Source: a virus. Taken from it: DNA of 64,000 nt. A program made the position numbers and the translations under genes. The stretch is taken from positions 3,430 through 67,429 of the IMG/VR virus record IMGVR_UViG_3300032086_002413. One strand, given 5' to 3'. The notes beneath the pieces are model-generated. The model did no database searches. It saw nothing but the letters and a program-made list of their open reading frames with translations, and had not been told where the DNA came from. The first letter of the stretch is position 1. Every line of letters starts with the position of its first letter. Positions 1 through 64,000 of this stretch are shown here, piece by piece.

Positions 1-1
1 C

Positions 2-3000
2 AATATTATTGTTTACATATTCAGTCCATTTTAAAGTGCCTTTAGGTCTATTATCTACAGGAAAATCTTTTTTTACCCGATCAGCAAAAGCAGCTCTAAA
101 ATTATCTCTTAATACGGCTTTAAATTCTTTAGCATAATAAAGTGGTAAATCTTGTCTAATAAGTATTTCTTGTACTTTGCTTTTTACTGATTTAACTAAT
201 GATTTTTTTAATTCTAAATTTCTAGCTATACGTTCTGCATTTACATCTAATTCAAATTCAAAACTTTCGGCAAATTCTGTTGTTTCTATTATATCTGTTG
301 ATGCAGCTCCCTGTGTTGCTTTGTTTTTTAAACGTTGATCTAAAACTCTTTTACCTCTATCTTTCAAATACTGCATTACCCACTGAGCTAATGCACCACC
401 TCTTTCTGGCTTATAAGAATTAACAAGACCATATAATGAAGAAGCTGGTTGATTTGAAGTACCATTTATTAAATCAAACTTAAAGCCTTCCCTTGTAATA
501 GCTTGCTCTTTTAAGTCAAATCTTTCTTTGTATAATTCATTTATTGTTTTTTCTATAAAAGGATCAAATTGTTCTACTATTTTGTAGAAAGCTTCCATTT
601 TTTCTCTTTTAGACTTGCCCACATATTCGTTCATGTATATGTTTTGAGCCATTTCAGACATCTTAGCGCTTTTAGGATCAACACCTTCTATAGGTTGTGG
701 TGTTTGTGCTTCATTTATTGATTTTATTTGATTTACATTAGAATCAAACTCAGTAGCTTGCTCTTCAGTCATAGCGTCTTTACCACCAGCTTCTTTTAAT
801 ATCTCTTTGTTTCTATCTATTAATTCTTGTTTAGTTATAGATAATCTATCTTCAATGTCATTTTGCAAATCTTCAGTAACACCTTTTTTACCAATTAATC
901 TACCTTTAGCTCCTTCAGTTGCTATACGCTTAACAGAACGGTCAACATATCCTTTAGATATAGATTTATTATAATCTTTTATAAAGTTTAACACGTCTGA
1001 AGAGTTGTTAAAGCTTCTGTTCATGCCAGCAGACATAAGCACCTGTCTTACTTTATCACCCATTTTTGTTAGACTACTTTCATTTAATCTAACATCTCCT
1101 TTAGCTAAAGCATCCGAAAATAAAGTTAAAAGCTCTTCACTTACTATTCGTCCTGACTTTTTATACTTATACTTATAAGCCATTATTCTTGAATAAAGCT
1201 CTGTGTCAGCAAAATTTTCGTTTGACAAAACTTTATCTAATTCTGTCAAAATTGCATCACCTAACGTTTGTGCGGTGTCTCCGCCAGCTCTCATTGTTTT
1301 AGTTAAAACAGCATGCAAAAGCTCATGGCCAGCAACATTTATTTGTCTATTCTCAATAGATCTAGCTCTGTTTATTAATATTTCTCCACGATCACGCATG
1401 TACATACCATCAGGGCTACTATCTGGTTTTTTGCCTCTGACACTTTCTACATAATTTAGAAAATCAGTGTCGTTTTGAAACTCCTTAACTGTAACATTTA
1501 AGTTTTTAGCTTCTTCTTGTACTACACTAAGATTTTTTTCATATGAAGATTCTACAGACTGTTCTATTATACTTGCGTTTTCAGCTTCTAATTGATTAAT
1601 CCTAACCTGCGCATCTTTTTTTGTTTTATCAGATGTATCTTTTTGATTTAATGTATTCTTTAATGAAAGTATTTCATCTTTATTAGTTGCGTAGTTATTT
1701 AAATCATCACCTTCTAAGGTTTCTAATTCAAAGTTAGATCTATTTTTAAGCTCTATAATAGCTTCTTCTTCTCTAGCTAATATATCGCCATATAATTTTT
1801 CTTCTTCTACTGTCTCGGCATTTTTAAGATCATATGCGGCTCTAGACATAATATCGGCTCTCTGTCTGAGTTCCAATTGTGTTTGACTGCTATATAGTAC
1901 GTTTTCAGCCATAGATCTGTCTAATGATCTCTTAGGACCTAAAGAGCTTAAACTACTAACTCCACCACCCATGACCATACCTATAGTACCAGCTTCAAAA
2001 ATTCTGTGTATTACTTCTTTATTAGATATGTCTTTTCCTAATGTCCATTTATCAATTAAAATGTTCATTCCCTCTGTTGCTCCTTCTGATAAACCTTCAC
2101 CAGCTGTTTTACCAGTAAATTTAAGAGCAGCATTAGTAAAACCTTTTCTTAAAAAATCAGCGGCCTCTTTAGCTAAACCTTTTTGTTTTAAGAATCCAGC
2201 TCCAAATAGTAACTTTCTAGTTACCATTTCAAAAGCCATTTCATTTGTACCCGACAATATACTGTTTATACCAAGCTTTGTGAGTGATTGGTCTGGATCT
2301 GCTTCTAACTCTTCATCAAACTTATTACCGACTATACTACCGCCATATGCAACTATAGCACCTACACCACCACCAGCAGCAGCTAAAGAAACAGCAGATT
2401 CAGCTGCACCCATAACCGCCATTTGAGCAGCATCAGTTACATTACCATTTTGTAATGCAGATAATATATCTTGATCTTCAAACTCTTTTACGCCTTTAGA
2501 AACATAATCTATAGCTTTTTGATACTGTGCTGTAGAAGGCCCTGTGCCTGGCACAATTCCACCCATCATACCTATAACTTTCCTTTTAGCTATCCTTTCT
2601 TCAGGTGTTTTTGATGGATCATAAGCTTCAGAAGCTATAAACATTAAATTTTCTCCAAGAGCTGTAAATCCTTTAAAAGCAGTTAAACCACCTCTAGCAG
2701 CTACGTTAGCTACAGATCTTACAAAGCCTGGTTTTTCTTTATCAAGCTCTTCTTGTGTTTTTAATGTATCAGCAGTAGTGCCTGTTTTAGCTGTTGGTAT
2801 TGATATTGATTGTATATCTTCCAAGCTTGAAGGTTCTGATAACTCGGGTGCTGTCATACCTCCCACAAGCGCACCCTGAGTTGTGGACTCCGGCTTTCCC
2901 ACCGGTTCTTCTTTTTTAATTTCAATTTTATATTCCTTGATATATTCATCAAATGACATACCAAGGTTTTTTGCTGCTTGAGAAATTTGTTCTTCTGTAA

Positions 3001-3028
3001 ACTCAGCTCCTTGATAAATATATAACAT
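2..3028 (-). CDS. Giant virion ejection/cargo protein with zincin-like HExxH domain (partial, runs off window edge)
   Basis: Not in ORF track because it is open to the edge. ATG at 3028 overlaps the upstream stop (TAATG) and reads MLYIYQGAEFTEEQISQAAK...; in-frame GHELLH at 1313-1330 and downstream EELLTLFSDAL; position after tail genes as in crAss-like phages. Confidence 0.75.
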   Translation of the reverse strand, partial: MLYIYQGAEFTEEQISQAAKNLGMSFDEYIKEYKIEIKKEEPVGKPESTTQGALVGGMTAPELSEPSSLEDIQSISIPTAKTGTTADTLKTQEELDKEKPGFVRSVANVAARGGLTAFKGFTALGENLMFIASEAYDPSKTPEERIAKRKVIGMMGGIVPGTGPSTAQYQKAIDYVSKGVKEFEDQDILSALQNGNVTDAAQMAVMGAAESAVSLAAAGGGVGAIVAYGGSIVGNKFDEELEADPDQSLTKLGINSILSGTNEMAFEMVTRKLLFGAGFLKQKGLAKEAADFLRKGFTNAALKFTGKTAGEGLSEGATEGMNILIDKWTLGKDISNKEVIHRIFEAGTIGMVMGGGVSSLSSLGPKRSLDRSMAENVLYSSQTQLELRQRADIMSRAAYDLKNAETVEEEKLYGDILAREEEAIIELKNRSNFELETLEGDDLNNYATNKDEILSLKNTLNQKDTSDKTKKDAQVRINQLEAENASIIEQSVESSYEKNLSVVQEEAKNLNVTVKEFQNDTDFLNYVESVRGKKPDSSPDGMYMRDRGEILINRARSIENRQINVAGHELLHAVLTKTMRAGGDTAQTLGDAILTELDKVLSNENFADTELYSRIMAYKYKYKKSGRIVSEELLTLFSDALAKGDVRLNESSLTKMGDKVRQVLMSAGMNRSFNNSSDVLNFIKDYNKSISKGYVDRSVKRIATEGAKGRLIGKKGVTEDLQNDIEDRLSITKQELIDRNKEILKEAGGKDAMTEEQATEFDSNVNQIKSINEAQTPQPIEGVDPKSAKMSEMAQNIYMNEYVGKSKREKMEAFYKIVEQFDPFIEKTINELYKERFDLKEQAITREGFKFDLINGTSNQPASSLYGLVNSYKPERGGALAQWVMQYLKDRGKRVLDQRLKNKATQGAASTDIIETTEFAESFEFELDVNAERIARNLELKKSLVKSVKSKVQEILIRQDLPLYYAKEFKAVLRDNFRAAFADRVKKDFPVDNRPKGTLKWTEYVNNNI

Positions 3029-4458
3029 TATTCTTCTGTATTAATAATTGGTGCATTAAAGCCTGGTAGTATCACCGGTTTAGGAAAATTTTGATCAAGT
3101 GGATATAACAACTCAACTTTGTCAAGACTCATGCCCGATGATACTAACATCATACGTTTAAGCCTAGCATCTGTTAATGTTTTCATACTTACTTGTTGTA
3201 ACTCGTTTGTCGTGTTGTTTTTCAACGTAATAAACATGTCAGTTAAATTTCCTTTATCATCTAGTTCTTCTGAAATTTGACCTACTCTAGCAAATCCTAA
3301 TTGATTCAACGTATTTGTAAAAATACTAGATCCAATATCCATAAAACCTTTTTCAGTTTTTGGTATTTCTCTGTTAAAATCAATATCCGCCAACGAAGTC
3401 ATCAATGTTTCTTGCTGCACTAAAGCTTTTTGTTCTTTTGATAAAGTAGAATTATTATTAGTTGCTGCTTCTGATTCTGCCTTTTGTTTGTTATAAGCAT
3501 TATGCAAGTTTTTCAACGTAGTTTGTACACCAGTGCGTAATTGATCTTTTATAAAAAAGTTTATGTCATCTAAAGTTCCAGATTCACCATCACCATCTAG
3601 ATCTTTCATAATTTGGCCAGCATACTTCTCTTGTTCTAAACCTAAATAATCAACAGCTATAGATAACGCTTCGTCTTTAGTATACGTTTGCGCGTCAAGT
3701 ATGCTTTCTATTTGTGCTATATTTTCAGGATCTTGTTCCCAACGTAAATCTCTTTTAGCAGTAGTTATTAAATCGTCAAAATCAGATTGTGCTTGAACAT
3801 ATTTAGCAGTTTGTTTTTCTAAGGGCACATAATCAGTTGTCCAATTGTCAGCACTTAAAACTATAGGCTCTTCAAAAGATCCTCCTTCTACAGGATTAAA
3901 CACAAAATGAGGCACACCATCAATATCGATAACTTCATCCCACTCTCTATTAGCTTTGCGTCTATCCATTTCTATAGTAACAGAATCATTTACATTGCTA
4001 ATCCTTACACCTCCTTCTTGCTCAGAATCATATCTGTCTTTATAATCTTCTAAGTATGCACCAAATATTAGATTTCTATTTTTAATAGTATCTATATCTT
4101 GATTTATAGTGTTTAGTGCTTTTTGTTTTTCAAAACCTTGTAAATTTTCAACAGCATATTTGTATTGAGATTGCAAGTCAAAAAGTTCTTGACCAGCATA
4201 ATCTCTATATTCTTCAACTAGAGTATTAGGATCAAAAGATTTCATGTTTCTAAAATCAGCTTGTTGATCAGCACGAATTTTTTCTTGTTGTCTCTCGTAC
4301 TTTTCGGCCTCTTTTCTTTTTAATTCTTCTTGTTCCTTTAACTCTTGTACAAAAGGTTCAAACGCTTCATCAACACCAGTTTTAAAATCATAAACTTGTG
4401 GTTGATAAGCTCTAGCTAAATTTCTCGCTAAAATTGGATTGTAATATCTTGATGCCAT
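3028..4458 (-). CDS. Putative virion cargo/ejection protein
   Basis: 476 aa, helical/coiled-coil N-terminus, lies between pilot-like gene and giant protein. Confidence 0.5.
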   Translation of the reverse strand: MASRYYNPILARNLARAYQPQVYDFKTGVDEAFEPFVQELKEQEELKRKEAEKYERQQEKIRADQQADFRNMKSFDPNTLVEEYRDYAGQELFDLQSQYKYAVENLQGFEKQKALNTINQDIDTIKNRNLIFGAYLEDYKDRYDSEQEGGVRISNVNDSVTIEMDRRKANREWDEVIDIDGVPHFVFNPVEGGSFEEPIVLSADNWTTDYVPLEKQTAKYVQAQSDFDDLITTAKRDLRWEQDPENIAQIESILDAQTYTKDEALSIAVDYLGLEQEKYAGQIMKDLDGDGESGTLDDINFFIKDQLRTGVQTTLKNLHNAYNKQKAESEAATNNNSTLSKEQKALVQQETLMTSLADIDFNREIPKTEKGFMDIGSSIFTNTLNQLGFARVGQISEELDDKGNLTDMFITLKNNTTNELQQVSMKTLTDARLKRMMLVSSGMSLDKVELLYPLDQNFPKPVILPGFNAPIINTEE

Positions 4459-4470
4459 ATTTAATATTTT

Positions 4471-5286
4471 TTACATGCCTCCGGCTGCAAGACGCGCACC
4501 ACCAACAGCTACGTTAGCAATACCACCTATTAAACCTTCAGTTGCTTTTTGTCTAGCCGCATCAGCAGCTGCTTTTCTCTGTGCCGCAGCATCTAACTGC
4601 GTTTCTACTCTACCAAATTCTCTTTCTTGTACATATTGAGCACCTTCAGCTCTTTGTGCTTCTAGAGCTTGCTGTCCTTGTGCTCTAGCCATTTGATTTC
4701 TACTTTCTTGCATACCAATACTAGCAGCAGATGCTTGTAAGTTGGAAGAAGATTGTTGTGCTAAGGTCTGTGCTAAACTTGCTATACCAGAACCACCCGC
4801 AGCACCTGTTAAACCAGATAATGTACCTGCTAAAGCTTGTTGCTGTTGTTGGGATTCAAATCTTGCTTGCTGCTGGTTAACTGTTAGATCTTCAAACGGA
4901 TTAGTCATGTTGGCCGTAGGATCTTTAAACTCAAAAGCTTCGTATTCAGATTTACGTTGTTTCAATTCAGCTTCGGCTTGTCTTTGTTCTCTTCTTCTTT
5001 TTCTACCACCTACAATACCACCAGCAATACCAGCTAAACCTCCTGCTATCTGTCCAAAAGCACCAGCTTTACCACTAGACATACCACCGCCTCCACCGCC
5101 TCCAGCTGAAGCAACAGCAGCGCCAGCACTAGCACCACCACCTGAAGGTAATGGTATAGGGCCTGCTGAAGCAGTAATAGGTACATTAAAAGGCTGATAA
5201 CCTGTAGCTAAACTTTTATATTTGTTCGTGCCAAATACATCTACATCGCCAGCTCTAGCTGCATAAGGATTTGTTCCGTTTGACAT
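4471..5286 (-). CDS. Putative ejection (pilot-like) protein
   Basis: Gly/Ala-rich hydrophobic helices (GQIAGGLAGIAGGIVGG followed by RKRRR) and Gln-rich coiled coil, typical of podovirus internal proteins. Confidence 0.55.
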   Translation of the reverse strand: MSNGTNPYAARAGDVDVFGTNKYKSLATGYQPFNVPITASAGPIPLPSGGGASAGAAVASAGGGGGGGMSSGKAGAFGQIAGGLAGIAGGIVGGRKRRREQRQAEAELKQRKSEYEAFEFKDPTANMTNPFEDLTVNQQQARFESQQQQQALAGTLSGLTGAAGGSGIASLAQTLAQQSSSNLQASAASIGMQESRNQMARAQGQQALEAQRAEGAQYVQEREFGRVETQLDAAAQRKAAADAARQKATEGLIGGIANVAVGGARLAAGGM

Positions 5287-5297
5287 AATTATTTTTT

Positions 5298-5621
5298 TTA
5301 TTGACTACTAAATTGTGTTTCACTATTTACTGCAAATAACTCACAAAAATCAGTTGAGTCATTTTGCATTTTTACAGTAGCTTGATAACCAATCAGTCCA
5401 CTACTGTTTATTGCATTATTTTTTGCAAACATAAAGTAATCACCAATAACTGGTCTTTGTGCTTGCGCGGGTACATTAACCACAAAACTTAATCTATCAG
5501 AAGCGACGGAAACACATTCGCCTAATTCTGTTAAATTTTCGTTTTTTAAAAAATATATAATATCTCCTTTTTGTAAAGAAGTGTTTAATTCTTCTCCAAA
5601 ATTTACAGTTAAGTTAGCCAT
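5298..5621 (-). CDS. Small tail-associated structural protein
   Basis: 107 aa directly after the muzzle gene; beta-rich (NTSLQKGDIIYF...ELFAVNSE). Confidence 0.45.
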   Translation of the reverse strand: MANLTVNFGEELNTSLQKGDIIYFLKNENLTELGECVSVASDRLSFVVNVPAQAQRPVIGDYFMFAKNNAINSSGLIGYQATVKMQNDSTDFCELFAVNSETQFSSQ

Positions 5622-5623
5622 TT

Positions 5624-8600
5624 TTATTGATTTTTAGGTGGTAAAGGCATGTCTCCTTCATAAGGATTTTCCCACATTGTAGATTTTGCAGCCTCTACAG
5701 TTGCTCTATTATCTCCTATATTTACAGTGAATAATGTAGGATAATTTGAGTTTTCTGGGTAGTCTTTGTATTTTTGGTACGTTCCTTTAAATACAAAGTC
5801 TGGGGGTTTTATACTATAATCTGCTAAATATACTGGTTCGGGTTGGTGTGTAATTGTTGAAAACAAAATACCGCATTGATCCCACCAATTTATGCGATCA
5901 TTTTGACTTAAGCTTTCAGCTTCTTGTAGTGTTCTTCCATTTTTGTCAACGAGTTGATCACTAAACAATGCAAGGCCATTTACAGAAATATTATTATACT
6001 GTTGAATTCCAAAATTAACTGTTGCATAACCATTTTTATCAAATTGAATTTTTGCTTGCCAAGTATTATTAACTGGATCAACAACTTCCCACTCATGTGT
6101 TTCACAACTTTCTATAGCTACTTGTGCTGGAACTCCTTTAGGGTATTGGGTTGTTGTTACATTAAGAAGATAGTTAGTACCGTTTCTGTTTTTATTATTT
6201 TGTACGTTTGCATAATTAGCATATCTTATATCAGCATAAGTACCTTTAAGTGTTACTTCTTTGTTTTTATACGATGTATTTTTAAATGTAACAGTTTTGT
6301 TATAAATTACACCACCTTTATTTGAAGGAGTAGATTTTATCCAGTTTTGTATAGTATCAACTGTAATCTTAGGATTTTCATTAAACGGTGTTAAAGAACA
6401 ATTTGTTTCTTCAAAAAACACAGGCATTTCACCTTGTATAAAACTATAATGCCCTGTCGGCACAGAGTTTTGCCCTCCATTTGATATTTCAGAATGATTA
6501 CCATAAAGTATATTAGGGTTATCTTTAACATAAGTTGGGTTGTAATGTCCTACATAAAGTAAATCGCCATCAGGTGTTCTTTGATAAACAAAACTTCCTT
6601 TATTTATAGTATCATCAACACATAAAGCTTCTTCAAATTTAATTGCATCATCGTGTATTAAAGAACAAGGATCATTTTTGTAACTGTAATCACCCTTCTT
6701 TATTAAAAACTTATTAAAAGCACCTGGATAGTCATTTTTAACAGTTAAAGTAAGTTCAGGTTTATAGTATGTGTTACCAACATCGGTATCGTTAAAATTA
6801 ACTATCATGTTAATAGTTAATGTTTTTCCATCCGAGCTAATTTCAAAAGTATCAGTTATTGTTTTTTGATCTCCGAATATATCTGTATAGGTTCCTGCTG
6901 TAGCCTTAGTAAAATAACTACCTAAATTAGTAATATTATATTTAGAACTACTAGTGTTGTCAGTATCCCACCAATAAAATAATTTATTAGGTAAAGTTAA
7001 AACGTGTTGTAGTAATTTATTAGAATTAGATCCGTCTAAAATATAATACATACCTGTTGTTCTATCACTAAAAGTACTACTAGTAGTGTTTTGCGATGCA
7101 TAACCAGAAATAAAATTAGGCTGTCCTGAAGGTGATGAATTCTTTTGTGTTATTCCTTCTGCTCTAGCAAATTTTTCAATATTATGTAATGCTCTTTGAT
7201 TTGTGTTAGACATTTCAAAAGTAGCTCCTCCTACATGTGATTGGTACGAGTTAATATACCCAGCACCTGTTGATCCATTTATATATGTAAAACCAGAAGC
7301 TTTTAACTTAGTTGCAAATCTTATATGAGCTCTAATTTCAACCCCTACTTTTGCTGTAAATATTTCTTCTAAAGGCCTTATTGTATATGTTTGATTTGAA
7401 GTTGGTGCTGTGAAAGGTTTGTTTCTAAAACCTACAGTAACAGGGGAAATAGCCGCGAAAGAAACTTTATCGTTATTAGCAAATGTACTAGTTACGTCAT
7501 TATTAGATGCATCGTATATTTTAAAAGGGATTAAATTAGTAAATGTAGTTTTGCTTTTGTATCCTGCTGCAGCGGTTAATGTAAAATAATAATTAGATAT
7601 TCCTGTAAATGTTTTACCAGCCTTAGCTGTTAAAGTATAAGGTATTGTAGCACCATTATGACCCGCTATAGTGTAATTTGATGTTGCAGCACCACCTGCT
7701 ATAGTGTTTGAATAAGCAAACGTAATAGTTACATTTTTATCTAATATTGAATCTATATCTAATTCAAAATTTTCATTTTGTATAAAATTATTAGAAGTTA
7801 GTTTACCCTTTATTAATAATGTATCATTGGTTGCTGTTGTAAGTGTAAATGTGTTAAAAGTTATATTAGTTTCAGTTTCATTGCTGTTTCTTATTATATC
7901 AGCCATTACAGGTACTTTGCTTAAAGAATATCCAGTACCGTCTAATGTATAAGAAAAAGTAAAATCAATATTAGCTTCATCCTCACTATAACCACTTACA
8001 ATCAACGGTTTATTTGTTGATGACTGTGCCGTTGTTATTTTATTTCCAAGGTTTACAGTAAAAATTATATCATTAATAGTTCTCAATGGTCTATTAAGTG
8101 TTATAGTTTCATCCCCAAACGTATCTGAAAACACACTTCCTGATTTAGTTTTTAATTCAACTGTATATGTTTGTGCAGTGTCACCGGCTGGAAATATAAG
8201 ATCACATGAGTATTTTAACGACGAAGGTGGTATAGACCCATCTATTTTTTTTATAACAGAAGAACCTTCTTTAAATATTAATTCAAACTCAGCTTCAGCT
8301 TCTCCACTTAAAGTAATAGTTCTAGTTTCTCCATCATTGCTTATTGGATCTACACTTAATTTTTTAGTAAATATTACTTTATCCGGTATTATTATTTCAT
8401 TAGCCGTAACTTTTATAGTGTAATCTAAATTAATAGTATCGTCATTTGGAACTACTAAACTTTCTACAACATGGATATAACCTTTGCCTCGCTTATCTTT
8501 TGATATTGAAATTAGATTGTTATTTACAGTTACATCTTCTACATTTATATAATAACCATCATTAGGCTTTATAATTCTAGTATTTATAATTTGCACTGTT

Positions 8601-11600
8601 TTTGGATCTTCTGTTATTGTATAACTACCATTACCAACAGTATCACTTATAAAGAATCCTTCAATAGTATAATTACCACTTACTTTTATAGGTCTTAAAA
8701 CAGTTTTACCAGATAAAGTTATATAAACTGTTTGACCATCTGATGGATTCAATGATTCTAAATATTCACCCTTGACTTTAACAACAACATTAGGATCAGA
8801 ATTCTCGACAGTAATCAAATCACTTGGTGTTGTAAATTGTGTTTTTTCTATAATATAACCGTCATTTGGAAAAACAATAATCTGTATATCATCTATACTG
8901 CCATCTTGTTTTATTTCTATATTTTGTATAATGTTAGAACTCCAAGAAGTACCATCATTTATTTTTACATTAAAATCATCTAAATCTTGAGCGCCTACAG
9001 TAACGTCGTAATCAAGTTCATTTGGTTTTCTAATTGATCTACCTATTCCTTGTGTTGAAAAATTCTTTTGATCTAAAGTGTTTATATTTTTATTTTCTTG
9101 CGTAATATTAGCAAAATATTTATTTTCTTTAGGCTCAAAAGTTGTTTCTTTACCCTTTACTTGATCTGTTTTTATTTCTTTTGCAACCCAACTGCTAGTA
9201 CCCTCATAACCAAGTGTTCTGTATTTTTTTATAACGGATGGATCGTCGTTTATTATAAATTCTACTTGTGAGTTGTATTGTGTTCCATAAAAGTTGTTTC
9301 TAAAAACATTTTCGCTATCATGTCTCCACAACTCTCCGTTTAAATAGGTGTAATATATATTATTGAGATATACAGCATTTTCAGGTATAAAAGACGCTCT
9401 TGTAACCCAACCGCTAACATCTTCTGAAAAACAAACAGTATCTAAACCATCAAAAGAAATATTATATAATTTTTTTCTTGCATCGTAACTACCATAAAAT
9501 GTTTCTGCACTAAAAAGTCTTTGACGAAAAAAACTATTCATGTAATGGCTTGATATAGGAGATATACCATCTTTTGAAAGTCTTATTACAACACCTCTCG
9601 ATTTATCTGCAAAATAACATCTAAAACCGTGAGAAGCAAAAGATTCAGGATTTGTTGATATACCATAGTCACCATTGTACTCGATAGGATCTCCAATAAC
9701 TCTACTGTCAGATATTAAATTTGAAGATCCATTTGCATTATATAAAGCTGATTTATTTGCTAAAACTCTAAGTGTTTTATCTTCACATATAACAACCATA
9801 GAGTCATCCCAAGCGTGTAATTTTTGTACACTCCCGTAAGATGGTAAAAAATCTTTTGTTATAGGATTAGCCATGTTAAATTCATTAGACCTATTTACAC
9901 CTGATCTTGAATTTATTATACCTGACCAAATTAAAGAGTTAAATTTTTGTTCTTCTCTATATGGTTCATCTAATACAGTAGACGCTTTAACTCCATTATC
10001 TATAAAAATAGCGTTAAAATCATCTCTAATTCTATTTGATTCTACGCCGTTGCCAAATGAAATACAGTTATACCAATTTAACTTATATTCACTCGCATGT
10101 TGATCTATTGGCAGTATGTCAGAAGCTTCGTAATATATATTTAATTCAGTTTTACTTTCAAGTGGCTCTGTTTCAAATATTGATGGTTCTTTTACAACTA
10201 GATTTTCTTCTACGCGCTCTTCTAATATTTCCATCCTTGGCTCGTTCTTCCAAGTGTCATCTCCTCTTTTTACAACATCTTTTACTAATGGCTGAAACTC
10301 TCCATCTTCGTCTACAAATCTAAAATGTAATTCAGTATAACTTCTTCTTTTTGTAGCAAGATTACCGCCATGTTTTGTAGCATATGCTGAAACTAAAGTT
10401 TGGCCAATTTCATATATTTTATCATGATGTGGAGTTCCATCTGGATTTACAAATCTAACAAAGTTTCCAACTTTAGCTAACTTTGCTAATTTATCAACTT
10501 CGCTGTTTCTACGTCTAGTTGATGCTTCAACGGTTATATTATACTCTATACCGCCCGCTTCATGTCTTTTACCGGTTTCATAGCTGCTGCCAGGAACAGC
10601 AGTACCTCCTTTACCAATAAGAAAATCATTTCTTGGATTATCAGACGCACTATCTTTACCTCTATTTACATTTTTCCAAGTATTAGCTCCAGAACGACCA
10701 GTACCGTTAGCATCGTATTTAGAGTAAATACCGATCATGTTAAAATCAAACTTAACTAAATAACTTTTACCACCTATTTCTTGTGTAATTATAGAGTTTA
10801 CTAAAGTAGAGTTAGATTTTAATTTAATAAAAAATCTACCATCAAACTCTTTGTCTCCTGCTGCTGTATATTCTTCTAATATATTCATTGCAACACCAGC
10901 ATTTGTGCTTGGATCACCTAAATTACCAGTGGTTTTGTTATATATAATCTCTACATCATCGCCAAAAGGCTCTTGAAAAATAATTTTTATTTCATTAGAA
11001 CCAGCCGGATCTTGTAATAACCTTTTTACCTCATACGGTTTAGATTCTTTACCTAAATATTCAAAGCTAATAAACCTACCTGGTCTTATTTCTTTTGTCT
11101 CATTTAGTTCTACACCATCAGAGCTGCCATTAGCTTGCTTAATTTGTATTTCAGCACGGTCTTTTAACGGCGCGGCATTGCTGGCATCATCTTTATTTGT
11201 TATTGTAACTCCTCCACCAGATCCTTTGTAGTCGTCAGTAAATACTATATTACCTAGCGATCTTACAACTCTTTTTCTTGCTGTTATAAATTCTGGCGGC
11301 TCAGCTGATATATCAATTATTTTATATCTATTATCATCAGAAGTAACTGCTGTATTATCTCCATGGCTTTTCTTTAAAAGCAAATAGTTGTCTTCAGTGA
11401 CTTTATTTCTTTCGGAAGAAGGAAAACTAATATACATAAAACCGTTTTCCACATCATTATAAAATCTGTCCGCTGCTAAATTGTAGTATTCGCCTGAAGT
11501 TTCCTTTATAAAATATCTATAATGTGTTGCCCATGCCGGGGGTGAAGATGTTATTGATGCTGATATTTTATTTTGAGTTTGTGCTTTTGATTTAGGCACA

Positions 11601-13399
11601 TTTAAAACACCAGTTTCATCGGAAAAAACAGGTGTCTGTCTATTATATTCATCAGAATATACTACACCTAATTGATAGCTTCTATTTGATTTTACACTAG
11701 TTTTTCTATCGTTCTGTAAAGTGTTTAATTTTACATTAAAAGAAGGATTATTATAAACGTCATAACTCTGTGTGTAATTACCATACATTACTCTATTAGC
11801 TGTAACTTCTTGCGCTTTGGCTTTTCTTGGCACATTATCCCATTGTCTCAACAATTGGTCATTAGCTACTAAAGATTTAATTTGTTCTTTTTTTATTGTA
11901 AAAGAATTATCAAACTCTATTCTTTTTTTAGAGATTAAAATGTATATATTATTGTTTCTTGTTTCTTTAAATATTATTTCAATGTCTTCTACCTCATCAG
12001 AACCTAAATCAAAATCCTCTAATAAAATTTTACGAACTTGATTTATCATGCCATAGTTGTATGCTTCTTTACCGTCGTATTTAAACTCATTATCATTTAC
12101 TTTAAAGTTTGGATAAAAAGCCGGTTGGGTAAAGGGAGAAAAAACAGAGTATTCGCCATTTTTATATTTCCATCTATATGCAAATCTGACAAAAGCTAAT
12201 TCATATATTGGATCTTCTTCTATTAAGTTTACAGTGAACAAGTAGCTTTGACCTATAATATCGTCAGAATCAATATTTGATATTGTTACAGTTATTTTAT
12301 TACCTATATTATCTATAGTTTTTACTCTACATTCTAAAGATAAATCAGCGTCTTCTGTCACAAAACGTACAGACTGGCCTTCATCCCAATTAGGTAGATC
12401 GCCAAAATCACTTATTGTAACTTCATCTCCTACAATTTTATTACTAAAATTAACATTGACTGTTACAGTAGTATTGCCTATAAAGTTTGTATCAAATAAA
12501 GTTATTTTAGGCGCTCTTAACGGTGATTTTTTTATAACAGATATATCGTCTTCTAATATAGGTCTATAATCTATTTTTGTTGTACCTTCTGAGTCTTTGT
12601 ATTTATAAGATATTTGAGTTTGGTTATCTATGTGCCGATAATTTTTAAATTCAGATATATTAATTCTTCTTGGTTGATTTATGCCATCAGTCCAAAATAA
12701 TAAACCGTCAATTATATTTATACCTGTTATTAAGTTATTTTTAGAAAAATTTAAAAAACCAGATTCAGAATAAGTAAATTTAACTTCTATATTACCGTAG
12801 TGTTTTCCGTTATATGGAATATTTTTAAATTCAATACTTTCATTGTTATTATTTAAAACAGTAGTGTTTTTAGGTACAGATATTTTTAAATTTAACTCTT
12901 CTACGCTTATGTCAACATTGCTATACACAAGGCCATATGTTTGTGTATTTTCACTTGTTGCTTTTAATAATGGTTTACCTAGTATACTGTTAAATTCTAA
13001 TTCTTTGTAGTTAAAAGAAAGTTCTCCTTCTGTGTTAGAATACAAAGACATGTTTTTTATAGTGCGTACACTTGTTGTTTTTTCGTCTAGTAATATCGGT
13101 TTTACTTCTTGTGTTTTTTCATCATACTCGTATATAGCGTCTAGTATATCTGATGTTGTCAACCAATATATTTTATTGTTCTTAGTATCAGATACACTTC
13201 CTAAAGTCTTAGCACCAGTTAAATTTAAATCAGATAAAAGCTCATTACCTAAAGTGTTTTCAATTGATCCTACATCTGACCCTTCTGAAGAAGAAATTTG
13301 TATGTTTAATGCATCAATATACTCACCGTTAGGCACAAGACGATCATCAAGATCTTTGTTCATTCTGCCGGATGTAAAAGTATGTTTGAGTTCCGCCAT
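5624..13399 (-). CDS. Tail stabilisation/muzzle protein (P22 gp10-like) with long C-terminal extension
   Basis: N-terminal F-x-x-G-R-M-N-K-D-L-D-x-R-L-V-P-N-G-E-Y-x-D-A-L-N, LLFWTDG-x-NQPRRIN, GNGVESNRIRDDFN, YGISTNPESFA, YFADKSRGVVIRLS motifs of crAss-like stabilisation proteins. Confidence 0.8.
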   Translation of the reverse strand: MAELKHTFTSGRMNKDLDDRLVPNGEYIDALNIQISSSEGSDVGSIENTLGNELLSDLNLTGAKTLGSVSDTKNNKIYWLTTSDILDAIYEYDEKTQEVKPILLDEKTTSVRTIKNMSLYSNTEGELSFNYKELEFNSILGKPLLKATSENTQTYGLVYSNVDISVEELNLKISVPKNTTVLNNNNESIEFKNIPYNGKHYGNIEVKFTYSESGFLNFSKNNLITGINIIDGLLFWTDGINQPRRINISEFKNYRHIDNQTQISYKYKDSEGTTKIDYRPILEDDISVIKKSPLRAPKITLFDTNFIGNTTVTVNVNFSNKIVGDEVTISDFGDLPNWDEGQSVRFVTEDADLSLECRVKTIDNIGNKITVTISNIDSDDIIGQSYLFTVNLIEEDPIYELAFVRFAYRWKYKNGEYSVFSPFTQPAFYPNFKVNDNEFKYDGKEAYNYGMINQVRKILLEDFDLGSDEVEDIEIIFKETRNNNIYILISKKRIEFDNSFTIKKEQIKSLVANDQLLRQWDNVPRKAKAQEVTANRVMYGNYTQSYDVYNNPSFNVKLNTLQNDRKTSVKSNRSYQLGVVYSDEYNRQTPVFSDETGVLNVPKSKAQTQNKISASITSSPPAWATHYRYFIKETSGEYYNLAADRFYNDVENGFMYISFPSSERNKVTEDNYLLLKKSHGDNTAVTSDDNRYKIIDISAEPPEFITARKRVVRSLGNIVFTDDYKGSGGGVTITNKDDASNAAPLKDRAEIQIKQANGSSDGVELNETKEIRPGRFISFEYLGKESKPYEVKRLLQDPAGSNEIKIIFQEPFGDDVEIIYNKTTGNLGDPSTNAGVAMNILEEYTAAGDKEFDGRFFIKLKSNSTLVNSIITQEIGGKSYLVKFDFNMIGIYSKYDANGTGRSGANTWKNVNRGKDSASDNPRNDFLIGKGGTAVPGSSYETGKRHEAGGIEYNITVEASTRRRNSEVDKLAKLAKVGNFVRFVNPDGTPHHDKIYEIGQTLVSAYATKHGGNLATKRRSYTELHFRFVDEDGEFQPLVKDVVKRGDDTWKNEPRMEILEERVEENLVVKEPSIFETEPLESKTELNIYYEASDILPIDQHASEYKLNWYNCISFGNGVESNRIRDDFNAIFIDNGVKASTVLDEPYREEQKFNSLIWSGIINSRSGVNRSNEFNMANPITKDFLPSYGSVQKLHAWDDSMVVICEDKTLRVLANKSALYNANGSSNLISDSRVIGDPIEYNGDYGISTNPESFASHGFRCYFADKSRGVVIRLSKDGISPISSHYMNSFFRQRLFSAETFYGSYDARKKLYNISFDGLDTVCFSEDVSGWVTRASFIPENAVYLNNIYYTYLNGELWRHDSENVFRNNFYGTQYNSQVEFIINDDPSVIKKYRTLGYEGTSSWVAKEIKTDQVKGKETTFEPKENKYFANITQENKNINTLDQKNFSTQGIGRSIRKPNELDYDVTVGAQDLDDFNVKINDGTSWSSNIIQNIEIKQDGSIDDIQIIVFPNDGYIIEKTQFTTPSDLITVENSDPNVVVKVKGEYLESLNPSDGQTVYITLSGKTVLRPIKVSGNYTIEGFFISDTVGNGSYTITEDPKTVQIINTRIIKPNDGYYINVEDVTVNNNLISISKDKRGKGYIHVVESLVVPNDDTINLDYTIKVTANEIIIPDKVIFTKKLSVDPISNDGETRTITLSGEAEAEFELIFKEGSSVIKKIDGSIPPSSLKYSCDLIFPAGDTAQTYTVELKTKSGSVFSDTFGDETITLNRPLRTINDIIFTVNLGNKITTAQSSTNKPLIVSGYSEDEANIDFTFSYTLDGTGYSLSKVPVMADIIRNSNETETNITFNTFTLTTATNDTLLIKGKLTSNNFIQNENFELDIDSILDKNVTITFAYSNTIAGGAATSNYTIAGHNGATIPYTLTAKAGKTFTGISNYYFTLTAAAGYKSKTTFTNLIPFKIYDASNNDVTSTFANNDKVSFAAISPVTVGFRNKPFTAPTSNQTYTIRPLEEIFTAKVGVEIRAHIRFATKLKASGFTYINGSTGAGYINSYQSHVGGATFEMSNTNQRALHNIEKFARAEGITQKNSSPSGQPNFISGYASQNTTSSTFSDRTTGMYYILDGSNSNKLLQHVLTLPNKLFYWWDTDNTSSSKYNITNLGSYFTKATAGTYTDIFGDQKTITDTFEISSDGKTLTINMIVNFNDTDVGNTYYKPELTLTVKNDYPGAFNKFLIKKGDYSYKNDPCSLIHDDAIKFEEALCVDDTINKGSFVYQRTPDGDLLYVGHYNPTYVKDNPNILYGNHSEISNGGQNSVPTGHYSFIQGEMPVFFEETNCSLTPFNENPKITVDTIQNWIKSTPSNKGGVIYNKTVTFKNTSYKNKEVTLKGTYADIRYANYANVQNNKNRNGTNYLLNVTTTQYPKGVPAQVAIESCETHEWEVVDPVNNTWQAKIQFDKNGYATVNFGIQQYNNISVNGLALFSDQLVDKNGRTLQEAESLSQNDRINWWDQCGILFSTITHQPEPVYLADYSIKPPDFVFKGTYQKYKDYPENSNYPTLFTVNIGDNRATVEAAKSTMWENPYEGDMPLPPKNQ

Positions 13400-14292
13400 T
13401 AGTGTTTAATTTGTTTTGATTTACCTCGCATAGTCTGCGTGAGATCCTCTATATTGATGTTTGCTAATCTAAGTTTAGCGCTGCGCATTGCAGCTCTTTT
13501 TTCTTTTTTAACTCTATTAACAATATATTCAGGTATGTTTGATTTAGCTGTGATAATACCGTGTGCAATAAACTTATACACAGCTTCTTCAGCATATTTA
13601 TGAACTTTCATGTCTTGTTCATTGTTTAACCCATCACTTACATATTTTATGATAATAACTTTATTTTTTACCCCACTACTAAAAGATATGACACCTCTAT
13701 GTTTATCTATAATGAAAACATCATTTTTACTAGCTGTAGATGGATCTATACCATATCTTTTACCATAATCAACATTGTATCCATAACCTTCTTCTAAATA
13801 AGTTATTTCGGACGCATCTTGCAAGTTTGTTTTGTTATTATCACTTGATTTAAATCTTTTTATTGCTTCAGACTCTTTACCAAGTAATAACTCACCTTTG
13901 TCATCGTACAAGTAGTTGTAATCTTCATCTTGTAATATAGGAGATGGTGCAGTTGTTAATGTAGATGGTTTTAAAGGTCTTTCTATACCAGCATCGTCTA
14001 AACAAGTTATTCTAACATAACTTACAAAATCATGTGGTATAGGTATAGACATAGAAGGAGGTATCTCTACCTCTATATGTTTGACTTCGTCTGTAGTATC
14101 ATAACTGAGCTCTTGTATTGCTCTTTGTGCATGATATGATACTTCTAATCTTTTTGCTTGTTTTATAATTTTATCATCACCAACTTGTGACACCATAAAG
14201 TTAGCAACAATATCATCAAGAGTAATAAATTGATAATACCCATGATTTTTACTATTATAATATTCTTTCGGAGTGTATTGTTGTAGTGCCAT
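13399..14292 (-). CDS. Tail ring/tubular protein
   Basis: 297 aa, RAIQELSYD, IPHDFVSYVRI, YVSDG motifs; located between ring gene and muzzle. Confidence 0.65.
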   Translation of the reverse strand: MALQQYTPKEYYNSKNHGYYQFITLDDIVANFMVSQVGDDKIIKQAKRLEVSYHAQRAIQELSYDTTDEVKHIEVEIPPSMSIPIPHDFVSYVRITCLDDAGIERPLKPSTLTTAPSPILQDEDYNYLYDDKGELLLGKESEAIKRFKSSDNNKTNLQDASEITYLEEGYGYNVDYGKRYGIDPSTASKNDVFIIDKHRGVISFSSGVKNKVIIIKYVSDGLNNEQDMKVHKYAEEAVYKFIAHGIITAKSNIPEYIVNRVKKEKRAAMRSAKLRLANINIEDLTQTMRGKSKQIKH

Positions 14293-14295
14293 CTA

Positions 14296-14973
14296 TTATG
14301 ATTTTTCTTTTTGTGTTTTTATAGTATCTTTTTGCTCTGCTACTTGACTTATATCAGCTTGTTTTATTACAAGACCTGCATAGCTAAGAACTTTATATAC
14401 AACTGTTGTTTCATCAGATTCATGTAACTCAAAATTAGTAGAACTTGTAGAGTCATACTTAGCAATATTAGATACGTTTACATAATTCCATTTTGCCTCA
14501 GATGGCTTTTTAATAAAACTACAAGAGACATTACTTAATGATGTCGGATATACTGTAAGCTGATTACCATTTCTAATGTAAACAGGTTTTTTAGTATCTG
14601 GTTTGGTTAGTTTTGAAGCATTTATATGTAGAAAGTCGTTTTGATCTATGGATTCAACTTCATGACTACCTGAATACACGGTACCTAAACGATATAAATT
14701 ACTTGGCAATGTGAATACTGAGTTTGCCTTTGTTATAGAAGCGGTTGTTCTAAATAAATTTATTTTTTCTTTTATGTTGTTTACTATGTTAGCATATTCA
14801 TTAGTTATCTCACCAGTTCTATTGAATTGATTAAGATCATAGAAATATTGTTCAAACACTTCTAATTGAGCCTGGTTTGCTAATAGGTTATATTCTTGTG
14901 GTGTCATATAACCTCTATTTTCCTTGTTCAATATAGCTTGAACTCTTTGATATACTGTATCTACGCTAATCAT
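14296..14973 (-). CDS. Tail ring/head-tail adaptor protein (P22 gp4-like)
   Basis: Likely start at ATG 14973 (MISVDTVYQRVQAILNKENRGYMTPQEYN); FELHESDE motif; position after capsid genes. Confidence 0.65.
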   Translation of the reverse strand: MISVDTVYQRVQAILNKENRGYMTPQEYNLLANQAQLEVFEQYFYDLNQFNRTGEITNEYANIVNNIKEKINLFRTTASITKANSVFTLPSNLYRLGTVYSGSHEVESIDQNDFLHINASKLTKPDTKKPVYIRNGNQLTVYPTSLSNVSCSFIKKPSEAKWNYVNVSNIAKYDSTSSTNFELHESDETTVVYKVLSYAGLVIKQADISQVAEQKDTIKTQKEKS

Positions 14974-15030
14974 AATATATTTTTTATAGAAGTTAAGCCG
15001 CATTATAGCGGCCTAACCACTATATTTAAG

Positions 15031-15798
15031 CTATTTAAGTTTTTTCTCAATAGACTTGTAAATATCTGTTCCTTCGTCTGTTTTGAAAAACGCTGCTAAT
15101 GCAGAATATGGATTTTCATCATAAGGTACAGTCATTACTTTTTTGTTATTCTTTGGCCAAAAAAAGCTTCTTTGATCCTGTGATAACATTATAATACCAG
15201 CTTCAACGGCTTTAATACCGTGGTTTCTAAGCTGTACGTTTTCATCATTTACTAATTCTAAAAACAAAGATGGTTGAGATTTAGCAAAAAGAAGTGTATC
15301 TCTTTTTATTTCAGCTGTAGTCATAGAAGAAACACTTGTTCCTTGTTCTACTCTTAAAACAGCTTCAGCGTGATCTATATCCATACTTTTAGCCATTATT
15401 AAAGCTTCAATCTCTTGTTCTAAATCTACTAAATCATCTTTAGCTTCTTCTTGTGGATCTAGTTCTTGATATATAACGTTTTTTCCTGGATGATATAAGG
15501 ATAACAGTTTTTGTAATCCTTGATCTGATTTAGGTACAAACAAAAAACCATCCCTAAAAACAATATGATTTAATGTTGATCTACCCTTTTGTTCGTCTCT
15601 AAAAGGAGACTTTTGATTTGAAGCATAACGCAGTTCTCGTGAGAAACCTTGCACTTCATCAAACCATAATAGCGGTGTTCTAGCATGGTGTCTAGACGCT
15701 AATGTAAATGTGATAGGTGTTTTATTACCTAGTAAAGCATAAGAGCGGTTTTTTAAAACCCACTCATCTTTTTTTTGAGTTATTTTTTTAGTTGCCAT
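15031..15798 (-). CDS. Conserved virion-module protein downstream of MCP
   Basis: 255 aa, RELRYASNQKSPF motif, syntenic position in crAss-like head modules. Confidence 0.5.
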   Translation of the reverse strand: MATKKITQKKDEWVLKNRSYALLGNKTPITFTLASRHHARTPLLWFDEVQGFSRELRYASNQKSPFRDEQKGRSTLNHIVFRDGFLFVPKSDQGLQKLLSLYHPGKNVIYQELDPQEEAKDDLVDLEQEIEALIMAKSMDIDHAEAVLRVEQGTSVSSMTTAEIKRDTLLFAKSQPSLFLELVNDENVQLRNHGIKAVEAGIIMLSQDQRSFFWPKNNKKVMTVPYDENPYSALAAFFKTDEGTDIYKSIEKKLK

Positions 15799-15817
15799 AA
15801 TATGATATAATATAATT

Positions 15818-15866
15818 AAAAAAAAGTAAGAATTACCCCTGAAAATACATCAGGGGTAAATCCTAC
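15818..15866 (-). terminator. Intrinsic terminator after major capsid gene
   Basis: Stem TTACCCCTGA/TCAGGGGTAA followed on the minus strand by a T-run (15818-15825). Confidence 0.7.
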
Positions 15867-15877
15867 AAAAATAAATA

Positions 15878-17350
15878 TTAAGCTACTTGTGAAGCAGTCT
15901 TAAATAGTACGAAGTTATTAGCTCCTTGAACACACAAACATCTTTCAGACAAGAAGTGTACATTCATTTCATCTACATCAGAAGTATAAACTCCACCTAC
16001 AGATCCAGTGATCCAAGATTTCATTTTACGATCATCAGCTTCAGAAGCTCGATAACGTACGTGTAAGAATGGTCGCTTGATATTTTTACCAAGTGATTGA
16101 TCATATACTGTAGAAGTACCAGCGGGTACAAGTACACCATCAATATTTCCACCTAAACCACGAGTCGTAGCATCGTTAAGATATTTCCAGTCAGTTTTGT
16201 AGAAGTCATAAGAACCTCTGCGGAAACCGCTAAATCCTAAGTTAAGTGCCATATCTTCACTATTGTTGAATACACCAAAAGATGATCCACCATTATAATG
16301 AGCATTAACAGCTCCTAACATATCATCAAATGCTAGCGCAGTAGCACGATTTAAGAAAAGCATGTTTTCTTCAATAGCACCTTGCTTGTCTAGATTTTTT
16401 AGAATTTCATCAAAATCTTTTAATCCACTACGAGGACTACCATCAGAGTTATCTAATCCGTCTTCTCCAGAGTTAAAGTTTTGATAAATATTTCCTCTTG
16501 ACTCAATAGCAGCAAACATACCTTCAGTACCTTTGAAACTAGCACCAATTGCGCCAGATCCAGAAGCTGCAAGCTCACCTTCAACCATTGACATTTCAAG
16601 ATAATCTTCAAATCGTAAACGTGTTTCATGCTCAGATTTTAAGTACCATAGGTATCCTGATGCACCGTTTTCAGTAGTAACCTCAACCCAGCCAATTTGC
16701 GCAGCATCAGAACCAGAGATAGAATATTTATCTTTGATAATGATTGGCGAGTTACTGAATTGTTGGAAACCAGCATCTACAGATCCATCCATACCAGCTG
16801 TACCTTTTTTAAATTCTGAACCATATACAAATACTTTTACAGTAACAGCAGTTCCAGAAGTAAGTCCAGCAGCAGTAAGAGTAGCACCACCATAAGCAAG
16901 TACAGTAAATGTGTTAGTATCTACAGCAGATACAACACCTTTAACTACTTTATCAGCAGTCCAAGTTACACCGTCATTAGGATGTGTACCTGCTTCAATA
17001 ACAGAAACTGTTTGACCAACTCTAATAGAGTGATCATTTTGTGTAATAACACCAGTTGTAGTATTAGCAGAAGCAGCATCGTAAGCGATGTGTAATCTTC
17101 CTTGCTCTGACCAAATAACTTGATCTGAAGCAGAAGGAATCTCAGCTCCTACCATACGTAAAAATGAAGCTACAGAACGATTTCCATATCGCTCAACTTC
17201 TTTTTCATATACGTCAGGTAAAAACTGTTGTGCAAAAGTACCTCCTCCTGAACCAGAGTCAAAAGTAAGGTAGTTAGTTCCAAATAATGATTTGGTGGGC
17301 GCAGGAGTAAGTCCCGCGGGGAACGATCCACCGGTTTTTAATAATCCCAT
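15878..17350 (-). CDS. Major capsid protein
   Basis: 490 aa after portal and scaffold; YGNRSVASFLRMVGAE, WSEQGRLH, FRRGSYDFYKTDWKYLN; strongly biased codon use; own terminator. Confidence 0.85.
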   Translation of the reverse strand: MGLLKTGGSFPAGLTPAPTKSLFGTNYLTFDSGSGGGTFAQQFLPDVYEKEVERYGNRSVASFLRMVGAEIPSASDQVIWSEQGRLHIAYDAASANTTTGVITQNDHSIRVGQTVSVIEAGTHPNDGVTWTADKVVKGVVSAVDTNTFTVLAYGGATLTAAGLTSGTAVTVKVFVYGSEFKKGTAGMDGSVDAGFQQFSNSPIIIKDKYSISGSDAAQIGWVEVTTENGASGYLWYLKSEHETRLRFEDYLEMSMVEGELAASGSGAIGASFKGTEGMFAAIESRGNIYQNFNSGEDGLDNSDGSPRSGLKDFDEILKNLDKQGAIEENMLFLNRATALAFDDMLGAVNAHYNGGSSFGVFNNSEDMALNLGFSGFRRGSYDFYKTDWKYLNDATTRGLGGNIDGVLVPAGTSTVYDQSLGKNIKRPFLHVRYRASEADDRKMKSWITGSVGGVYTSDVDEMNVHFLSERCLCVQGANNFVLFKTASQVA

Positions 17351-17370
17351 TTTTAAATGTTTTTAAATGT

Positions 17371-18624
17371 TTATTCTCTAATTTTAATTCTCAGTTTTGA
17401 AGTATCTTGACCACTAACTGCACGAACTTTTATACCGCTACTAGTAGTAACACCTTCGTGTTTACCTCTAGGATCTAAATCTATGTTTTTAGATTTTGCC
17501 ATTTGTTGCTTTAGCGCATCGGCTTTACCTTGCTCATAGAAATGATTTGCAATATTATCAGCGTTCATAGCAGTAAATAATGCTTTATGATAACCAGCAG
17601 CATCAGACATCATTTTATTTTCATCAACAAACTTATTGACGAAAGTGTTAATGTCAACCTGGTTTTCTCTAACAGAATTTACATCCTTGACCTTGTATCG
17701 ATAACGATTATCACCAACTTTGAAATCAAAACCTTTGAAATCATTGTTAAATAGTTCATTTGTTTTGTCTTCGAATACAGATCTAGTTTTTTGTGCTAGT
17801 TCTTGATTAAGAGTTTCCTCCTTTTTATAATCCTCATAAAACGAAACCGCTTCCTTTTGTTCAGGCGTTAACTTAGAACTTAACTTAAGTTCGTCGTAAT
17901 ATTTACCTTTCAAGCTATTAAGATGCGATTTAGCTTCAGCTATAGATTCTTTTAAATTTAGTTTTTTACGTTTTATGTCGCGTTCATCATCTATTGATTC
18001 ATCATAACTAAAATTATCCTCCATTAAAAAAGAAACTTCTTCTTCATTAAGGTGTGGCTTTGTTTGTCTATAATATTCTCTTAAAATATCATTATCAGAC
18101 ATGCCACTATAATCTTTATTAAGCTTAACGTAATCCTCTAGTGTTCCACCTGTTTCTTTCATGAAATCAACAAGCTTCTCTATGTTTTCTGGAAGAGACA
18201 TATCTTCCTGATTATTAGTTACATCTTCTTGTTCCTGTTTAAGTTTTTCAGGTATATTATTTATTTTTTCGGCTAATGTAGGTTGTTCTACATTTTCTTC
18301 TTGAACAAGCTCGAGTACTTGCTCTTCATTTTCTTCAGCGGCCCGTACTTCTCCGTCCACTTTTTCGCTATCTGTGGTTTGTTCGCCCACATCCACGCTT
18401 GTTGTTTCTTGCTCTTGAACGGCATCTTCTTCTTGATTAAGTTTAGTAAAATCTACCTTTATTGTGCCATCTTCTTTTACAGTCGTTACACCTTCTGGTA
18501 AAGTGTTTTCTGAAGATTCTTCTACTACTTCTTCTTTAGTTTGTTCTACAGTTTCTTGTTGTTCTTGTTCAACTTGTTGATCAGTAGTCTCTACTGCATC
18601 AACTTCTTTTACTTCTTCTTCCAT
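17371..18624 (-). CDS. Putative scaffolding/head assembly protein
   Basis: Very acidic N-terminus, coiled coil, located between portal and MCP. Confidence 0.6.
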   Translation of the reverse strand: MEEEVKEVDAVETTDQQVEQEQQETVEQTKEEVVEESSENTLPEGVTTVKEDGTIKVDFTKLNQEEDAVQEQETTSVDVGEQTTDSEKVDGEVRAAEENEEQVLELVQEENVEQPTLAEKINNIPEKLKQEQEDVTNNQEDMSLPENIEKLVDFMKETGGTLEDYVKLNKDYSGMSDNDILREYYRQTKPHLNEEEVSFLMEDNFSYDESIDDERDIKRKKLNLKESIAEAKSHLNSLKGKYYDELKLSSKLTPEQKEAVSFYEDYKKEETLNQELAQKTRSVFEDKTNELFNNDFKGFDFKVGDNRYRYKVKDVNSVRENQVDINTFVNKFVDENKMMSDAAGYHKALFTAMNADNIANHFYEQGKADALKQQMAKSKNIDLDPRGKHEGVTTSSGIKVRAVSGQDTSKLRIKIRE

Positions 18625-18653
18625 GATAAAATATTATATAATTAATAAAAAAA

Positions 18654-21020
18654 TTATTTTGGTTCAAATTGTTCTAGGTTGAAACCACTACCCATTGTGT
18701 CATTTCCAGATGATTCAAACTTCATTTTGTCTCTCTGTGTTTGACTATTTTCTTTGTAAATATCTGTTTCTTTTTTAACATCAAACTCTCTATTTTTTAT
18801 AGCCATATTTAATTCAAATTCATATTGCATTAAATCTTTCTTCAACTGTTTTTCAGTTTCCATTCTCCTAGTTTCAAGCTCAGCTTCTGTTTGTACTAAT
18901 TGAAGTTTTTGCTCAGTAATAGCTTGTTGTTTTTGTATCTCAGCTTGCGCAGCAGCTTGTTGCGTTTGAGTATTAGCATCAGCTTGTGCTCTTATATTAG
19001 CTTGCTGCATTTCCTGATCTGTTTGCTGCTTCTTTTTTCTTCTTACTTTTAGCAGTTGATTTGCTAATTTTAAATTCTTTATTTCACGTATATCTATAGC
19101 ATCCTCAAGATATATTTGATCTTTACTAAGTGCAACTTGTATATTATTTTCCAACATTTGTTTTTCTTCTTCATCTGGAGCTAATTCAATAAAAATTCCA
19201 AAATCATACAAATGCATGTCTTTAATATCCTCTAAAGTTCCTACATTAAATCTACCTATAGAACTTATAAACGCATCTCTAGTAGGCGAATATTCTAATA
19301 TATCAGATATACGTAAACTAATACATTCAGCCGTTTGTGCTGTTAAATATAAAGCAGACTGTAATATATGTCTAGTTGCTGTGTTAGAATTAGCTGCTGC
19401 TAACTTTTGAACACCAACCAACGCTTTGGCATCAGGTAAACTTCCGTCTCTAGCTTCATTTAATCCTGTTACATCTCTAATCATACCCATATAATAATTG
19501 TAAGTATTGATTAATGAAGATATTTTGTTATTGCCACCATTAGATGTCAACTCTGTAATAGGAATTTTTGCCGCATTCATATCACCATCTTGAGTGTATG
19601 ATCTACCTATAACAGAACCTGTTTGGAAAAACATGTTTAATGCTTCTTGTGGATTATAATTTGTCCCGTTACCTAAATCTATTTCAGCTAGACCATCAGC
19701 ATCTAAATATACACCATCAGGAATGATACGAGATAATACTTGTTGTAATTTTAAATGTGTAAGCTGTATCATATCAGCAAAACCAGTAATTCTACTAACA
19801 AGTGATTCTATTCTACCTTTATATATTCTAGGTGCAACTATATTGTAATTCAACATTACTTTAGTTGTATCGCTTTTAGGCCTAGTCATATTCTTAGCTA
19901 ATTCCCATTTAAGCATTTTTTTTGTACCTAAAACAAAAACACCATCATAAACAACCTCTATAGATCTACTAATTTTTTCAAAATTACTTCTTGGATCTTT
20001 TGGAGGATTAAACTGATCATCTTTTTCTAACGCTTTATCAGCACCAGTAGCTGTTTTTTTAATTTTAAAAACCTCGTTATTATATGTTTTATAGTTAAAA
20101 TATAATATTTGTATTGTGTTAGCATCTAAAACAGAATCTTCATTTATAAACCTATTATGTGATGCAGACGTTTGTACTCCTTGTTTTGTTAACTCTTTTA
20201 AATCCTCATCTGTAAGATCTGGAAACTGTTGTTTTAACTCGTTGATAGTAACACTTTTAACTTCACCAACATAATAAATATCATCAAAATATGGCGAATG
20301 TGTGTATGAATAAACAATATCTGCTGGATCTACATACTCTACTTTTATACCTTCAGATTTAGTAAAAAAGTTTTTTACACAAGCAATACCTAAAACAGTT
20401 AGATCATAGTTAACTCTTTTTCTAGTTAAATCATATTTGTTTTGATTTAATATAGCGTTTATAGCTTGCTCTTCTGCTATTTCTATAGCTTGCTTATATT
20501 CAGTCTGCATGTGTAACGATAACTCTTCCTCTGTTTCAGGTAAAGTATTTTTATCGTTGCTATACATATTCATACCTAGCTCACCTTCTACTCTATCATT
20601 AAAATCTTTTGCTTGCATGTCAGTAACAATAGATTCAACATAGCTTGTTCTTTCTTTTATAGAAGAAGGATCTTGAGAATACGCTTTTATATCAAATAAC
20701 CTATCAGACATGCCATTTACTACAATATCTACAAACTTTGGAATTATAGGAACTGGTTTCCAGTCTAAATTCAAATAAGATAAATCACCATTTATAGATA
20801 ATTCATCTTTATATTTTTTAACAGATTGTTCACCTCTAGCATAAAGTCTTAACCTGTGATATTCATCACGATTAGAATAAAAACGTGTAGCACCAGAATC
20901 TCTTTTGAACCATTCATGTTCAATAGCCCTAGCTACTTTTAGACCGTATTTAGATCCGGCCTTTTCAGCATCACTTGCGATCTGACTAGGAAATGAACTT
21001 TTTAATATTGTTTCAGCCAT
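18654..21020 (-). CDS. Portal protein
   Basis: 788 aa after terminase; LRLYARGEQS, NLDWKPVPIIPKFVDIVVNG, IRDVTGLNEARDG, Gln-rich C-terminal coil. Confidence 0.85.
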   Translation of the reverse strand: MAETILKSSFPSQIASDAEKAGSKYGLKVARAIEHEWFKRDSGATRFYSNRDEYHRLRLYARGEQSVKKYKDELSINGDLSYLNLDWKPVPIIPKFVDIVVNGMSDRLFDIKAYSQDPSSIKERTSYVESIVTDMQAKDFNDRVEGELGMNMYSNDKNTLPETEEELSLHMQTEYKQAIEIAEEQAINAILNQNKYDLTRKRVNYDLTVLGIACVKNFFTKSEGIKVEYVDPADIVYSYTHSPYFDDIYYVGEVKSVTINELKQQFPDLTDEDLKELTKQGVQTSASHNRFINEDSVLDANTIQILYFNYKTYNNEVFKIKKTATGADKALEKDDQFNPPKDPRSNFEKISRSIEVVYDGVFVLGTKKMLKWELAKNMTRPKSDTTKVMLNYNIVAPRIYKGRIESLVSRITGFADMIQLTHLKLQQVLSRIIPDGVYLDADGLAEIDLGNGTNYNPQEALNMFFQTGSVIGRSYTQDGDMNAAKIPITELTSNGGNNKISSLINTYNYYMGMIRDVTGLNEARDGSLPDAKALVGVQKLAAANSNTATRHILQSALYLTAQTAECISLRISDILEYSPTRDAFISSIGRFNVGTLEDIKDMHLYDFGIFIELAPDEEEKQMLENNIQVALSKDQIYLEDAIDIREIKNLKLANQLLKVRRKKKQQTDQEMQQANIRAQADANTQTQQAAAQAEIQKQQAITEQKLQLVQTEAELETRRMETEKQLKKDLMQYEFELNMAIKNREFDVKKETDIYKENSQTQRDKMKFESSGNDTMGSGFNLEQFEPK

Positions 21021-21021
21021 G

Positions 21022-23232
21022 CTATTTTATTATTTGTGAGTGCGTACCTCTATTGTTATATTTGTTAATTCTTAAATTTAAAGATTGTTTTTCGTATCTT
21101 GGTTTAGGATGATATAAATGTCTATTGCAAGCCATTATAGCTAATCCGCTACTTATAGTAGCATCAAACTTTGTTCTTTTATTTATATCAAATCTAGCCC
21201 AATCATTTAGCGTTTTATTAAAATAAACGTTACCAGCTCCTTCTTCATTAAAACCTACATATTTATCTATATATGTTTCTATAGCAGCCGCGTGTGCTTG
21301 TTTTATATATTCTGATGTGTTAGGTATACCGCCTATATCTCTTTCACTTACAGATAGTTTGTTGTAAACCTTATCTGGTCTATTCATTGAAAAGCCTCTA
21401 TAACCTCTTCTCTTTATATAATACAATAATCTTGGTTTGTTGTTTTCAGCTAGTATTGGCATGCCATAATAAACTATAGCCATTAACACATCTTCAAAAA
21501 ACATCTCTGCAGTTTGAGGTCTTGCAATATATTCTAAAAAAAATGCGTTTGGCGGTGCATCTTCCATAGAAAATGTTGTTAAACCGTGTAGTGATCCTTT
21601 TGAACCTTGACCATCTACAGTACCAGATATATCATACGAGTCACATCCGAAAGCACCAATATGCTCATTTCCAGGATATTTTATCCCGTTCTTTACTATT
21701 ACATTGTTTTCTAGATTCTTAGGTGGTGTCCAGGATATTAAAAATCTACCATTTTTGTTTGGTTTAAAATAAACCTTAGTATCTTGAATACCGTTTTCCC
21801 ATTGAAAACTACCTCTTGTTATAACACCTTGTCTTTCAACATCCGCATTATAATCTATTTGCTCGTATATTTTAGTTAAATTAAATATACTATTTTTTGC
21901 TTCATCTCTAAAAGCATGCTCCTCTGTTCTAGGAAACTGTCTATAAAATTCGTTTAAACCGTCAGAATCATCTCTAAGTCCCTCTACTTCATTCTCCCAG
22001 TACTCTATTACTCCTGTATCAATTTCTTGTCCATCGATACCAAGTATGGGTTTTTCTGGCGTATCAAATACAGGGTGTCCATAAGTATCAATGTATCCTT
22101 CGTAGTTCCACTCCATAGGTATGAACAAAGAATATAATCCTGAACTAGTCTGTCCATTGCGATTTCTTTTTGTAACATCTGAATTATAATAAAGTTTTTT
22201 ATAGTTTTCGCCACCTTTATCATAAGCATTAGATGTTGATCCCATCATACACTTACCTATAATCTTACTACCTAATCTTAATGTAGTTTTAGTAACTCTC
22301 CAGTTATTTAATATATTATCAGGTCTTTCCCATTTACCACTTTCATCATGTACTAAAAGTCGAAGCTTTTCCCCATCATAAGAGTTGTCACCTGTATTTT
22401 TCCAGTCAATGGTTGTATCAAGACCCTCTTGAACTCCAATCTCAGATTCCATGGTAGCCTTGAGGCTATTTCTTGTAAGCTTCGACGCCGGAACCCTGTA
22501 AGCAAGCTCTGTTTTGGGTCTGTCCATGCCGTCCTGTATTGGCTTAAAGAAAAACGGGTAATTAACTGATATTGGGACGACTTTGTCGGTAAACATCTTT
22601 TTCGCATCAGCACCCGTCTTTGATAAGATACCGAATCTTGAATCTTTAGATATTGTAGCTTGGTTAACCGTTTCTCCAGAGGCCATGAAAGAAAATCCTG
22701 ATCTTCTGTTTTTAAGATAACATATACCATATGATCTGTAATCGGCCTTGCAAGCTTCCCAAAATATAAAAAATATCCTATTGGCTTCACGATAATCTGG
22801 TCTTCCAACGTCAATCTTTGTCCATTGCAAATACATGTAGTGAGTACCAGTAATATAAGTAGGTTTTTCATTGTTTTTGAACCAGTAACCACTATCACGT
22901 CTTTCAAACTCTTCATCAATATAGTTGTACCATTTATTTTTAAAATCTTCTGGATATGACTCCCAATCAAATATTGTTTTTATATTTTTAAACTCTTTAG
23001 GTAGATCTTTAGCTTCCCACTTATTTAAGCTTTCATCTATTTTTGAAATTAAAGGTAAACCTATTTTCAGGTTTTGTATTTCTACAATTTCACCTAAAGT
23101 ACCATCTTTACTTATAACAACAATATCATGTTCTTTATTGTAACCATATTTCCATTTTTTGTACCTATTGTTTTTTTTAAGTACATTTTGTTTTATAGGA
23201 GTTATGGTTTTTATTAAAGTTTGCTCGTACAT
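21022..23232 (-). CDS. terL: Terminase large subunit
   Basis: Walker A-like KNRRSGFS, Walker B LLVHDESGK, GSTSN coupling motif, nuclease FGCDSYD and C-terminal FDATIS. Confidence 0.9.
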   Translation of the reverse strand: MYEQTLIKTITPIKQNVLKKNNRYKKWKYGYNKEHDIVVISKDGTLGEIVEIQNLKIGLPLISKIDESLNKWEAKDLPKEFKNIKTIFDWESYPEDFKNKWYNYIDEEFERRDSGYWFKNNEKPTYITGTHYMYLQWTKIDVGRPDYREANRIFFIFWEACKADYRSYGICYLKNRRSGFSFMASGETVNQATISKDSRFGILSKTGADAKKMFTDKVVPISVNYPFFFKPIQDGMDRPKTELAYRVPASKLTRNSLKATMESEIGVQEGLDTTIDWKNTGDNSYDGEKLRLLVHDESGKWERPDNILNNWRVTKTTLRLGSKIIGKCMMGSTSNAYDKGGENYKKLYYNSDVTKRNRNGQTSSGLYSLFIPMEWNYEGYIDTYGHPVFDTPEKPILGIDGQEIDTGVIEYWENEVEGLRDDSDGLNEFYRQFPRTEEHAFRDEAKNSIFNLTKIYEQIDYNADVERQGVITRGSFQWENGIQDTKVYFKPNKNGRFLISWTPPKNLENNVIVKNGIKYPGNEHIGAFGCDSYDISGTVDGQGSKGSLHGLTTFSMEDAPPNAFFLEYIARPQTAEMFFEDVLMAIVYYGMPILAENNKPRLLYYIKRRGYRGFSMNRPDKVYNKLSVSERDIGGIPNTSEYIKQAHAAAIETYIDKYVGFNEEGAGNVYFNKTLNDWARFDINKRTKFDATISSGLAIMACNRHLYHPKPRYEKQSLNLRINKYNNRGTHSQIIK

Positions 23233-23507
23233 TACTTAGATCTTCTTTCCGCAAAACCACCAAAATTTTTCTTTTCGTCAGTCTCTTTATTATCAATCAT
23301 ACTTTTTTCATTTTCAATACGTGATAATATTTCAAAAGCATCAAATATTGCTAACTTTTTAGTTGCAGCAGCATTTTTTAAACGATCAGCAGCTAACTCA
23401 TCATCACCTCCTTCTACTATTATTTCTTCTTCTGCTACTCTTATTAATTCATGTACTGCTTTATAACCAGCTTGGATTATATTCGATTTCAGTTGTTTTG
23501 CTTCCAT
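23232..23507 (-). CDS. Small helical protein, possible terminase small subunit
   Basis: 91 aa, stop overlaps terL start; function from position only. Confidence 0.4.
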   Translation of the reverse strand: MEAKQLKSNIIQAGYKAVHELIRVAEEEIIVEGGDDELAADRLKNAAATKKLAIFDAFEILSRIENEKSMIDNKETDEKKNFGGFAERRSK

Positions 23508-24063
23508 AATTTATAGATATTGAATTTAATTGTACTCTATATAATCTTTCACCATCTATAATAAACTCATATTCACTATTAGGTGTAAAACCAACTATAT
23601 CGTTATCTTGTATATTTTCAATACATTTTAATGTGTCGTTATTATACTTTAAAACACCTATTAGTGGTTTTTCTTTTTCTGTAGAAAATTTATCATTATT
23701 CTTTATTGGTTTAACGAAACAAAAACCAGGTGGTGTATACCACTTGTCATTTCTTTTGTAGAGAAAGATTTGATCTATATAACATAAATATTTATCTTCC
23801 ATAAAATAGCTCATACTATTTTTTTCGTTTCCTCTAACATCATTAAAACGTCTAAAAACATTATGATGAACAACAACTATATCTCCTTTTTTTAAATAAT
23901 CAAACTCTTTGTTTAATGGCTCCTGTACTATAACACCAAGTCTATTAACATATTTATGATCTTCTATAGATGTATTTAACAAAAGTGTAGTTTCACCAAT
24001 TTTCTTTTTATTATTGTATCTACCATTTAAAGGTTCAACTATGTAAGCATATAAGTGCTTCAT
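23461..24063 (-). CDS. GroES-like protein (two tandem GroES-fold repeats)
   Basis: Two copies of a V-x-P ... G-V-(I/L) ... (G/N)-D-I-V pattern (YIVEP..GVIV..KGDIVVV; FVKP..GVLK..DIVGF). Confidence 0.5.
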   Translation of the reverse strand: MKHLYAYIVEPLNGRYNNKKKIGETTLLLNTSIEDHKYVNRLGVIVQEPLNKEFDYLKKGDIVVVHHNVFRRFNDVRGNEKNSMSYFMEDKYLCYIDQIFLYKRNDKWYTPPGFCFVKPIKNNDKFSTEKEKPLIGVLKYNNDTLKCIENIQDNDIVGFTPNSEYEFIIDGERLYRVQLNSISINYGSKTTEIEYNPSWL

Positions 24064-24281
24064 TAATAAGTTAAATTATATTCTACAGCTATAGCCATGT
24101 TTTTATTAAAATTTTTCCAAGGTAAAACCTCTTCATTTTTTTCTATAAATATATTATAACTATTTTCTTCTTCAATAATTTCAACTATGGTATGTCCTCC
24201 AAAAACCTCTTGACCTATACTATAGTGCATTGCATCGTTCTTGTAATCTCTACCAATGCTAATCTTTCTTATTAGATTCAT
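24063..24281 (-). CDS. Hypothetical protein
   Basis: Likely start MNLIRKISIG at 24281; packed into operon. Confidence 0.6.
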   Translation of the reverse strand: MNLIRKISIGRDYKNDAMHYSIGQEVFGGHTIVEIIEEENSYNIFIEKNEEVLPWKNFNKNMAIAVEYNLTY

Positions 24282-24510
24282 TTTTTTTAGTTTTTTTAAA
24301 GCTACCATCTTTTACATCAATATCTACATCACCGTAGTTTTCTCGTAGCTCTTCTTTTAATTTAATTAATTCTTGACCTAATAAATCATGCTGATGCAAT
24401 AATTTATGTTTTTTTAATTCTAAAACTCCTAGATCAGAAGATATTGTTTGCATTATTGTAATTAAATTCTGTAACTTACTTAATTCTTCTGTTTTTAATT
24501 GTTTACTCAT
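24259..24510 (-). CDS. Small coiled-coil protein (possible tail fibre assembly chaperone)
   Basis: 83 aa coiled coil ending YGDVDIDVKDGS, directly after adhesin gene. Confidence 0.45.
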   Translation of the reverse strand: MSKQLKTEELSKLQNLITIMQTISSDLGVLELKKHKLLHQHDLLGQELIKLKEELRENYGDVDIDVKDGSFKKTKKNESNKKD

Positions 24511-24544
24511 TTTATATAATTTGATTTATTAAATATACTAATTT

Positions 24545-27500
24545 TTATGCAAAGGCAATATATATAAACTCATAAGCCGTACTATTATTCATTGAAGTTC
24601 CTCCTAAATAAAATCCTGTATCTGTTGAGTTTATTGCACTACTAAAATAACTTTCTACAGCATCTGCATCAGCACTCAAAAATTGTGCAGATGTATCTAA
24701 TGGTCCCATACCTCTTTCTAAGTCAACCATAATCCAACTATAATTTTGATTAGTTGGTTTTACCATTATAAATTTAGGTTTAAAACCTGTGTATACGTTT
24801 TGAGTATTCGATCCGTTACCTCGATAAACACCTATTTTTGAATAACCAGGAATAGATCTCCAGTTATAAGTTATATATCTTCCGTTATTAGCGTTTGTCC
24901 CGGTGTTTGTACCAAGTGTAATTATATTATTTTGAAAATTACCCCCGTTCCATACAGAAGTTCCAGCTGGTCCACCTAAGGAATAATTAAAATCAAGATA
25001 CATATACTTGTCATTACCTGAAGTAACATCTTTAACCCAACCAAACCAGTTGCCTGTAGTATCTAAACGTTTCACAAGTGTAAATTCAGTATCATCACTT
25101 AAACCGTGAGCTACATTTTCATTTGCCCCTATACCTGTATAAGATGCAATACTAAATCCTGCTTTGTCATTTAAAGATACTTCACTGTGTATTAAAGGAC
25201 TAAAAAACTGGGCTTTTGTCGCGTTGTAGTTAGCGCGTACTTGACTGCTTGTAATAGCACTAGTATATACACGCGCTTGTGCACATCTCATATCTGCATA
25301 CGCGCTAGCGTTTCTACCTATTCTAAAATTAATATCACCACTAGGATAAGCTATACTTCCAGTAACCTCGTAATACATTGTTTGTTTACCATTTTTGTAA
25401 AACTTCATCACTTTACCGTCATACGTAGCTGCTACGTGGATCCATTGATTAAGCTCAATATTTGCGCCTGAATCTATACTATTCCAAGTACCGTTTACAT
25501 TAACAGCAAAGCCAAAGTTATCTGCAGTGTGATGATTATATATCATCCAGCCACCATATGGACTTGTTGAGTTCATAGCACCTATAATTCCGTCAAAAGC
25601 ACTAGGATGACTTTCCATATAAACCCAACCTTCAATAGTTACCGCTGTAGCACCACTAGAGATTATACTACCAGCTGATGGTCCTTCAACGTAGTCATTT
25701 GTACCATCTAAAGATAAATATCTACCTATATTATTCTTTTGTGTTGATCCTCCATAAATATATCCACTATTGTTATTTGAAGTTTTGTCAGTTACTCTAT
25801 TTGAAGTTATTGCACTATCTAAAGAAAGTGTTACGTTTGACTGCGATGCATTATAATTAGTAGATAAATCATTATAGTTTCCATTAAAATTATAAGTTGC
25901 TACACATGATGTATCACCTAATATTTGTAACGTGTTATTTTGAGACTCTTTTTCACTAAATAATTTTTTTATTTCAGTTGATGAAACTTGTTTATTAAAC
26001 AATCGGACTTGATCTATAGTACCGTTTGCGTAATTATTAGAAACGTTTCTTTTACCAATATAAAAAGTTGGGTTTGTATTATATACTATATTAAATTGAC
26101 TGCCTTGCGATGGTGATGATGATGCGGAAGAGCCATTAACATGTATGCTTGCACTTGAAGAAGTCTTAGTAGCTACAACATGATACCATTTTCCTTGCTC
26201 TAAAACAACATTGTTACTTATATAGTTTGACGTATTAGGAGATGAAGAGATAATCCAATATAAATACATTTTATTATCGGAACCTTGATAAACCATCCAT
26301 CCATAAGCTACACCACCAGTTTCATCATATAACCCACCCATGGGTACTTGAAAAGTATTCATTAGGTTTGGTTTCCACCAAAAAGAAACACTAAAATTAT
26401 TATTTAAAACAGTTTTAGGTATTGAAGATTGTATAATACCGTTACTCCCATTTAGTACAGCTGCTTTATTATCACTACCCCAAGTTTTTTCAAATGTGTT
26501 AAAATCATCAAAATCATAATTTAATGCAAGGTTTGTTTGCAACACATTAGCTGTTGTACCTACACCTTGGTAAAGTGTTTTTGTAGCATTATAATTACTC
26601 CTAACTTGATCTTTTGTTAAAGCCGCGTTATAAAACCTTGCTTGACCAACTTGGCCATCAAACATATAATTATTACTTATGTTTGAATACCATCTACCAA
26701 TAGAAACAGCACTTGTTGTAGTTACTGGAGTTGCAGTAGTAGAATTAGTGCCAATTAATAAGCCGTTTTCATAAAGCTTCATAGCTGTACCATCATACGT
26801 GCCGACAACATGATTCCAATAACCAACTTGTGGTGCACCGGCTTGTAAATTATTAGAACTATCAATACTAAATTGATAAGAGCTTCCCCAAAATCCTAAA
26901 ATCCAATCATCTTGTGCACCTGAAGCAACTTTTTTGCTAAATATTCCTTCCCCAAAGCTGCTTGATGGAATAGAGTCCGCTTTGTACCAAATCTCAACAG
27001 TCATGCTTGTTGATGCTCTTAGATTTGCATTGTCAGGTATTGATATATAATCATTACTTCCATCAAAATCAATATAATTTCCGTAAGCATTGTCTTTGAA
27101 TGCTGCTCCATTAGTCAGAGTACCATTATTTGTATTTGTAGAAATGTCCGTTACGGTTGTACCACTACCACTGTACGTATTTGAGTTAGCAAAGTTATAA
27201 TGAAGTTGCAAGTTTGTAGCGTATATACCTGCATCTGTATATGTTGGTTTTTTAGTTTCAACAGTATCACCAGCTTTCCAGTTCCAAGAAACAAATGTGT
27301 CATTAAGTTCGTTAACACCAGCTGCAGTACCAATCTGATAACCATTACTAGTAATATTTGTTAACTCTGTTGAGTTTGTGCCTTCAGCGTCGCTTTTACT
27401 TGGGTATATTACATTTCCAGCACCTCTTAAAGAATCAAAAATTCTAGGATGTTTAGTATCATTTGTTCTTTTCTTATACCATATTAATCCTGGAGATAAT

Positions 27501-30500
27501 TTTGTTTCAATAAATTTCTTTCCACCAGTACCTGTCCATAGATTAATTTTAAAATGTTCTTCTGGCACTAAACTATTACCAGAACTATCAGCTTCTAAAA
27601 ATTCTTGTGCTTTAAGACCACTTGTTGCTGTTCCTTGCGAGTATATAAAAGAATCCTCAGCTATAGCCCAGTATAAGTAAGTATTATTTGTGCTTGCATT
27701 TTTCGCTGCGCTACTTGTTATAAGTTTAAAACCATTACTTAAAAATTCAAATACAGTGTCCGGAGCTTCACCATCTGTGGCGTTTAAATCAATACGCTGG
27801 CTCATTGTATTGGAACTTTCTCTTGCGGTGTCAAACACCATCCAATCACCTGCTTGGTCAACAGCTTTAATTAAAACAAACTTAGGCTTAAAACCTGTAT
27901 AAACAAAAGGCCCATTTGTATTTCCATTTCCTTTATAAGTGCCTATTTTACTATAACCTGGAACAGAATGCAAAGAGTACATTACATAAGTATTATTAAC
28001 ACCATTAACAAACCAATCATTTTTTAGTTTTACTACATCACTTGTAGCAGCACCATTCCAAAAATAGTTTACCGCAGTGTAATATGCCGATGATGAATTT
28101 ATGTACATACCACCATCCCAACCATTACCAAGTAAAGATGACCCAACTGTCCAACTACCTGCACCACCACTCTGACCTGTTCCTCCTGTTCCTTTTATAA
28201 TAACTAGCTCAGGGGTTGAGTTTAATCCATGTCCTACTTCAGCCGTAGATGCATTAGGATAACCTACTCCAGTATAAGTAGCAACACTAAAACCCGCATC
28301 TGTATTTGCACTTACTTGACTTGTAATTGTACCTTCTGTATTAGAAACCGCATCACCTCCACCTTTGAAACCATACATTACATATTCCTCGTCAGGTTCA
28401 TTTATACCATTATGAGTTGTTGGAGGAAAAATAAAGTCTTTTTCTGATATAGCTGGTGCTAAATTCCCATTAGGATGCCCTGAATAATCGTATTGTGTAC
28501 TGGTTGCTGATGAGTTTATATGATTATTAAAACCTCTTACAGAATCCATCCAAGCCCAGTGATTTCCTGATTTTGACAATTGTTTTGTTATAACAAGATC
28601 AGGAGAAAAATTAAAAGGTTTAATAGATGTTTCTTTTGGAGAACCAGTATAAGTTATAACGTCAAAATGATCATTTGGATTTTCTTGGTCAGCTGGGCTT
28701 ATAGTAATTGCGGGTAGATTAGCTGTTGACATAGCTTTATATCCACTAGGTACAGTATAATTAAAACCTTCCGCACCAAAATAAAATTTACCTATATCAT
28801 TTGAATCATATGCGTGAAATCCTATAGAATAATTTGTAAACCCAGATATATCTATACCTGTTGATGGGGTAGCAGGATCATGTGAATATTGCCAACTACC
28901 ATTTTTAGAAATAAACCACCTATGGTTATCTAAATCTATTGCAAAACCTATTATATCGTTTGTAGTTGCTGTTACAGAACTTCCTGCTATGTTTGAATTA
29001 TTATGATATATAGCGCCATTTGAACCCCACATCCATGAGTCATCAGTTGTACCACCATAACTATTTATATCAGAACGATCTGCTAATATTGCTGGACCAG
29101 TTCTAGCGCTACCGTAAGCACTCGAGCTTAAATATTTAAACTCAACATACCATTTGCCTGAACTAGGAGCTATAGAGCTTCCAGTAGTATGATACCCTCC
29201 TACAGCGCTTGTTAATTTTGTACCGGCTTCGGTTATAGCAAACTTACTCGCCATAGCTGTATGGGGAGTAAAATTAGCATAGTTTTCAGCAGGTTGTGAT
29301 TTAGAATGTGCTGCTCCTGTAAGTGCAGAACCACCAGCTAAAGCCTTCTTAGCATTAATAGATAAATCAACTAAAGACAATTGATTGTAATGTCCTTGTG
29401 TAGCCGTGTAGTTTTGCGCAACTTCTTCAGGTGTAAGTATTTTATCATAATATCTAAACTGAGCTATCTTACCATTAAATAAATTAGTTGGCGAACTACC
29501 TTGATTTCTAGCACCAATATACATTGTTTTTAAGGTATTAGAATCTACAGTAAGAGTAGAAAAGCTTGATGCTTCTAATTTTCCATTTACGTATATAAAT
29601 TGTCTGGAATTTATACTATCACCTACAAATACTATGTGATGCCATTTAGCAGTTCCGCCCGACAACGGTTGTGAACTTGTGCTTAGGTTGTTTGCACTAC
29701 CTATCTTAAGTGTCAAATCACCATCACTTTCAATATTTGCTGCAAATAATTTATTATTATTATTTCCTCTTTTTCCAAAAAGATCTCCAGCTAAAGAATC
29801 AGGATTTACCCAAAGTTCAACAGAGGCTAAAAGATTTAAAGGACTTGCGGGAATACCGGTATTAAAAAAATTATTTGCGCCATCAAAATCAAAATAACCT
29901 CCATTAGTAGTACTCCAGGCAGGTGTATTGGTAGAACTAGCGTTGTTGCCATTACCACTTAAATCGTTCCAAGCAGAACCACTGTATGATGTTTCATCCA
30001 CGCCGTCAGCATCCCAGTCTCCAGCATCATAATTTCCGGTTAAATTACTAGTAACAATACTTCCTTGATCAGTATTACCAAGTCGTAAATGAAAACCATT
30101 ATATCCATAAGCATAATTATGCTTAGTGGCTTTATAATTATTTAATATTTCTGTTTCAGTAAGTAAATCATCCCAATATCTTAGTTCTCCTATAGATCCA
30201 TTTGAATAACCAGGACTAGAAACTCTAAATCTACCAAATTGTGGTGTAGAAGATGTGCCAGTTTGTGAAATCCAATAGGTGAGATTTGATGCTCCATTTT
30301 TATCGTATTTTTCTCCATCTATATACCATTCTACATCAGTCCCTGTCCACTGTACGTGATAATGATGCCAAGCGTCATCAACGTCATAATTTATGGTAGC
30401 AGATAATCTATTAGCACCACCAACCCTAGATACTGCTTGTGGGCCAGTTCTATATATACCAATTAAAAAATAAGTACTAGTAGTAGACCCAATGCTATAC

Positions 30501-31582
30501 ATAAATACTCTATCGTTTGAACTTGCGGACCCTAAAAGTTTAACCCAGCCAGATACACCTTTTATAGTATCAGATGCATTAAATGGTGATGATGTAGGAA
30601 GCAAAGCGTAGTCATTACCAGAAAATTCTATACTACCGCCATTATTCTGTACAAAGTCAGCAGTGCAAGTTCCTAGATCATTATTATTACTAGTTTCATC
30701 TAATTTACTACCATTTACAAATCTATAGTCAGCTAAAAGATGATCTGTCGTTAGTGCACTATTTGTGTCTGGTTTTGCTTTATCATAAGCTTTAGGTATC
30801 CATATACCATATTTTAATGAACCAAAATTAGTTGGATATAAAGCTTGCCCATGTATAAATTTAAAATCTGCATATGTAGCATCCATCCCATACCCGCTAG
30901 AATAAAATAATTCATTGATTCTTTGGTTAGTTCCAAAAGATAATAATTGATTATTAGTTAAAGATGCTGTTTGAGCCCATCCTAATTCAATACCATTAAT
31001 CCAATATCTTACTTTTGTATAGTTATTATCTCTAGTCGTATCTATAGAAACACAATGATGATACCAGCCAGCTTTATCAATAACTATATTTTCAGATTTA
31101 TAACTACCAGTATTTATTGTAACATTGATAATACCATCTAGAGAACTACTTGAAGTTTGTTTTCTAAGCCATATTCTATTACCTGAATCTGTACCTGAAG
31201 AATAATATGTAAGATCAGTAGCATGTTCCTCACTATGCTCTTTAACCCAAAAACTAAAAGTACCCTTTTTTGATGTAAAAACATCTGCTGTTGTACTACC
31301 AGGATCTGTTATTTTTATATAGTTATTGTTACTAGTAGGATTATCTAAATGTAAAGAATCTCCTAAAGCTCCTTCATCTTCTGATGTAGGAAATATTGAA
31401 AAAAGACTTTGCCCTCTAAGCTCTGACATAGATCTACCAGTAATAGTACTGCCTTCTGCAACAGTAGCAAATTTTACAGCATTATTATCACCTAGCGAAA
31501 CGTTTGTTTCATTAGTATCAGCCTGCAGTGTGCTATTTACATCGTCATTTAAACTTATTTGACCGCTATTAGGAATTGGCAT
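24545..31582 (-). CDS. Large tail adhesin with multiple LamG/ConA-like and SPRY-like domains
   Basis: Repeated FDG-x-NDY ... W-x-H ... LY-x-NG ... G-x-I-x-Q-x-R-x-Y LamG units; SGKWYVEF SPRY-like motif; repeated GYSKIG-x-Y-x-GNG...TGFKP-x-F modules. Confidence 0.8.
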   Translation of the reverse strand: MPIPNSGQISLNDDVNSTLQADTNETNVSLGDNNAVKFATVAEGSTITGRSMSELRGQSLFSIFPTSEDEGALGDSLHLDNPTSNNNYIKITDPGSTTADVFTSKKGTFSFWVKEHSEEHATDLTYYSSGTDSGNRIWLRKQTSSSSLDGIINVTINTGSYKSENIVIDKAGWYHHCVSIDTTRDNNYTKVRYWINGIELGWAQTASLTNNQLLSFGTNQRINELFYSSGYGMDATYADFKFIHGQALYPTNFGSLKYGIWIPKAYDKAKPDTNSALTTDHLLADYRFVNGSKLDETSNNNDLGTCTADFVQNNGGSIEFSGNDYALLPTSSPFNASDTIKGVSGWVKLLGSASSNDRVFMYSIGSTTSTYFLIGIYRTGPQAVSRVGGANRLSATINYDVDDAWHHYHVQWTGTDVEWYIDGEKYDKNGASNLTYWISQTGTSSTPQFGRFRVSSPGYSNGSIGELRYWDDLLTETEILNNYKATKHNYAYGYNGFHLRLGNTDQGSIVTSNLTGNYDAGDWDADGVDETSYSGSAWNDLSGNGNNASSTNTPAWSTTNGGYFDFDGANNFFNTGIPASPLNLLASVELWVNPDSLAGDLFGKRGNNNNKLFAANIESDGDLTLKIGSANNLSTSSQPLSGGTAKWHHIVFVGDSINSRQFIYVNGKLEASSFSTLTVDSNTLKTMYIGARNQGSSPTNLFNGKIAQFRYYDKILTPEEVAQNYTATQGHYNQLSLVDLSINAKKALAGGSALTGAAHSKSQPAENYANFTPHTAMASKFAITEAGTKLTSAVGGYHTTGSSIAPSSGKWYVEFKYLSSSAYGSARTGPAILADRSDINSYGGTTDDSWMWGSNGAIYHNNSNIAGSSVTATTNDIIGFAIDLDNHRWFISKNGSWQYSHDPATPSTGIDISGFTNYSIGFHAYDSNDIGKFYFGAEGFNYTVPSGYKAMSTANLPAITISPADQENPNDHFDVITYTGSPKETSIKPFNFSPDLVITKQLSKSGNHWAWMDSVRGFNNHINSSATSTQYDYSGHPNGNLAPAISEKDFIFPPTTHNGINEPDEEYVMYGFKGGGDAVSNTEGTITSQVSANTDAGFSVATYTGVGYPNASTAEVGHGLNSTPELVIIKGTGGTGQSGGAGSWTVGSSLLGNGWDGGMYINSSSAYYTAVNYFWNGAATSDVVKLKNDWFVNGVNNTYVMYSLHSVPGYSKIGTYKGNGNTNGPFVYTGFKPKFVLIKAVDQAGDWMVFDTARESSNTMSQRIDLNATDGEAPDTVFEFLSNGFKLITSSAAKNASTNNTYLYWAIAEDSFIYSQGTATSGLKAQEFLEADSSGNSLVPEEHFKINLWTGTGGKKFIETKLSPGLIWYKKRTNDTKHPRIFDSLRGAGNVIYPSKSDAEGTNSTELTNITSNGYQIGTAAGVNELNDTFVSWNWKAGDTVETKKPTYTDAGIYATNLQLHYNFANSNTYSGSGTTVTDISTNTNNGTLTNGAAFKDNAYGNYIDFDGSNDYISIPDNANLRASTSMTVEIWYKADSIPSSSFGEGIFSKKVASGAQDDWILGFWGSSYQFSIDSSNNLQAGAPQVGYWNHVVGTYDGTAMKLYENGLLIGTNSTTATPVTTTSAVSIGRWYSNISNNYMFDGQVGQARFYNAALTKDQVRSNYNATKTLYQGVGTTANVLQTNLALNYDFDDFNTFEKTWGSDNKAAVLNGSNGIIQSSIPKTVLNNNFSVSFWWKPNLMNTFQVPMGGLYDETGGVAYGWMVYQGSDNKMYLYWIISSSPNTSNYISNNVVLEQGKWYHVVATKTSSSASIHVNGSSASSSPSQGSQFNIVYNTNPTFYIGKRNVSNNYANGTIDQVRLFNKQVSSTEIKKLFSEKESQNNTLQILGDTSCVATYNFNGNYNDLSTNYNASQSNVTLSLDSAITSNRVTDKTSNNNSGYIYGGSTQKNNIGRYLSLDGTNDYVEGPSAGSIISSGATAVTIEGWVYMESHPSAFDGIIGAMNSTSPYGGWMIYNHHTADNFGFAVNVNGTWNSIDSGANIELNQWIHVAATYDGKVMKFYKNGKQTMYYEVTGSIAYPSGDINFRIGRNASAYADMRCAQARVYTSAITSSQVRANYNATKAQFFSPLIHSEVSLNDKAGFSIASYTGIGANENVAHGLSDDTEFTLVKRLDTTGNWFGWVKDVTSGNDKYMYLDFNYSLGGPAGTSVWNGGNFQNNIITLGTNTGTNANNGRYITYNWRSIPGYSKIGVYRGNGSNTQNVYTGFKPKFIMVKPTNQNYSWIMVDLERGMGPLDTSAQFLSADADAVESYFSSAINSTDTGFYLGGTSMNNSTAYEFIYIAFA

Positions 31583-34500
31583 CTTTTAATTGTTTTTCTA
31601 GGTTATTAACTTTGTTAGTAAGCTCTTTAACAGCTTCAATAAGTACTCCTGTGATTTTTTCATAATCAACAGTTTTTATTGATTCACCTTCAAGCATTTC
31701 TTTTTCGTGTACAATATCAGGTATAACTTTTTCTACTTCTTGTGCAACAACACCAATATCATGCTTTCCTTTTCTAGGCCCTGCATTCCAGTCAAATTCT
31801 ACACCCCTAAGTTTATTTACTGTTTCTAGTGCATTAGGTATTGTTGATATATTATCTTTTAATGATTCATCTGAAGTAACAGTGGTAGAAAATGCAACTA
31901 CATCACCTCTTGTAAGCAGCTCTCCATTTGCTTGTAATCTCATGTTAAGTTGAGCCGCAGATGATGATTCAGAATACCAGTTATGTACATCAGAAGATGT
32001 TATTTCATAGTAACCATTAGTATCTTGTCCTATTTTATTTATAACTCCTCTCTGATCGCTATCTACATCAAACTGAGTACCAGTTAATGTTAAACCACTA
32101 CCATCAGTATATGTCTGTGTTGCCGCTATTAAGTTAGCTTTTGTAATTTTTTTATGTAACGAAGCACTAGAATCATAAAATAATAACACATCTCCATCGC
32201 CTAAAGAAGTTTCAGCATTAAGAGCATTTATGTCTAATCCAATATTACCAGTACTTGTAACAGTACCAGTAAGACCTGTTTGAGTACCTACAGATGTTAC
32301 TGTACCTGTATTAGTTGTAAATCCGCTGTCGTTGTTAAACGCGGAAAGTTTTATTTCACTAGCTGCCTTTCGAGACTCTACATTGTTGTCTTGTAACACA
32401 AACTCTGTAGTACCTGATATATCAGCAGTCATATCAGTGAGCTCGTTAAAATCTAAAGCAAATGTTATTTCTTCATTTGCGTTTTGATCTGTAGTAAAAT
32501 CACCACCTCCTGACAACCCTGTACCAGCTGTAAGAGTTATTGTAGCATCGTTAGCAGCAGATGGTATTGTAGGTGTATTAGTAAAATTGCTATAATTTAA
32601 ATAATACGTTCCTTGGTAACCGTCTAAAGTATCAGCATCTAAACCATTACCTGTACCCTCGTCAGCTGTTGTAAGTATTTGTACCTCTGCACCAGCAAGA
32701 CCTGCATACCATTTATCTTGTGCTTCATTCCATATTAAAGATGCATCTGTACCAGTACTACCTCGTTCCACCTGTATACCACCGTCTGTACCAGTTGTAG
32801 CGTTTTTATTTAATAATATAATATTGTCATTAATTGTAACTGTTTCTGTGTTTACACTAGTTGTAGTACCATTAACTGTTAAATCACCTGTTACAGTTAA
32901 ACTACCAGCAGTAGTTACCGTAACATCTGTTGCATCACCTATTGTAAAGCTTTCTGTTATTTGTGGTAATCTAGCTGTTAAATTAGCTACTGAAACATCA
33001 TCGTTTGTATCTGTATTAGTAGTGAACGTAAGGTTACTTTGCATGTATGTTTTTAAAACATCTATATCCATGCGTTTTATAGTACCATCATCACTAACTA
33101 ATAATTCGTCAGTACTAGCTAAGCCACTTGTTAATGCAGTTTGACCTGATATAACATTATTGTTAAGCATAGAACCTTCAATAGCAGTACTAGCTATAGT
33201 TGTAGCAATACTAGTAGTTCCAGATCCTGTTATATCACCAGTAAGTGTTATTGTTTGATTTGCGGAAAGATAATTTTGACCTGTAACAAATTCATGTATT
33301 TGATCACCTGTAGCAAGAGCTAAAGAACCATCTGATATAGTACCAGTATTTATTGTAGTTGATGTTATACCTGTTACGTGACCATTGCTATCAAGAGTAA
33401 GATCTTGTATGTATGTAAGGCCAGAATTATCTGCTGATGTTGCACCTGATATATTAGGGTGAGATGATGCAATGGTAAAATTAGGATATGTACCTGTAAC
33501 AGATATGTTATCACCATTAGTAAAAGCTACTGTTTGATCAAAAAGATTTGTACTACCCTCTGTAATATTATCTGTAGTTAAAGTAATATTTTCAAATCTA
33601 CCGTCTGTAGCGTCGTACTGTAGTATTTGATTATTAGAAGGACTTGCTACGTGAACATCTGTTAAATCACTTAAATTAGAAGCCACGGAACTTCCTCCTA
33701 TTGAAACAGCAGCTAAGCTTCTAAACACACCAGCTGTTAATATTTTAGCCTGCCCACTATCATTTAAAGTAGTTGCGTTTCCTCTTACTATTAAAGCTCC
33801 TAAATAAATAGCTTGCTCCGCAGTATTATCAGCTTCAATAAATTCTTCTAACAGATATTCTTTTTCTGCAACTTCCATGCTGCTATAATGGGCTTTACCA
33901 TAATAAGCCACTATAACATTTGTAAATCCTGGAAAATAATATAATCTTTGAACTGTAAAATGACCGCTAGAAACTGTTGCAAGAGTTCCTGATCCATCGT
34001 CATATTTAGTAGGATCAATAGTAGCATACCCAGCGCCCGCATTAGAATCTTTTGTATGTCCAGTTGATCCGTCAGAATAATACCTATGTATTAAACTTTC
34101 AGTTTTAGCAGCATCTGAAACAATAGAGGGATTATTAGGATCTTGACCATAATTTCTTCCTTGTGCCCAAGAAACACCTGACGCTCTATCTAACTTTAAA
34201 TTTGTACCATTAGCAGTTAGCTTGTAACCAGACTTTTTTAATGCGCCAAATATTCTTGTAAATTCTTGTATTTGTTTTGTAGCACTATACGCTGTAACTG
34301 GAAAAGTTCTAACAAAATCAATAGTACTATTAGATGTTATTACAGAACCAATAATTATTTTATTAGATTGCTGTGCATCTGTAAATGTTGTTGCTTGTTG
34401 TTGAACTGAACCATTTTCATCTACGTATATCCAAGTATTGTTTTGAGATGTTGTGCTACTAGCATACTGTACTGAAATAGTCTGTTGTGCCCAAGAAATA

Positions 34501-36185
34501 TGCTTTATCTCAGGATGCGGTACAGTTGCGCTACTTTCTTTATTTAAGTCATTTATAATACCTGTACCCGCAGCTATAGTAAATTGTGTTGTATTAGCAA
34601 CAGATAAATTACCACCACTTGTAATACCAGTAGGCATATTTTCTGTAATATCATCTATTGCTACATCTTTATTATTATATCTAAAATGTAACACACCTGC
34701 TCCATCAACAGATTTAACATATACAGCATTATTAGTGTTAGGTGCATTTGACTGTGCTGTTGTAAAAGCTAAAACATCATCTACAGTTATGTTATCTGTT
34801 GTGGTATCACCTTGTACAATCAAATCATCAGTTACAGTAAGATCATCACCTATAGTTACATCATCAGGTAAACTAATAGTGAATGTTCTATTTTGTGAAA
34901 GATCTTGTGCTGTATTCGGAGTTACAGCTATTTCGTTAGCAGTGCCTGCAATAGTGATTGTAGTGTTTTGATCAAGTATAACAGGTTTATTCTGTATAAA
35001 AGAATCTGCATTTGTATCTGTTTCAGTCCAGTTGCTCTGTACATTCTGTTCTGCATTAGCACTTATACCACCAAGCTTTGATCTTTCAGCTGTAGTTATT
35101 ATAGCACCAGATCCAGCAGAAGTTACATCGTTTAATCCTGTTACACTATGATTACTTAAAACAGTTAAGTCTGTAGGTTTATTTTGTATAAAGTTATCTG
35201 CATTAGTAGTTGATTGATTCCAGTCTGATTGTACATTAACTTCTGCATTTGCTTCTATATTGTTAAGCTTGTTTAATAAAGCGTCTGTAAAATCATTTGC
35301 AGATAATTCTTTACCTGTAACTTTATCAACTTTACCATCTAACGCGGTTTGTAGCCCAGCAATATTACTTATGCTTAATGAATCTAAAGTTGCTTTATTT
35401 GCTTCTATATAATCTACAACTTCTTGTAATGAATCAAGATCAACATTATCTGATGTAAGTAAAGCATTTATTGTATTTATATGCCCATTAAGTATTTTAC
35501 CTTGCTCAGCTGATAAAGGCACAGCCGTGCCGCCAGAAGTAACATCGTTTACTATATCAGTATAAAGTATTCTGTCGTTAATTGTAGCTACACTAGTTCG
35601 CTCTGCGTCAGTAATTATCTGACCAGATCCAGCATGTGTAACATCATTTAATTCAGTTACAGAAAATGAGTTTAGGTTTTTTAAATTATTACCAAGTGTA
35701 GAAATGTAATATTCAGCATCTTTTGTAAGAAGACCAGATGCGTCTTGTACTGATACAGAAAGTATTTTATATGTGCCATCAAGTGAATCAGTAACACTAT
35801 CAACACGATATATACCAAAATTATTTGTATCACCTTTTTGTGTAATTCTTACATCATAACCAGCAAGTACATCAATGTACTCTGCTACTGATTTGTTTTG
35901 TAAGTTTTTTGTAGATAAATAAAGGGTTTGTATAACAGAAAAATCGGTACTTGTATAAGCACCTGTTCCGGTTGTAATTATACCGAATTGATCACTATCA
36001 ATATTATGATCTTGTGCTTTAAAAACAATACCATCAAACTGTTTAATAAAGTTTTCAGCATTAGCCAGCTCTAATAAGCTTTCTATAGAAAAGTTTTTTG
36101 TTACATTGTCACCAGAGTTAGATCCAATAACTTTGTCGTTCAAATTTAGATCAGCATCTTGATCATATGTAAATATTCTTGCCAT
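31569..36185 (-). CDS. Tail fibre with C-terminal peptidase S74 intramolecular chaperone
   Basis: SDESLKDNI...LRGVEFDW...GVVAQEVEKV...VDYEK...LIEAVKEL; Thr/Gly/Asp-rich fibre repeats. Confidence 0.85.
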   Translation of the reverse strand: MARIFTYDQDADLNLNDKVIGSNSGDNVTKNFSIESLLELANAENFIKQFDGIVFKAQDHNIDSDQFGIITTGTGAYTSTDFSVIQTLYLSTKNLQNKSVAEYIDVLAGYDVRITQKGDTNNFGIYRVDSVTDSLDGTYKILSVSVQDASGLLTKDAEYYISTLGNNLKNLNSFSVTELNDVTHAGSGQIITDAERTSVATINDRILYTDIVNDVTSGGTAVPLSAEQGKILNGHINTINALLTSDNVDLDSLQEVVDYIEANKATLDSLSISNIAGLQTALDGKVDKVTGKELSANDFTDALLNKLNNIEANAEVNVQSDWNQSTTNADNFIQNKPTDLTVLSNHSVTGLNDVTSAGSGAIITTAERSKLGGISANAEQNVQSNWTETDTNADSFIQNKPVILDQNTTITIAGTANEIAVTPNTAQDLSQNRTFTISLPDDVTIGDDLTVTDDLIVQGDTTTDNITVDDVLAFTTAQSNAPNTNNAVYVKSVDGAGVLHFRYNNKDVAIDDITENMPTGITSGGNLSVANTTQFTIAAGTGIINDLNKESSATVPHPEIKHISWAQQTISVQYASSTTSQNNTWIYVDENGSVQQQATTFTDAQQSNKIIIGSVITSNSTIDFVRTFPVTAYSATKQIQEFTRIFGALKKSGYKLTANGTNLKLDRASGVSWAQGRNYGQDPNNPSIVSDAAKTESLIHRYYSDGSTGHTKDSNAGAGYATIDPTKYDDGSGTLATVSSGHFTVQRLYYFPGFTNVIVAYYGKAHYSSMEVAEKEYLLEEFIEADNTAEQAIYLGALIVRGNATTLNDSGQAKILTAGVFRSLAAVSIGGSSVASNLSDLTDVHVASPSNNQILQYDATDGRFENITLTTDNITEGSTNLFDQTVAFTNGDNISVTGTYPNFTIASSHPNISGATSADNSGLTYIQDLTLDSNGHVTGITSTTINTGTISDGSLALATGDQIHEFVTGQNYLSANQTITLTGDITGSGTTSIATTIASTAIEGSMLNNNVISGQTALTSGLASTDELLVSDDGTIKRMDIDVLKTYMQSNLTFTTNTDTNDDVSVANLTARLPQITESFTIGDATDVTVTTAGSLTVTGDLTVNGTTTSVNTETVTINDNIILLNKNATTGTDGGIQVERGSTGTDASLIWNEAQDKWYAGLAGAEVQILTTADEGTGNGLDADTLDGYQGTYYLNYSNFTNTPTIPSAANDATITLTAGTGLSGGGDFTTDQNANEEITFALDFNELTDMTADISGTTEFVLQDNNVESRKAASEIKLSAFNNDSGFTTNTGTVTSVGTQTGLTGTVTSTGNIGLDINALNAETSLGDGDVLLFYDSSASLHKKITKANLIAATQTYTDGSGLTLTGTQFDVDSDQRGVINKIGQDTNGYYEITSSDVHNWYSESSSAAQLNMRLQANGELLTRGDVVAFSTTVTSDESLKDNISTIPNALETVNKLRGVEFDWNAGPRKGKHDIGVVAQEVEKVIPDIVHEKEMLEGESIKTVDYEKITGVLIEAVKELTNKVNNLEKQLKDANS

Positions 36186-36187
36186 TT

Positions 36188-36601
36188 TTATTTATGTTTA
36201 TTGTTTCCGAACACCTTTTCTACGCCGCGTGAACCAAAATAGCCTCCAATAACGATTGTTAAAAGCCCGGTAATATCATCTAAAGGATAACCCATGTACC
36301 AACCAGATACATAACTAATTACTAAAAATACTAAAGTTAAAGGCCGCACATTAGCCGCAAGCCACGAACCTGATCTAGCGTCAGCAACCCAACGTCTTGT
36401 TGTGCCATCTATCTCTGCTCTTTCAAGTTCTAATTTTTTTAATGCTATTTCTTTATCAGCATCACTCATATCACTGCCGCCAATAATAGCTTCAATAACA
36501 GAACCAACAGGTGTATCGCCAGCTATTTTGCCGACGATATTAGGAATTTTATCAAGAAGAAATTTTCCTACACCAGTGTCCTTAAACTTTTTTTTACTCA
36601 C
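36188..36601 (-). CDS. Holin (3TM-holin-like)
   Basis: RWVADARSGSWLAANVRP motif, two hydrophobic helices, GGYFGSRGVEK; near endolysin. Confidence 0.7.
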   Translation of the reverse strand: MSKKKFKDTGVGKFLLDKIPNIVGKIAGDTPVGSVIEAIIGGSDMSDADKEIALKKLELERAEIDGTTRRWVADARSGSWLAANVRPLTLVFLVISYVSGWYMGYPLDDITGLLTIVIGGYFGSRGVEKVFGNNKHK

Positions 36602-36602
36602 T

Positions 36603-36776
36603 TTATTTTTTCTTTTTAAGTGACTCTAATTCTGATTTTAAATCTTGAAATTTATCTTCAAGTATGTCTGCAATACCGTCACCATCTCTATCTTTAAGTA
36701 CCTTAGTTGCAACTAAAACACAAAAAATTACAGCGATAAATAACAATATTGATAAAATAATAATTATAGTTTCCAT
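36603..36776 (-). CDS. Small membrane protein (57 aa; lysis accessory?)
   Basis: Read manually: METIIIILSILLFIAVIFCVLVATKVLKDRDGDGIADILED...; one N-terminal TM helix. Confidence 0.6.
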   Translation of the reverse strand: METIIIILSILLFIAVIFCVLVATKVLKDRDGDGIADILEDKFQDLKSELESLKKKK

Positions 36777-36790
36777 TTTTCAATTTACGA

Positions 36791-37111
36791 TTAACAGTTC
36801 CATCTTCTTCTAGCGGCTCGTCCGCGTTCGCCCGTCCATCCTTTTGATCTTGCACAAAACGATTTTCTTCTTTTTGCAGCTTTACTGCCAGGTTTAAGCT
36901 TACTAGGCGGGGTTGTTACCGCTGTTTGTAGTTTGCTACCAGGATTCTTACTTTTATACTCATCAACACCTCTTTGTGTCATACCACCACCAGCAGCTGC
37001 GCCCGTACCAGTTGGGTTTGCTTTATTAAAATTTTTACCAGGACCAATAGTACGTCTAGGTTCAGCTTTCTTAAATGGTGCATTTGCTGCAAATGGAAGT
37101 GGTCTACTCAT
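36791..37111 (-). CDS. Small basic protein (RRKSFCAR motif)
   Basis: Lys/Arg/Gly-rich, AAKRRKSFCARSKGW motif common in phage virion modules. Confidence 0.6.
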   Translation of the reverse strand: MSRPLPFAANAPFKKAEPRRTIGPGKNFNKANPTGTGAAAGGGMTQRGVDEYKSKNPGSKLQTAVTTPPSKLKPGSKAAKRRKSFCARSKGWTGERGRAARRRWNC

Positions 37112-37574
37112 CGTAATAAGAATATGTTGTTTTACCGTTTATTTTTTCAGCCTTAAGTACTTCACCTCTGTTTTCTTCTTCTTGTCTAAAACTAACATGT
37201 ACCCAAGCTGGATTATGCTCTGATCCAAACTCCCAGATAAGTTTATCAAAGTCTAAATTATATCTTATATAATCAAACATCTCTTTGTTTGTGGCATTAC
37301 CTAGTACGTCATCTAAATCAATAGCTTGGCCTAAGCAATGTTGTGAACGTGTGCTTCCACCTATAGCTTTATTTAACTCAGGACTTCTATAGAAACTAGT
37401 TATATATATAGGACCGCCAACAAAGTTTCTAAGTGGCTCAAATATGTTTTCAGCCAAAGCTTGCATATTAACAAGCGTAGGGCTGTCTGGAAAATTTTCA
37501 ATACCTAACCTTTCTGCGGTATTAGATTTAATTGCCTCTTTTAATGATATATGATCGCTAATAACGAACTTCAT
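37104..37574 (-). CDS. Endolysin, peptidase M15 family
   Basis: SFYRSPELNKAIGG...SQH-x6-D...WVHVS zinc-binding motifs. Confidence 0.85.
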   Translation of the reverse strand: MKFVISDHISLKEAIKSNTAERLGIENFPDSPTLVNMQALAENIFEPLRNFVGGPIYITSFYRSPELNKAIGGSTRSQHCLGQAIDLDDVLGNATNKEMFDYIRYNLDFDKLIWEFGSEHNPAWVHVSFRQEEENRGEVLKAEKINGKTTYSYYDE

Positions 37575-37725
37575 TACTACGTTTTATTTTTTTACCACCT
37601 CTCATTTTACAACCACAACCTTGAGCGATTGGCATCATACAAGATGGACAAATTGGATGTGGCGCTTTCTTTTGTGCGTGCGCTATTTTTGTAATCGGTA
37701 TAGCCGTAGGCCCTGCTTTTCCCAT
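37558..37725 (-). CDS. Small basic Cys-rich protein (55 aa)
   Basis: Read manually: MGKAGPTAIPITKIAHAQKKAPHPICPSCMMPIAQGCGCKMRGGKK...; fills the operon gap. Confidence 0.55.
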   Translation of the reverse strand: MGKAGPTAIPITKIAHAQKKAPHPICPSCMMPIAQGCGCKMRGGKKIKRSNEVRY

Positions 37726-37728
37726 AAT

Positions 37729-38052
37729 TTATTTTTTTAATTGTTTTTTATACGCTTCTTTTTCCCAAGCTAATTTCTTTGATCCTTCTTTCATTAAAAC
37801 TCTTGGGTGTTTCTGACCTTTCCAATAAACGTTATTTTCATCATAAGAAAGATCTCCTCTTATAATTTGATCTCTATGAACTCTTTCATGGCTTTCAGCT
37901 ATATCTTTTTTCTTCTTAGAAAGCTTTGAATTAATTACAATTGTACCGTCATTCAGAGTAACGCCTTCAGCTTTACCCATATCACTGCTTTCTGTAACTA
38001 AACCATGATCCATTATTAATCTCTTAATATTGGTTTTCATTTTATATCCCAT
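37729..38052 (-). CDS. Small HExxH metallopeptidase-like protein
   Basis: GTIVIN...AESHERVH...WEKEAY zincin-like pattern. Confidence 0.5.
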   Translation of the reverse strand: MGYKMKTNIKRLIMDHGLVTESSDMGKAEGVTLNDGTIVINSKLSKKKKDIAESHERVHRDQIIRGDLSYDENNVYWKGQKHPRVLMKEGSKKLAWEKEAYKKQLKK

Positions 38053-38477
38053 TATCTTGTATTGTCTTTATTCATATAATCTAAAGCGGTACTCATTACC
38101 TTTGAAGTGTAAGAATCTTGTTCTTTTAAATGCTGTAAATCTTCTTGGCCTAACAGCACTTTGTAAAGTCTATTTATCATTAACTTACACTTAGTACTAA
38201 CCTTGTACGTATTATATTTAACGGTAGTTCTATTTCTTTTGCTATACACAACTATCCAACCGTCTCTGACTAAACGCTCCCATCTATGTTTATCCCACGA
38301 GTAAACGTATGTGCCATTTATATAGTCTTGCCTTGAAAATATACCTATACAATCAAAATATATCAAAAGCTCAAGGTCGGCTTCCATTATATCATAATTT
38401 TTACAAAACCACTTTCTAGCTAACCTATAGTATTTAAATATTTTAAGCTCACGTATATCGTTTGCCTCTATCCTCAT
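38052..38477 (-). CDS. Hypothetical protein, possible winged-helix
   Basis: 141 aa; RLVRDGWIVVY...YKVSTKCK wing-like pattern. Confidence 0.45.
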   Translation of the reverse strand: MRIEANDIRELKIFKYYRLARKWFCKNYDIMEADLELLIYFDCIGIFSRQDYINGTYVYSWDKHRWERLVRDGWIVVYSKRNRTTVKYNTYKVSTKCKLMINRLYKVLLGQEDLQHLKEQDSYTSKVMSTALDYMNKDNTR

Positions 38478-38734
38478 AATACAGCAATGACATCTTGTTC
38501 TTTAATTACATGAAAAAATTCATCATTGAACTCTATGCCATACCCAGCATGTTTGTCGTAGTATATTTCATTTTCAGGTTCTAAACCCTCAATAAGATTA
38601 CCTACCGATATAACTTTTGCTTTTCTATATCTAACATCTTCTTGATGTTTTTCATTAAGTATTAAACCACTTTTATTTGGTTTAACCTCTTCTTTTATAC
38701 GACTAATTATTATGTACTTATTTACAGCTTTCAT
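38474..38734 (-). CDS. groES: Co-chaperonin GroES
   Basis: Start MKAVNKYIII at 38734; mobile loop KSGLIL, AKVISVG, IKEQDVIAVL; adjacent to GroEL. Confidence 0.85.
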   Translation of the reverse strand: MKAVNKYIIISRIKEEVKPNKSGLILNEKHQEDVRYRKAKVISVGNLIEGLEPENEIYYDKHAGYGIEFNDEFFHVIKEQDVIAVL

Positions 38735-40284
38735 TGTTCTCTCACGTTTGAAATTACACAATCAGCTGACATAATAGTAGTTGCCACGCTTACAGCGTTT
38801 GTTAAGGCTGTTTTAGTTACAAGAACAGGATCTATAATTCCTGCTTTAACCATATTTACGTCTTTGCCAGAAACAACGTCTAAACCAACACCTTTTCTGT
38901 TTGGATAAACTTCAGCTATATTAGCATTTTTTAGTATAGTTAGATAAGGTGATTTAACAGCATCAAGAAGCAACTGATCCTCTTTGTTCTTTGGTGTTAT
39001 ACTTATTGCTGCGTTTAACAGTGCAACTCCTCCACCTGGTACAATACCTTCTTTTAATGCTGCTTTTACAGCGTATATGGCATCTTCAATTCGGTCTTTC
39101 TTTTCTTTTAATTCAATCTTTGAATCAGCACCTACTTTAATAATACCAACCGAGCCGGAAAGCATAGCTCTTCGCTGTTCTAATTTCTTTTTTAAATATG
39201 GATTTTGCTCTTCATCTAGTCTTTCTTCTATTTGTAAAATCCTATCTTTAATCTCTTGTGTTTGCTCACCAACAGTTATAACAGTGTTGTTATCATCCGT
39301 TACTGCTTTTACAGCTTCGCCTAAAAATGTTTCATCTATTAAATCTAAATCGTCTCCTAAATCTTCATTAATAACTCTAGCACCGGTTATAATAGATAAA
39401 TCTTCAAGCATATCTTTTTTAATAGTAGAAAAACCAGGAGAATCTATAATGTTGACTTTTATATTACCCTTTGCTTTATTCATAACTAAAGCACTCATTG
39501 GTTGAGCAGCAACATTACCTACTATCAATATAGCTCTATCATTTTTTATAGCGTACTCTAAAACACTTTGTATTCTTCTTATACTATTTATCTCTGACTC
39601 AATCAAAAGTATAAGTGGGTTTTGTAATTCACATTTCCCTTTTTCAGTGTTAGTAACAAAGTGTGGTGATTTTAAACCTGAATCAAACTGCACTCCATCT
39701 ACGATTTCAACGTACGTTTTATCATCGTCAGATTCTTCCATCAGAACCACACCATTCTTACCAACTTTATTGTAAGCATCGGCTATTATACAACCTAATA
39801 CAGTATCATTGTTTGTAGATATTCTAGCTACGTTTTCTAGCATTTTATCTTTAACAGATATAGAATTTTTTTCAAGGTATTTTAATATTTTATCTTTTAT
39901 ATTAAAAATACTATTTTTTACATCCCTTAAACTTATATCCTTATATTTAGAATAATACTGATTAAGTATAGCGTGAGCTAAAACAGTTGAGGTCGTAGTA
40001 CCATCACCTGCTTCTTTAACGGTGTTTTGTGCTGCTTCTTTTATTAATGTAGCTCCAATGTTTTCAACTGGATCCATCAATATAACACTTTGTGCAACAG
40101 TAACACCATCTTTAGTAATTATAGGTCTTCCAAGCCCGTCTTCGTATATAACACACTTTCCTGAAGCACCTAATGTTGATGATACCGCGGAGTTTAGTTT
40201 ATCTACTCCACGCATGATTTTAGTTTGAGCATTATCGCTAAAGGTTAAATCCTTTACGATTTCACTCGGTTGATTAAATTCCAT
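38731..40284 (-). CDS. groEL: Chaperonin GroEL
   Basis: ITKDGVTVA, AGDGTTT, GIVPGGG, GIIDP motifs. Confidence 0.95.
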   Translation of the reverse strand: MEFNQPSEIVKDLTFSDNAQTKIMRGVDKLNSAVSSTLGASGKCVIYEDGLGRPIITKDGVTVAQSVILMDPVENIGATLIKEAAQNTVKEAGDGTTTSTVLAHAILNQYYSKYKDISLRDVKNSIFNIKDKILKYLEKNSISVKDKMLENVARISTNNDTVLGCIIADAYNKVGKNGVVLMEESDDDKTYVEIVDGVQFDSGLKSPHFVTNTEKGKCELQNPLILLIESEINSIRRIQSVLEYAIKNDRAILIVGNVAAQPMSALVMNKAKGNIKVNIIDSPGFSTIKKDMLEDLSIITGARVINEDLGDDLDLIDETFLGEAVKAVTDDNNTVITVGEQTQEIKDRILQIEERLDEEQNPYLKKKLEQRRAMLSGSVGIIKVGADSKIELKEKKDRIEDAIYAVKAALKEGIVPGGGVALLNAAISITPKNKEDQLLLDAVKSPYLTILKNANIAEVYPNRKGVGLDVVSGKDVNMVKAGIIDPVLVTKTALTNAVSVATTIMSADCVISNVREQ

Positions 40285-40307
40285 AAAATTATATTTATTT
40301 GACTATA

Positions 40308-42521
40308 CTAAGATAACTGTTTTTTCAGTTCATCTATTTGATTTTGCTGTTCTTTTACTGTTTCTATTAATAAACCGATAACACCATTGTAATCAACAGC
40401 AAGGTGTGATGATGTATCTTTTAGTTCTTTAACTTCTGATACTAGTGAAGGCATTACTTTTTGTACATCTTGCGCTATAATACCTCCAGATTCTTTTCCA
40501 TTTCTAGCCCAATTAAAAGTAACACCATCTAGTTGTTTAATTTTATTTATTGGATCTTTAATTACTTGTATGTTATTTTTAAGATTTCTATCAGAAGCAA
40601 TAGTAGTAGAGAAAGCTAGTACATCACCATCAACGTGTAACGTACCATCTGCTAAAAGTCTCATTTCATTACTATTGTTTACATACCAATCAATTTTTGT
40701 ATTACCAGAAGTGTCCCAGTCAGTTCTAGTGTTAGCAGCGTTTGGAAGTGCCGAAAGTGTAACATCTGTAGCTAACTTAGAAAGCGTAACATTAGCATCT
40801 AATATTTTAGCAGTGGTAACAGCGTTTGTACCTATTTTATTAGCTGTTACAGCACCTGTACCAATTTTTCCTTCTAATACAGCACCTGTATTTAGCTGAT
40901 TACTACCTACAGCATTATCCGCGATATTGTAAGTAACTATAGCATCTTCAGCTATATTACCCGTGGAACCACCCGTAACGGTTCCATCGGCAATCATAAC
41001 ATTAGTAATTAAGTTATTAGCTATATGATTTGCATCTAATGCTCTATACTCTAAAGCAGAACCACCCGCGTTAACTGTTAAAAGCTGATGTGCAGAACCA
41101 ATACTAGAAGGCGTGTCTGTTAAACCCGTAAATGTTGTAGCACCAACCGTATCAGTATCAACCCACTTTAATCCTTTATAACTGGTAGATCCGTCATTAT
41201 TTACATCAACAGCTAAAACCTTACCAGGCGTTCCGCTGTTAACTGTAGTGAAATTATTTGTATTACTAACTTTAAATGCAGTAAACTCCATACCATTTTG
41301 TGCAGAGTTTATAACCATAATATCACCAGCGTTTGCATAAGAACTTGGTGTATCAGATAGAGACAGCATGTTAGCAGCTCCACCACCGGCCGCAGTCCAT
41401 TCTAAATTCAAACTAGAGTTTAAAGATAAAACTTGGCCAGAAACACCTGTAGACGCAGAAAGCTTACCAGCGGTAATAGCACTGTTATCTATATCACCTG
41501 TACCAACAGTTGTTTTAGTAGCTAAAGCACCAGCATCTGTTACATGTGCCATTTCATGCGTATGATTAGCCATAGCTATTCTAGCAGCATTACGATCTGT
41601 TACAGTAGTCTGTTTATCTAAAAATGCTCCTTGTCCAAACTGAAAAGTAACATCAGTACCGCCACCACCTAAGCTAAATGTAACAACTTCGTTATTTCTA
41701 CTTACACCATCTAGAAAATAATTACTTGCTGAATTAGCAGCCCAAGTAAATCCAGTAGTACCGTCAGAAGTTAATACATAACCAGATGTAGGATTATTAG
41801 ATACATTTAGTTTTTCCTCTGTAATTGCTTCAGGTTTTACTTTTAATGAAGTAACAGCATTTGTGTTTATCTCATTAGTACCTACAGCATCTAAGTAAGC
41901 TAGACTTTTTAATGACGATGTATCAATATCTGATAAAGATAATGTAGAGGCAAGTTGACTGATTATAGAATCAACGCTTTCAAAAGCTGCAGAACCAAAA
42001 GTTAGTGATTGATTATTTGTTCCGTTTACAGAAAAAGTAACAACATTACCATTTCTAGTAACACCATCTAAAAAGTAATTAGTGTCAGCAATATTAGCAG
42101 CGTCTACCCAAGAAAATGATCCGTCTCCATCAGATGACAATAGCTGTCCAGAGGTACCGTTGCCTGATACATTTAAATAATAAGCTGTTATATCGTTTTC
42201 AGAAACTACAGCCGCTGTATTGAATGTGGCATCAGAAGCCATAAAACTACTAGCCGCAGAAAACGCCGCTGTGCCTAAAGTTAATTCTTGATTATCTGTG
42301 CCATCTACTACAAACGTAATAACGCCTGAGGTTTGATCAGCTGTTATAGAGCTTAAGTAATAATTAGTGTCGACAACTCCATCTGATGATAGAGCTATAA
42401 AGTCTATCAAAGATCCAACTGAGTAGTTTTTAGTAACACTACTATTTTCTGCATCTGATCCTATTAATATATCATCTCTTGATAAAACTAGGTCTCTATC
42501 GTATGTGGATATTCTTGCCAT
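40308..42521 (-). CDS. Second tail fibre with peptidase S74 chaperone
   Basis: SDRNLKNNI...LDGVTFNW...GIIAQDVQKV...VDYNG; AVT-x-x-KI fibre repeats; N-terminus resembles 31569-36185. Confidence 0.8.
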   Translation of the reverse strand: MARISTYDRDLVLSRDDILIGSDAENSSVTKNYSVGSLIDFIALSSDGVVDTNYYLSSITADQTSGVITFVVDGTDNQELTLGTAAFSAASSFMASDATFNTAAVVSENDITAYYLNVSGNGTSGQLLSSDGDGSFSWVDAANIADTNYFLDGVTRNGNVVTFSVNGTNNQSLTFGSAAFESVDSIISQLASTLSLSDIDTSSLKSLAYLDAVGTNEINTNAVTSLKVKPEAITEEKLNVSNNPTSGYVLTSDGTTGFTWAANSASNYFLDGVSRNNEVVTFSLGGGGTDVTFQFGQGAFLDKQTTVTDRNAARIAMANHTHEMAHVTDAGALATKTTVGTGDIDNSAITAGKLSASTGVSGQVLSLNSSLNLEWTAAGGGAANMLSLSDTPSSYANAGDIMVINSAQNGMEFTAFKVSNTNNFTTVNSGTPGKVLAVDVNNDGSTSYKGLKWVDTDTVGATTFTGLTDTPSSIGSAHQLLTVNAGGSALEYRALDANHIANNLITNVMIADGTVTGGSTGNIAEDAIVTYNIADNAVGSNQLNTGAVLEGKIGTGAVTANKIGTNAVTTAKILDANVTLSKLATDVTLSALPNAANTRTDWDTSGNTKIDWYVNNSNEMRLLADGTLHVDGDVLAFSTTIASDRNLKNNIQVIKDPINKIKQLDGVTFNWARNGKESGGIIAQDVQKVMPSLVSEVKELKDTSSHLAVDYNGVIGLLIETVKEQQNQIDELKKQLS

Positions 42522-42766
42522 TACTTGTTTTTAGTGTTGTTAATTCTAGTTCCTTTACCAAAGCCGCTGCGGTTGCGTGATGCTGACACAAAGCTGTTAG
42601 TGGTGTGATCATAATCCATACCATCTACATTGCGCCCAGAATTTTTCGCCGCTCGTCGTTTTCGTTGATTCTCAGCTTTCATTTTACGACGCCGAGGTGT
42701 TTTGGCATACGCCAAATCTCTTTTTTTCTTAGCAGCAGCAGCTTTTGGTGATAGTTTATAAGACAT
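42521..42766 (-). CDS. Small basic protein, HNH-like
   Basis: Arg/Lys-rich; GMDYDH...SASRNR resembles a degenerate HNH motif. Confidence 0.45.
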   Translation of the reverse strand: MSYKLSPKAAAAKKKRDLAYAKTPRRRKMKAENQRKRRAAKNSGRNVDGMDYDHTTNSFVSASRNRSGFGKGTRINNTKNK

Positions 42767-43485
42767 TATTTCTTACAACCGTATTTCTTAATAGGCTTTG
42801 AACCGTACTTTTTAAGAGCAGCTTTTTTAAGTCCTTTTACGCCTTTCTTTTTTACTGGAGTAATAGCACTTGCTGTTTTTACTTTTCTACGTGGAGCCTT
42901 TTCCTTTAAATCCTTAGATATATCAGTCTTTTTAATTTTAGCAGTTTGAACACCTTTTGCTTTTGGAGCTTCGCCTCTTTCTTTTAACGATGCTTCTACA
43001 ACTACTTTAGATCCGTCGGCTAACTTTCTATACTGAGTTCTACCGCCTTTTGTTTTAGTACCAGCAGTATCAGATCCCATCATAGTATATTTACCTTTTT
43101 GGCCTTTTACACGTTGATATGTCTTTTTAGCCATACGTCCTGCTCCTTGACGATCAGACATTGTAGTACCGCGTTGTGCTTTACTTCCTTTTTGTACAGT
43201 TTGAGTTACTTGTTCAAAGTCTCTTGCTCCTGTGTTCTTGCTATCGCGTCTACGTACTGTAGATTCTTTTTCTGAGATAACAACATCTTTACCACCTCTA
43301 CCTACTTCTTTTCGGTTTTTATCTGTGATTTTTTTAACAGGTGCGTCTTTAATGCCTTTTTCAATAGCATCAGCTTGAGCTGTTTTACCAGACTCTCTCA
43401 TAGACTTGATCATACCTTGTTGACCAGCGGTTAGTGTTTTCATAAGAGCAGGTACTCCCTTATGCTTCATTTTAAAGTTTGACAT
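42766..43485 (-). CDS. Highly basic Lys-rich protein (possible DNA-condensing virion protein)
   Basis: 239 aa, very K/R-rich, low complexity. Confidence 0.55.
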   Translation of the reverse strand: MSNFKMKHKGVPALMKTLTAGQQGMIKSMRESGKTAQADAIEKGIKDAPVKKITDKNRKEVGRGGKDVVISEKESTVRRRDSKNTGARDFEQVTQTVQKGSKAQRGTTMSDRQGAGRMAKKTYQRVKGQKGKYTMMGSDTAGTKTKGGRTQYRKLADGSKVVVEASLKERGEAPKAKGVQTAKIKKTDISKDLKEKAPRRKVKTASAITPVKKKGVKGLKKAALKKYGSKPIKKYGCKK

Positions 43486-43490
43486 GTTTT

Positions 43491-43685
43491 CTATTTATTT
43501 ACGGGTTTTAACATTTGTGTATATAACAGTTGTGCTAGTAGCACTTCGTTTGGACTGTCTAAACAGACGTCTTTAGTTATTTCTTTAAACTCACTTATTC
43601 TCTTTTGTCGCTGTGCGACGAGATTTTTTTGACTCGTGCAACTCATCATCGTTGCTACAAGTACAAAGCTTAGCATTGTTTTCAT
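43491..43685 (-). CDS. Small lipoprotein
   Basis: Start MKTMLSFVLVATMMSC at 43685: basic residue, hydrophobic core and lipobox Cys. Confidence 0.55.
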   Translation of the reverse strand: MKTMLSFVLVATMMSCTSQKNLVAQRQKRISEFKEITKDVCLDSPNEVLLAQLLYTQMLKPVNK

Positions 43686-43809
43686 AGTGTGTGTTTGTTT
43701 GTGCGAGATGTATCTCAATCATCGCGTTCGTTAGTTTGTCGATACTTTTGCGTATCTCCTTTAACTCATTTCTGAGTCCGTTTGATTTAATTTTAAGTTC
43801 TTTACTCAT
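43591..43809 (-). CDS. Hypothetical coiled-coil protein, first gene of late arm
   Basis: 72 aa, starts 17 nt after the TAnnTTTG box. Confidence 0.5.
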   Translation of the reverse strand: MSKELKIKSNGLRNELKEIRKSIDKLTNAMIEIHLAQTNTHYENNAKLCTCSNDDELHESKKSRRTATKENK

Positions 43810-43826
43810 ATTAAAGTTATTACATT

Positions 43827-43856
43827 CAAATATAGTTATTTAAGATCAAGTGACAA
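43827..43856 (-). promoter_or_regulatory. Bacteroidota/Flavobacterium housekeeping-sigma promoter for the late arm
   Basis: Minus strand TTG(43856-43854)-N19-TATATTTG(43834-43827), matching the -33 TTG / -7 TAnnTTTG consensus. Confidence 0.65.
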
Positions 43857-43893
43857 TAGCCTTTTATTATATATATCCTAGGCCTTATGTCAC
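43850..43893. repeat. Palindromic element copy 1 (GTGACA...TGTCAC)
   Basis: GTGACAATAGCC-AT-rich core-GGCCTTATGTCAC; similar copy at 45184. Confidence 0.55.
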
Positions 43894-44076
43894 CCTTTTT
43901 TATATTAGATATTTTGGGGGATTGTATTGCACTATACGAGGCAGGTAAGGCTACCCTAGGAAAACTCAACTTTTTAGCCCAGCCCCCACTTGCTCTCACA
44001 CAGGCTAGAAAACACAAGATGCCTGGCCTGGCCCCACAACCCTATGTAATTTGTACTGATACGGGTATGTATAGCA

Positions 44077-44105
44077 TACGAGGCAGTTTCATTTTAATTG
44101 TGATA
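44077..44105 (+). promoter_or_regulatory. Phage bipartite promoter copy 1
   Basis: TACGA-N18-GTGATA(TTAT), preceded by TGTATAGCA. Confidence 0.75.
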
Positions 44106-44151
44106 TTATACTTGATTATTAACTTAAATTTATAACTTAAAATTTATTATT

Positions 44152-44400
44152 ATGAGTGCAAAAACTAAAGAAGTAAAAGTAGTGAAAAGATTTGTGTTAT
44201 CTAAGAATAACATCAAAGACAAAAACCTAGTGTTATCATTCACTACAGCCAAAGGCGAAACAGTAGAGTATTCACCTTCAAAAGTGTACGAACAGTTAAA
44301 AGATAAGTTCGAACCTATGCCCTGCTGGAACAAGTATGGTAACTACACTAACAGACTTAATCTACCAAAGTTTGTACGTGAGCTTGACACACTCGTCTAA
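44152..44400 (+). CDS. First early protein, paralogue A
   Basis: 82 aa; own promoter and terminator; near-identical to 44537-44782. Confidence 0.85.
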   Translation: MSAKTKEVKVVKRFVLSKNNIKDKNLVLSFTTAKGETVEYSPSKVYEQLKDKFEPMPCWNKYGNYTNRLNLPKFVRELDTLV

Positions 44401-44410
44401 GCAATCAATC

Positions 44411-44439
44411 AAGGGCACCTTCGGGTGTCCTTTTTTTTT
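44411..44439 (+). terminator. Intrinsic terminator with cUUCGg loop
   Basis: AAGGGCACC-TTCG-GGTGTCCTT plus T-run. Confidence 0.9.
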
Positions 44440-44463
44440 GACTATATACTATGTGTATAGCAA

Positions 44464-44492
44464 TACGAGGCACTTTGCTTTTAGTTGTGATA
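44464..44492 (+). promoter_or_regulatory. Phage bipartite promoter copy 2
   Basis: TACGA-N18-GTGATA(TTAT), preceded by TGTATAGCA. Confidence 0.75.
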
Positions 44493-44536
44493 TTATATTC
44501 GATTATTAACTTATATATTAACTTAAATTTATTATT

Positions 44537-44782
44537 ATGTCAAAAAGTAAAGAAGTAAAAGTAGTAAAGCGATTTGTACTAAGTAAAAACAACATCAAAG
44601 ACAAGTCACTTGTATTAGAGTACACAAACAAGAAAGGTGAAACATTTCAATACAAACCTTCAAAGGTGTATGAGCAACTAAAGGATAAGTTCGAAGCAAT
44701 GCCTTGTTGGGAAAAGTATGGTAATTACACTAACTCAGTTAACTTACCAAAGTTTGTTAGAGAATTAAAAACAATAGTTTAA
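44537..44782 (+). CDS. First early protein, paralogue B
   Basis: 81 aa, about 63 of 77 aligned residues identical to paralogue A (manual count). Confidence 0.85.
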   Translation: MSKSKEVKVVKRFVLSKNNIKDKSLVLEYTNKKGETFQYKPSKVYEQLKDKFEAMPCWEKYGNYTNSVNLPKFVRELKTIV

Positions 44783-44847
44783 CTTAAACCAAATGACCTA
44801 AGCAAGTCAATAAACTGCTTTATTAATTAACCTTAAAATTAAACATT

Positions 44848-45009
44848 ATGCATTTAAAATTCGAGTACGAGATTTGGTTTTTTGAAGGTCAAGAGCCTTT
44901 ATATATAACCACAGAGAAAAACACATTACAAGAAATTATAAAATCCTTAGATGAACTTGATTTACCATCTGAAGATATAGAATCTATTAAAACCACAAAA
45001 CTAAAATAA
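44848..45009 (+). CDS. Small acidic early protein (53 aa)
   Basis: Read manually: MHLKFEYEIWFFEGQEPLYI...; followed by terminator. Confidence 0.6.
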   Translation: MHLKFEYEIWFFEGQEPLYITTEKNTLQEIIKSLDELDLPSEDIESIKTTKLK

Positions 45010-45027
45010 ATTAAATATTTCACTAAC

Positions 45028-45058
45028 AAAGGCTGCCTATATGGTGGCCTTTTTTTTT
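45028..45058 (+). terminator. Intrinsic terminator
   Basis: AAAGGCTGCC-TATAT-GGTGGCCTTT plus T-run. Confidence 0.8.
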
Positions 45059-45112
45059 AAATGTATAGCAAGGTGAGGTAAAGAAGAGTCGCTACGGCTA
45101 AGTGTATAGCAA

Positions 45113-45142
45113 TACGAAGCACTTCGATATGACTTAGTGATA
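45113..45142 (+). promoter_or_regulatory. Phage bipartite promoter copy 3
   Basis: TACGA-N19-GTGATA(TTAT), preceded by TGTATAGCA. Confidence 0.75.
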
Positions 45143-45183
45143 TTATATATGAATTTAAAACACAGAGTATAACATGAAAAACT

Positions 45184-45228
45184 ATGACATTAGCCCCTTA
45201 CTATATTAATCTTAGTACCTATTGTCAC
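45184..45228. repeat. Palindromic element copy 2 (TGACA...TGTCA)
   Basis: ATGACATTAGCC-AT-rich core-CTATTGTCAC, similar to 43850-43893. Confidence 0.5.
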
Positions 45229-45313
45229 ACTTTTTATAAATACACTGACTTTGAGGTATTGTATTATACCCTAACCATATTTTTAACCAATAAACTATTA
45301 ATCCACCTTAACT

Positions 45314-45517
45314 ATGGAAATTACTAGACTAAAACAAGAGATCGGAGAAGTAACTATAGAACACTTCCAAACATTAGAAGACAACATTGAAGATGGTGTT
45401 CAGACAGGTACTAACTATGTAATGATAGAAGATGCCTATGGTAACCAAATAACCATTGAAGATGGCATGGTAAAACATGTTACACTTAACAATGAAGAAT
45501 ATCATAACCACAACTAA
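45314..45517 (+). CDS. Small acidic early protein
   Basis: 67 aa ORF with A-rich start context. Confidence 0.65.
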   Translation: MEITRLKQEIGEVTIEHFQTLEDNIEDGVQTGTNYVMIEDAYGNQITIEDGMVKHVTLNNEEYHNHN

Positions 45518-45529
45518 CTTTAGACATTA

Positions 45530-45559
45530 TTCGATTCACTTTTAAACAACCTAGTGATA
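45530..45559 (+). promoter_or_regulatory. Phage bipartite promoter copy 4
   Basis: TTCGA-N19-GTGATA(TT). Confidence 0.7.
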
Positions 45560-45595
45560 TTAACTACAAATAATTTAACCACTAAATAAAATAAC

Positions 45596-45790
45596 ATGTC
45601 ACACTTAAAAACTATTATGACTATCGAGTACAATGCAAGCACAAATGTTTACATCTGCTCAGACGGCACTTTCACAGGTGAGTACGATTCTTTACAAGAA
45701 ATATTCGACATCGATGACTCAGATTACTTATCAAACCTCGAAAAAGAATGCCAAGAATTTAGACAAGAATATAATAACCAAAACAACTAA
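45596..45790 (+). CDS. Small acidic early protein
   Basis: 64 aa, D/E-rich. Confidence 0.65.
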   Translation: MSHLKTIMTIEYNASTNVYICSDGTFTGEYDSLQEIFDIDDSDYLSNLEKECQEFRQEYNNQNN

Positions 45791-45801
45791 AAACTACAAC
45801 T

Positions 45802-46011
45802 ATGAAGATTAGATTTTCCTCAGTAACCAAACGCCCTTACATTAAAATTAACAATACTAGACATTACGGTTTTCGCATCGATCTTTTACCAAAAAGGTTT
45901 GCAGATGTAAACTCAAAAGAGCCAATAACATCTTGGTTCAACCACAAAGGCTTTACATTTATGTCAGAGCAAAACTGGTTAGACATGTTCGGTAATATAA
46001 CAATACATTAA
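45802..46011 (+). CDS. Hypothetical early protein
   Basis: 69 aa ORF in operon. Confidence 0.65.
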   Translation: MKIRFSSVTKRPYIKINNTRHYGFRIDLLPKRFADVNSKEPITSWFNHKGFTFMSEQNWLDMFGNITIH

Positions 46012-46012
46012 A

Positions 46013-46192
46013 ATGGAACAGCAGTTACATAACACAGCTAGATACTACATGATGGTAATGGCTCAACAGTACCCAAAAGTAGATCCTTACAAGTATTCAC
46101 TAGATGAGTTCATTAATGAGTACACATTAAAACTAACAATGCAGGATCTTTATTTAGGTCAAAGTATATTAAACTTATTCGAAAAGCTATGA
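46013..46192 (+). CDS. Hypothetical early protein (59 aa)
   Basis: Read manually: MEQQLHNTARYY...; stop overlaps next start (ATGA). Confidence 0.6.
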   Translation: MEQQLHNTARYYMMVMAQQYPKVDPYKYSLDEFINEYTLKLTMQDLYLGQSILNLFEKL

Positions 46193-46305
46193 AAAAAGAA
46201 GATATGAATTTAGATTTCACTTATGAGCAATTAAGAGAATGGAAAGAAGGTGATTTAATTCACTTAATACTAGAGCTACAAGATATAATTATAAAAGAGC
46301 TATAA
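46189..46305 (+). CDS. Hypothetical early protein (38 aa)
   Basis: Read manually: MKKEDMNLDFTYEQLREW... Confidence 0.5.
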   Translation: MKKEDMNLDFTYEQLREWKEGDLIHLILELQDIIIKEL

Positions 46306-46308
46306 TAT

Positions 46309-46446
46309 ATGGACAAGCATTTATTAATACTAGCACTTGAAACACTACTCGAACAGTTAGAGTGTAGTGATAGAGACACAGAAACTCTCGAAAGACAAGC
46401 AAGAGTTCAAGAACAGATCGACATTATTCGAATCGCTTTAAAATAA
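46309..46446 (+). CDS. Hypothetical early protein (45 aa)
   Basis: Read manually: MDKHLLILALETLLEQ... Confidence 0.5.
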   Translation: MDKHLLILALETLLEQLECSDRDTETLERQARVQEQIDIIRIALK

Positions 46447-46456
46447 CCCAGTGATA
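46427..46456 (+). promoter_or_regulatory. Phage bipartite promoter copy 5
   Basis: TTCGA-N19-GTGATA(TTAT). Confidence 0.7.
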
Positions 46457-46475
46457 TTATTATAAATTAATTATT

Positions 46476-46688
46476 ATGAGTATATGTAAATGTGGTAGTA
46501 GTATACCAAAAGGTCGTACAGATCTCGGTTATAAAGTATGTGTCAATTGCAGTGATGTAGAAGTTTACGGCTGTGTGCCTGTAACTAATCACAAAACAGG
46601 CAATGCTATACACGTTTTGCCGCGATCACAAGCAGCAGTAATTAACAAGGCATTTCGCCGCAAAGGTTATGGCACATGTCTAAGATAA
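46476..46688 (+). CDS. Zinc-finger early protein (DksA/TraR-like C4 pattern)
   Basis: CKCG-x-x-IP-x-x-R...CVNC. Confidence 0.55.
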   Translation: MSICKCGSSIPKGRTDLGYKVCVNCSDVEVYGCVPVTNHKTGNAIHVLPRSQAAVINKAFRRKGYGTCLR

Positions 46689-46882
46689 ATAAATACCATT
46701 GGAATAAAGATACGTTAGATTACTTCCATGATTTGTACAACGAGTCAGAAGATAAATTCTACAATAAGATAATAGAGTTTGTTAAATACGAGTGTGATCT
46801 TGAAGATGGCGAAACATACGAAGATCTTATGGTAGACTTAATAGATCAAGCAAAAAATTATAAACAGGATAGTTTAAAATAG
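46676..46882 (+). CDS. Small acidic early protein
   Basis: 68 aa, D/E/Y-rich. Confidence 0.6.
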   Translation: MSKINKYHWNKDTLDYFHDLYNESEDKFYNKIIEFVKYECDLEDGETYEDLMVDLIDQAKNYKQDSLK

Positions 46883-46982
46883 GTAAAACACTTGTCATCG
46901 ATTGAGCACGAGCACTCAAGTAGCGCTTACGAGTGTGAGAGGTTAGATGACAGAGATGCAGGTTCGAGGCCTGCTCCTGAAG
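46863..46982 (+). ncRNA. tRNA-like RNA 1 with expanded anticodon arm
   Basis: CAGGA/TCCTG acceptor, TA, D-arm GTTT/AAAC with GG in loop, stem TGTCATC/GATGACA enclosing about 46 nt, T-arm GCAGG-TTCGAGG-CCTGC. Confidence 0.6.
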
Positions 46983-47001
46983 AAATAGTTTGAAGACATA
47001 A

Positions 47002-47030
47002 ATCGAGGTGCACTTATTAAAGTAGTGATA
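47002..47030 (+). promoter_or_regulatory. Phage bipartite promoter copy 6
   Basis: ATCGA-N18-GTGATA, immediately upstream of tRNA-like RNA 2. Confidence 0.55.
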
Positions 47031-47056
47031 ACACGGCGTAGTTCTGATAACATAAC

Positions 47057-47180
47057 AAAGCGAGTGCTGTCGTGGCGACCGGAGTGGGTTTTTTAGACTG
47101 CATCAGTTAATGGTGAGTCTTAATTTTTGACACATACGTTAGGTTAATAAACAGAGGTTCGAATCCTCGCTCGCTTTCAA
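47057..47180 (+). ncRNA. tRNA-like RNA 2
   Basis: AAAGCGAG/CTCGCTTT terminal stem, T-arm GAGG-TTCGAAT-CCTC, internal hairpin AGACT...AGTCT; no canonical anticodon arm. Confidence 0.6.
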
Positions 47181-47194
47181 CTATATAAACTATA

Positions 47195-47224
47195 TACGAT
47201 ACAAGTATATAAAAGTCAGTGATA
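47195..47224 (+). promoter_or_regulatory. Phage bipartite promoter copy 7
   Basis: TACGA-N19-GTGATA(TT). Confidence 0.75.
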
Positions 47225-47245
47225 TTAATTTTAAACAATAACAAC

Positions 47246-47371
47246 ATGAATCATTTAACTATTTACACATCAGATTTTATTACAGGTCTTGCTTATGCAA
47301 TACCATTTACTTTGTGCATTGTCGCTTTTGCTATACACCGCGCAAATAAACTTTTAAAAGAATTATCATGA
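47246..47371 (+). CDS. Small membrane peptide (41 aa)
   Basis: Read manually: MNHLTIYTSDFITGLAYAIPFTLCIVAFAIHRANK... Confidence 0.55.
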   Translation: MNHLTIYTSDFITGLAYAIPFTLCIVAFAIHRANKLLKELS

Positions 47372-47589
47372 AGATTATACTAGAAGCAACAGACATTACA
47401 CAAGATTTTATTATTGATCTTTACAAAGCTAAAGTACGTATAATAGATGCTGTAGAATCACCTAACGGTTGGATCGACATTACACTAGAAGGTAGCGAGA
47501 TAAATTTATTACAAGTATATGCTATTCACTGGTGTGAGCCAGCAGTTAAAAACTGCGTAGAAGACTTTAAACATCAAATATTTAAATAA
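47368..47589 (+). CDS. Hypothetical early protein
   Basis: 73 aa, ATGA-coupled to upstream ORF. Confidence 0.65.
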   Translation: MKIILEATDITQDFIIDLYKAKVRIIDAVESPNGWIDITLEGSEINLLQVYAIHWCEPAVKNCVEDFKHQIFK

Positions 47590-47593
47590 ACAT

Positions 47594-47749
47594 ATGGCAA
47601 CAACAAAAGAACAAGCAGCTTGGCTGCATCAGACCTTAGACATATTCGCTGAAGAGTTTGGCGAGTTTGGCTACAATACTTGTGATGAAAATTTGCAGAA
47701 GTATATATTACAAGAAATAATTGAAAAAGAATTAATAACCCTTAAATAA
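47594..47749 (+). CDS. Hypothetical early protein (51 aa)
   Basis: Read manually: MATTKEQAAWLHQTLDIFAEEFGEFGY... Confidence 0.55.
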   Translation: MATTKEQAAWLHQTLDIFAEEFGEFGYNTCDENLQKYILQEIIEKELITLK

Positions 47750-47757
47750 CAACAACT

Positions 47758-47973
47758 ATGACTAAAATGACAAACTTACAATTTATCGAAGAGCTATGTA
47801 AGCTACTAGGTAATGACAATTTTTTCTACCGTGACTTATATGATCAAGATGATCTATTTGAAATGCAAGACAGTGTAGCTAAACTACTAGTAGAACAAAC
47901 TAATGCAGGTCTTGGCATTGCAAAATACATGGTAAAACAATTTCCTAATGTATTTAAAACTGAAGAAGTATGA
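47758..47973 (+). CDS. Hypothetical early protein
   Basis: 71 aa ORF. Confidence 0.65.
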   Translation: MTKMTNLQFIEELCKLLGNDNFFYRDLYDQDDLFEMQDSVAKLLVEQTNAGLGIAKYMVKQFPNVFKTEEV

Positions 47974-48362
47974 TGTATATAGATCAAGACGAGTTTGATA
48001 AAGAAAATAAAAAAGATATGAGTTCACCAAACGCAACACTTAACGCACGTGAGTGGGTACTAATGCACTACGATGTTACTATACACACCGAGTGGAAAGA
48101 GTTTTCTGACTATGTGTATACTATTGAACCTTATTGTACTGCAGATGGCTATGATGTCTACGTGGCTAAATGGGCTAATGAGTCTATACTTATCGAAGAA
48201 AACGTATTCTACTATGATCACGACTTCGAACAATTACTAGCAGATATGCTACCTAATTTCAACAGAGGCGATAAAATATATATATCTGAAGACTGTTTAG
48301 ATCTAGACACCTGTGAGTGGGAAGAATGGAAACAACAAATACAAGAAGAAGAATATGAGTAA
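47970..48362 (+). CDS. Very acidic early protein (possible DNA mimic)
   Basis: 130 aa, extremely D/E- and aromatic-rich. Confidence 0.65.
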   Translation: MMYIDQDEFDKENKKDMSSPNATLNAREWVLMHYDVTIHTEWKEFSDYVYTIEPYCTADGYDVYVAKWANESILIEENVFYYDHDFEQLLADMLPNFNRGDKIYISEDCLDLDTCEWEEWKQQIQEEEYE

Positions 48363-48585
48363 TATGAGCTACTGCATGTGGGAAAACACAAGCAAAGATC
48401 TCTACGATGCTAGAGAAAAAATAGAGTTATATCTATATATGTCACAAGAAGACAGAAACGAGAATTGTCCATCAACTTACGAAGTATCTGCTTTAAAATC
48501 ATTACTAGACGAAGCACGTATGATAGTTGAAATGGAAGAAGATATAGAAGATTTATATAAAGATTTAATTAAAATATCAAGATGA
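48355..48585 (+). CDS. Hypothetical early protein
   Basis: Likely start MSNMSYCMWENT at 48355. Confidence 0.65.
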   Translation: MSNMSYCMWENTSKDLYDAREKIELYLYMSQEDRNENCPSTYEVSALKSLLDEARMIVEMEEDIEDLYKDLIKISR

Positions 48586-48711
48586 CAGAACAAGAGAATA
48601 AAATATACTGGAAAGGCTTTTACGAAGGTTTAAAGCACGCACGCGATTGGTGTAAAAGCAACGAGACTTATATACAAGAAGAAATAGACGAACTAAATGA
48701 AGAATATAACT

Positions 48712-48828
48712 ATGAAGATTAGTAACTGTTGTGGCGCCGGTGATTTGGTTTACGAAGACTACGGTATATGCCCAGATTGTAAAGAACATTGTGAATTTGA
48801 AGACGAAGACTTATGGCAAGAAGATTAG
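48712..48828 (+). CDS. Small zinc-ribbon peptide (38 aa)
   Basis: Read manually: MKISNCCGA...GICPDCKEHCEFEDED. Confidence 0.6.
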   Translation: MKISNCCGAGDLVYEDYGICPDCKEHCEFEDEDLWQED

Positions 48829-49034
48829 TAAAAAATAGAATAACAGACATAACTGCTGAGTTTGACAGCATAAGAGCATTTGGTGATTTTATGTTTCCAT
48901 ATTTAAGCAAAGATCCTCACGACAACTGGTTTTATCAAAACTTAAGCAATATATCTCAAGAAGAATATATAAGGTCTGAAAACAAAGATGATTTAATTTT
49001 TGAGTTTCACGAATACATTATAAGCAAATTATGA
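48813..49034 (+). CDS. Hypothetical early protein
   Basis: 73 aa ORF. Confidence 0.6.
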   Translation: MARRLVKNRITDITAEFDSIRAFGDFMFPYLSKDPHDNWFYQNLSNISQEEYIRSENKDDLIFEFHEYIISKL

Positions 49035-49375
49035 ATATTATAATAAAACATAATGGTGACAAATATGAGCTAGAGTGGCAGTATAAAGACAAATGTTTTA
49101 CTACTGAACACGAAACTAGAGAACAAGCTCTACTGCAAGTAGAAGAAAACAACAAGAATAGAGACATATACGAAGAGAAACAAAAAATACTCAAGAAAAT
49201 GGGTGAACTTGGTAAATCTGATTATATGCGAACTATGCGTAATGCTATAGAAAAAATGCTTGATCCTGTTTACAGACAACGCGAAGCTTCTTTCCGTTGT
49301 GCGACAGCAAATTCTATGGCAGGCTATGAAAAGTATGAATTAAAACAAGTAACAAATAAAATAGTAGAAAAATGA
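49031..49375 (+). CDS. Hypothetical early protein
   Basis: 114 aa, translationally coupled. Confidence 0.65.
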   Translation: MNIIIKHNGDKYELEWQYKDKCFTTEHETREQALLQVEENNKNRDIYEEKQKILKKMGELGKSDYMRTMRNAIEKMLDPVYRQREASFRCATANSMAGYEKYELKQVTNKIVEK

Positions 49376-49758
49376 AACAACATGAAGCATTTGAATTCTT
49401 GCGCAATCTGCCTTATGATCGTAAACCATGTAGTATTGATGATGTACATAGTTATGTAATATTCAATCATTACTCTGTTGCTATACAAGCTATGATCAAG
49501 CGTTTGCCACAGGTAGATATAAAAAGGTTTATTGTAAAAGAAGTAAACAAAGATGTTGATTGGTTTACAGACGCTTTTGAAATGTATAACAAAGTTGATG
49601 CTGCAGGTAGATATATATATGGCCCTCAGTTTTGGCTTACTAACCAAAATAATGATTGGTTCTTGATAAACAATGAAGGTTATAACTATGCCAGATACGT
49701 AGTTAAATTACTAGGTTTCGTCAATGTAGATACGACGCAACATTGCGTGCCTGTGTGA
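49372..49758 (+). CDS. Hypothetical early protein
   Basis: 128 aa, C-terminal INNEGYNYARY motif. Confidence 0.65.
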   Translation: MKQHEAFEFLRNLPYDRKPCSIDDVHSYVIFNHYSVAIQAMIKRLPQVDIKRFIVKEVNKDVDWFTDAFEMYNKVDAAGRYIYGPQFWLTNQNNDWFLINNEGYNYARYVVKLLGFVNVDTTQHCVPV

Positions 49759-49760
49759 TA
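49731..49760 (+). promoter_or_regulatory. Phage bipartite promoter copy 8
   Basis: TACGA-N19-GTGATA(AT), upstream of tRNA-like RNA 3. Confidence 0.7.
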
Positions 49761-49767
49761 ATAATAT

Positions 49768-49870
49768 TGTCCGTGTATTCATAATGTTTAAGTTTAATCC
49801 TGTTTGCAAGCCTGGTGGCATATATTATTTACGGACGTAATATAGAAGGTTCGATTCCTTCAAGCAGACT
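49768..49870 (+). ncRNA. tRNA-like RNA 3
   Basis: GTTTGC/GCAGAC stem, TGG D-loop-like segment, hairpin TATATTA/TAATATA, T-arm GAAGG-TTCGATT-CCTTC; leader GTCCGT complementary to loop ACGGAC. Confidence 0.5.
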
Positions 49871-49887
49871 TAATAAAATAAAATAAA

Positions 49888-50097
49888 ATGCAAATATCAA
49901 AACTCACAAAAAAATACTTCTGTGGTTTACACGAGACTAGAGATCTTGACGAGATGCTAGATCTTGTAGAATCGTGGCTAGATGTACACTATGAACATTA
50001 CGATATATCGTTGAAACAATGGATATACAACAAAGGAACATATGTTAACGAATTTTATGATGCAATAGAATATGGGACGTACAAAAAAACTATTTAA
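49888..50097 (+). CDS. Hypothetical protein
   Basis: 69 aa ORF. Confidence 0.6.
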   Translation: MQISKLTKKYFCGLHETRDLDEMLDLVESWLDVHYEHYDISLKQWIYNKGTYVNEFYDAIEYGTYKKTI

Positions 50098-50162
50098 TCA
50101 CATGAGAGAATCTGAACTGCACAAACAACTACATTTTGAAGAGCAAGAATATTTACACTATG

Positions 50163-50192
50163 TACGATACAAGCAGATAGAAGATCGTGATA
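50163..50192 (+). promoter_or_regulatory. Phage bipartite promoter copy 9
   Basis: TACGA-N19-GTGATA(AT), 16 nt before ATG 50209. Confidence 0.75.
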
Positions 50193-50208
50193 ATAAAAAT
50201 AAACAACA

Positions 50209-50421
50209 ATGAATATTACAGCACAAGTAATCGAGTATGAAACAGGTATGATGAACGAGGTAGACGTAGTCAACTTTTTTGCGCATCTTATCAGAACTAA
50301 GTTAGCGTGGCAATTACAAGGTCATTACGGCCGTACCGCTAGCTCATTTATTCAAGATGGTCTTATAGACGAGTTTGGAAATTTAACACCTAAAACAATT
50401 GACATTTTAAACGCTTACTAA
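50209..50421 (+). CDS. Conserved phage hypothetical protein
   Basis: YETG...FAHLI...AWQLQGHYGRTA motif. Confidence 0.7.
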   Translation: MNITAQVIEYETGMMNEVDVVNFFAHLIRTKLAWQLQGHYGRTASSFIQDGLIDEFGNLTPKTIDILNAY

Positions 50422-50423
50422 TT

Positions 50424-50639
50424 ATGACACAAGAACAATTAAACAATTACTTTGAGATCAACGCCAAAGTATTACGCATGACAAACCTGATCAATAGCTT
50501 TGAGCTATCATACTTTCAAGAAAAAATGCAAGAGAAAATTATTGCACCATTACTTGATGATGGCTTTCAGCAAGACGACGTAGAATTATTTTTTCAAGTA
50601 TTAATAACAGCTGCCTTTGCAGACCAAAAAGTAGAATAA
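50424..50639 (+). CDS. Hypothetical protein
   Basis: 71 aa ORF. Confidence 0.6.
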   Translation: MTQEQLNNYFEINAKVLRMTNLINSFELSYFQEKMQEKIIAPLLDDGFQQDDVELFFQVLITAAFADQKVE

Positions 50640-50643
50640 CAAC

Positions 50644-50910
50644 ATGACAACAACAGAATTACCAAAGTGGTTCGATGGCCACGTAGGCACAAAACACCAA
50701 ACAGTTCACAATCCTTATTCAGGTCAAAAATACAAGCTCAATCCTGAAGAGTTAGCTATGTATGATTATCTGATGGGTTTACAATTTATTATAGAACGCA
50801 AAGGCGGACTGCTTAATCCTAAAACTGCTAAGTGGCAAAAAGAAATGCGCAAAGGCTTAGATTGGTTTCGTAAAGCTAATGCTGAAGCTTATATGGTGTT
50901 ATTAGACTAA
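50644..50910 (+). CDS. Conserved phage hypothetical protein
   Basis: NPYSG...LNPEELAMYD...KGLDWFRK...AYMVLLD. Confidence 0.7.
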   Translation: MTTTELPKWFDGHVGTKHQTVHNPYSGQKYKLNPEELAMYDYLMGLQFIIERKGGLLNPKTAKWQKEMRKGLDWFRKANAEAYMVLLD

Positions 50911-51219
50911 TGACCGAAAAACAACGTAAATATATAATAACAAAGTTCTGTGGCGGCGGCGCTAATATGCCGCCAGCTAAGAACATAGAGATCGAATTTG
51001 TAGAAGGCTACGGCTTTGGCGAAAAAGATCATTTTGGCAAAAAATCAACTTCAATAATTAAACTTAAAAAATGAAAGAAATATTTTCAGCAGGTGTAATG
51101 ATCAATAGTATATACATAACACCTTCACTAGTAGTACTTTACGAAAAAAATAATTACTTAATATTCTCTATAAGATTTATAAAATATTTTATAGACATAA
51201 CTGTATTTGACAAAGAGTA

Positions 51220-51837
51220 ATGAGACTGTTAACACAAAATACAAAGTTAAAGCGGACAAGCAAAATTGAAGGTGAACGCGTACTCAATTTTAGTATTCCC
51301 GCTTACAAGTCAGCTACGGGTAAAATTACTTGCCCGTATGCTGGTCCTTGTAAAGAGTTCTGTTACGCTAAACAGAAATTTTACAAAATGCCTAACGTTA
51401 AAAAATCTCACGAGCAAAAGTTGCTATACACACTTCGCCCAGACTTTGCAGAGCTTATGATAGCCGAGCTAAAGCTAGAAAGACCCACATATGTACGTAT
51501 ACATGACGGCGGTGACTTTTACAGTAAAGAGTATATACACAAGTGGTTTGATGTTATGAATACTATGAAAGATATTAAGTTTTATGCTTATACTAATAGT
51601 ATACGCTTCTTTGAAGCTGATGATGTAAAACCTTTTATACCAGATAATTTTGATCTAATATACTCAACATCCGGTGTCGATGCAGATCGCATTGATTATA
51701 AACGCCACAGGCATGCTAAAATATTTGATAACAAATTAACACTTTGGGAATCAGGCTACGTATCTGCTTCAAAATCAGATCTTAAAGCAACAAGATGGTT
51801 TACAAAAACAAATAAAATAGGTTTAATATTTCACTAA
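51220..51837 (+). CDS. GP88-like protein (Cys cluster, radical-SAM-like fold)
   Basis: TCPYAGPCKEFCYA, VRIHDGGDFYS, FYAYT motifs. Confidence 0.7.
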   Translation: MRLLTQNTKLKRTSKIEGERVLNFSIPAYKSATGKITCPYAGPCKEFCYAKQKFYKMPNVKKSHEQKLLYTLRPDFAELMIAELKLERPTYVRIHDGGDFYSKEYIHKWFDVMNTMKDIKFYAYTNSIRFFEADDVKPFIPDNFDLIYSTSGVDADRIDYKRHRHAKIFDNKLTLWESGYVSASKSDLKATRWFTKTNKIGLIFH

Positions 51838-52277
51838 TGATAGAATTAAAATTACTAGTTGATCTAGTACAAAAAGAGTTTAACATATTAGATATAAGCT
51901 CAAAAAAACGAGGTAGAGATAGAGTACACGCAAGATGGGTTTATTTCAAACTTGCAAGAACATATACTCGTCATTCTTATTCTCTTATAGGCAAAACAGT
52001 AAATAGAGATCATGCTACTGTGCTACATGGTTTAAAATATATCGATGTTGATATGAAAGACAAGCGCTTTTATTACTTGTTAGAGATATATAACAAAATA
52101 GAAAAGTTTTTAATAACAGGCCAAGAGATATTACATGATGAGAATTTAGTAGATTTACGTAGCTTACTTGACAGAATAAAGAAACTAGAAAAAAGAGTAA
52201 GCGTGCTAGAATATGAAAAAAGTCAACATAATAAGGTGGGACAAGATCAAAACGCAATGGCAAATGTTACAAGCTAG
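51837..52277 (+). CDS. DnaA C-terminal (domain IV) HTH protein
   Basis: SKKR-x-R-x-x-V-x-AR...SYSLIG...NRDHATVLHG. Confidence 0.75.
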   Translation: MIELKLLVDLVQKEFNILDISSKKRGRDRVHARWVYFKLARTYTRHSYSLIGKTVNRDHATVLHGLKYIDVDMKDKRFYYLLEIYNKIEKFLITGQEILHDENLVDLRSLLDRIKKLEKRVSVLEYEKSQHNKVGQDQNAMANVTS

Positions 52278-52542
52278 TGCAATAAAAATAATAATAGAAG
52301 AAACTACAAACAACGGTATGGATTTTCACACAACACACACACAGAGAGATATATTTGGTAATGTATCATATTCATTTGAATCAGAGCATGGACAGTCGAA
52401 ATCTAAAGCAGAACTTATAATTGAACGTGTACAGCAATTGCGTGTAGATGAAATAGCGGCTGTTGAAAAAGAAGATTACGAGAAAGCAGCAGAGATAAAA
52501 ACTAAAATAGATATTTTAATTAATTTATATAAGAAAATATAA
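52213..52542 (+). CDS. UVR (UvrB/UvrC motif) protein
   Basis: C-terminal AVEKEDYEKAAEIKTKID; start uncertain. Confidence 0.6.
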   Translation: MKKVNIIRWDKIKTQWQMLQASAIKIIIEETTNNGMDFHTTHTQRDIFGNVSYSFESEHGQSKSKAELIIERVQQLRVDEIAAVEKEDYEKAAEIKTKIDILINLYKKI

Positions 52543-52772
52543 TGAATATAGCGAAAGAAAAAATAACAGTAAATTCAAGCGCAATTATTTCTATACTATA
52601 TAGTTATGATGAAAAAGAACTAACTGTTCAGTTTGTTAATAACAAAAGGTATTTGTTCAAAGAGGTGAACATTAACGATTTTATAAGTCTTAAATATGCT
52701 GAAAGTATAGGGAAATACTTTAATCGTCACATAAAAAACAACTACAACTATGAACTATTACAACAACATTAA
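52542..52772 (+). CDS. KTSC-domain protein
   Basis: VNSSAI...Y...LTVQF...Y-x-F...AESIGKYFNRHIK. Confidence 0.8.
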   Translation: MNIAKEKITVNSSAIISILYSYDEKELTVQFVNNKRYLFKEVNINDFISLKYAESIGKYFNRHIKNNYNYELLQQH

Positions 52773-52977
52773 AGACAAATTAACCACAAGAAAAGCAAAA
52801 CACATAAACTACGTAGTAAAAGAAATATTTGATTTAAGATACTCTATCATAAACATATCATTAGCTTTCGGGAGAGATAAAATGACTGAAGAAACTTTTC
52901 ATAGAAAGATAAAAAACAGAGCATCATTATTAGTAAAAAGAGAAAGATACAGAAGGCGTTTGCGTACTTGGATGTGA
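52750..52977 (+). CDS. Small basic hypothetical protein
   Basis: 75 aa, K/R-rich. Confidence 0.55.
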   Translation: MNYYNNIKDKLTTRKAKHINYVVKEIFDLRYSIINISLAFGRDKMTEETFHRKIKNRASLLVKRERYRRRLRTWM

Positions 52978-53621
52978 GAAATTTTAAATACATAGAGAGA
53001 AACAAAATAATTTACAGGAGAGATCCAATAACAGATATACCAGATGTAGTAACAAAAGATTATGTTTATTTTATAAATGGAACTTATCAGTGTTATGATC
53101 TATTTAGATCAAAAGCATTAATCACAACACACAGGTCATTAGTTTGGCATTTAACTGTTTTGTGGTATCTAAATCCTAACATGACCCTTGATCAGTTTGT
53201 AGATTTATCAGAAAATATAACAAAAAAAGAAAATAATTTTATTACATTTACTATTAACAAGAAAGCTCTCAATGACATTATCAATGTTGTTTACTCGCAA
53301 GATCTTGATAGGCCACCAAAAAACAAGTTAAGAAAAATAATATTTAAAGACACTTGTTTGCTTAGCGTCAACGATAAATTAAAAATAGTTGGCTCTCTAA
53401 TTGGTAAACAAAAGAAAATAGAAGAACAAGATATATACGAAGCTATGATCTTGATAAATGATAAGAGAGAAAAAATAACGATAAGCAAACTAAGTAAAGA
53501 GCTTAACGTAACAACTAGAACAATTTACAGAAACATAAACGAACAATTAAAACAGGAAAAAACCATAATGAACGAAAGCTTAAATGAAAAAGTACAACGT
53601 ACAAAATTACATACGTTATAA
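52968..53621 (+). CDS. HTH DNA-binding protein
   Basis: C-terminal KITISKLSKELNVTTRTIYRNI helix-turn-helix. Confidence 0.65.
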   Translation: MDVRNFKYIERNKIIYRRDPITDIPDVVTKDYVYFINGTYQCYDLFRSKALITTHRSLVWHLTVLWYLNPNMTLDQFVDLSENITKKENNFITFTINKKALNDIINVVYSQDLDRPPKNKLRKIIFKDTCLLSVNDKLKIVGSLIGKQKKIEEQDIYEAMILINDKREKITISKLSKELNVTTRTIYRNINEQLKQEKTIMNESLNEKVQRTKLHTL

Positions 53622-54330
53622 AAAAGACTTAGAACAAGCAACAAAAATTAATGATGCAAAATTTGAAGATCAGGATTTAGTTGTAAAGTATCTACCTTTA
53701 GTAGAATCAATAGCAAGAAGATTCTCTACAGAAGGTAAATATATTGGTATATTAACAATAAATGATTTGATACAAGAAGGAAGTATAGGTTTGATAAACG
53801 GGTTAAAAAATGTAGACCAAGAAATATTAATGAGCTCTATTGATCCAGATGCAACATTACATAGCTTTCTTAGCAAAAGAATAAAAGGAACCATTAGAAG
53901 AGCTATAAACACATATAGAAACAACATGAGAATACCTGAGTCAGAGATGAACAGGTTAAAAAAAAAATCTAAAGAAACAGATTCAGATGAAGAAATAATA
54001 AATCAATTTCTACAAGCTATTTTCTTGCAACTAGATAACACAAATGAAAATGGAGAAAGCTATGCTAATAATGTAGCTTATGAAGAAGACGAATATTTGC
54101 ACAATGATGAGTTAATTAAAATGATAAACCTTTTTTTAAATGACAAAGAGCAAATAGTGGTAAAACGTAGTTTTGGAATAGACTGCGATAAAGCTAAAGC
54201 AAAGGAAATAGCTGTAGAAATAGGTTTAAAAGGCGAAAACTCACAAGTTAGAGTTTCAGAAATAAAAAGAGCCGCTATATTTAAACTTTGTAACAACTTA
54301 AATAAAAATCAATTTATAAAGTTTATGTAA
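53584..54330 (+). CDS. Sigma-70-family RNA polymerase sigma factor
   Basis: Region 2 YLPLVESIARRF...DLIQEGSIGL; region 4 LNDKEQIVVKRSFGI...EIA...RVSEIKRAAIFKL. Confidence 0.85.
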   Translation: MKKYNVQNYIRYKKDLEQATKINDAKFEDQDLVVKYLPLVESIARRFSTEGKYIGILTINDLIQEGSIGLINGLKNVDQEILMSSIDPDATLHSFLSKRIKGTIRRAINTYRNNMRIPESEMNRLKKKSKETDSDEEIINQFLQAIFLQLDNTNENGESYANNVAYEEDEYLHNDELIKMINLFLNDKEQIVVKRSFGIDCDKAKAKEIAVEIGLKGENSQVRVSEIKRAAIFKLCNNLNKNQFIKFM

Positions 54331-54331
54331 A

Positions 54332-54360
54332 TACGACGCGACAACAACAACACAGTGATA
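54332..54360 (+). promoter_or_regulatory. Phage bipartite promoter copy 10 (replication operon)
   Basis: TACGA-N18-GTGATA(AT) between sigma gene and recombination genes. Confidence 0.7.
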
Positions 54361-54384
54361 ATCTATTAAATTAAATTAAATACA

Positions 54385-54795
54385 ATGAGCACAAACAAAG
54401 CAGACATTCTAAACACTTTGTACAAGAAGTACAAACTAACTAAAGAAGACACATTCAAAAGTCCACAAGGATGGACTATTATTACACGATCAGGTATCGA
54501 TAAGATACAAGCTGAAGCTAAAATCGATATTGAATACAATGTTATCGAGTATACCCCAGGTAAATCAGCTGCTGTAAAAGCTATAACAGTATGGAATGAT
54601 CGTCCACTAGAAACATTTGGCGAGGCCAACGAAAAGAACTGTAGACAAAGCTATGTGTTAGCTATGGCTGAGAAGCGTGCTATGTCACGTGTTGTTCTTA
54701 AGCTTACTGGTTTTTACGCTTTAGGTGTCTTCGGACAAGACGAATCAGAAGATTTTGTAGATTCAAGCAAATATGTTAAGAAACAAACTTTATAA
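54385..54795 (+). CDS. Putative ssDNA-annealing/recombination protein
   Basis: IITRSGIDKIQ, ETFGEA, AMAEKRAMSRVVLKL motifs; upstream of exonuclease and SSB. Confidence 0.5.
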   Translation: MSTNKADILNTLYKKYKLTKEDTFKSPQGWTIITRSGIDKIQAEAKIDIEYNVIEYTPGKSAAVKAITVWNDRPLETFGEANEKNCRQSYVLAMAEKRAMSRVVLKLTGFYALGVFGQDESEDFVDSSKYVKKQTL

Positions 54796-55580
54796 TGAAT
54801 AAAAAAGAAATAATTGAAAAGCTTAGAGATGATGAGCAATACTATGGTAAATTTGGAAAACAATACTTTTCATATAGTGACATAAACACTTTGATAAATA
54901 ATCCTGAAGCTTATGGTATACCATCAGTAAACAACATCAACTTTGTGCTTGGCGGTTATTTTCACACTTGCATACTAGAGCCTCACAAGTTAGATAAGTT
55001 TAAAATAATTAAATCTAGTAGCAGAAATACTAAAGCATACAAGGAATTATCTGATGGTGAAATATGCATGTTAGAGCAAGAAGCTGACATGATGCAAGTA
55101 TTAAAAGAAAAAGTTTTAAGTAATGATTTTATAAGAGAGCTTATACAAGATAAAGATGCCGAATACGAAGTGCCAAATATAGGCGAGATTGAAGGTAAAA
55201 CATTCAAGTGTAAAGCTGATATAGTAAATCACAAGCATAAACTTATAATTGATCTTAAAACTACAGGTAAATCTATAGATGAATTTAAGTATTCTGCAAG
55301 AAACTTTTATTATAATTCACAAGCGTATATATATAGTAAAATATTTGGTTATGACTTTGCGTTTGTAGTCGTAACTAAACCGACAATAAAAGCTTATCAA
55401 GAAGCTTTACAGAAAGGCGTAGATCCTATGAGTTTAGTGAAACTAGGATACTTCGACTGTTCTGATGACTTTTTATCATACGGTCTTGACAATATACGTC
55501 AGGCCTTAGATAATTATGAGTTGTATTACAATACACCTAACTTTAAACCTGAAAATTTTATAATCACTAAAACACTTTAA
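54795..55580 (+). CDS. PD-(D/E)XK RecE-like exonuclease
   Basis: FSYSDI, GGYFH-x-x-ILEP, KCKADI, IIDLKTT, YNSQAYIY. Confidence 0.8.
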   Translation: MNKKEIIEKLRDDEQYYGKFGKQYFSYSDINTLINNPEAYGIPSVNNINFVLGGYFHTCILEPHKLDKFKIIKSSSRNTKAYKELSDGEICMLEQEADMMQVLKEKVLSNDFIRELIQDKDAEYEVPNIGEIEGKTFKCKADIVNHKHKLIIDLKTTGKSIDEFKYSARNFYYNSQAYIYSKIFGYDFAFVVVTKPTIKAYQEALQKGVDPMSLVKLGYFDCSDDFLSYGLDNIRQALDNYELYYNTPNFKPENFIITKTL

Positions 55581-55582
55581 TT

Positions 55583-55888
55583 ATGGCAGTTATTATTAAT
55601 GGCTCAATAAACTTGAGCAAAATCCCAAAAGACAAAATCATCGATGGTAAAAAAGGTAAATACTTACCTATAAGTATTACCGTTAATGACGAACTTGACA
55701 ACTTTGGTAATCAAGGTCCTATTACAGTTGCACAAAGCAAAGAAGAGAGAGAAAGTAAAACCGAAAAAGTATTCTTAGGAAATATCAGTGTTGCTTGGAC
55801 TAACAATAAAATAGAAAAATTAGATAAACAACAAACATCTACACCTGTAACAGCTCAAGCAAGCAGCGATACAGATTTACCGTTTTAA
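55583..55888 (+). CDS. Single-stranded DNA-binding protein
   Basis: GKKGKYL OB-like core and acidic C-terminal DTDLPF tail. Confidence 0.7.
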   Translation: MAVIINGSINLSKIPKDKIIDGKKGKYLPISITVNDELDNFGNQGPITVAQSKEERESKTEKVFLGNISVAWTNNKIEKLDKQQTSTPVTAQASSDTDLPF

Positions 55889-55891
55889 TTT

Positions 55892-57589
55892 ATGCAAGAG
55901 ATCAATGGTTTTACTATAGATAAGTATAATCAATATGATCTTGATAAAGGGAAGAAAGAGGGTATATGCCCTCTTTGTTCTCATGAACGACAACAACACA
56001 ACAAGAAGAAAAAATGTGCTTCATACGACTGGGACAGAGGTTTAGGCACGTGCCACAACTGTGATCAAGTATTTCAACTGCACACGTATTTAAGAAAAGG
56101 TGATGTATATAAAGAGTATACAAAACCTGTTTTTCAAAACAATACTGATCTTTCTGACAATGTTGTAAAGTGGTTTTCATCAAGAGGTATTGAACAGCAT
56201 GTACTTAATAAAATGAAAATATCAGAAGGTATAGAGTATATGCCTCAGCTGAATAAAGAAGTAAATACAATACAGTTTAATTATTTTATTAATGACGAAT
56301 TAATTAATGTAAAGTATAGAGATGGACAAAAGAATTTTAAATTATACAAAGGAGCAGAAAAAGTATTCTATAACATTGATAGTGTTATTAATCATGACTG
56401 GTGTGTTATTGTCGAAGGAGAAATTGATGCTCTATCTGTTATACAATGTGGGATCAATAATGTGGTATCTGTTCCAAACGGAGCTACTACTAATAGGAAC
56501 AATTTGGATTACCTTGATAATTGTATTGAATATTTTGAAAACAAAAATAAGATCATTATCGCGGTTGATCAAGATGAAGCTGGAGAAGCGCTTAAACAAG
56601 AGCTTATTAGAAGACTTGGTGCTGAAAACTGTTATACGGTTGAATTTGGCAATTACAAAGATGCAAACGATTACCTTGTTAATAATGACTCCAATAGTCT
56701 TAGGTCTGTCATTAATAATGCTAATCCTGTTCCCCTTGAATACGTTATAACATTAAATGATGTTGAAAAAGATCTTGAAGATTTTGTTGAAAATGGTTTC
56801 AAGCCGGGTTATCAAATCGGTCTTGAAAACTTTGACAGCATCTTCTCCACTTATACTGGACAGTTCATCACAGTTACCGGCGTTCCTAGTAGTGGTAAGT
56901 CTGACTTTGTTGATAGAATGGTGTTGGGATACAACTTGAAATATGGTTGGAAAACAGCATACGCATCACCAGAAAATCAACCAGTATTTTTACATGGTCA
57001 TAAGCTTGTAAGAAAAATGTGGGGTGACATGCCTACAAAAAACGATATTAATAGCGAAAAATGGAATAACATAACATCACATATTAATGATAATTTTTAT
57101 TTTATTGATATGGAAAGGTATGATCTAGATGCTGTATTAAAAAAAGGTGCTGAACTTGTAAAAAGAAAAGGCATTAAATGCCTTGTTATAGATCCTTTTA
57201 ATAAAGTTAAAATGTTAGACGGTACATCATTAAGTGTAGTTGATTATACTATGGAGTATCTGACACGTATAGATGCATTTTGTAAGAAATATGATGTGCT
57301 AGTTATAATAGTAGCTCATCCAACTAAAATGTTTAAAAAAGAAGATGGAGAAATTGAAGAACCAAATATGTATAATATTAAAGGCGGTGGCGAATGGTAT
57401 GACGCTAGTTATCATGGCCTTCTTGTTCACCGTAATTACTCTTTGGGAACTGTTAAGGTTAAAGTTCTCAAGGTTAAATTCCAAAACTTAGGTGAAAATC
57501 AAGCTGAAGCGTTTTTTAAATGGGAACCTACATCAGGTAATTACATACCTAATGAGCAAAGTCAGACAAATGATATACCTTGGCAGTAG
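55892..57589 (+). CDS. Primase-helicase (T7 gp4/Twinkle-like)
   Basis: Zn finger CPLC...CHNC, TOPRIM IVEGEIDALS and D-x-D, KDAND, Walker A GVPSSGKS, VIDP, VAHP. Confidence 0.9.
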   Translation: MQEINGFTIDKYNQYDLDKGKKEGICPLCSHERQQHNKKKKCASYDWDRGLGTCHNCDQVFQLHTYLRKGDVYKEYTKPVFQNNTDLSDNVVKWFSSRGIEQHVLNKMKISEGIEYMPQLNKEVNTIQFNYFINDELINVKYRDGQKNFKLYKGAEKVFYNIDSVINHDWCVIVEGEIDALSVIQCGINNVVSVPNGATTNRNNLDYLDNCIEYFENKNKIIIAVDQDEAGEALKQELIRRLGAENCYTVEFGNYKDANDYLVNNDSNSLRSVINNANPVPLEYVITLNDVEKDLEDFVENGFKPGYQIGLENFDSIFSTYTGQFITVTGVPSSGKSDFVDRMVLGYNLKYGWKTAYASPENQPVFLHGHKLVRKMWGDMPTKNDINSEKWNNITSHINDNFYFIDMERYDLDAVLKKGAELVKRKGIKCLVIDPFNKVKMLDGTSLSVVDYTMEYLTRIDAFCKKYDVLVIIVAHPTKMFKKEDGEIEEPNMYNIKGGGEWYDASYHGLLVHRNYSLGTVKVKVLKVKFQNLGENQAEAFFKWEPTSGNYIPNEQSQTNDIPWQ

Positions 57590-57870
57590 TGTCTAAGTAC
57601 AAAAAAAACAACTGGATGCCTGAACATAATCCTAGCGAGGAAGATATGAAAGCTAGTGTCTGGTGTATTAAGAATGATATTAGAATATCACCAATGGGTA
57701 TAAATGGTGAACAAAATAAATGGAGAATATGTATTAATGTTGGCCCATACGTCAAGGGTGAAAAACAAAACATATCACCACACATCTATGATAAAGATAC
57801 TATATGGATAGAATACTTTAATTTTTGCAAATACTACTATAATAAAAGAAATGATCGAAAAACCAATTGA
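57580..57870 (+). CDS. Hypothetical protein
   Basis: 96 aa ORF in operon. Confidence 0.6.
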   Translation: MAVVSKYKKNNWMPEHNPSEEDMKASVWCIKNDIRISPMGINGEQNKWRICINVGPYVKGEKQNISPHIYDKDTIWIEYFNFCKYYYNKRNDRKTN

Positions 57871-58522
57871 ACCAATAAAAACAATACATTACAATGCTAG
57901 GTTTGCATTTGAATATCTTTACGATTATATCTCTGAACATGGAGAAGATTTTTCTGATACAAAAGCTATATTTGATGTAGGCATCACATTGTTACATCCA
58001 AATAAAAATGAAATAAACACTGCTTGGCGTGGTTGGAATTTAACATACGCAAGACGTGAATGGGATTGGTATTTATCAGGAAATCCTAATGCTGAAGATA
58101 TAGCTAAAAAAGCTCCTATATGGTACAAAATGATGGATTCAGATGGAAATGTTAGAAGTAATTATGGTTGGCAATGGCAACGAGAGCATCAGCTTGATAA
58201 AGTTGTGGCTATGCTTAGAGATAATCCTGACACCAGGCAAGCTTGTATTTCTATTTATGATGGAAAAGAAATTAGTACGTATCGCAATGATACTCCTTGT
58301 ACTTACTCTATACAGTTCACTGTACGCGATAATTTGCTATACATGAGCGTTTATATGAGGTCTAATGATCTTTGGTATGGATTTTGTAATGATCAATATT
58401 GTTTTAGTGAATTATTTTCTTTAGTTTCGAAAGAAACAGGTTATAAAATGGGTTACTATTATCACCACGTACACAACATGCATATATATAATGATTTTTT
58501 AAATAGAAACAATCAAACCTGA
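57851..58522 (+). CDS. Thymidylate synthase superfamily enzyme, probably dCMP-specific (hydroxy)methylase
   Basis: NYG, DTRQA, catalytic PC, MRSNDLWYGFCND with Asp at the N177-equivalent site, HIY. Confidence 0.75.
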   Translation: MIEKPIEPIKTIHYNARFAFEYLYDYISEHGEDFSDTKAIFDVGITLLHPNKNEINTAWRGWNLTYARREWDWYLSGNPNAEDIAKKAPIWYKMMDSDGNVRSNYGWQWQREHQLDKVVAMLRDNPDTRQACISIYDGKEISTYRNDTPCTYSIQFTVRDNLLYMSVYMRSNDLWYGFCNDQYCFSELFSLVSKETGYKMGYYYHHVHNMHIYNDFLNRNNQT

Positions 58523-58527
58523 AAATA

Positions 58528-59283
58528 ATGTATTACATTTATCATATCCCTGGTATAAAAAAAATAGGTTGTACCAACAATTTAGAAAGACGTGTTGAAA
58601 AACAACAAGGATGGAGCAAGGAGGAATATCAAGTACTCTTCGCCACTTCAGATGTAAAAAAAGCATCTGATGTAGAACATGATCTACAACGAGTATACGG
58701 CTACAAAGTAGATTTAAATAGATACGAAACTTTAATAAACATGAAAATAAACACTACACCACAAACAACAACTTTTTACTGCAGTAAAGAACAATTAGAT
58801 GAAAAACTATTAAGAGATAAGAAAATAGATCTTATAGATGAAACACTAAGTCTTGATGAAGACTGGAAGATACAATGGGTATTAAAAAACTCAGTTGTCT
58901 CTATGTTTGATAAAGACAAATGTTTTGTTTATAATAAAGCTATGAAAATGGCATTTGAAGAGCCACTATTTGATAAACCGGATATGTTTACTATGTTTGA
59001 CAATATTAGAAAATGGGCCAAAGACAGGGGTATATACGAAAAAGGAGATCCTAAAACACAATTAATAAAGCTATATGAAGAAACCGGAGAACTATCGCAA
59101 TCATTACTTAAAAATGATAAACCTGGTGTTATCGACGCTATTGGTGATAGTGTTGTTGTGCTTACTAATCTTGCCCACTTGGTCGATGTCGACATTGAAA
59201 CTTGTATTCAGTCTGCTTATGATGAAATATCTAATAGAACTGGCAAAATGAAAAACGGAACTTTTGTAAAAGATCAATTATAA
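58528..59283 (+). CDS. GIY-YIG-like / MazG-like NTP pyrophosphatase fusion
   Basis: N-terminal YYIYH...KIGCTNNLERR; C-terminal WAKDRG...KLYEETGEL...DAIGD. Confidence 0.75.
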   Translation: MYYIYHIPGIKKIGCTNNLERRVEKQQGWSKEEYQVLFATSDVKKASDVEHDLQRVYGYKVDLNRYETLINMKINTTPQTTTFYCSKEQLDEKLLRDKKIDLIDETLSLDEDWKIQWVLKNSVVSMFDKDKCFVYNKAMKMAFEEPLFDKPDMFTMFDNIRKWAKDRGIYEKGDPKTQLIKLYEETGELSQSLLKNDKPGVIDAIGDSVVVLTNLAHLVDVDIETCIQSAYDEISNRTGKMKNGTFVKDQL

Positions 59284-59300
59284 TTTAATATTCAACAACT

Positions 59301-59723
59301 ATGAGAAATTTAATTTTATTTTTATTACCTGCAATTACATTTGCACAATTAGAGATTGATAATCTAAACAGAGATTATTCAGAAGCTTTAGACTTAACTA
59401 ATGTTATCAGATCATACTACGATTATCCTAGTTTAAAGCATAGTGATAGTTTATCTATTATTGCTAAAGAAGCTGCCATTGCATTTTTAAAAGAAGAAGA
59501 AACAATTGGCACAAACACTGTGTTTTATTATGTAGATAAACATCAGTTTGTTTTAAGAGACACATACATGAGAGATGCTGTTGTAGCTTGGTCTGTTGAT
59601 ACAGATTTGATTACTAGACAAGAAACATTTACACAGATGATTAATGATGAAACAACGCATGTAGGTTTTGCTATTGAAGAAAAAAATGGATTTGTTTGTG
59701 TAACAGCTAAATTTAATAAATAA
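59301..59723 (+). CDS. Secreted CAP/SCP-like domain protein
   Basis: Signal peptide MRNLILFLLPAITFAQ; N-x-x-R...L...AVVAW...FTQMI...THVGFA. Confidence 0.55.
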   Translation: MRNLILFLLPAITFAQLEIDNLNRDYSEALDLTNVIRSYYDYPSLKHSDSLSIIAKEAAIAFLKEEETIGTNTVFYYVDKHQFVLRDTYMRDAVVAWSVDTDLITRQETFTQMINDETTHVGFAIEEKNGFVCVTAKFNK

Positions 59724-59980
59724 TGAATATAAAGCTAGAATCAAAAGATAAAGTCGTACACGACGTTGTAAAACAATTTGATAACAGATCAGCTGTCGGT
59801 TATGCTAAATACGGACAAACACTACAAGATGAACAAACTAGTGGTGTAAAAGATTTAGGTATGTATCTACAAGACGTTAAAGAAGAGTTGATGGACGCTA
59901 TATTATATATACAAGCAGCTCAAAATTCTTTACGAGATGAAATAGAAGAATGCTACATTAATGATGCGAAGAAAGAGTAA
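59723..59980 (+). CDS. Small all-alpha NTP pyrophosphohydrolase-like protein
   Basis: G-x-x-KYG-x-TL...KEELMDAILY (EExxD). Confidence 0.55.
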   Translation: MNIKLESKDKVVHDVVKQFDNRSAVGYAKYGQTLQDEQTSGVKDLGMYLQDVKEELMDAILYIQAAQNSLRDEIEECYINDAKKE

Positions 59981-60410
59981 AAAAAAAGGGCCTGTACAGT
60001 CAAAGAAAATATCCTATGATGGTATAAAATTTGCTTCAGGCCTAGAACGTTATATGTATATGGCTTTAAAAAAAGCTAAAATTAAAGCTAAATACGAAGG
60101 TGAAACTTTTGTTTTATTAAATGGTTTTCATTTTCAAAATGACGTGTACGAAAGACAAGCCAATAGTAAAGGAGAATTTACAAATAGAGGCTGTAAACGT
60201 ATTCTGCCTATAAAGTATACACCAGATTTTATAGGAGAAGATTTTATAATAGAGACTAAGGGTAGACCTAATGAGTCTTTTCCTATGAGATGGAAGTTAT
60301 TCAAAAAACTAGTAAGCGAACAATTTCCTAATTACACTCTTTTTAAACCACAGAATCAAAAAGAATGTGATAGAGTTATACAGATAATTAAAGATATGAG
60401 ACATGGCTAA
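59961..60410 (+). CDS. T7 endonuclease I-like Holliday junction resolvase
   Basis: FASGLE, YE, YTPDF, IIETKG. Confidence 0.8.
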   Translation: MMRRKSKKKGPVQSKKISYDGIKFASGLERYMYMALKKAKIKAKYEGETFVLLNGFHFQNDVYERQANSKGEFTNRGCKRILPIKYTPDFIGEDFIIETKGRPNESFPMRWKLFKKLVSEQFPNYTLFKPQNQKECDRVIQIIKDMRHG

Positions 60411-60540
60411 AAATATACAAATAGGTAAAATAGTTAAGCACAAAATAAAAAGAAAAGGAGTGCACGCGAAAACTAAAACGTCTAAGCTTAAGTCTAGTAA
60501 GAATTATGTAAAAAGATATAACTCACAGGGAAGAATATGA
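60403..60540 (+). CDS. Small basic protein (45 aa)
   Basis: Read manually: MAKNIQ...KRKGVHAKTKTSKLKSSKNYVKRYNSQGR. Confidence 0.6.
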   Translation: MAKNIQIGKIVKHKIKRKGVHAKTKTSKLKSSKNYVKRYNSQGRI

Positions 60541-60677
60541 GCGGTTTTGAGATACATTTAGGTCTATACCCTGGTGTCTTATTAGGTATGAGATCTTATC
60601 CAGAGAAAAACTTTGTAGAGCACGTTATATATGTGCCTTTTATAGAATTATGCATAACTATACATTACGATAAATAA
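60537..60677 (+). CDS. Hypothetical protein (46 aa)
   Basis: Read manually: MSGFEIHLGLYPGVLLGMRSY... Confidence 0.55.
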   Translation: MSGFEIHLGLYPGVLLGMRSYPEKNFVEHVIYVPFIELCITIHYDK

Positions 60678-60679
60678 AT

Positions 60680-61648
60680 ATGGGATTATTTGACGAAAGA
60701 ATACCTTACAAGCCATTTGAGTATCCAGAATACTATACTGAAGGTTGGCTTAAACAAGCTCAAGCTTTTTGGCTACACACTGAGATACCAATGTCTGGTG
60801 ATGTTAAAGACTGGAACGAAAAACTAACACAAGAAGAAAAAAACTTAGTAGGTAATATATTGCTAGGTTTTGCTCAAACAGAATGTGCGGTGTCTGATTA
60901 TTGGACACAGAAGGTTGTATCGTGGTTTCCAAAACATGAAATACAACAGATGGCTATGATTTTTGGTAGCCAAGAAACAATACACGCTGTAGCATACAGC
61001 TATTTAAACGAAACTTTAGGACTTGAAAACTTTGAAGCTTTTTTACATGAGCCGGCAACGGCAGATAGATTTGATAATCTCGTTACTTATAATGGTAACG
61101 ATCCCGTGGGTATTGGTAGATCATTGGCAATTTTTAGTGCGTTCGCAGAAGGAGTTAGTTTGTATTCTGCTTTCGCTGTTCTTTATAGCTTCCAATTACG
61201 TAATTTACTCAAGGGTATTGGGCAACAAATGAAGTGGTCTGTACGAGACGAATCATTACATAGTAAAATGGGATGTAAATTGTTTACACATATGTGTGAT
61301 GATATACCTGGCCTAAAAGAAAGTTGTTATGAAGACGTACTTGAAGCAGCACAAACAATGCTTGAATCAGAAGAAAAATATATCGACAAAATGTTCGAAC
61401 TCGGAGATATTGAAAATCTACGATCTTACGATCTTAAACAATTTATCAGAAAAAGACTTAATGAAAAAATCATGGAACTCGGTTACATCGACATCGGGAA
61501 ATACTTTGATTATGACGAAAAAGCAGCAAGCAATCTTGACTGGTTCTATCATCTTACCGGGGGGCATACTCATACTGATTTTTTTGCTATTAGGCCTACT
61601 GATTACTCAAAAGCTAACGAAGGCGAAGATTTTGAAGATATATGGTAA
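60680..61648 (+). CDS. nrdB: Ribonucleotide reductase class I beta subunit
   Basis: E68, E99-x-x-H102, Y106, EG, DESLH ferritin-like ligands; DFFA..Y tail. Confidence 0.9.
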   Translation: MGLFDERIPYKPFEYPEYYTEGWLKQAQAFWLHTEIPMSGDVKDWNEKLTQEEKNLVGNILLGFAQTECAVSDYWTQKVVSWFPKHEIQQMAMIFGSQETIHAVAYSYLNETLGLENFEAFLHEPATADRFDNLVTYNGNDPVGIGRSLAIFSAFAEGVSLYSAFAVLYSFQLRNLLKGIGQQMKWSVRDESLHSKMGCKLFTHMCDDIPGLKESCYEDVLEAAQTMLESEEKYIDKMFELGDIENLRSYDLKQFIRKRLNEKIMELGYIDIGKYFDYDEKAASNLDWFYHLTGGHTHTDFFAIRPTDYSKANEGEDFEDIW

Positions 61649-62004
61649 CAAGAAGATGTAACAAGTGTAACAAACTAAAAAAACAAAGTAAGTTTAAGCA
61701 CGATAAAAAAAAGACGTGTTTAAAATGTGAATATCGTTTTAAAAGAAGCTTGTTAAGATCTTTAGTCATTGATAGAAGGTTATCTGCTGTTGAAAGAATA
61801 TCTAATAGATTAGGCTATATGGGAACAGCTTTTATAATGATGTCACCTTATTTATTAAATAACGGTTATATAGGTGCTACTACCTATGTGATCGGAGGTA
61901 TATTATCTATACCACAAGTATTTGTAGCTAAACAATGGAACTTAGTAGCGGTTAATTTAAACGTAACAATAGGATATTTAATTTATTTATATAACATACA
62001 ATGA
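61642..62004 (+). CDS. Zn-finger plus membrane protein
   Basis: CNKC...CLKC then three hydrophobic segments with a PQ dipeptide. Confidence 0.55.
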   Translation: MVTRRCNKCNKLKKQSKFKHDKKKTCLKCEYRFKRSLLRSLVIDRRLSAVERISNRLGYMGTAFIMMSPYLLNNGYIGATTYVIGGILSIPQVFVAKQWNLVAVNLNVTIGYLIYLYNIQ

Positions 62005-62207
62005 AAGAAAGTAAACTAGTAGAAATGTGGAACAAGATAGAAACCCTTGGTTCAAATCAACAGCAAATAATTCAGGAACTTCAGAATCTCAGAGATTTAT
62101 CTATTGGGACGATGTCACTAGTGAAGAAATTGCCAGATTACGAGAAAGCAATACAGGAACTAACAAAAGAAATGACAGAAAAAAATACTGAAGAAAATGT
62201 GGGATAA
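62001..62207 (+). CDS. Small coiled-coil protein
   Basis: 68 aa ORF coupled to nrdA. Confidence 0.6.
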   Translation: MKESKLVEMWNKIETLGSNQQQIIQELQNLRDLSIGTMSLVKKLPDYEKAIQELTKEMTEKNTEENVG

Positions 62208-63939
62208 TAATTGGAAAAAAGGTGTAGATTATCCTACATGGGGAGATACAGAAGTATATAAGAAAACAATAGGTGGAGGTTATTTATTATCTGACGAAAC
62301 GCCAAAAGAAGCTTACGAAAGAGTTAGTAAAGCTGTAGCTCGTAGATTATATAAACCAGAGTTATCAGATAAGTTTTTTGATTATATGTGGAAAGGCTGG
62401 CTTTGTTTAGCATCTCCTGTGTTGTCTAATACTGGAACAGATCGTGGTTTACCTATAAGCTGTTTTGGTATAGATGTAGCTGATAGTATAAATGATATAG
62501 GCCAAAAGAATTTAGAAATGATGTTGCTAGCTAAACACGGCGGGGGAGTTGGCATCGGAATAAATATGATTAGACCTGCTGGAGCTAAAATTACAGGTAA
62601 TGGAACATCAGATGGAGTTGTCCCGTTTTGCAAAATTTATGACTCAACTATACTCGCAACAAACCAAGGTGCCGTTAGAAGAGGAGCTGCAAGCGTTAAT
62701 ATCAATATCGACCATGATGACTTCGATGAGTGGTTGGAAATCAGAGAGCCTAAAGGAGACGTCAACAGACAATCTCTTAACTTACATCAGTGTGTTGTCA
62801 TCGGTGATAAGTTTATGCGAAAGCTTGAAACGGGAGATAAAGAAGCTAGGAAAAAGTGGGGCAAAGTACTCCAAAAACGTAAAGCAACTGGCGAGCCGTA
62901 TATCCTCTTTAAAGGAAATACAAACAAAGCTAATCCTGATGCTTACAAGACGAACGGATTAAAAGTACATATGACTAATATCTGTAGTGAAATAACACTT
63001 CATACAGATGAATCACATAGTTTTGTTTGTTGTTTATCTTCTGTTAATCTCGACAAGTATGATGAATGGAAAGACACTAACTTAATATATGATGCTACTT
63101 GGTTTTTAGATGGTGTATTGGAAGAGTTTATACAAAGAGCTAAAGGCATGAAAGGTTTTGATAACTCAGTTAGAAGTGCTGTCAAAGGAAGAGCTTTAGG
63201 TTTAGGTGTTTTGGGTTGGCATACTTATCTACAAAAAAATGGTATAGCTTTTGAAGGCCTTTTAGCACAGTTTAAAACAAGAGAGATTTTTTCTAAAATA
63301 AAAATAGAAACAGAAAGAGCTTCAAGAAAATTAGCAGAAATATATGGTGAGCCTTTATGGTGCGCTGGAACTGGTATGCGTAATACTCACCTAAGAGCTG
63401 TTGCGCCGACTGTATCTAATTCTAAATTATCTGGTAACGTTTCACCAGGTATAGAACCATGGGCTGCAAACGTATTTACAGAGCAATCTGCTAAAGGAAC
63501 ATTTATACGTAAAAACAAAGAACTTAAAAAAGTTTTACGTAAATTAGCTATAGACAACAAAGAGACTTGGGATAAGATACTAGAAGACGGAGGATCAGTA
63601 CAAGATATAAAACAACTAGATGGTTGGTATTATGATCACGCTGGTAAATTAAATGAAGAAGAAGGAACACCTGTTAAAGACGTATTTAAAACTTTTAAAG
63701 AAATAAATCAATTAGAGTTAATACGTCAAGCTGGTATAAGACAAGACTATATAGATCAATCTGTTAGTTTGAATTTGGCTTTTCCATCTGTAGTTGATCC
63801 AAAATGGATTAACAAAGTACATATGGATGCATGGAAGAGAGGTATTAAAACCTTATATTATATGAGAACTGAGAGTGTTCTCAGAGGTGATATAGCTGCA
63901 AAAGCTATGGATCCAGACTGTTTGTCTTGTGATGGATAG
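62197..63939 (+). CDS. nrdA: Ribonucleotide reductase class I alpha subunit (short, no ATP cone)
   Basis: SP-x-x-SN, ISCF, GGGVG, RRGA, TNICSEI, APT, IDQSVS-x-N, KTLYY, C-terminal CLSC. Confidence 0.93.
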   Translation: MWDNNWKKGVDYPTWGDTEVYKKTIGGGYLLSDETPKEAYERVSKAVARRLYKPELSDKFFDYMWKGWLCLASPVLSNTGTDRGLPISCFGIDVADSINDIGQKNLEMMLLAKHGGGVGIGINMIRPAGAKITGNGTSDGVVPFCKIYDSTILATNQGAVRRGAASVNINIDHDDFDEWLEIREPKGDVNRQSLNLHQCVVIGDKFMRKLETGDKEARKKWGKVLQKRKATGEPYILFKGNTNKANPDAYKTNGLKVHMTNICSEITLHTDESHSFVCCLSSVNLDKYDEWKDTNLIYDATWFLDGVLEEFIQRAKGMKGFDNSVRSAVKGRALGLGVLGWHTYLQKNGIAFEGLLAQFKTREIFSKIKIETERASRKLAEIYGEPLWCAGTGMRNTHLRAVAPTVSNSKLSGNVSPGIEPWAANVFTEQSAKGTFIRKNKELKKVLRKLAIDNKETWDKILEDGGSVQDIKQLDGWYYDHAGKLNEEEGTPVKDVFKTFKEINQLELIRQAGIRQDYIDQSVSLNLAFPSVVDPKWINKVHMDAWKRGIKTLYYMRTESVLRGDIAAKAMDPDCLSCDG

Positions 63940-63961
63940 TTTATTATTCTTGTTGTTGTTG

Positions 63962-63996
63962 AAAAAAGGGTAACCGTTTGGCTACCCTTTTTTTTA
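63962..63996. terminator. Bidirectional intrinsic terminator
   Basis: A-run, GGGTAACC-GTTT-GGCTACCC stem, T-run after nrdA. Confidence 0.85.
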
Positions 63997-64000
63997 TTTT

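What the first reader, a model, noticed from the sequence alone, without database searches (positions are those of the whole stretch)
57851..59980. Candidate cytosine-modification module: dCMP-type TS homologue plus two MazG-type pyrophosphatases
Seen: the motif reads RSNDLWYGFCND with Asp (codon 58391-58393) at the position that is Asn177 in E. coli ThyA (RSCDVFLGLPFN). Known: Asp there specifies dCMP, as in T4 dCMP hydroxymethylase gp42 and the ThyA N177D mutant. The next gene has a MazG-like domain and 59723-59980 is a second EExxD all-alpha NTP-PPase, which could play the role of T4 gp56 dCTPase. Inference: the phage replaces C with 5hmC, 5mC or 5-hydroxy-C. No glycosyltransferase or dNMP kinase is visible in this window.
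Basis: partly seen in the sequence, partly recalled or inferred. Interest (0 to 1): 0.75.

Follow-up and report, generated by a model that had tools for sequence, protein, structure and literature searches.

The report
Phage dCMP hydroxymethylase with MazG partner
An uncultured marine flavobacterial-type phage carries a small enzyme that most likely makes 5-hydroxymethyl-dCMP, next to a nucleotide pyrophosphatase, so its DNA probably contains 5-hydroxymethylcytosine; this is a known trick in a new, abundant and stripped-down form.

Summary
ORF 57851-58522 (223 aa) is a thymidylate-synthase (TS) homologue. Codon 58391-58393 (GAT) is Asp at the E. coli N177 position.

It also has every published mark of a dCMP hydroxymethylase:
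- Asp three residues before the catalytic Cys (D147/C150)
- the Ser-x-Tyr triad (S103, Y105)
- no TS C-terminal tail
- Asp kept at position 169, which argues against a 5-hydroxy-dCMP synthase

These residues are invariant in 121/121 family members. Its best solved relatives are MilA and T4 gp42, and in a tree its family groups with gp42, away from the XP12 5mC enzyme.

The next gene (58528-59283) is a T5orf172-like/MazG fusion, and the MazG fold is confirmed. It accompanies the TS gene in 76/80 related viral loci. A dCTPase role is only inferred.

The 85-aa ORF (59723-59980) is helical and has EExxD, but no method recognised it as MazG. Elsewhere this domain is fused to MazG, TS, GT8 and PurE. 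A CAP-domain gene lies between it and the fusion.

The record (CheckV 100%) gave no match to the kinase, glycosyltransferase, dCMP-deaminase and DNA-polymerase families searched. This is a new member of a known kind.

The parts
57851..58522 (+). 223-aa thymidylate-synthase-superfamily protein, predicted dCMP hydroxymethylase (5hmdCMP synthase). Key codons: S103 58157-58159, Y105 58163-58165, D147 58289-58291, C150 58298-58300, D173 58367-58369, D181 58391-58393.
   Evidence: PF00303 at E 2.3e-26. Best PDB sequence hits are MilA at 5e-21 and T4 gp42 at 9e-18. Active-site table. Key residues invariant in 121/121 family members. Tree. Codons read.
58528..59283 (+). 251-aa fusion. It has an N-terminal T5orf172/GIY-YIG-like domain (about residues 1-70), a small alpha/beta middle domain of unknown function (about 74-145), and a C-terminal MazG-type all-alpha NTP pyrophosphatase domain (about 150-250, about 58975-59280). 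Candidate dCTP pyrophosphatase.
   Evidence: Pfam T5orf172 at 3.8e-4 (21.3 bits, cut-off 20); MazG at 1.1e-3, below cut-off. PHROG MazG-like families at 7e-35 and 6e-30. AF2 pLDDT 89. Foldseek top hits 2yxh, 1vmg, 5ie9, 7mu5, 6sqw. Profile against 1vmg at 2e-7. E184, E185, E188, D203 and D207 are invariant in 44/44 aligned sequences. Present in 76/80 related loci.
59301..59723 (+). 140-aa CAP/SCP-domain protein with a hydrophobic N-terminal signal-like segment. It lies between the fusion and the 85-aa ORF and is probably not part of the nucleotide module.
   Evidence: Pfam CAP PF00188 at 7.6e-8. Homologues occur in only 3/80 related loci.
59723..59980 (+). 85-aa helical protein with the conserved motif R-S-x-x-G-x-x-K-Y-G ... 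E-E-L-M-D-A-x-x-Y. It is an accessory domain of unknown activity and is not demonstrably a MazG.
   Evidence: Alignment A1. No Pfam match. hhalign about 1%. AF2 model. Foldseek negative. Found in 36-37/80 related loci and directly after the MazG gene in 27/76. Fused to MazG, T5orf172, TS, GT8 and PurE in other proteins.
57580..57870 (+). 96-aa ORF of unknown function that overlaps the start of the TS-like gene. It is a conserved upstream neighbour.
   Evidence: No Pfam or PHROG match. Its cluster is present in 47/80 related loci and is the immediate upstream gene in 32/80.
60680..63939 (+). Context: class I ribonucleotide reductase small subunit (60680-61648) and large subunit (62197-63939) in the same + strand gene string. 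They would supply dCDP and other dNDPs.
   Evidence: PF00268 at 1.5e-55; PF02867 at 4.8e-88.

Best explanation
The 223-aa gene encodes a folate-dependent dCMP hydroxymethylase. The proposed mechanism follows T4 gp42:
- Cys150 attacks C6 of dCMP.
- Asp181 reads the cytosine N3/N4 edge.
- The methylene of CH2-THF is transferred to C5.
- Asp147, with Ser103 and Tyr105, activates a water molecule that hydrates the exocyclic methylene intermediate. TS would transfer a hydride at this step instead.
- The missing TS C-terminal tail leaves the active site open to solvent.
- The product is 5hmdCMP.

The gene is co-transcribed with a T5orf172-like/MazG fusion. Its MazG domain most plausibly hydrolyses dCTP to dCMP + PPi, which would feed the hydroxymethylase and deplete unmodified dCTP, as gp56 does in T4. 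The phage's own RNR would supply deoxycytidine nucleotides.

Phosphorylation of 5hmdCMP would have to be done by host kinases, and incorporation by the host replisome, because the kinase and family A DNA-polymerase families searched gave no match in the record. Because the glycosyltransferase families searched also gave no match, the expected product is plain 5hmC DNA.

Shown here: family membership, active-site signature, MazG fold, conserved gene pairing.
Inferred: enzymatic product, dCTP specificity of the MazG domain, extent of C replacement.

My odds: hydroxymethylase about 0.8; 5hmC present in virion DNA about 0.55; MazG acting as dCTPase about 0.4.
For: 1. TS-family membership and nearest solved relatives. 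PF00303 at E 2.3e-26. The best PDB hits are the CMP hydroxymethylase MilA (5e-21) and T4 dCMP hydroxymethylase (9e-18), ahead of any TS (2.6e-16).

2. Substrate determinant. Asp181 sits at the E. coli N177 position. In my alignment:
- the cytosine enzymes T4 gp42, XP12 and RB69 gp48 carry Asp there;
- the uracil enzymes E. coli ThyA, RB69 td, SPO1 gp29, ViI and phiW-14 carry Asn.
The rule is stated in PMC13326640 (section 24), PMC8670742 (passages) and PMC6400193 (passages).

3. Hydroxymethylation signature of PMC6400193 (passages):
- Asp three residues before the catalytic Cys; the D145N mutant of T4 dCH is inactive.
- A Ser-x-Tyr triad.
- No C-terminal tail.
The query has D147-T-P-C150 and S103-N104-Y105, and it ends 10 residues after Y213, the Tyr of the H-x-Y motif. 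XP12, the 5mC phage, has Asn at position 143 and a long C-terminal extension.

4. Position 169 stays Asp (D173). PMC13326640 (section 28) uses D169N as the diagnostic for 5hodCMP synthases. RB69 gp48 has RSQN at this place in my own extraction.

5. The query matches T4 gp42 at 11 of the 12 residues that PMC13326640 lists within 6 A of C5.

6. S103, Y105, D147, C150, D173 and D181 are invariant in 121/121 family members. Of the 150 best 50%-identity cluster representatives, 137 cover all the sites. All 137 have Asp at position 177, 134 have Asp and 1 has Glu at position 143, and 74 share the full S-Y-D-C-D-D pattern with gp42.

7. Tree of 30 rows. All hydroxy(methyl)ase-type sequences form one clade (100/99) that excludes TS and XP12. 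The query family plus Bacteroides phage BF486P2 gp32 (96/93) is sister to T4 gp42 + RsoM2USA + HHU4 (90/84).

8. The MazG fold of the neighbour is confirmed. Its Foldseek hits include human DCTPP1 (7mu5) and mouse dCTPase (6sqw). 7mu5 is also the Foldseek match that PMC13326640 Table 1 gives for the proteins it labels dCTPase in RB69 and DLP3 (passage).

9. The TS-MazG pair is kept in 76/80 related IMG/VR loci, and 3 of the 4 misses end within about 430 nt after the TS gene. In 56/76 loci the MazG gene starts within 16 nt of the TS stop. The pair persists in at least two different gene contexts.

10. PMC8670742 reports that Asp177 TS homologues are enriched on cytosine-modified environmental viral contigs and co-occur with PRA-PH (PF01503) domains (passages). 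ORF2 hits PF01503 at 2e-3.
Against: - No enzymatic or DNA-composition data exist. All product assignments rest on residue signatures and homology at 25-30% identity to characterised enzymes.
- Tree support for the gp42 sister relation is 90/84, not starred. gp42 and several references sit on very long branches.
- No dNMP kinase was found. The only Walker A motif in a credible gene is in the primase-helicase, and Thymidylate_kin gave no match. T4 needs gp1 for this step (my own knowledge). In PMC13326640, TS homologues expressed without their kinase gave only trace modified base. C replacement may therefore be partial or fail without a suitable host kinase.
- The MazG family of ORF2 occurs in 1,087 phage records, mostly Streptococcus, Staphylococcus, Enterococcus and Paenibacillus phages, with no TS homologue annotated under those matches.
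- ORF2 homologues gave no match in T4, XP12, VPE25, BF486P2, AB434P2, RsoM2USA and HHU4 (0/5 and 0/5 records; the positive control worked). All seven carry an Asp-type TS homologue.
- The 76/80 co-occurrence comes from related phages and may reflect shared descent more than functional coupling.
Confidence: 0.6

Rival explanations
1. The hydroxymethylase is real but the MazG partner is not a dCTPase. The TS homologue makes 5hmdCMP. The T5orf172-MazG fusion is a general house-cleaning or dUTP/non-canonical-NTP pyrophosphatase, or it has a DNA-directed role through its GIY-YIG-like domain. It would then be kept next to the TS gene by synteny alone. C replacement would be partial, or the 5hmC would be processed further by unrecognised genes.
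For: - The same MazG family is widespread in phages with no TS homologue annotated under the match (1,087 records).
- It gave no match in 7 other phages that carry an Asp-type TS homologue.
- No sequence feature tested here speaks to base specificity.
- Related phages carry extra genes (a PLP enzyme and two unknown 300-aa proteins) directly upstream of the TS gene, so further modification exists in the wider group.
Against: - The pair is kept immediately adjacent in 56/76 loci and across two different gene contexts.
- PRA-PH/MazG-type domains co-occur with Asp177 TS on modified contigs in PMC8670742.
- The T-even paradigm pairs a DCTPP1-fold dCTPase with the TS homologue (PMC13326640 Table 1).
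- The extra candidate modification genes are absent from this genome.
Confidence: 0.25
2. dCMP methyltransferase. The enzyme transfers methylene plus hydride, as TS and the XP12 enzyme do, giving 5mdCMP and 5-methylcytosine DNA.
For: - Asp at position 177 alone is also what the E. coli and L. casei TS N-to-D mutants and XP12 have (PMC8670742 passages; XP12).
- XP12 also has Ser at the Ser-x-Tyr position.
Against: - Position 143 is Asp, invariant in 121/121 members. XP12 has Asn there and TS has Leu.
- D145N abolishes hydroxymethylation in T4 dCH (PMC6400193).
- The TS-like C-terminal tail that seals the site for hydride transfer is absent here but present in XP12.
- XP12 branches outside the hydroxymethylase clade (100/99).
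Confidence: 0.06
3. Flavin-dependent 5-hydroxy-dCMP synthase of the RB69 gp48 / DLP3 gp80 type, giving 5-hydroxycytosine as a base for glycosylation.
For: It shares N177D and an acidic residue at position 143 with those enzymes (PMC13326640).
Against: - The diagnostic D169N substitution is absent. D173 is invariant in 121/121 members.
- RB69 gp48 groups with the dUMP hydroxymethylases, not with the query, in the tree (95/86, though on a long branch).
- The glycosyltransferase families searched (GT1, GT2) gave no match in the genome.
Confidence: 0.03
4. Ordinary thymidylate synthase or dUMP hydroxymethylase acting on dUMP.
For: It is annotated 'thymidylate synthase' in PHROGs and in source names, and it is the only TS-family gene in the genome.
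Against: - Asp replaces Asn at position 177, Thr replaces His at 147 and Asp replaces Leu at 143, and there is no C-terminal tail.
- NCBIfam TS equivalog scores are far below their cut-offs, for example 78.5 against 327 bits.
- All three dUMP hydroxymethylases examined keep Asn177.
Confidence: 0.03

Closest known systems
T4 gp42 deoxycytidylate hydroxymethylase (PDB 1B49/1B5E/6A9A)
   Same: - Same superfamily.
- It shares the catalytic Cys, Asp at position 177, Asp three residues before the Cys, and the Ser-x-Tyr triad.
- It matches at 11 of the 12 residues near C5.
- It lacks the TS C-terminal tail.
- It is the nearest characterised enzyme in the tree.
   Different: - The phmmer alignment covers only query residues 63-214, and the E-value of 9e-18 shows a distant relative.
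- The query is 223 aa against 246 aa and ends 10 residues after the Tyr of H-x-Y, where gp42 has about 27 more.
- The genome gave no match for a gp1-type kinase or the glycosyltransferase families searched. A homologue of the ORF2 MazG protein was not found in T4 either.
MilA CMP 5-hydroxymethylase (PDB 5B6D/5JNH)
   Same: Best PDB sequence hit (E 5e-21). It has Asp at both the 143 and 177 positions (PMC13326640).
   Different: MilA is 325-342 aa with extra C-terminal sequence. It acts on the ribonucleotide CMP in antibiotic biosynthesis in Streptomyces. The query lies in a phage replication and nucleotide-metabolism operon next to RNR.
Bacteroides phage BF486P2 gp32 (WAX06796.1) and its close relatives
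   Same: Closest homologue in cultured phages at 50% identity over 89% of the query. It is 226 aa with the same short form and the same signature, and is annotated deoxycytidylate 5-hydroxymethyltransferase. It is sister to the query family in the tree (96/93).
   Different: That phage has a second, divergent TS paralogue and a dUTPase. No homologue of the T5orf172-MazG fusion was found in it. I found no paper reporting its DNA composition.
Xanthomonas phage XP12 dCMP methyltransferase (5mC)
   Same: TS homologue with Asp at position 177.
   Different: It has Asn rather than Asp at position 143, Pro at 147, and a long TS-like C-terminal region. It branches next to canonical TS.
RB69 gp48 / DLP3 gp80 5hodCMP synthases (PMC13326640)
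   Same: TS homologues with N177D and an acidic residue at position 143.
   Different: They carry D169N and bind a flavin. The query keeps Asp at position 169.
T-even gp56 dCTPase and DCTPP1, MazG-type all-alpha NTP pyrophosphatases
   Same: The C-terminal domain of ORF2 has this fold (Foldseek hits 7mu5 and 6sqw at probability 1.00) and sits in a similar pathway position.
   Different: - There is no detectable sequence similarity to anything in T4.
- ORF2 is fused to a T5orf172/GIY-YIG-like domain and a middle domain.
- Its substrate is untested.
- Its closest sequence relatives are MazG-like proteins of Firmicutes siphophages.
MetaGPA association of Asp177 TS domains with modified-cytosine viral contigs (PMC8670742)
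   Same: It covers environmental phages and reports the same Asp177 and non-His147 signature, together with co-occurrence with PRA-PH-type pyrophosphohydrolase domains.
   Different: That work is at the level of Pfam domains. From the passages I read, I could not tell whether this short family or the T5orf172-MazG fusion was among its contigs, and supplements are closed.

Membership tests
Thymidylate synthase superfamily (Pfam PF00303) | Significant match to the family profile above the curated cut-off | tested here: met
   93 bits against a cut-off of 24.3, E 2.3e-26, covering residues 65-218. The six-frame search of the whole record finds exactly one match.
Thymidylate synthase superfamily (Pfam PF00303) | Catalytic Cys and the nucleotide-binding residues (E58, R166, S167, D169, H207, Y209 in E. 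coli numbering) | tested here: met
   E70, C150, R170, S171, D173, H211 and Y213. They are invariant in 120-121 of 121 family members.
dCMP hydroxymethylase (T4 gp42 type) | Asp at the E. coli N177 / T4 D179 position (cytosine specificity) | tested here: met
   D181, codon GAT at 58391-58393. Invariant in 121/121 members.
dCMP hydroxymethylase (T4 gp42 type) | [quoted passage not shown] | tested here: met
   D147-T-P-C150. Invariant in 121/121 members. The rule comes from PMC6400193 and PMC13326640.
dCMP hydroxymethylase (T4 gp42 type) | Ser-x-Tyr triad that holds the catalytic water (T4 S94, Y96) | tested here: met
   S103-N104-Y105, identical to T4 S-N-Y. Invariant in 121/121 members.
dCMP hydroxymethylase (T4 gp42 type) | Absence of the TS C-terminal tail that seals the active site | tested here: met
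   The protein ends 10 residues after Y213, the Tyr of the H-x-Y motif. E. coli ThyA continues for about 55 residues.
dCMP hydroxymethylase (T4 gp42 type) | Formation of 5hmdCMP from dCMP and CH2-THF | not testable with these tools
   This needs an enzyme assay or LC-MS.
5hodCMP synthase (RB69 gp48 type) | Asn at the E. coli D169 position | tested here: not met
   D173 is retained. RB69 gp48 has Asn there. The diagnostic is from PMC13326640 section 28.
dCMP methyltransferase (XP12 type) | Non-acidic residue at position 143 together with a TS-like C-terminal region | tested here: not met
   The query has Asp at 143 and no tail. XP12 has Asn at 143 and a long C-terminus. This rests on a single reference sequence.
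Canonical thymidylate synthase (NCBIfam equivalogs) | Score above the equivalog cut-off, with Asn177, His147 and Leu143 | tested here: not met
   The best score is 78.5 bits against a cut-off of 327. The residues are D, T and D.
MazG / all-alpha NTP pyrophosphatase (ORF 58528-59283, C-terminal domain) | Four-helix MazG fold and conserved acidic metal-binding residues | tested here: met
   Foldseek gives 2yxh, 1vmg, 5ie9, 7mu5 and 6sqw at probability 1.00 with TM (target) 0.55-0.76. The profile matches 1vmg at 2e-7. E184, E185, E188, D203 and D207 are invariant in 44/44 sequences. Pfam MazG alone is below its cut-off (19.6 against 22 bits).
dCTPase (T4 gp56 / DCTPP1 function) | Preference for dCTP as substrate | not testable with these tools
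   Only the fold class is shared. There is no sequence match in T4.
MazG / all-alpha NTP pyrophosphatase (ORF 59723-59980) | Recognisable MazG profile match or fold | tested here: not met
   0/33 members match MazG or PRA-PH. hhalign gives about 1%. Foldseek finds no PDB match below E 9. Only an EExxD motif and helical content are shared.
T5orf172 / GIY-YIG-like domain (ORF 58528-59283, N-terminus) | Profile match and a beta-beta-alpha-beta-alpha core with conserved Tyr, Arg and Glu | tested here: inconclusive
   PF10544 scores 21.3 bits against a cut-off of 20, E 3.8e-4. The Atlas nearest clusters carry T5orf172 in 11-48% of members. The AF2 secondary structure is E2-7, E12-16, H19-26, E35-40, H43-57. 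Y5, K12, G14, R22 and E50 are invariant. No fold search of this domain alone was possible.

The most novel reading that the evidence does not exclude
This would be a minimal, kinase-less and glycosyltransferase-less 5hmC pathway that is widespread in marine phages. It would consist of a short gp42-like hydroxymethylase and a fusion protein. The GIY-YIG-like domain of the fusion would attack unmodified, cytosine-containing host DNA, as T4 EndoII does, while its MazG domain destroys dCTP.

The 85-aa 'RS..KYG..EELMDA' domain would be a docking module that assembles nucleotide-metabolism enzymes into a dNTP-synthetase-like complex. The enzymes it is found fused to are MazG, TS, PurE and GT8.
Probability: 0.12. 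Interest if true: 0.7.

Novelty: new member of a known kind. Interest (0 to 1): 0.45.

Why it matters
If the prediction holds, 5-hydroxymethylcytosine DNA is not confined to T-even-like myoviruses. It would also be made by a large uncultured group of marine phages related to flavobacterial podoviruses. The close family turned up in 509 IMG/VR stretches. The search of 50%-identity cluster representatives found 7,599 proteins at E <= 0.001, of which 41 reach E <= 1e-30.

The predicted gene set is much smaller than that of T4. This bears on:
- how such phages evade restriction;
- how marine viromes behave in sequencing and in enzymatic 5hmC assays;
- what the minimum requirements are for replacing a DNA base, in particular whether host kinases and the host replisome suffice.

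The short enzyme would also be a compact candidate reagent for making 5hmdCMP.

Tried and rejected
- **Megablast of 55000-64000 against phage records:** no match.
- **PADLOC on six proteins of the region:** no match.
- **Complex prediction** of the MazG domain (ORF2 residues 148-251) with the 85-aa protein: 'no answer', score 0.00 against a mark of 0.32. This says nothing either way.
- **Ways tried to tie the 85-aa ORF to MazG, all negative:** single-sequence and family Pfam scans, hhalign, PDB phmmer (best hit TOM70 at E 0.11, meaningless), and Foldseek against PDB and BFVD.
- **Promoter and terminator scan of 55500-64000:** 34 promoter-like sites against 41.7 expected by shuffling, so uninformative. 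I do not rely on the 5 terminator-like sites (2.3 expected).
- **T4 td left out of the tree:** RB69 td and E. coli ThyA served as canonical TS references instead.
- **Rejected idea, crAss-like phage:** I considered this because of the very large minus-strand ORFs. Capsid-type proteins instead match Flavobacterium 'elemo', Cellulophaga and Maribacter podovirus records at 45-54% identity.
- **Literature:** five searches found no paper describing this short TS family or its T5orf172-MazG partner. Supplementary files, which may list such contigs or alignments (for example Fig. S11 of PMC6400193 and the MetaGPA tables), were not available.

Full report
**Setting**

The window is bases 3430-67429 of a single 67,429-bp viral record with 32.7% G+C. 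CheckV rates the record 100% complete.

The minus-strand half encodes:
- virion structural proteins, a holin and an endolysin;
- a phage GroEL.

A capsid-type protein is 45-54% identical to proteins of Flavobacterium 'elemo', Maribacter and Cellulophaga phage records. The phage therefore belongs with podovirus-like phages of Flavobacteriia.

The plus-strand genes from about 44 kb to the end form a tightly packed early string. In order it holds:
- many small ORFs;
- a GP88-family protein;
- a DnaA_C-like protein;
- an HTH protein;
- a sigma factor;
- a PDDEXK exonuclease;
- a primase-helicase;
- the genes of the finding;
- a DUF1064 resolvase-like protein;
- class I RNR small and large subunits.

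**The observation**

ORF 57851-58522 (223 aa) is a member of the thymidylate synthase superfamily: PF00303 at E 2.3e-26, 93 bits against a cut-off of 24.3. It is the only such gene in the record.

The motif RSNDLWYGFCND is residues 170-181. Codon 58391-58393 reads GAT, which is Asp181. This Asp aligns with N177 of E. coli ThyA and D179 of T4 gp42.

The next gene (58528-59283, 251 aa) has a genuine MazG-type domain at its C-terminus:
- PHROG MazG-like families at 7e-35 and 6e-30;
- a profile of 44 homologues matches the MazG protein 1vmg at 2e-7;
- an AlphaFold model (pLDDT 89) finds MazG proteins, human DCTPP1 and mouse dCTPase by Foldseek at probability 1.00.

Pfam's MazG model alone is just under its cut-off. 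The N-terminal 70 residues resemble the T5orf172/GIY-YIG-like domain only marginally (21.3 against 20 bits; Atlas leads). Residues 74-145 form a small alpha/beta domain with no match.

The third gene of the finding (59723-59980, 85 aa) is helical and has an invariant EExxD. Every test of MazG membership failed:
- 0/33 relatives match any MazG-type Pfam model;
- hhalign gives about 1%;
- Foldseek gives nothing in the PDB and only unnamed viral proteins in BFVD.

A CAP-domain gene (59301-59723) lies between the two genes, which the finding does not mention.

**What the TS homologue is**

Three published rules can be applied. I read the relevant sections or passages of each paper.

1. *Position 177.* Asn selects dUMP and Asp selects dCMP (PMC13326640 section 24; PMC8670742 passages; PMC6400193 passages).

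2. *Hydroxymethylation versus methylation.*
   - PMC6400193 defines the signature as an Asp (or Glu) three residues before the catalytic Cys, which activates the substrate water.
   - The D145N mutant of T4 dCH is dead.
   - The signature also includes a Ser-x-Tyr triad and the lack of the TS C-terminal tail.
   - PMC13326640 states the same L143D/E rule.

3. *Position 169.* D169N marks the flavin-dependent 5-hydroxy-dCMP synthases (PMC13326640 section 28).

I checked these rules on sequences that I extracted myself from annotated phage records:

| Enzyme | Residue at 143 | Residue at 169 | Residue at 177 |
|---|---|---|---|
| E. coli ThyA, RB69 td (TS) | L | D | N |
| SPO1 gp29, ViI, phiW-14 (5hmdU phages) | D | D | N |
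| XP12 (5mC phage) | N | D | D |
| RB69 gp48 (5hoC) | E | N | D |
| T4 gp42 (5hmC) | D | D | D |
| Window protein | D (D147) | D (D173) | D (D181) |

The window protein also has S103-N104-Y105, identical to gp42's S-N-Y. It ends 10 residues after Y213, the Tyr of its H-x-Y motif. At the 12 residues that PMC13326640 lists within 6 A of C5, it equals gp42 at 11.

These residues are invariant in all 121 sequences of the close family (query plus the 120 listed hits). Of the 150 best 50%-identity cluster representatives, 137 cover all the sites. All 137 have Asp at 177, 135 have Asp or Glu at 143, and 74 have the full gp42 pattern.

By sequence, the nearest solved structures are MilA (CMP hydroxymethylase, 5e-21) and T4 gp42 (9e-18), ahead of any TS.

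A maximum-likelihood tree of 30 sequences, rooted on TS, gives the following:
- XP12 sits next to TS.
- All hydroxy(methyl)ase-type sequences form one clade (100/99).
- The query family plus Bacteroides phage BF486P2 gp32 (96/93) is sister to gp42 + RsoM2USA + HHU4 (90/84).

The reference branches are long and that last support value is moderate. I treat the tree as consistent with the residue evidence, not as independent proof.

**The neighbours**

I fetched 80 related IMG/VR loci, with TS identity of 53-66%.
- The T5orf172-MazG fusion is present in 76 of them.
- Three of the four misses end within about 430 nt after the TS gene. One (L089) truly lacks the fusion at that place.
- In 56 of the 76 loci the MazG gene starts within 16 nt of the TS stop.

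The pair persists in at least two contexts:
- The window's type: primase-helicase, orf96, TS, MazG, then often the 85-aa gene.
- A second type: a DUF6378 protein, two unknown proteins of about 300 aa and a PLP-dependent enzyme lie directly upstream of TS, with a terminase nearby.

This conservation, and the report that Asp177 TS domains co-occur with PRA-PH-type pyrophosphohydrolases on cytosine-modified viral contigs (PMC8670742), support a functional link. Foldseek on the ORF2 model hits 7mu5, the entry that PMC13326640 Table 1 gives as the Foldseek match for the RB69 and DLP3 dCTPases.

There is also evidence against a specific dCTPase role:
- This MazG family occurs in 1,087 phage records, chiefly Streptococcus, Staphylococcus, Enterococcus and Paenibacillus phages.
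- No homologue was found in T4, XP12, VPE25, BF486P2, AB434P2, RsoM2USA or HHU4 (the positive control is).
- The 80 loci are relatives, so their synteny is not 80 independent observations.

I therefore put the dCTPase role at about 0.4.

**The 85-aa protein**

A profile search among longer proteins found 49 proteins carrying this domain at E <= 1e-3. I scanned ten of them with Pfam and mapped all of them by BLASTP.

The domain occurs as a separate module in these arrangements:
- before or after true MazG domains (P0121, P0122, P0127, P0146);
- after a complete T5orf172-MazG protein that is 46% identical to ORF2 (P0123);
- after a T5orf172 domain (P0125);
- before a canonical TS with His147 and Asn177 (P0144);
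- before a family 8 glycosyltransferase (P0142);
- before PurE (P0133).

It is therefore an accessory module of nucleotide-metabolism enzymes, and gene fusion links it to ORF2. It is not a second MazG. What it does is unknown. The complex prediction with the MazG domain returned no verdict.

**What is missing**

Scans of every plus-strand ORF of kinase or transferase size, and of ten mid-sized minus-strand ORFs, gave no kinase or glycosyltransferase.

Six-frame searches of the record gave no match for Thymidylate_kin, GT2, GT1, dCMP deaminase or family A DNA polymerase. Controls matched in 10-14 of 14 reference genomes.

The only Walker A motif in a credible gene is in the primase-helicase.

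Many small ORFs have no family, so absence is not proven. On present evidence, 5hmdCMP would have to be phosphorylated by host enzymes and polymerised by the host replisome, and the base would stay unglycosylated.

In PMC13326640, TS homologues expressed without their kinase gave only trace modified base. The missing kinase is the main reason I put '5hmC in virion DNA' at about 0.55, although the enzyme assignment is about 0.8.

**Comparison and novelty**

dCMP hydroxymethylases, their diagnostic residues, and the environmental association of Asp177 TS homologues with modified cytosine and with PRA-PH/MazG-type domains are all in print (PMC6400193, PMC13326640, PMC8670742). The closest cultured homologue, in Bacteroides phages (50% identity), is already annotated as deoxycytidylate 5-hydroxymethyltransferase.

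What is specific to this case:
- the very short form of the enzyme;
- its abundance in marine viral contigs: 509 IMG/VR stretches; 7,971 of 8,000 scored candidates at E <= 1e-10, a set that must include TS relatives in general; 41 cluster representatives at E <= 1e-30;
- the constant T5orf172-MazG partner;
- the promiscuous 85-aa domain;
- the apparent lack of a kinase and of a glycosyltransferase.

Five literature searches found no description of this family or pairing. Supplementary material could not be consulted. I class the finding as a new member of a known kind, with moderate interest.

Noticed in passing
window 38731-40284 (-) and 23461-24063 (-): The phage encodes a GroEL-type chaperonin (517 aa, about 38% identical to chaperonins of Flavobacterium, Bacteroides and Maribacter phages) and a GroES-like protein (phrog_13932).
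   Followed up: partly
window 59301-59723 (+): A CAP/SCP/PR-1-domain protein with a hydrophobic N-terminal signal-like segment sits inside the nucleotide-metabolism gene string. Homologues occur in only 3/80 related loci, so it looks like a recent insertion. A secreted CAP protein in a phage early operon is unusual.
   Followed up: partly
L089:2983-5954 and about 23-28 other related loci (for example L021, L037, L081): In a subgroup of related viral contigs, a cassette lies directly upstream of the TS-like gene. It holds a DUF6378 protein, two unknown proteins of about 300 aa (one matching phrog_13881) and a PLP-dependent (PALP) enzyme. These are candidate genes for further modification of 5hmC. 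The cassette is absent from the window's genome.
   Followed up: partly
proteins P0121-P0169 (metagenomic): The 85-aa 'RSxxGxxKYG...EELMDAxxY' domain is a mobile module. It is fused to MazG, T5orf172, canonical TS, family 8 glycosyltransferase and PurE in different proteins. It has no Pfam family.
   Followed up: yes
window 44152-44400 and 44537-44782 (+): Two tandem paralogous ORFs of 81-82 aa with very similar sequences lie at the start of the early region. Function unknown.
   Followed up: no
window 57580-57870 (+): A 96-aa ORF with no family overlaps the start of the TS-like gene. Its cluster is in 47/80 related loci, and it is the immediate upstream gene in 32/80.
   Followed up: partly
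window 51220-51837, 51837-52277, 53584-54330 (+): The early region holds a Cys-rich GP88-family protein (PF17338, 9e-37), a DnaA C-terminal-domain-like protein and a sigma-70-like factor. No match to family A DNA polymerase (PF00476) was found in the record; other polymerase families were not searched.
   Followed up: partly
L016 (Enterococcus phage VPE25, record 31028-33386): VPE25's Asp-type TS homologue (D at 143 and 177) is followed by a dUTPase and a gene annotated beta-glucosyltransferase. This is a T4-like glucosyl-5hmC gene set in a Gram-positive siphophage.
   Followed up: no
window 5624-13399, 24545-31582, 31569-36185 (-): There are three very large minus-strand ORFs (2591, 2345 and 1538 aa), plus one of at least 1347 aa that runs off the window start. 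They were not analysed and presumably encode virion or ejected proteins.
   Followed up: no
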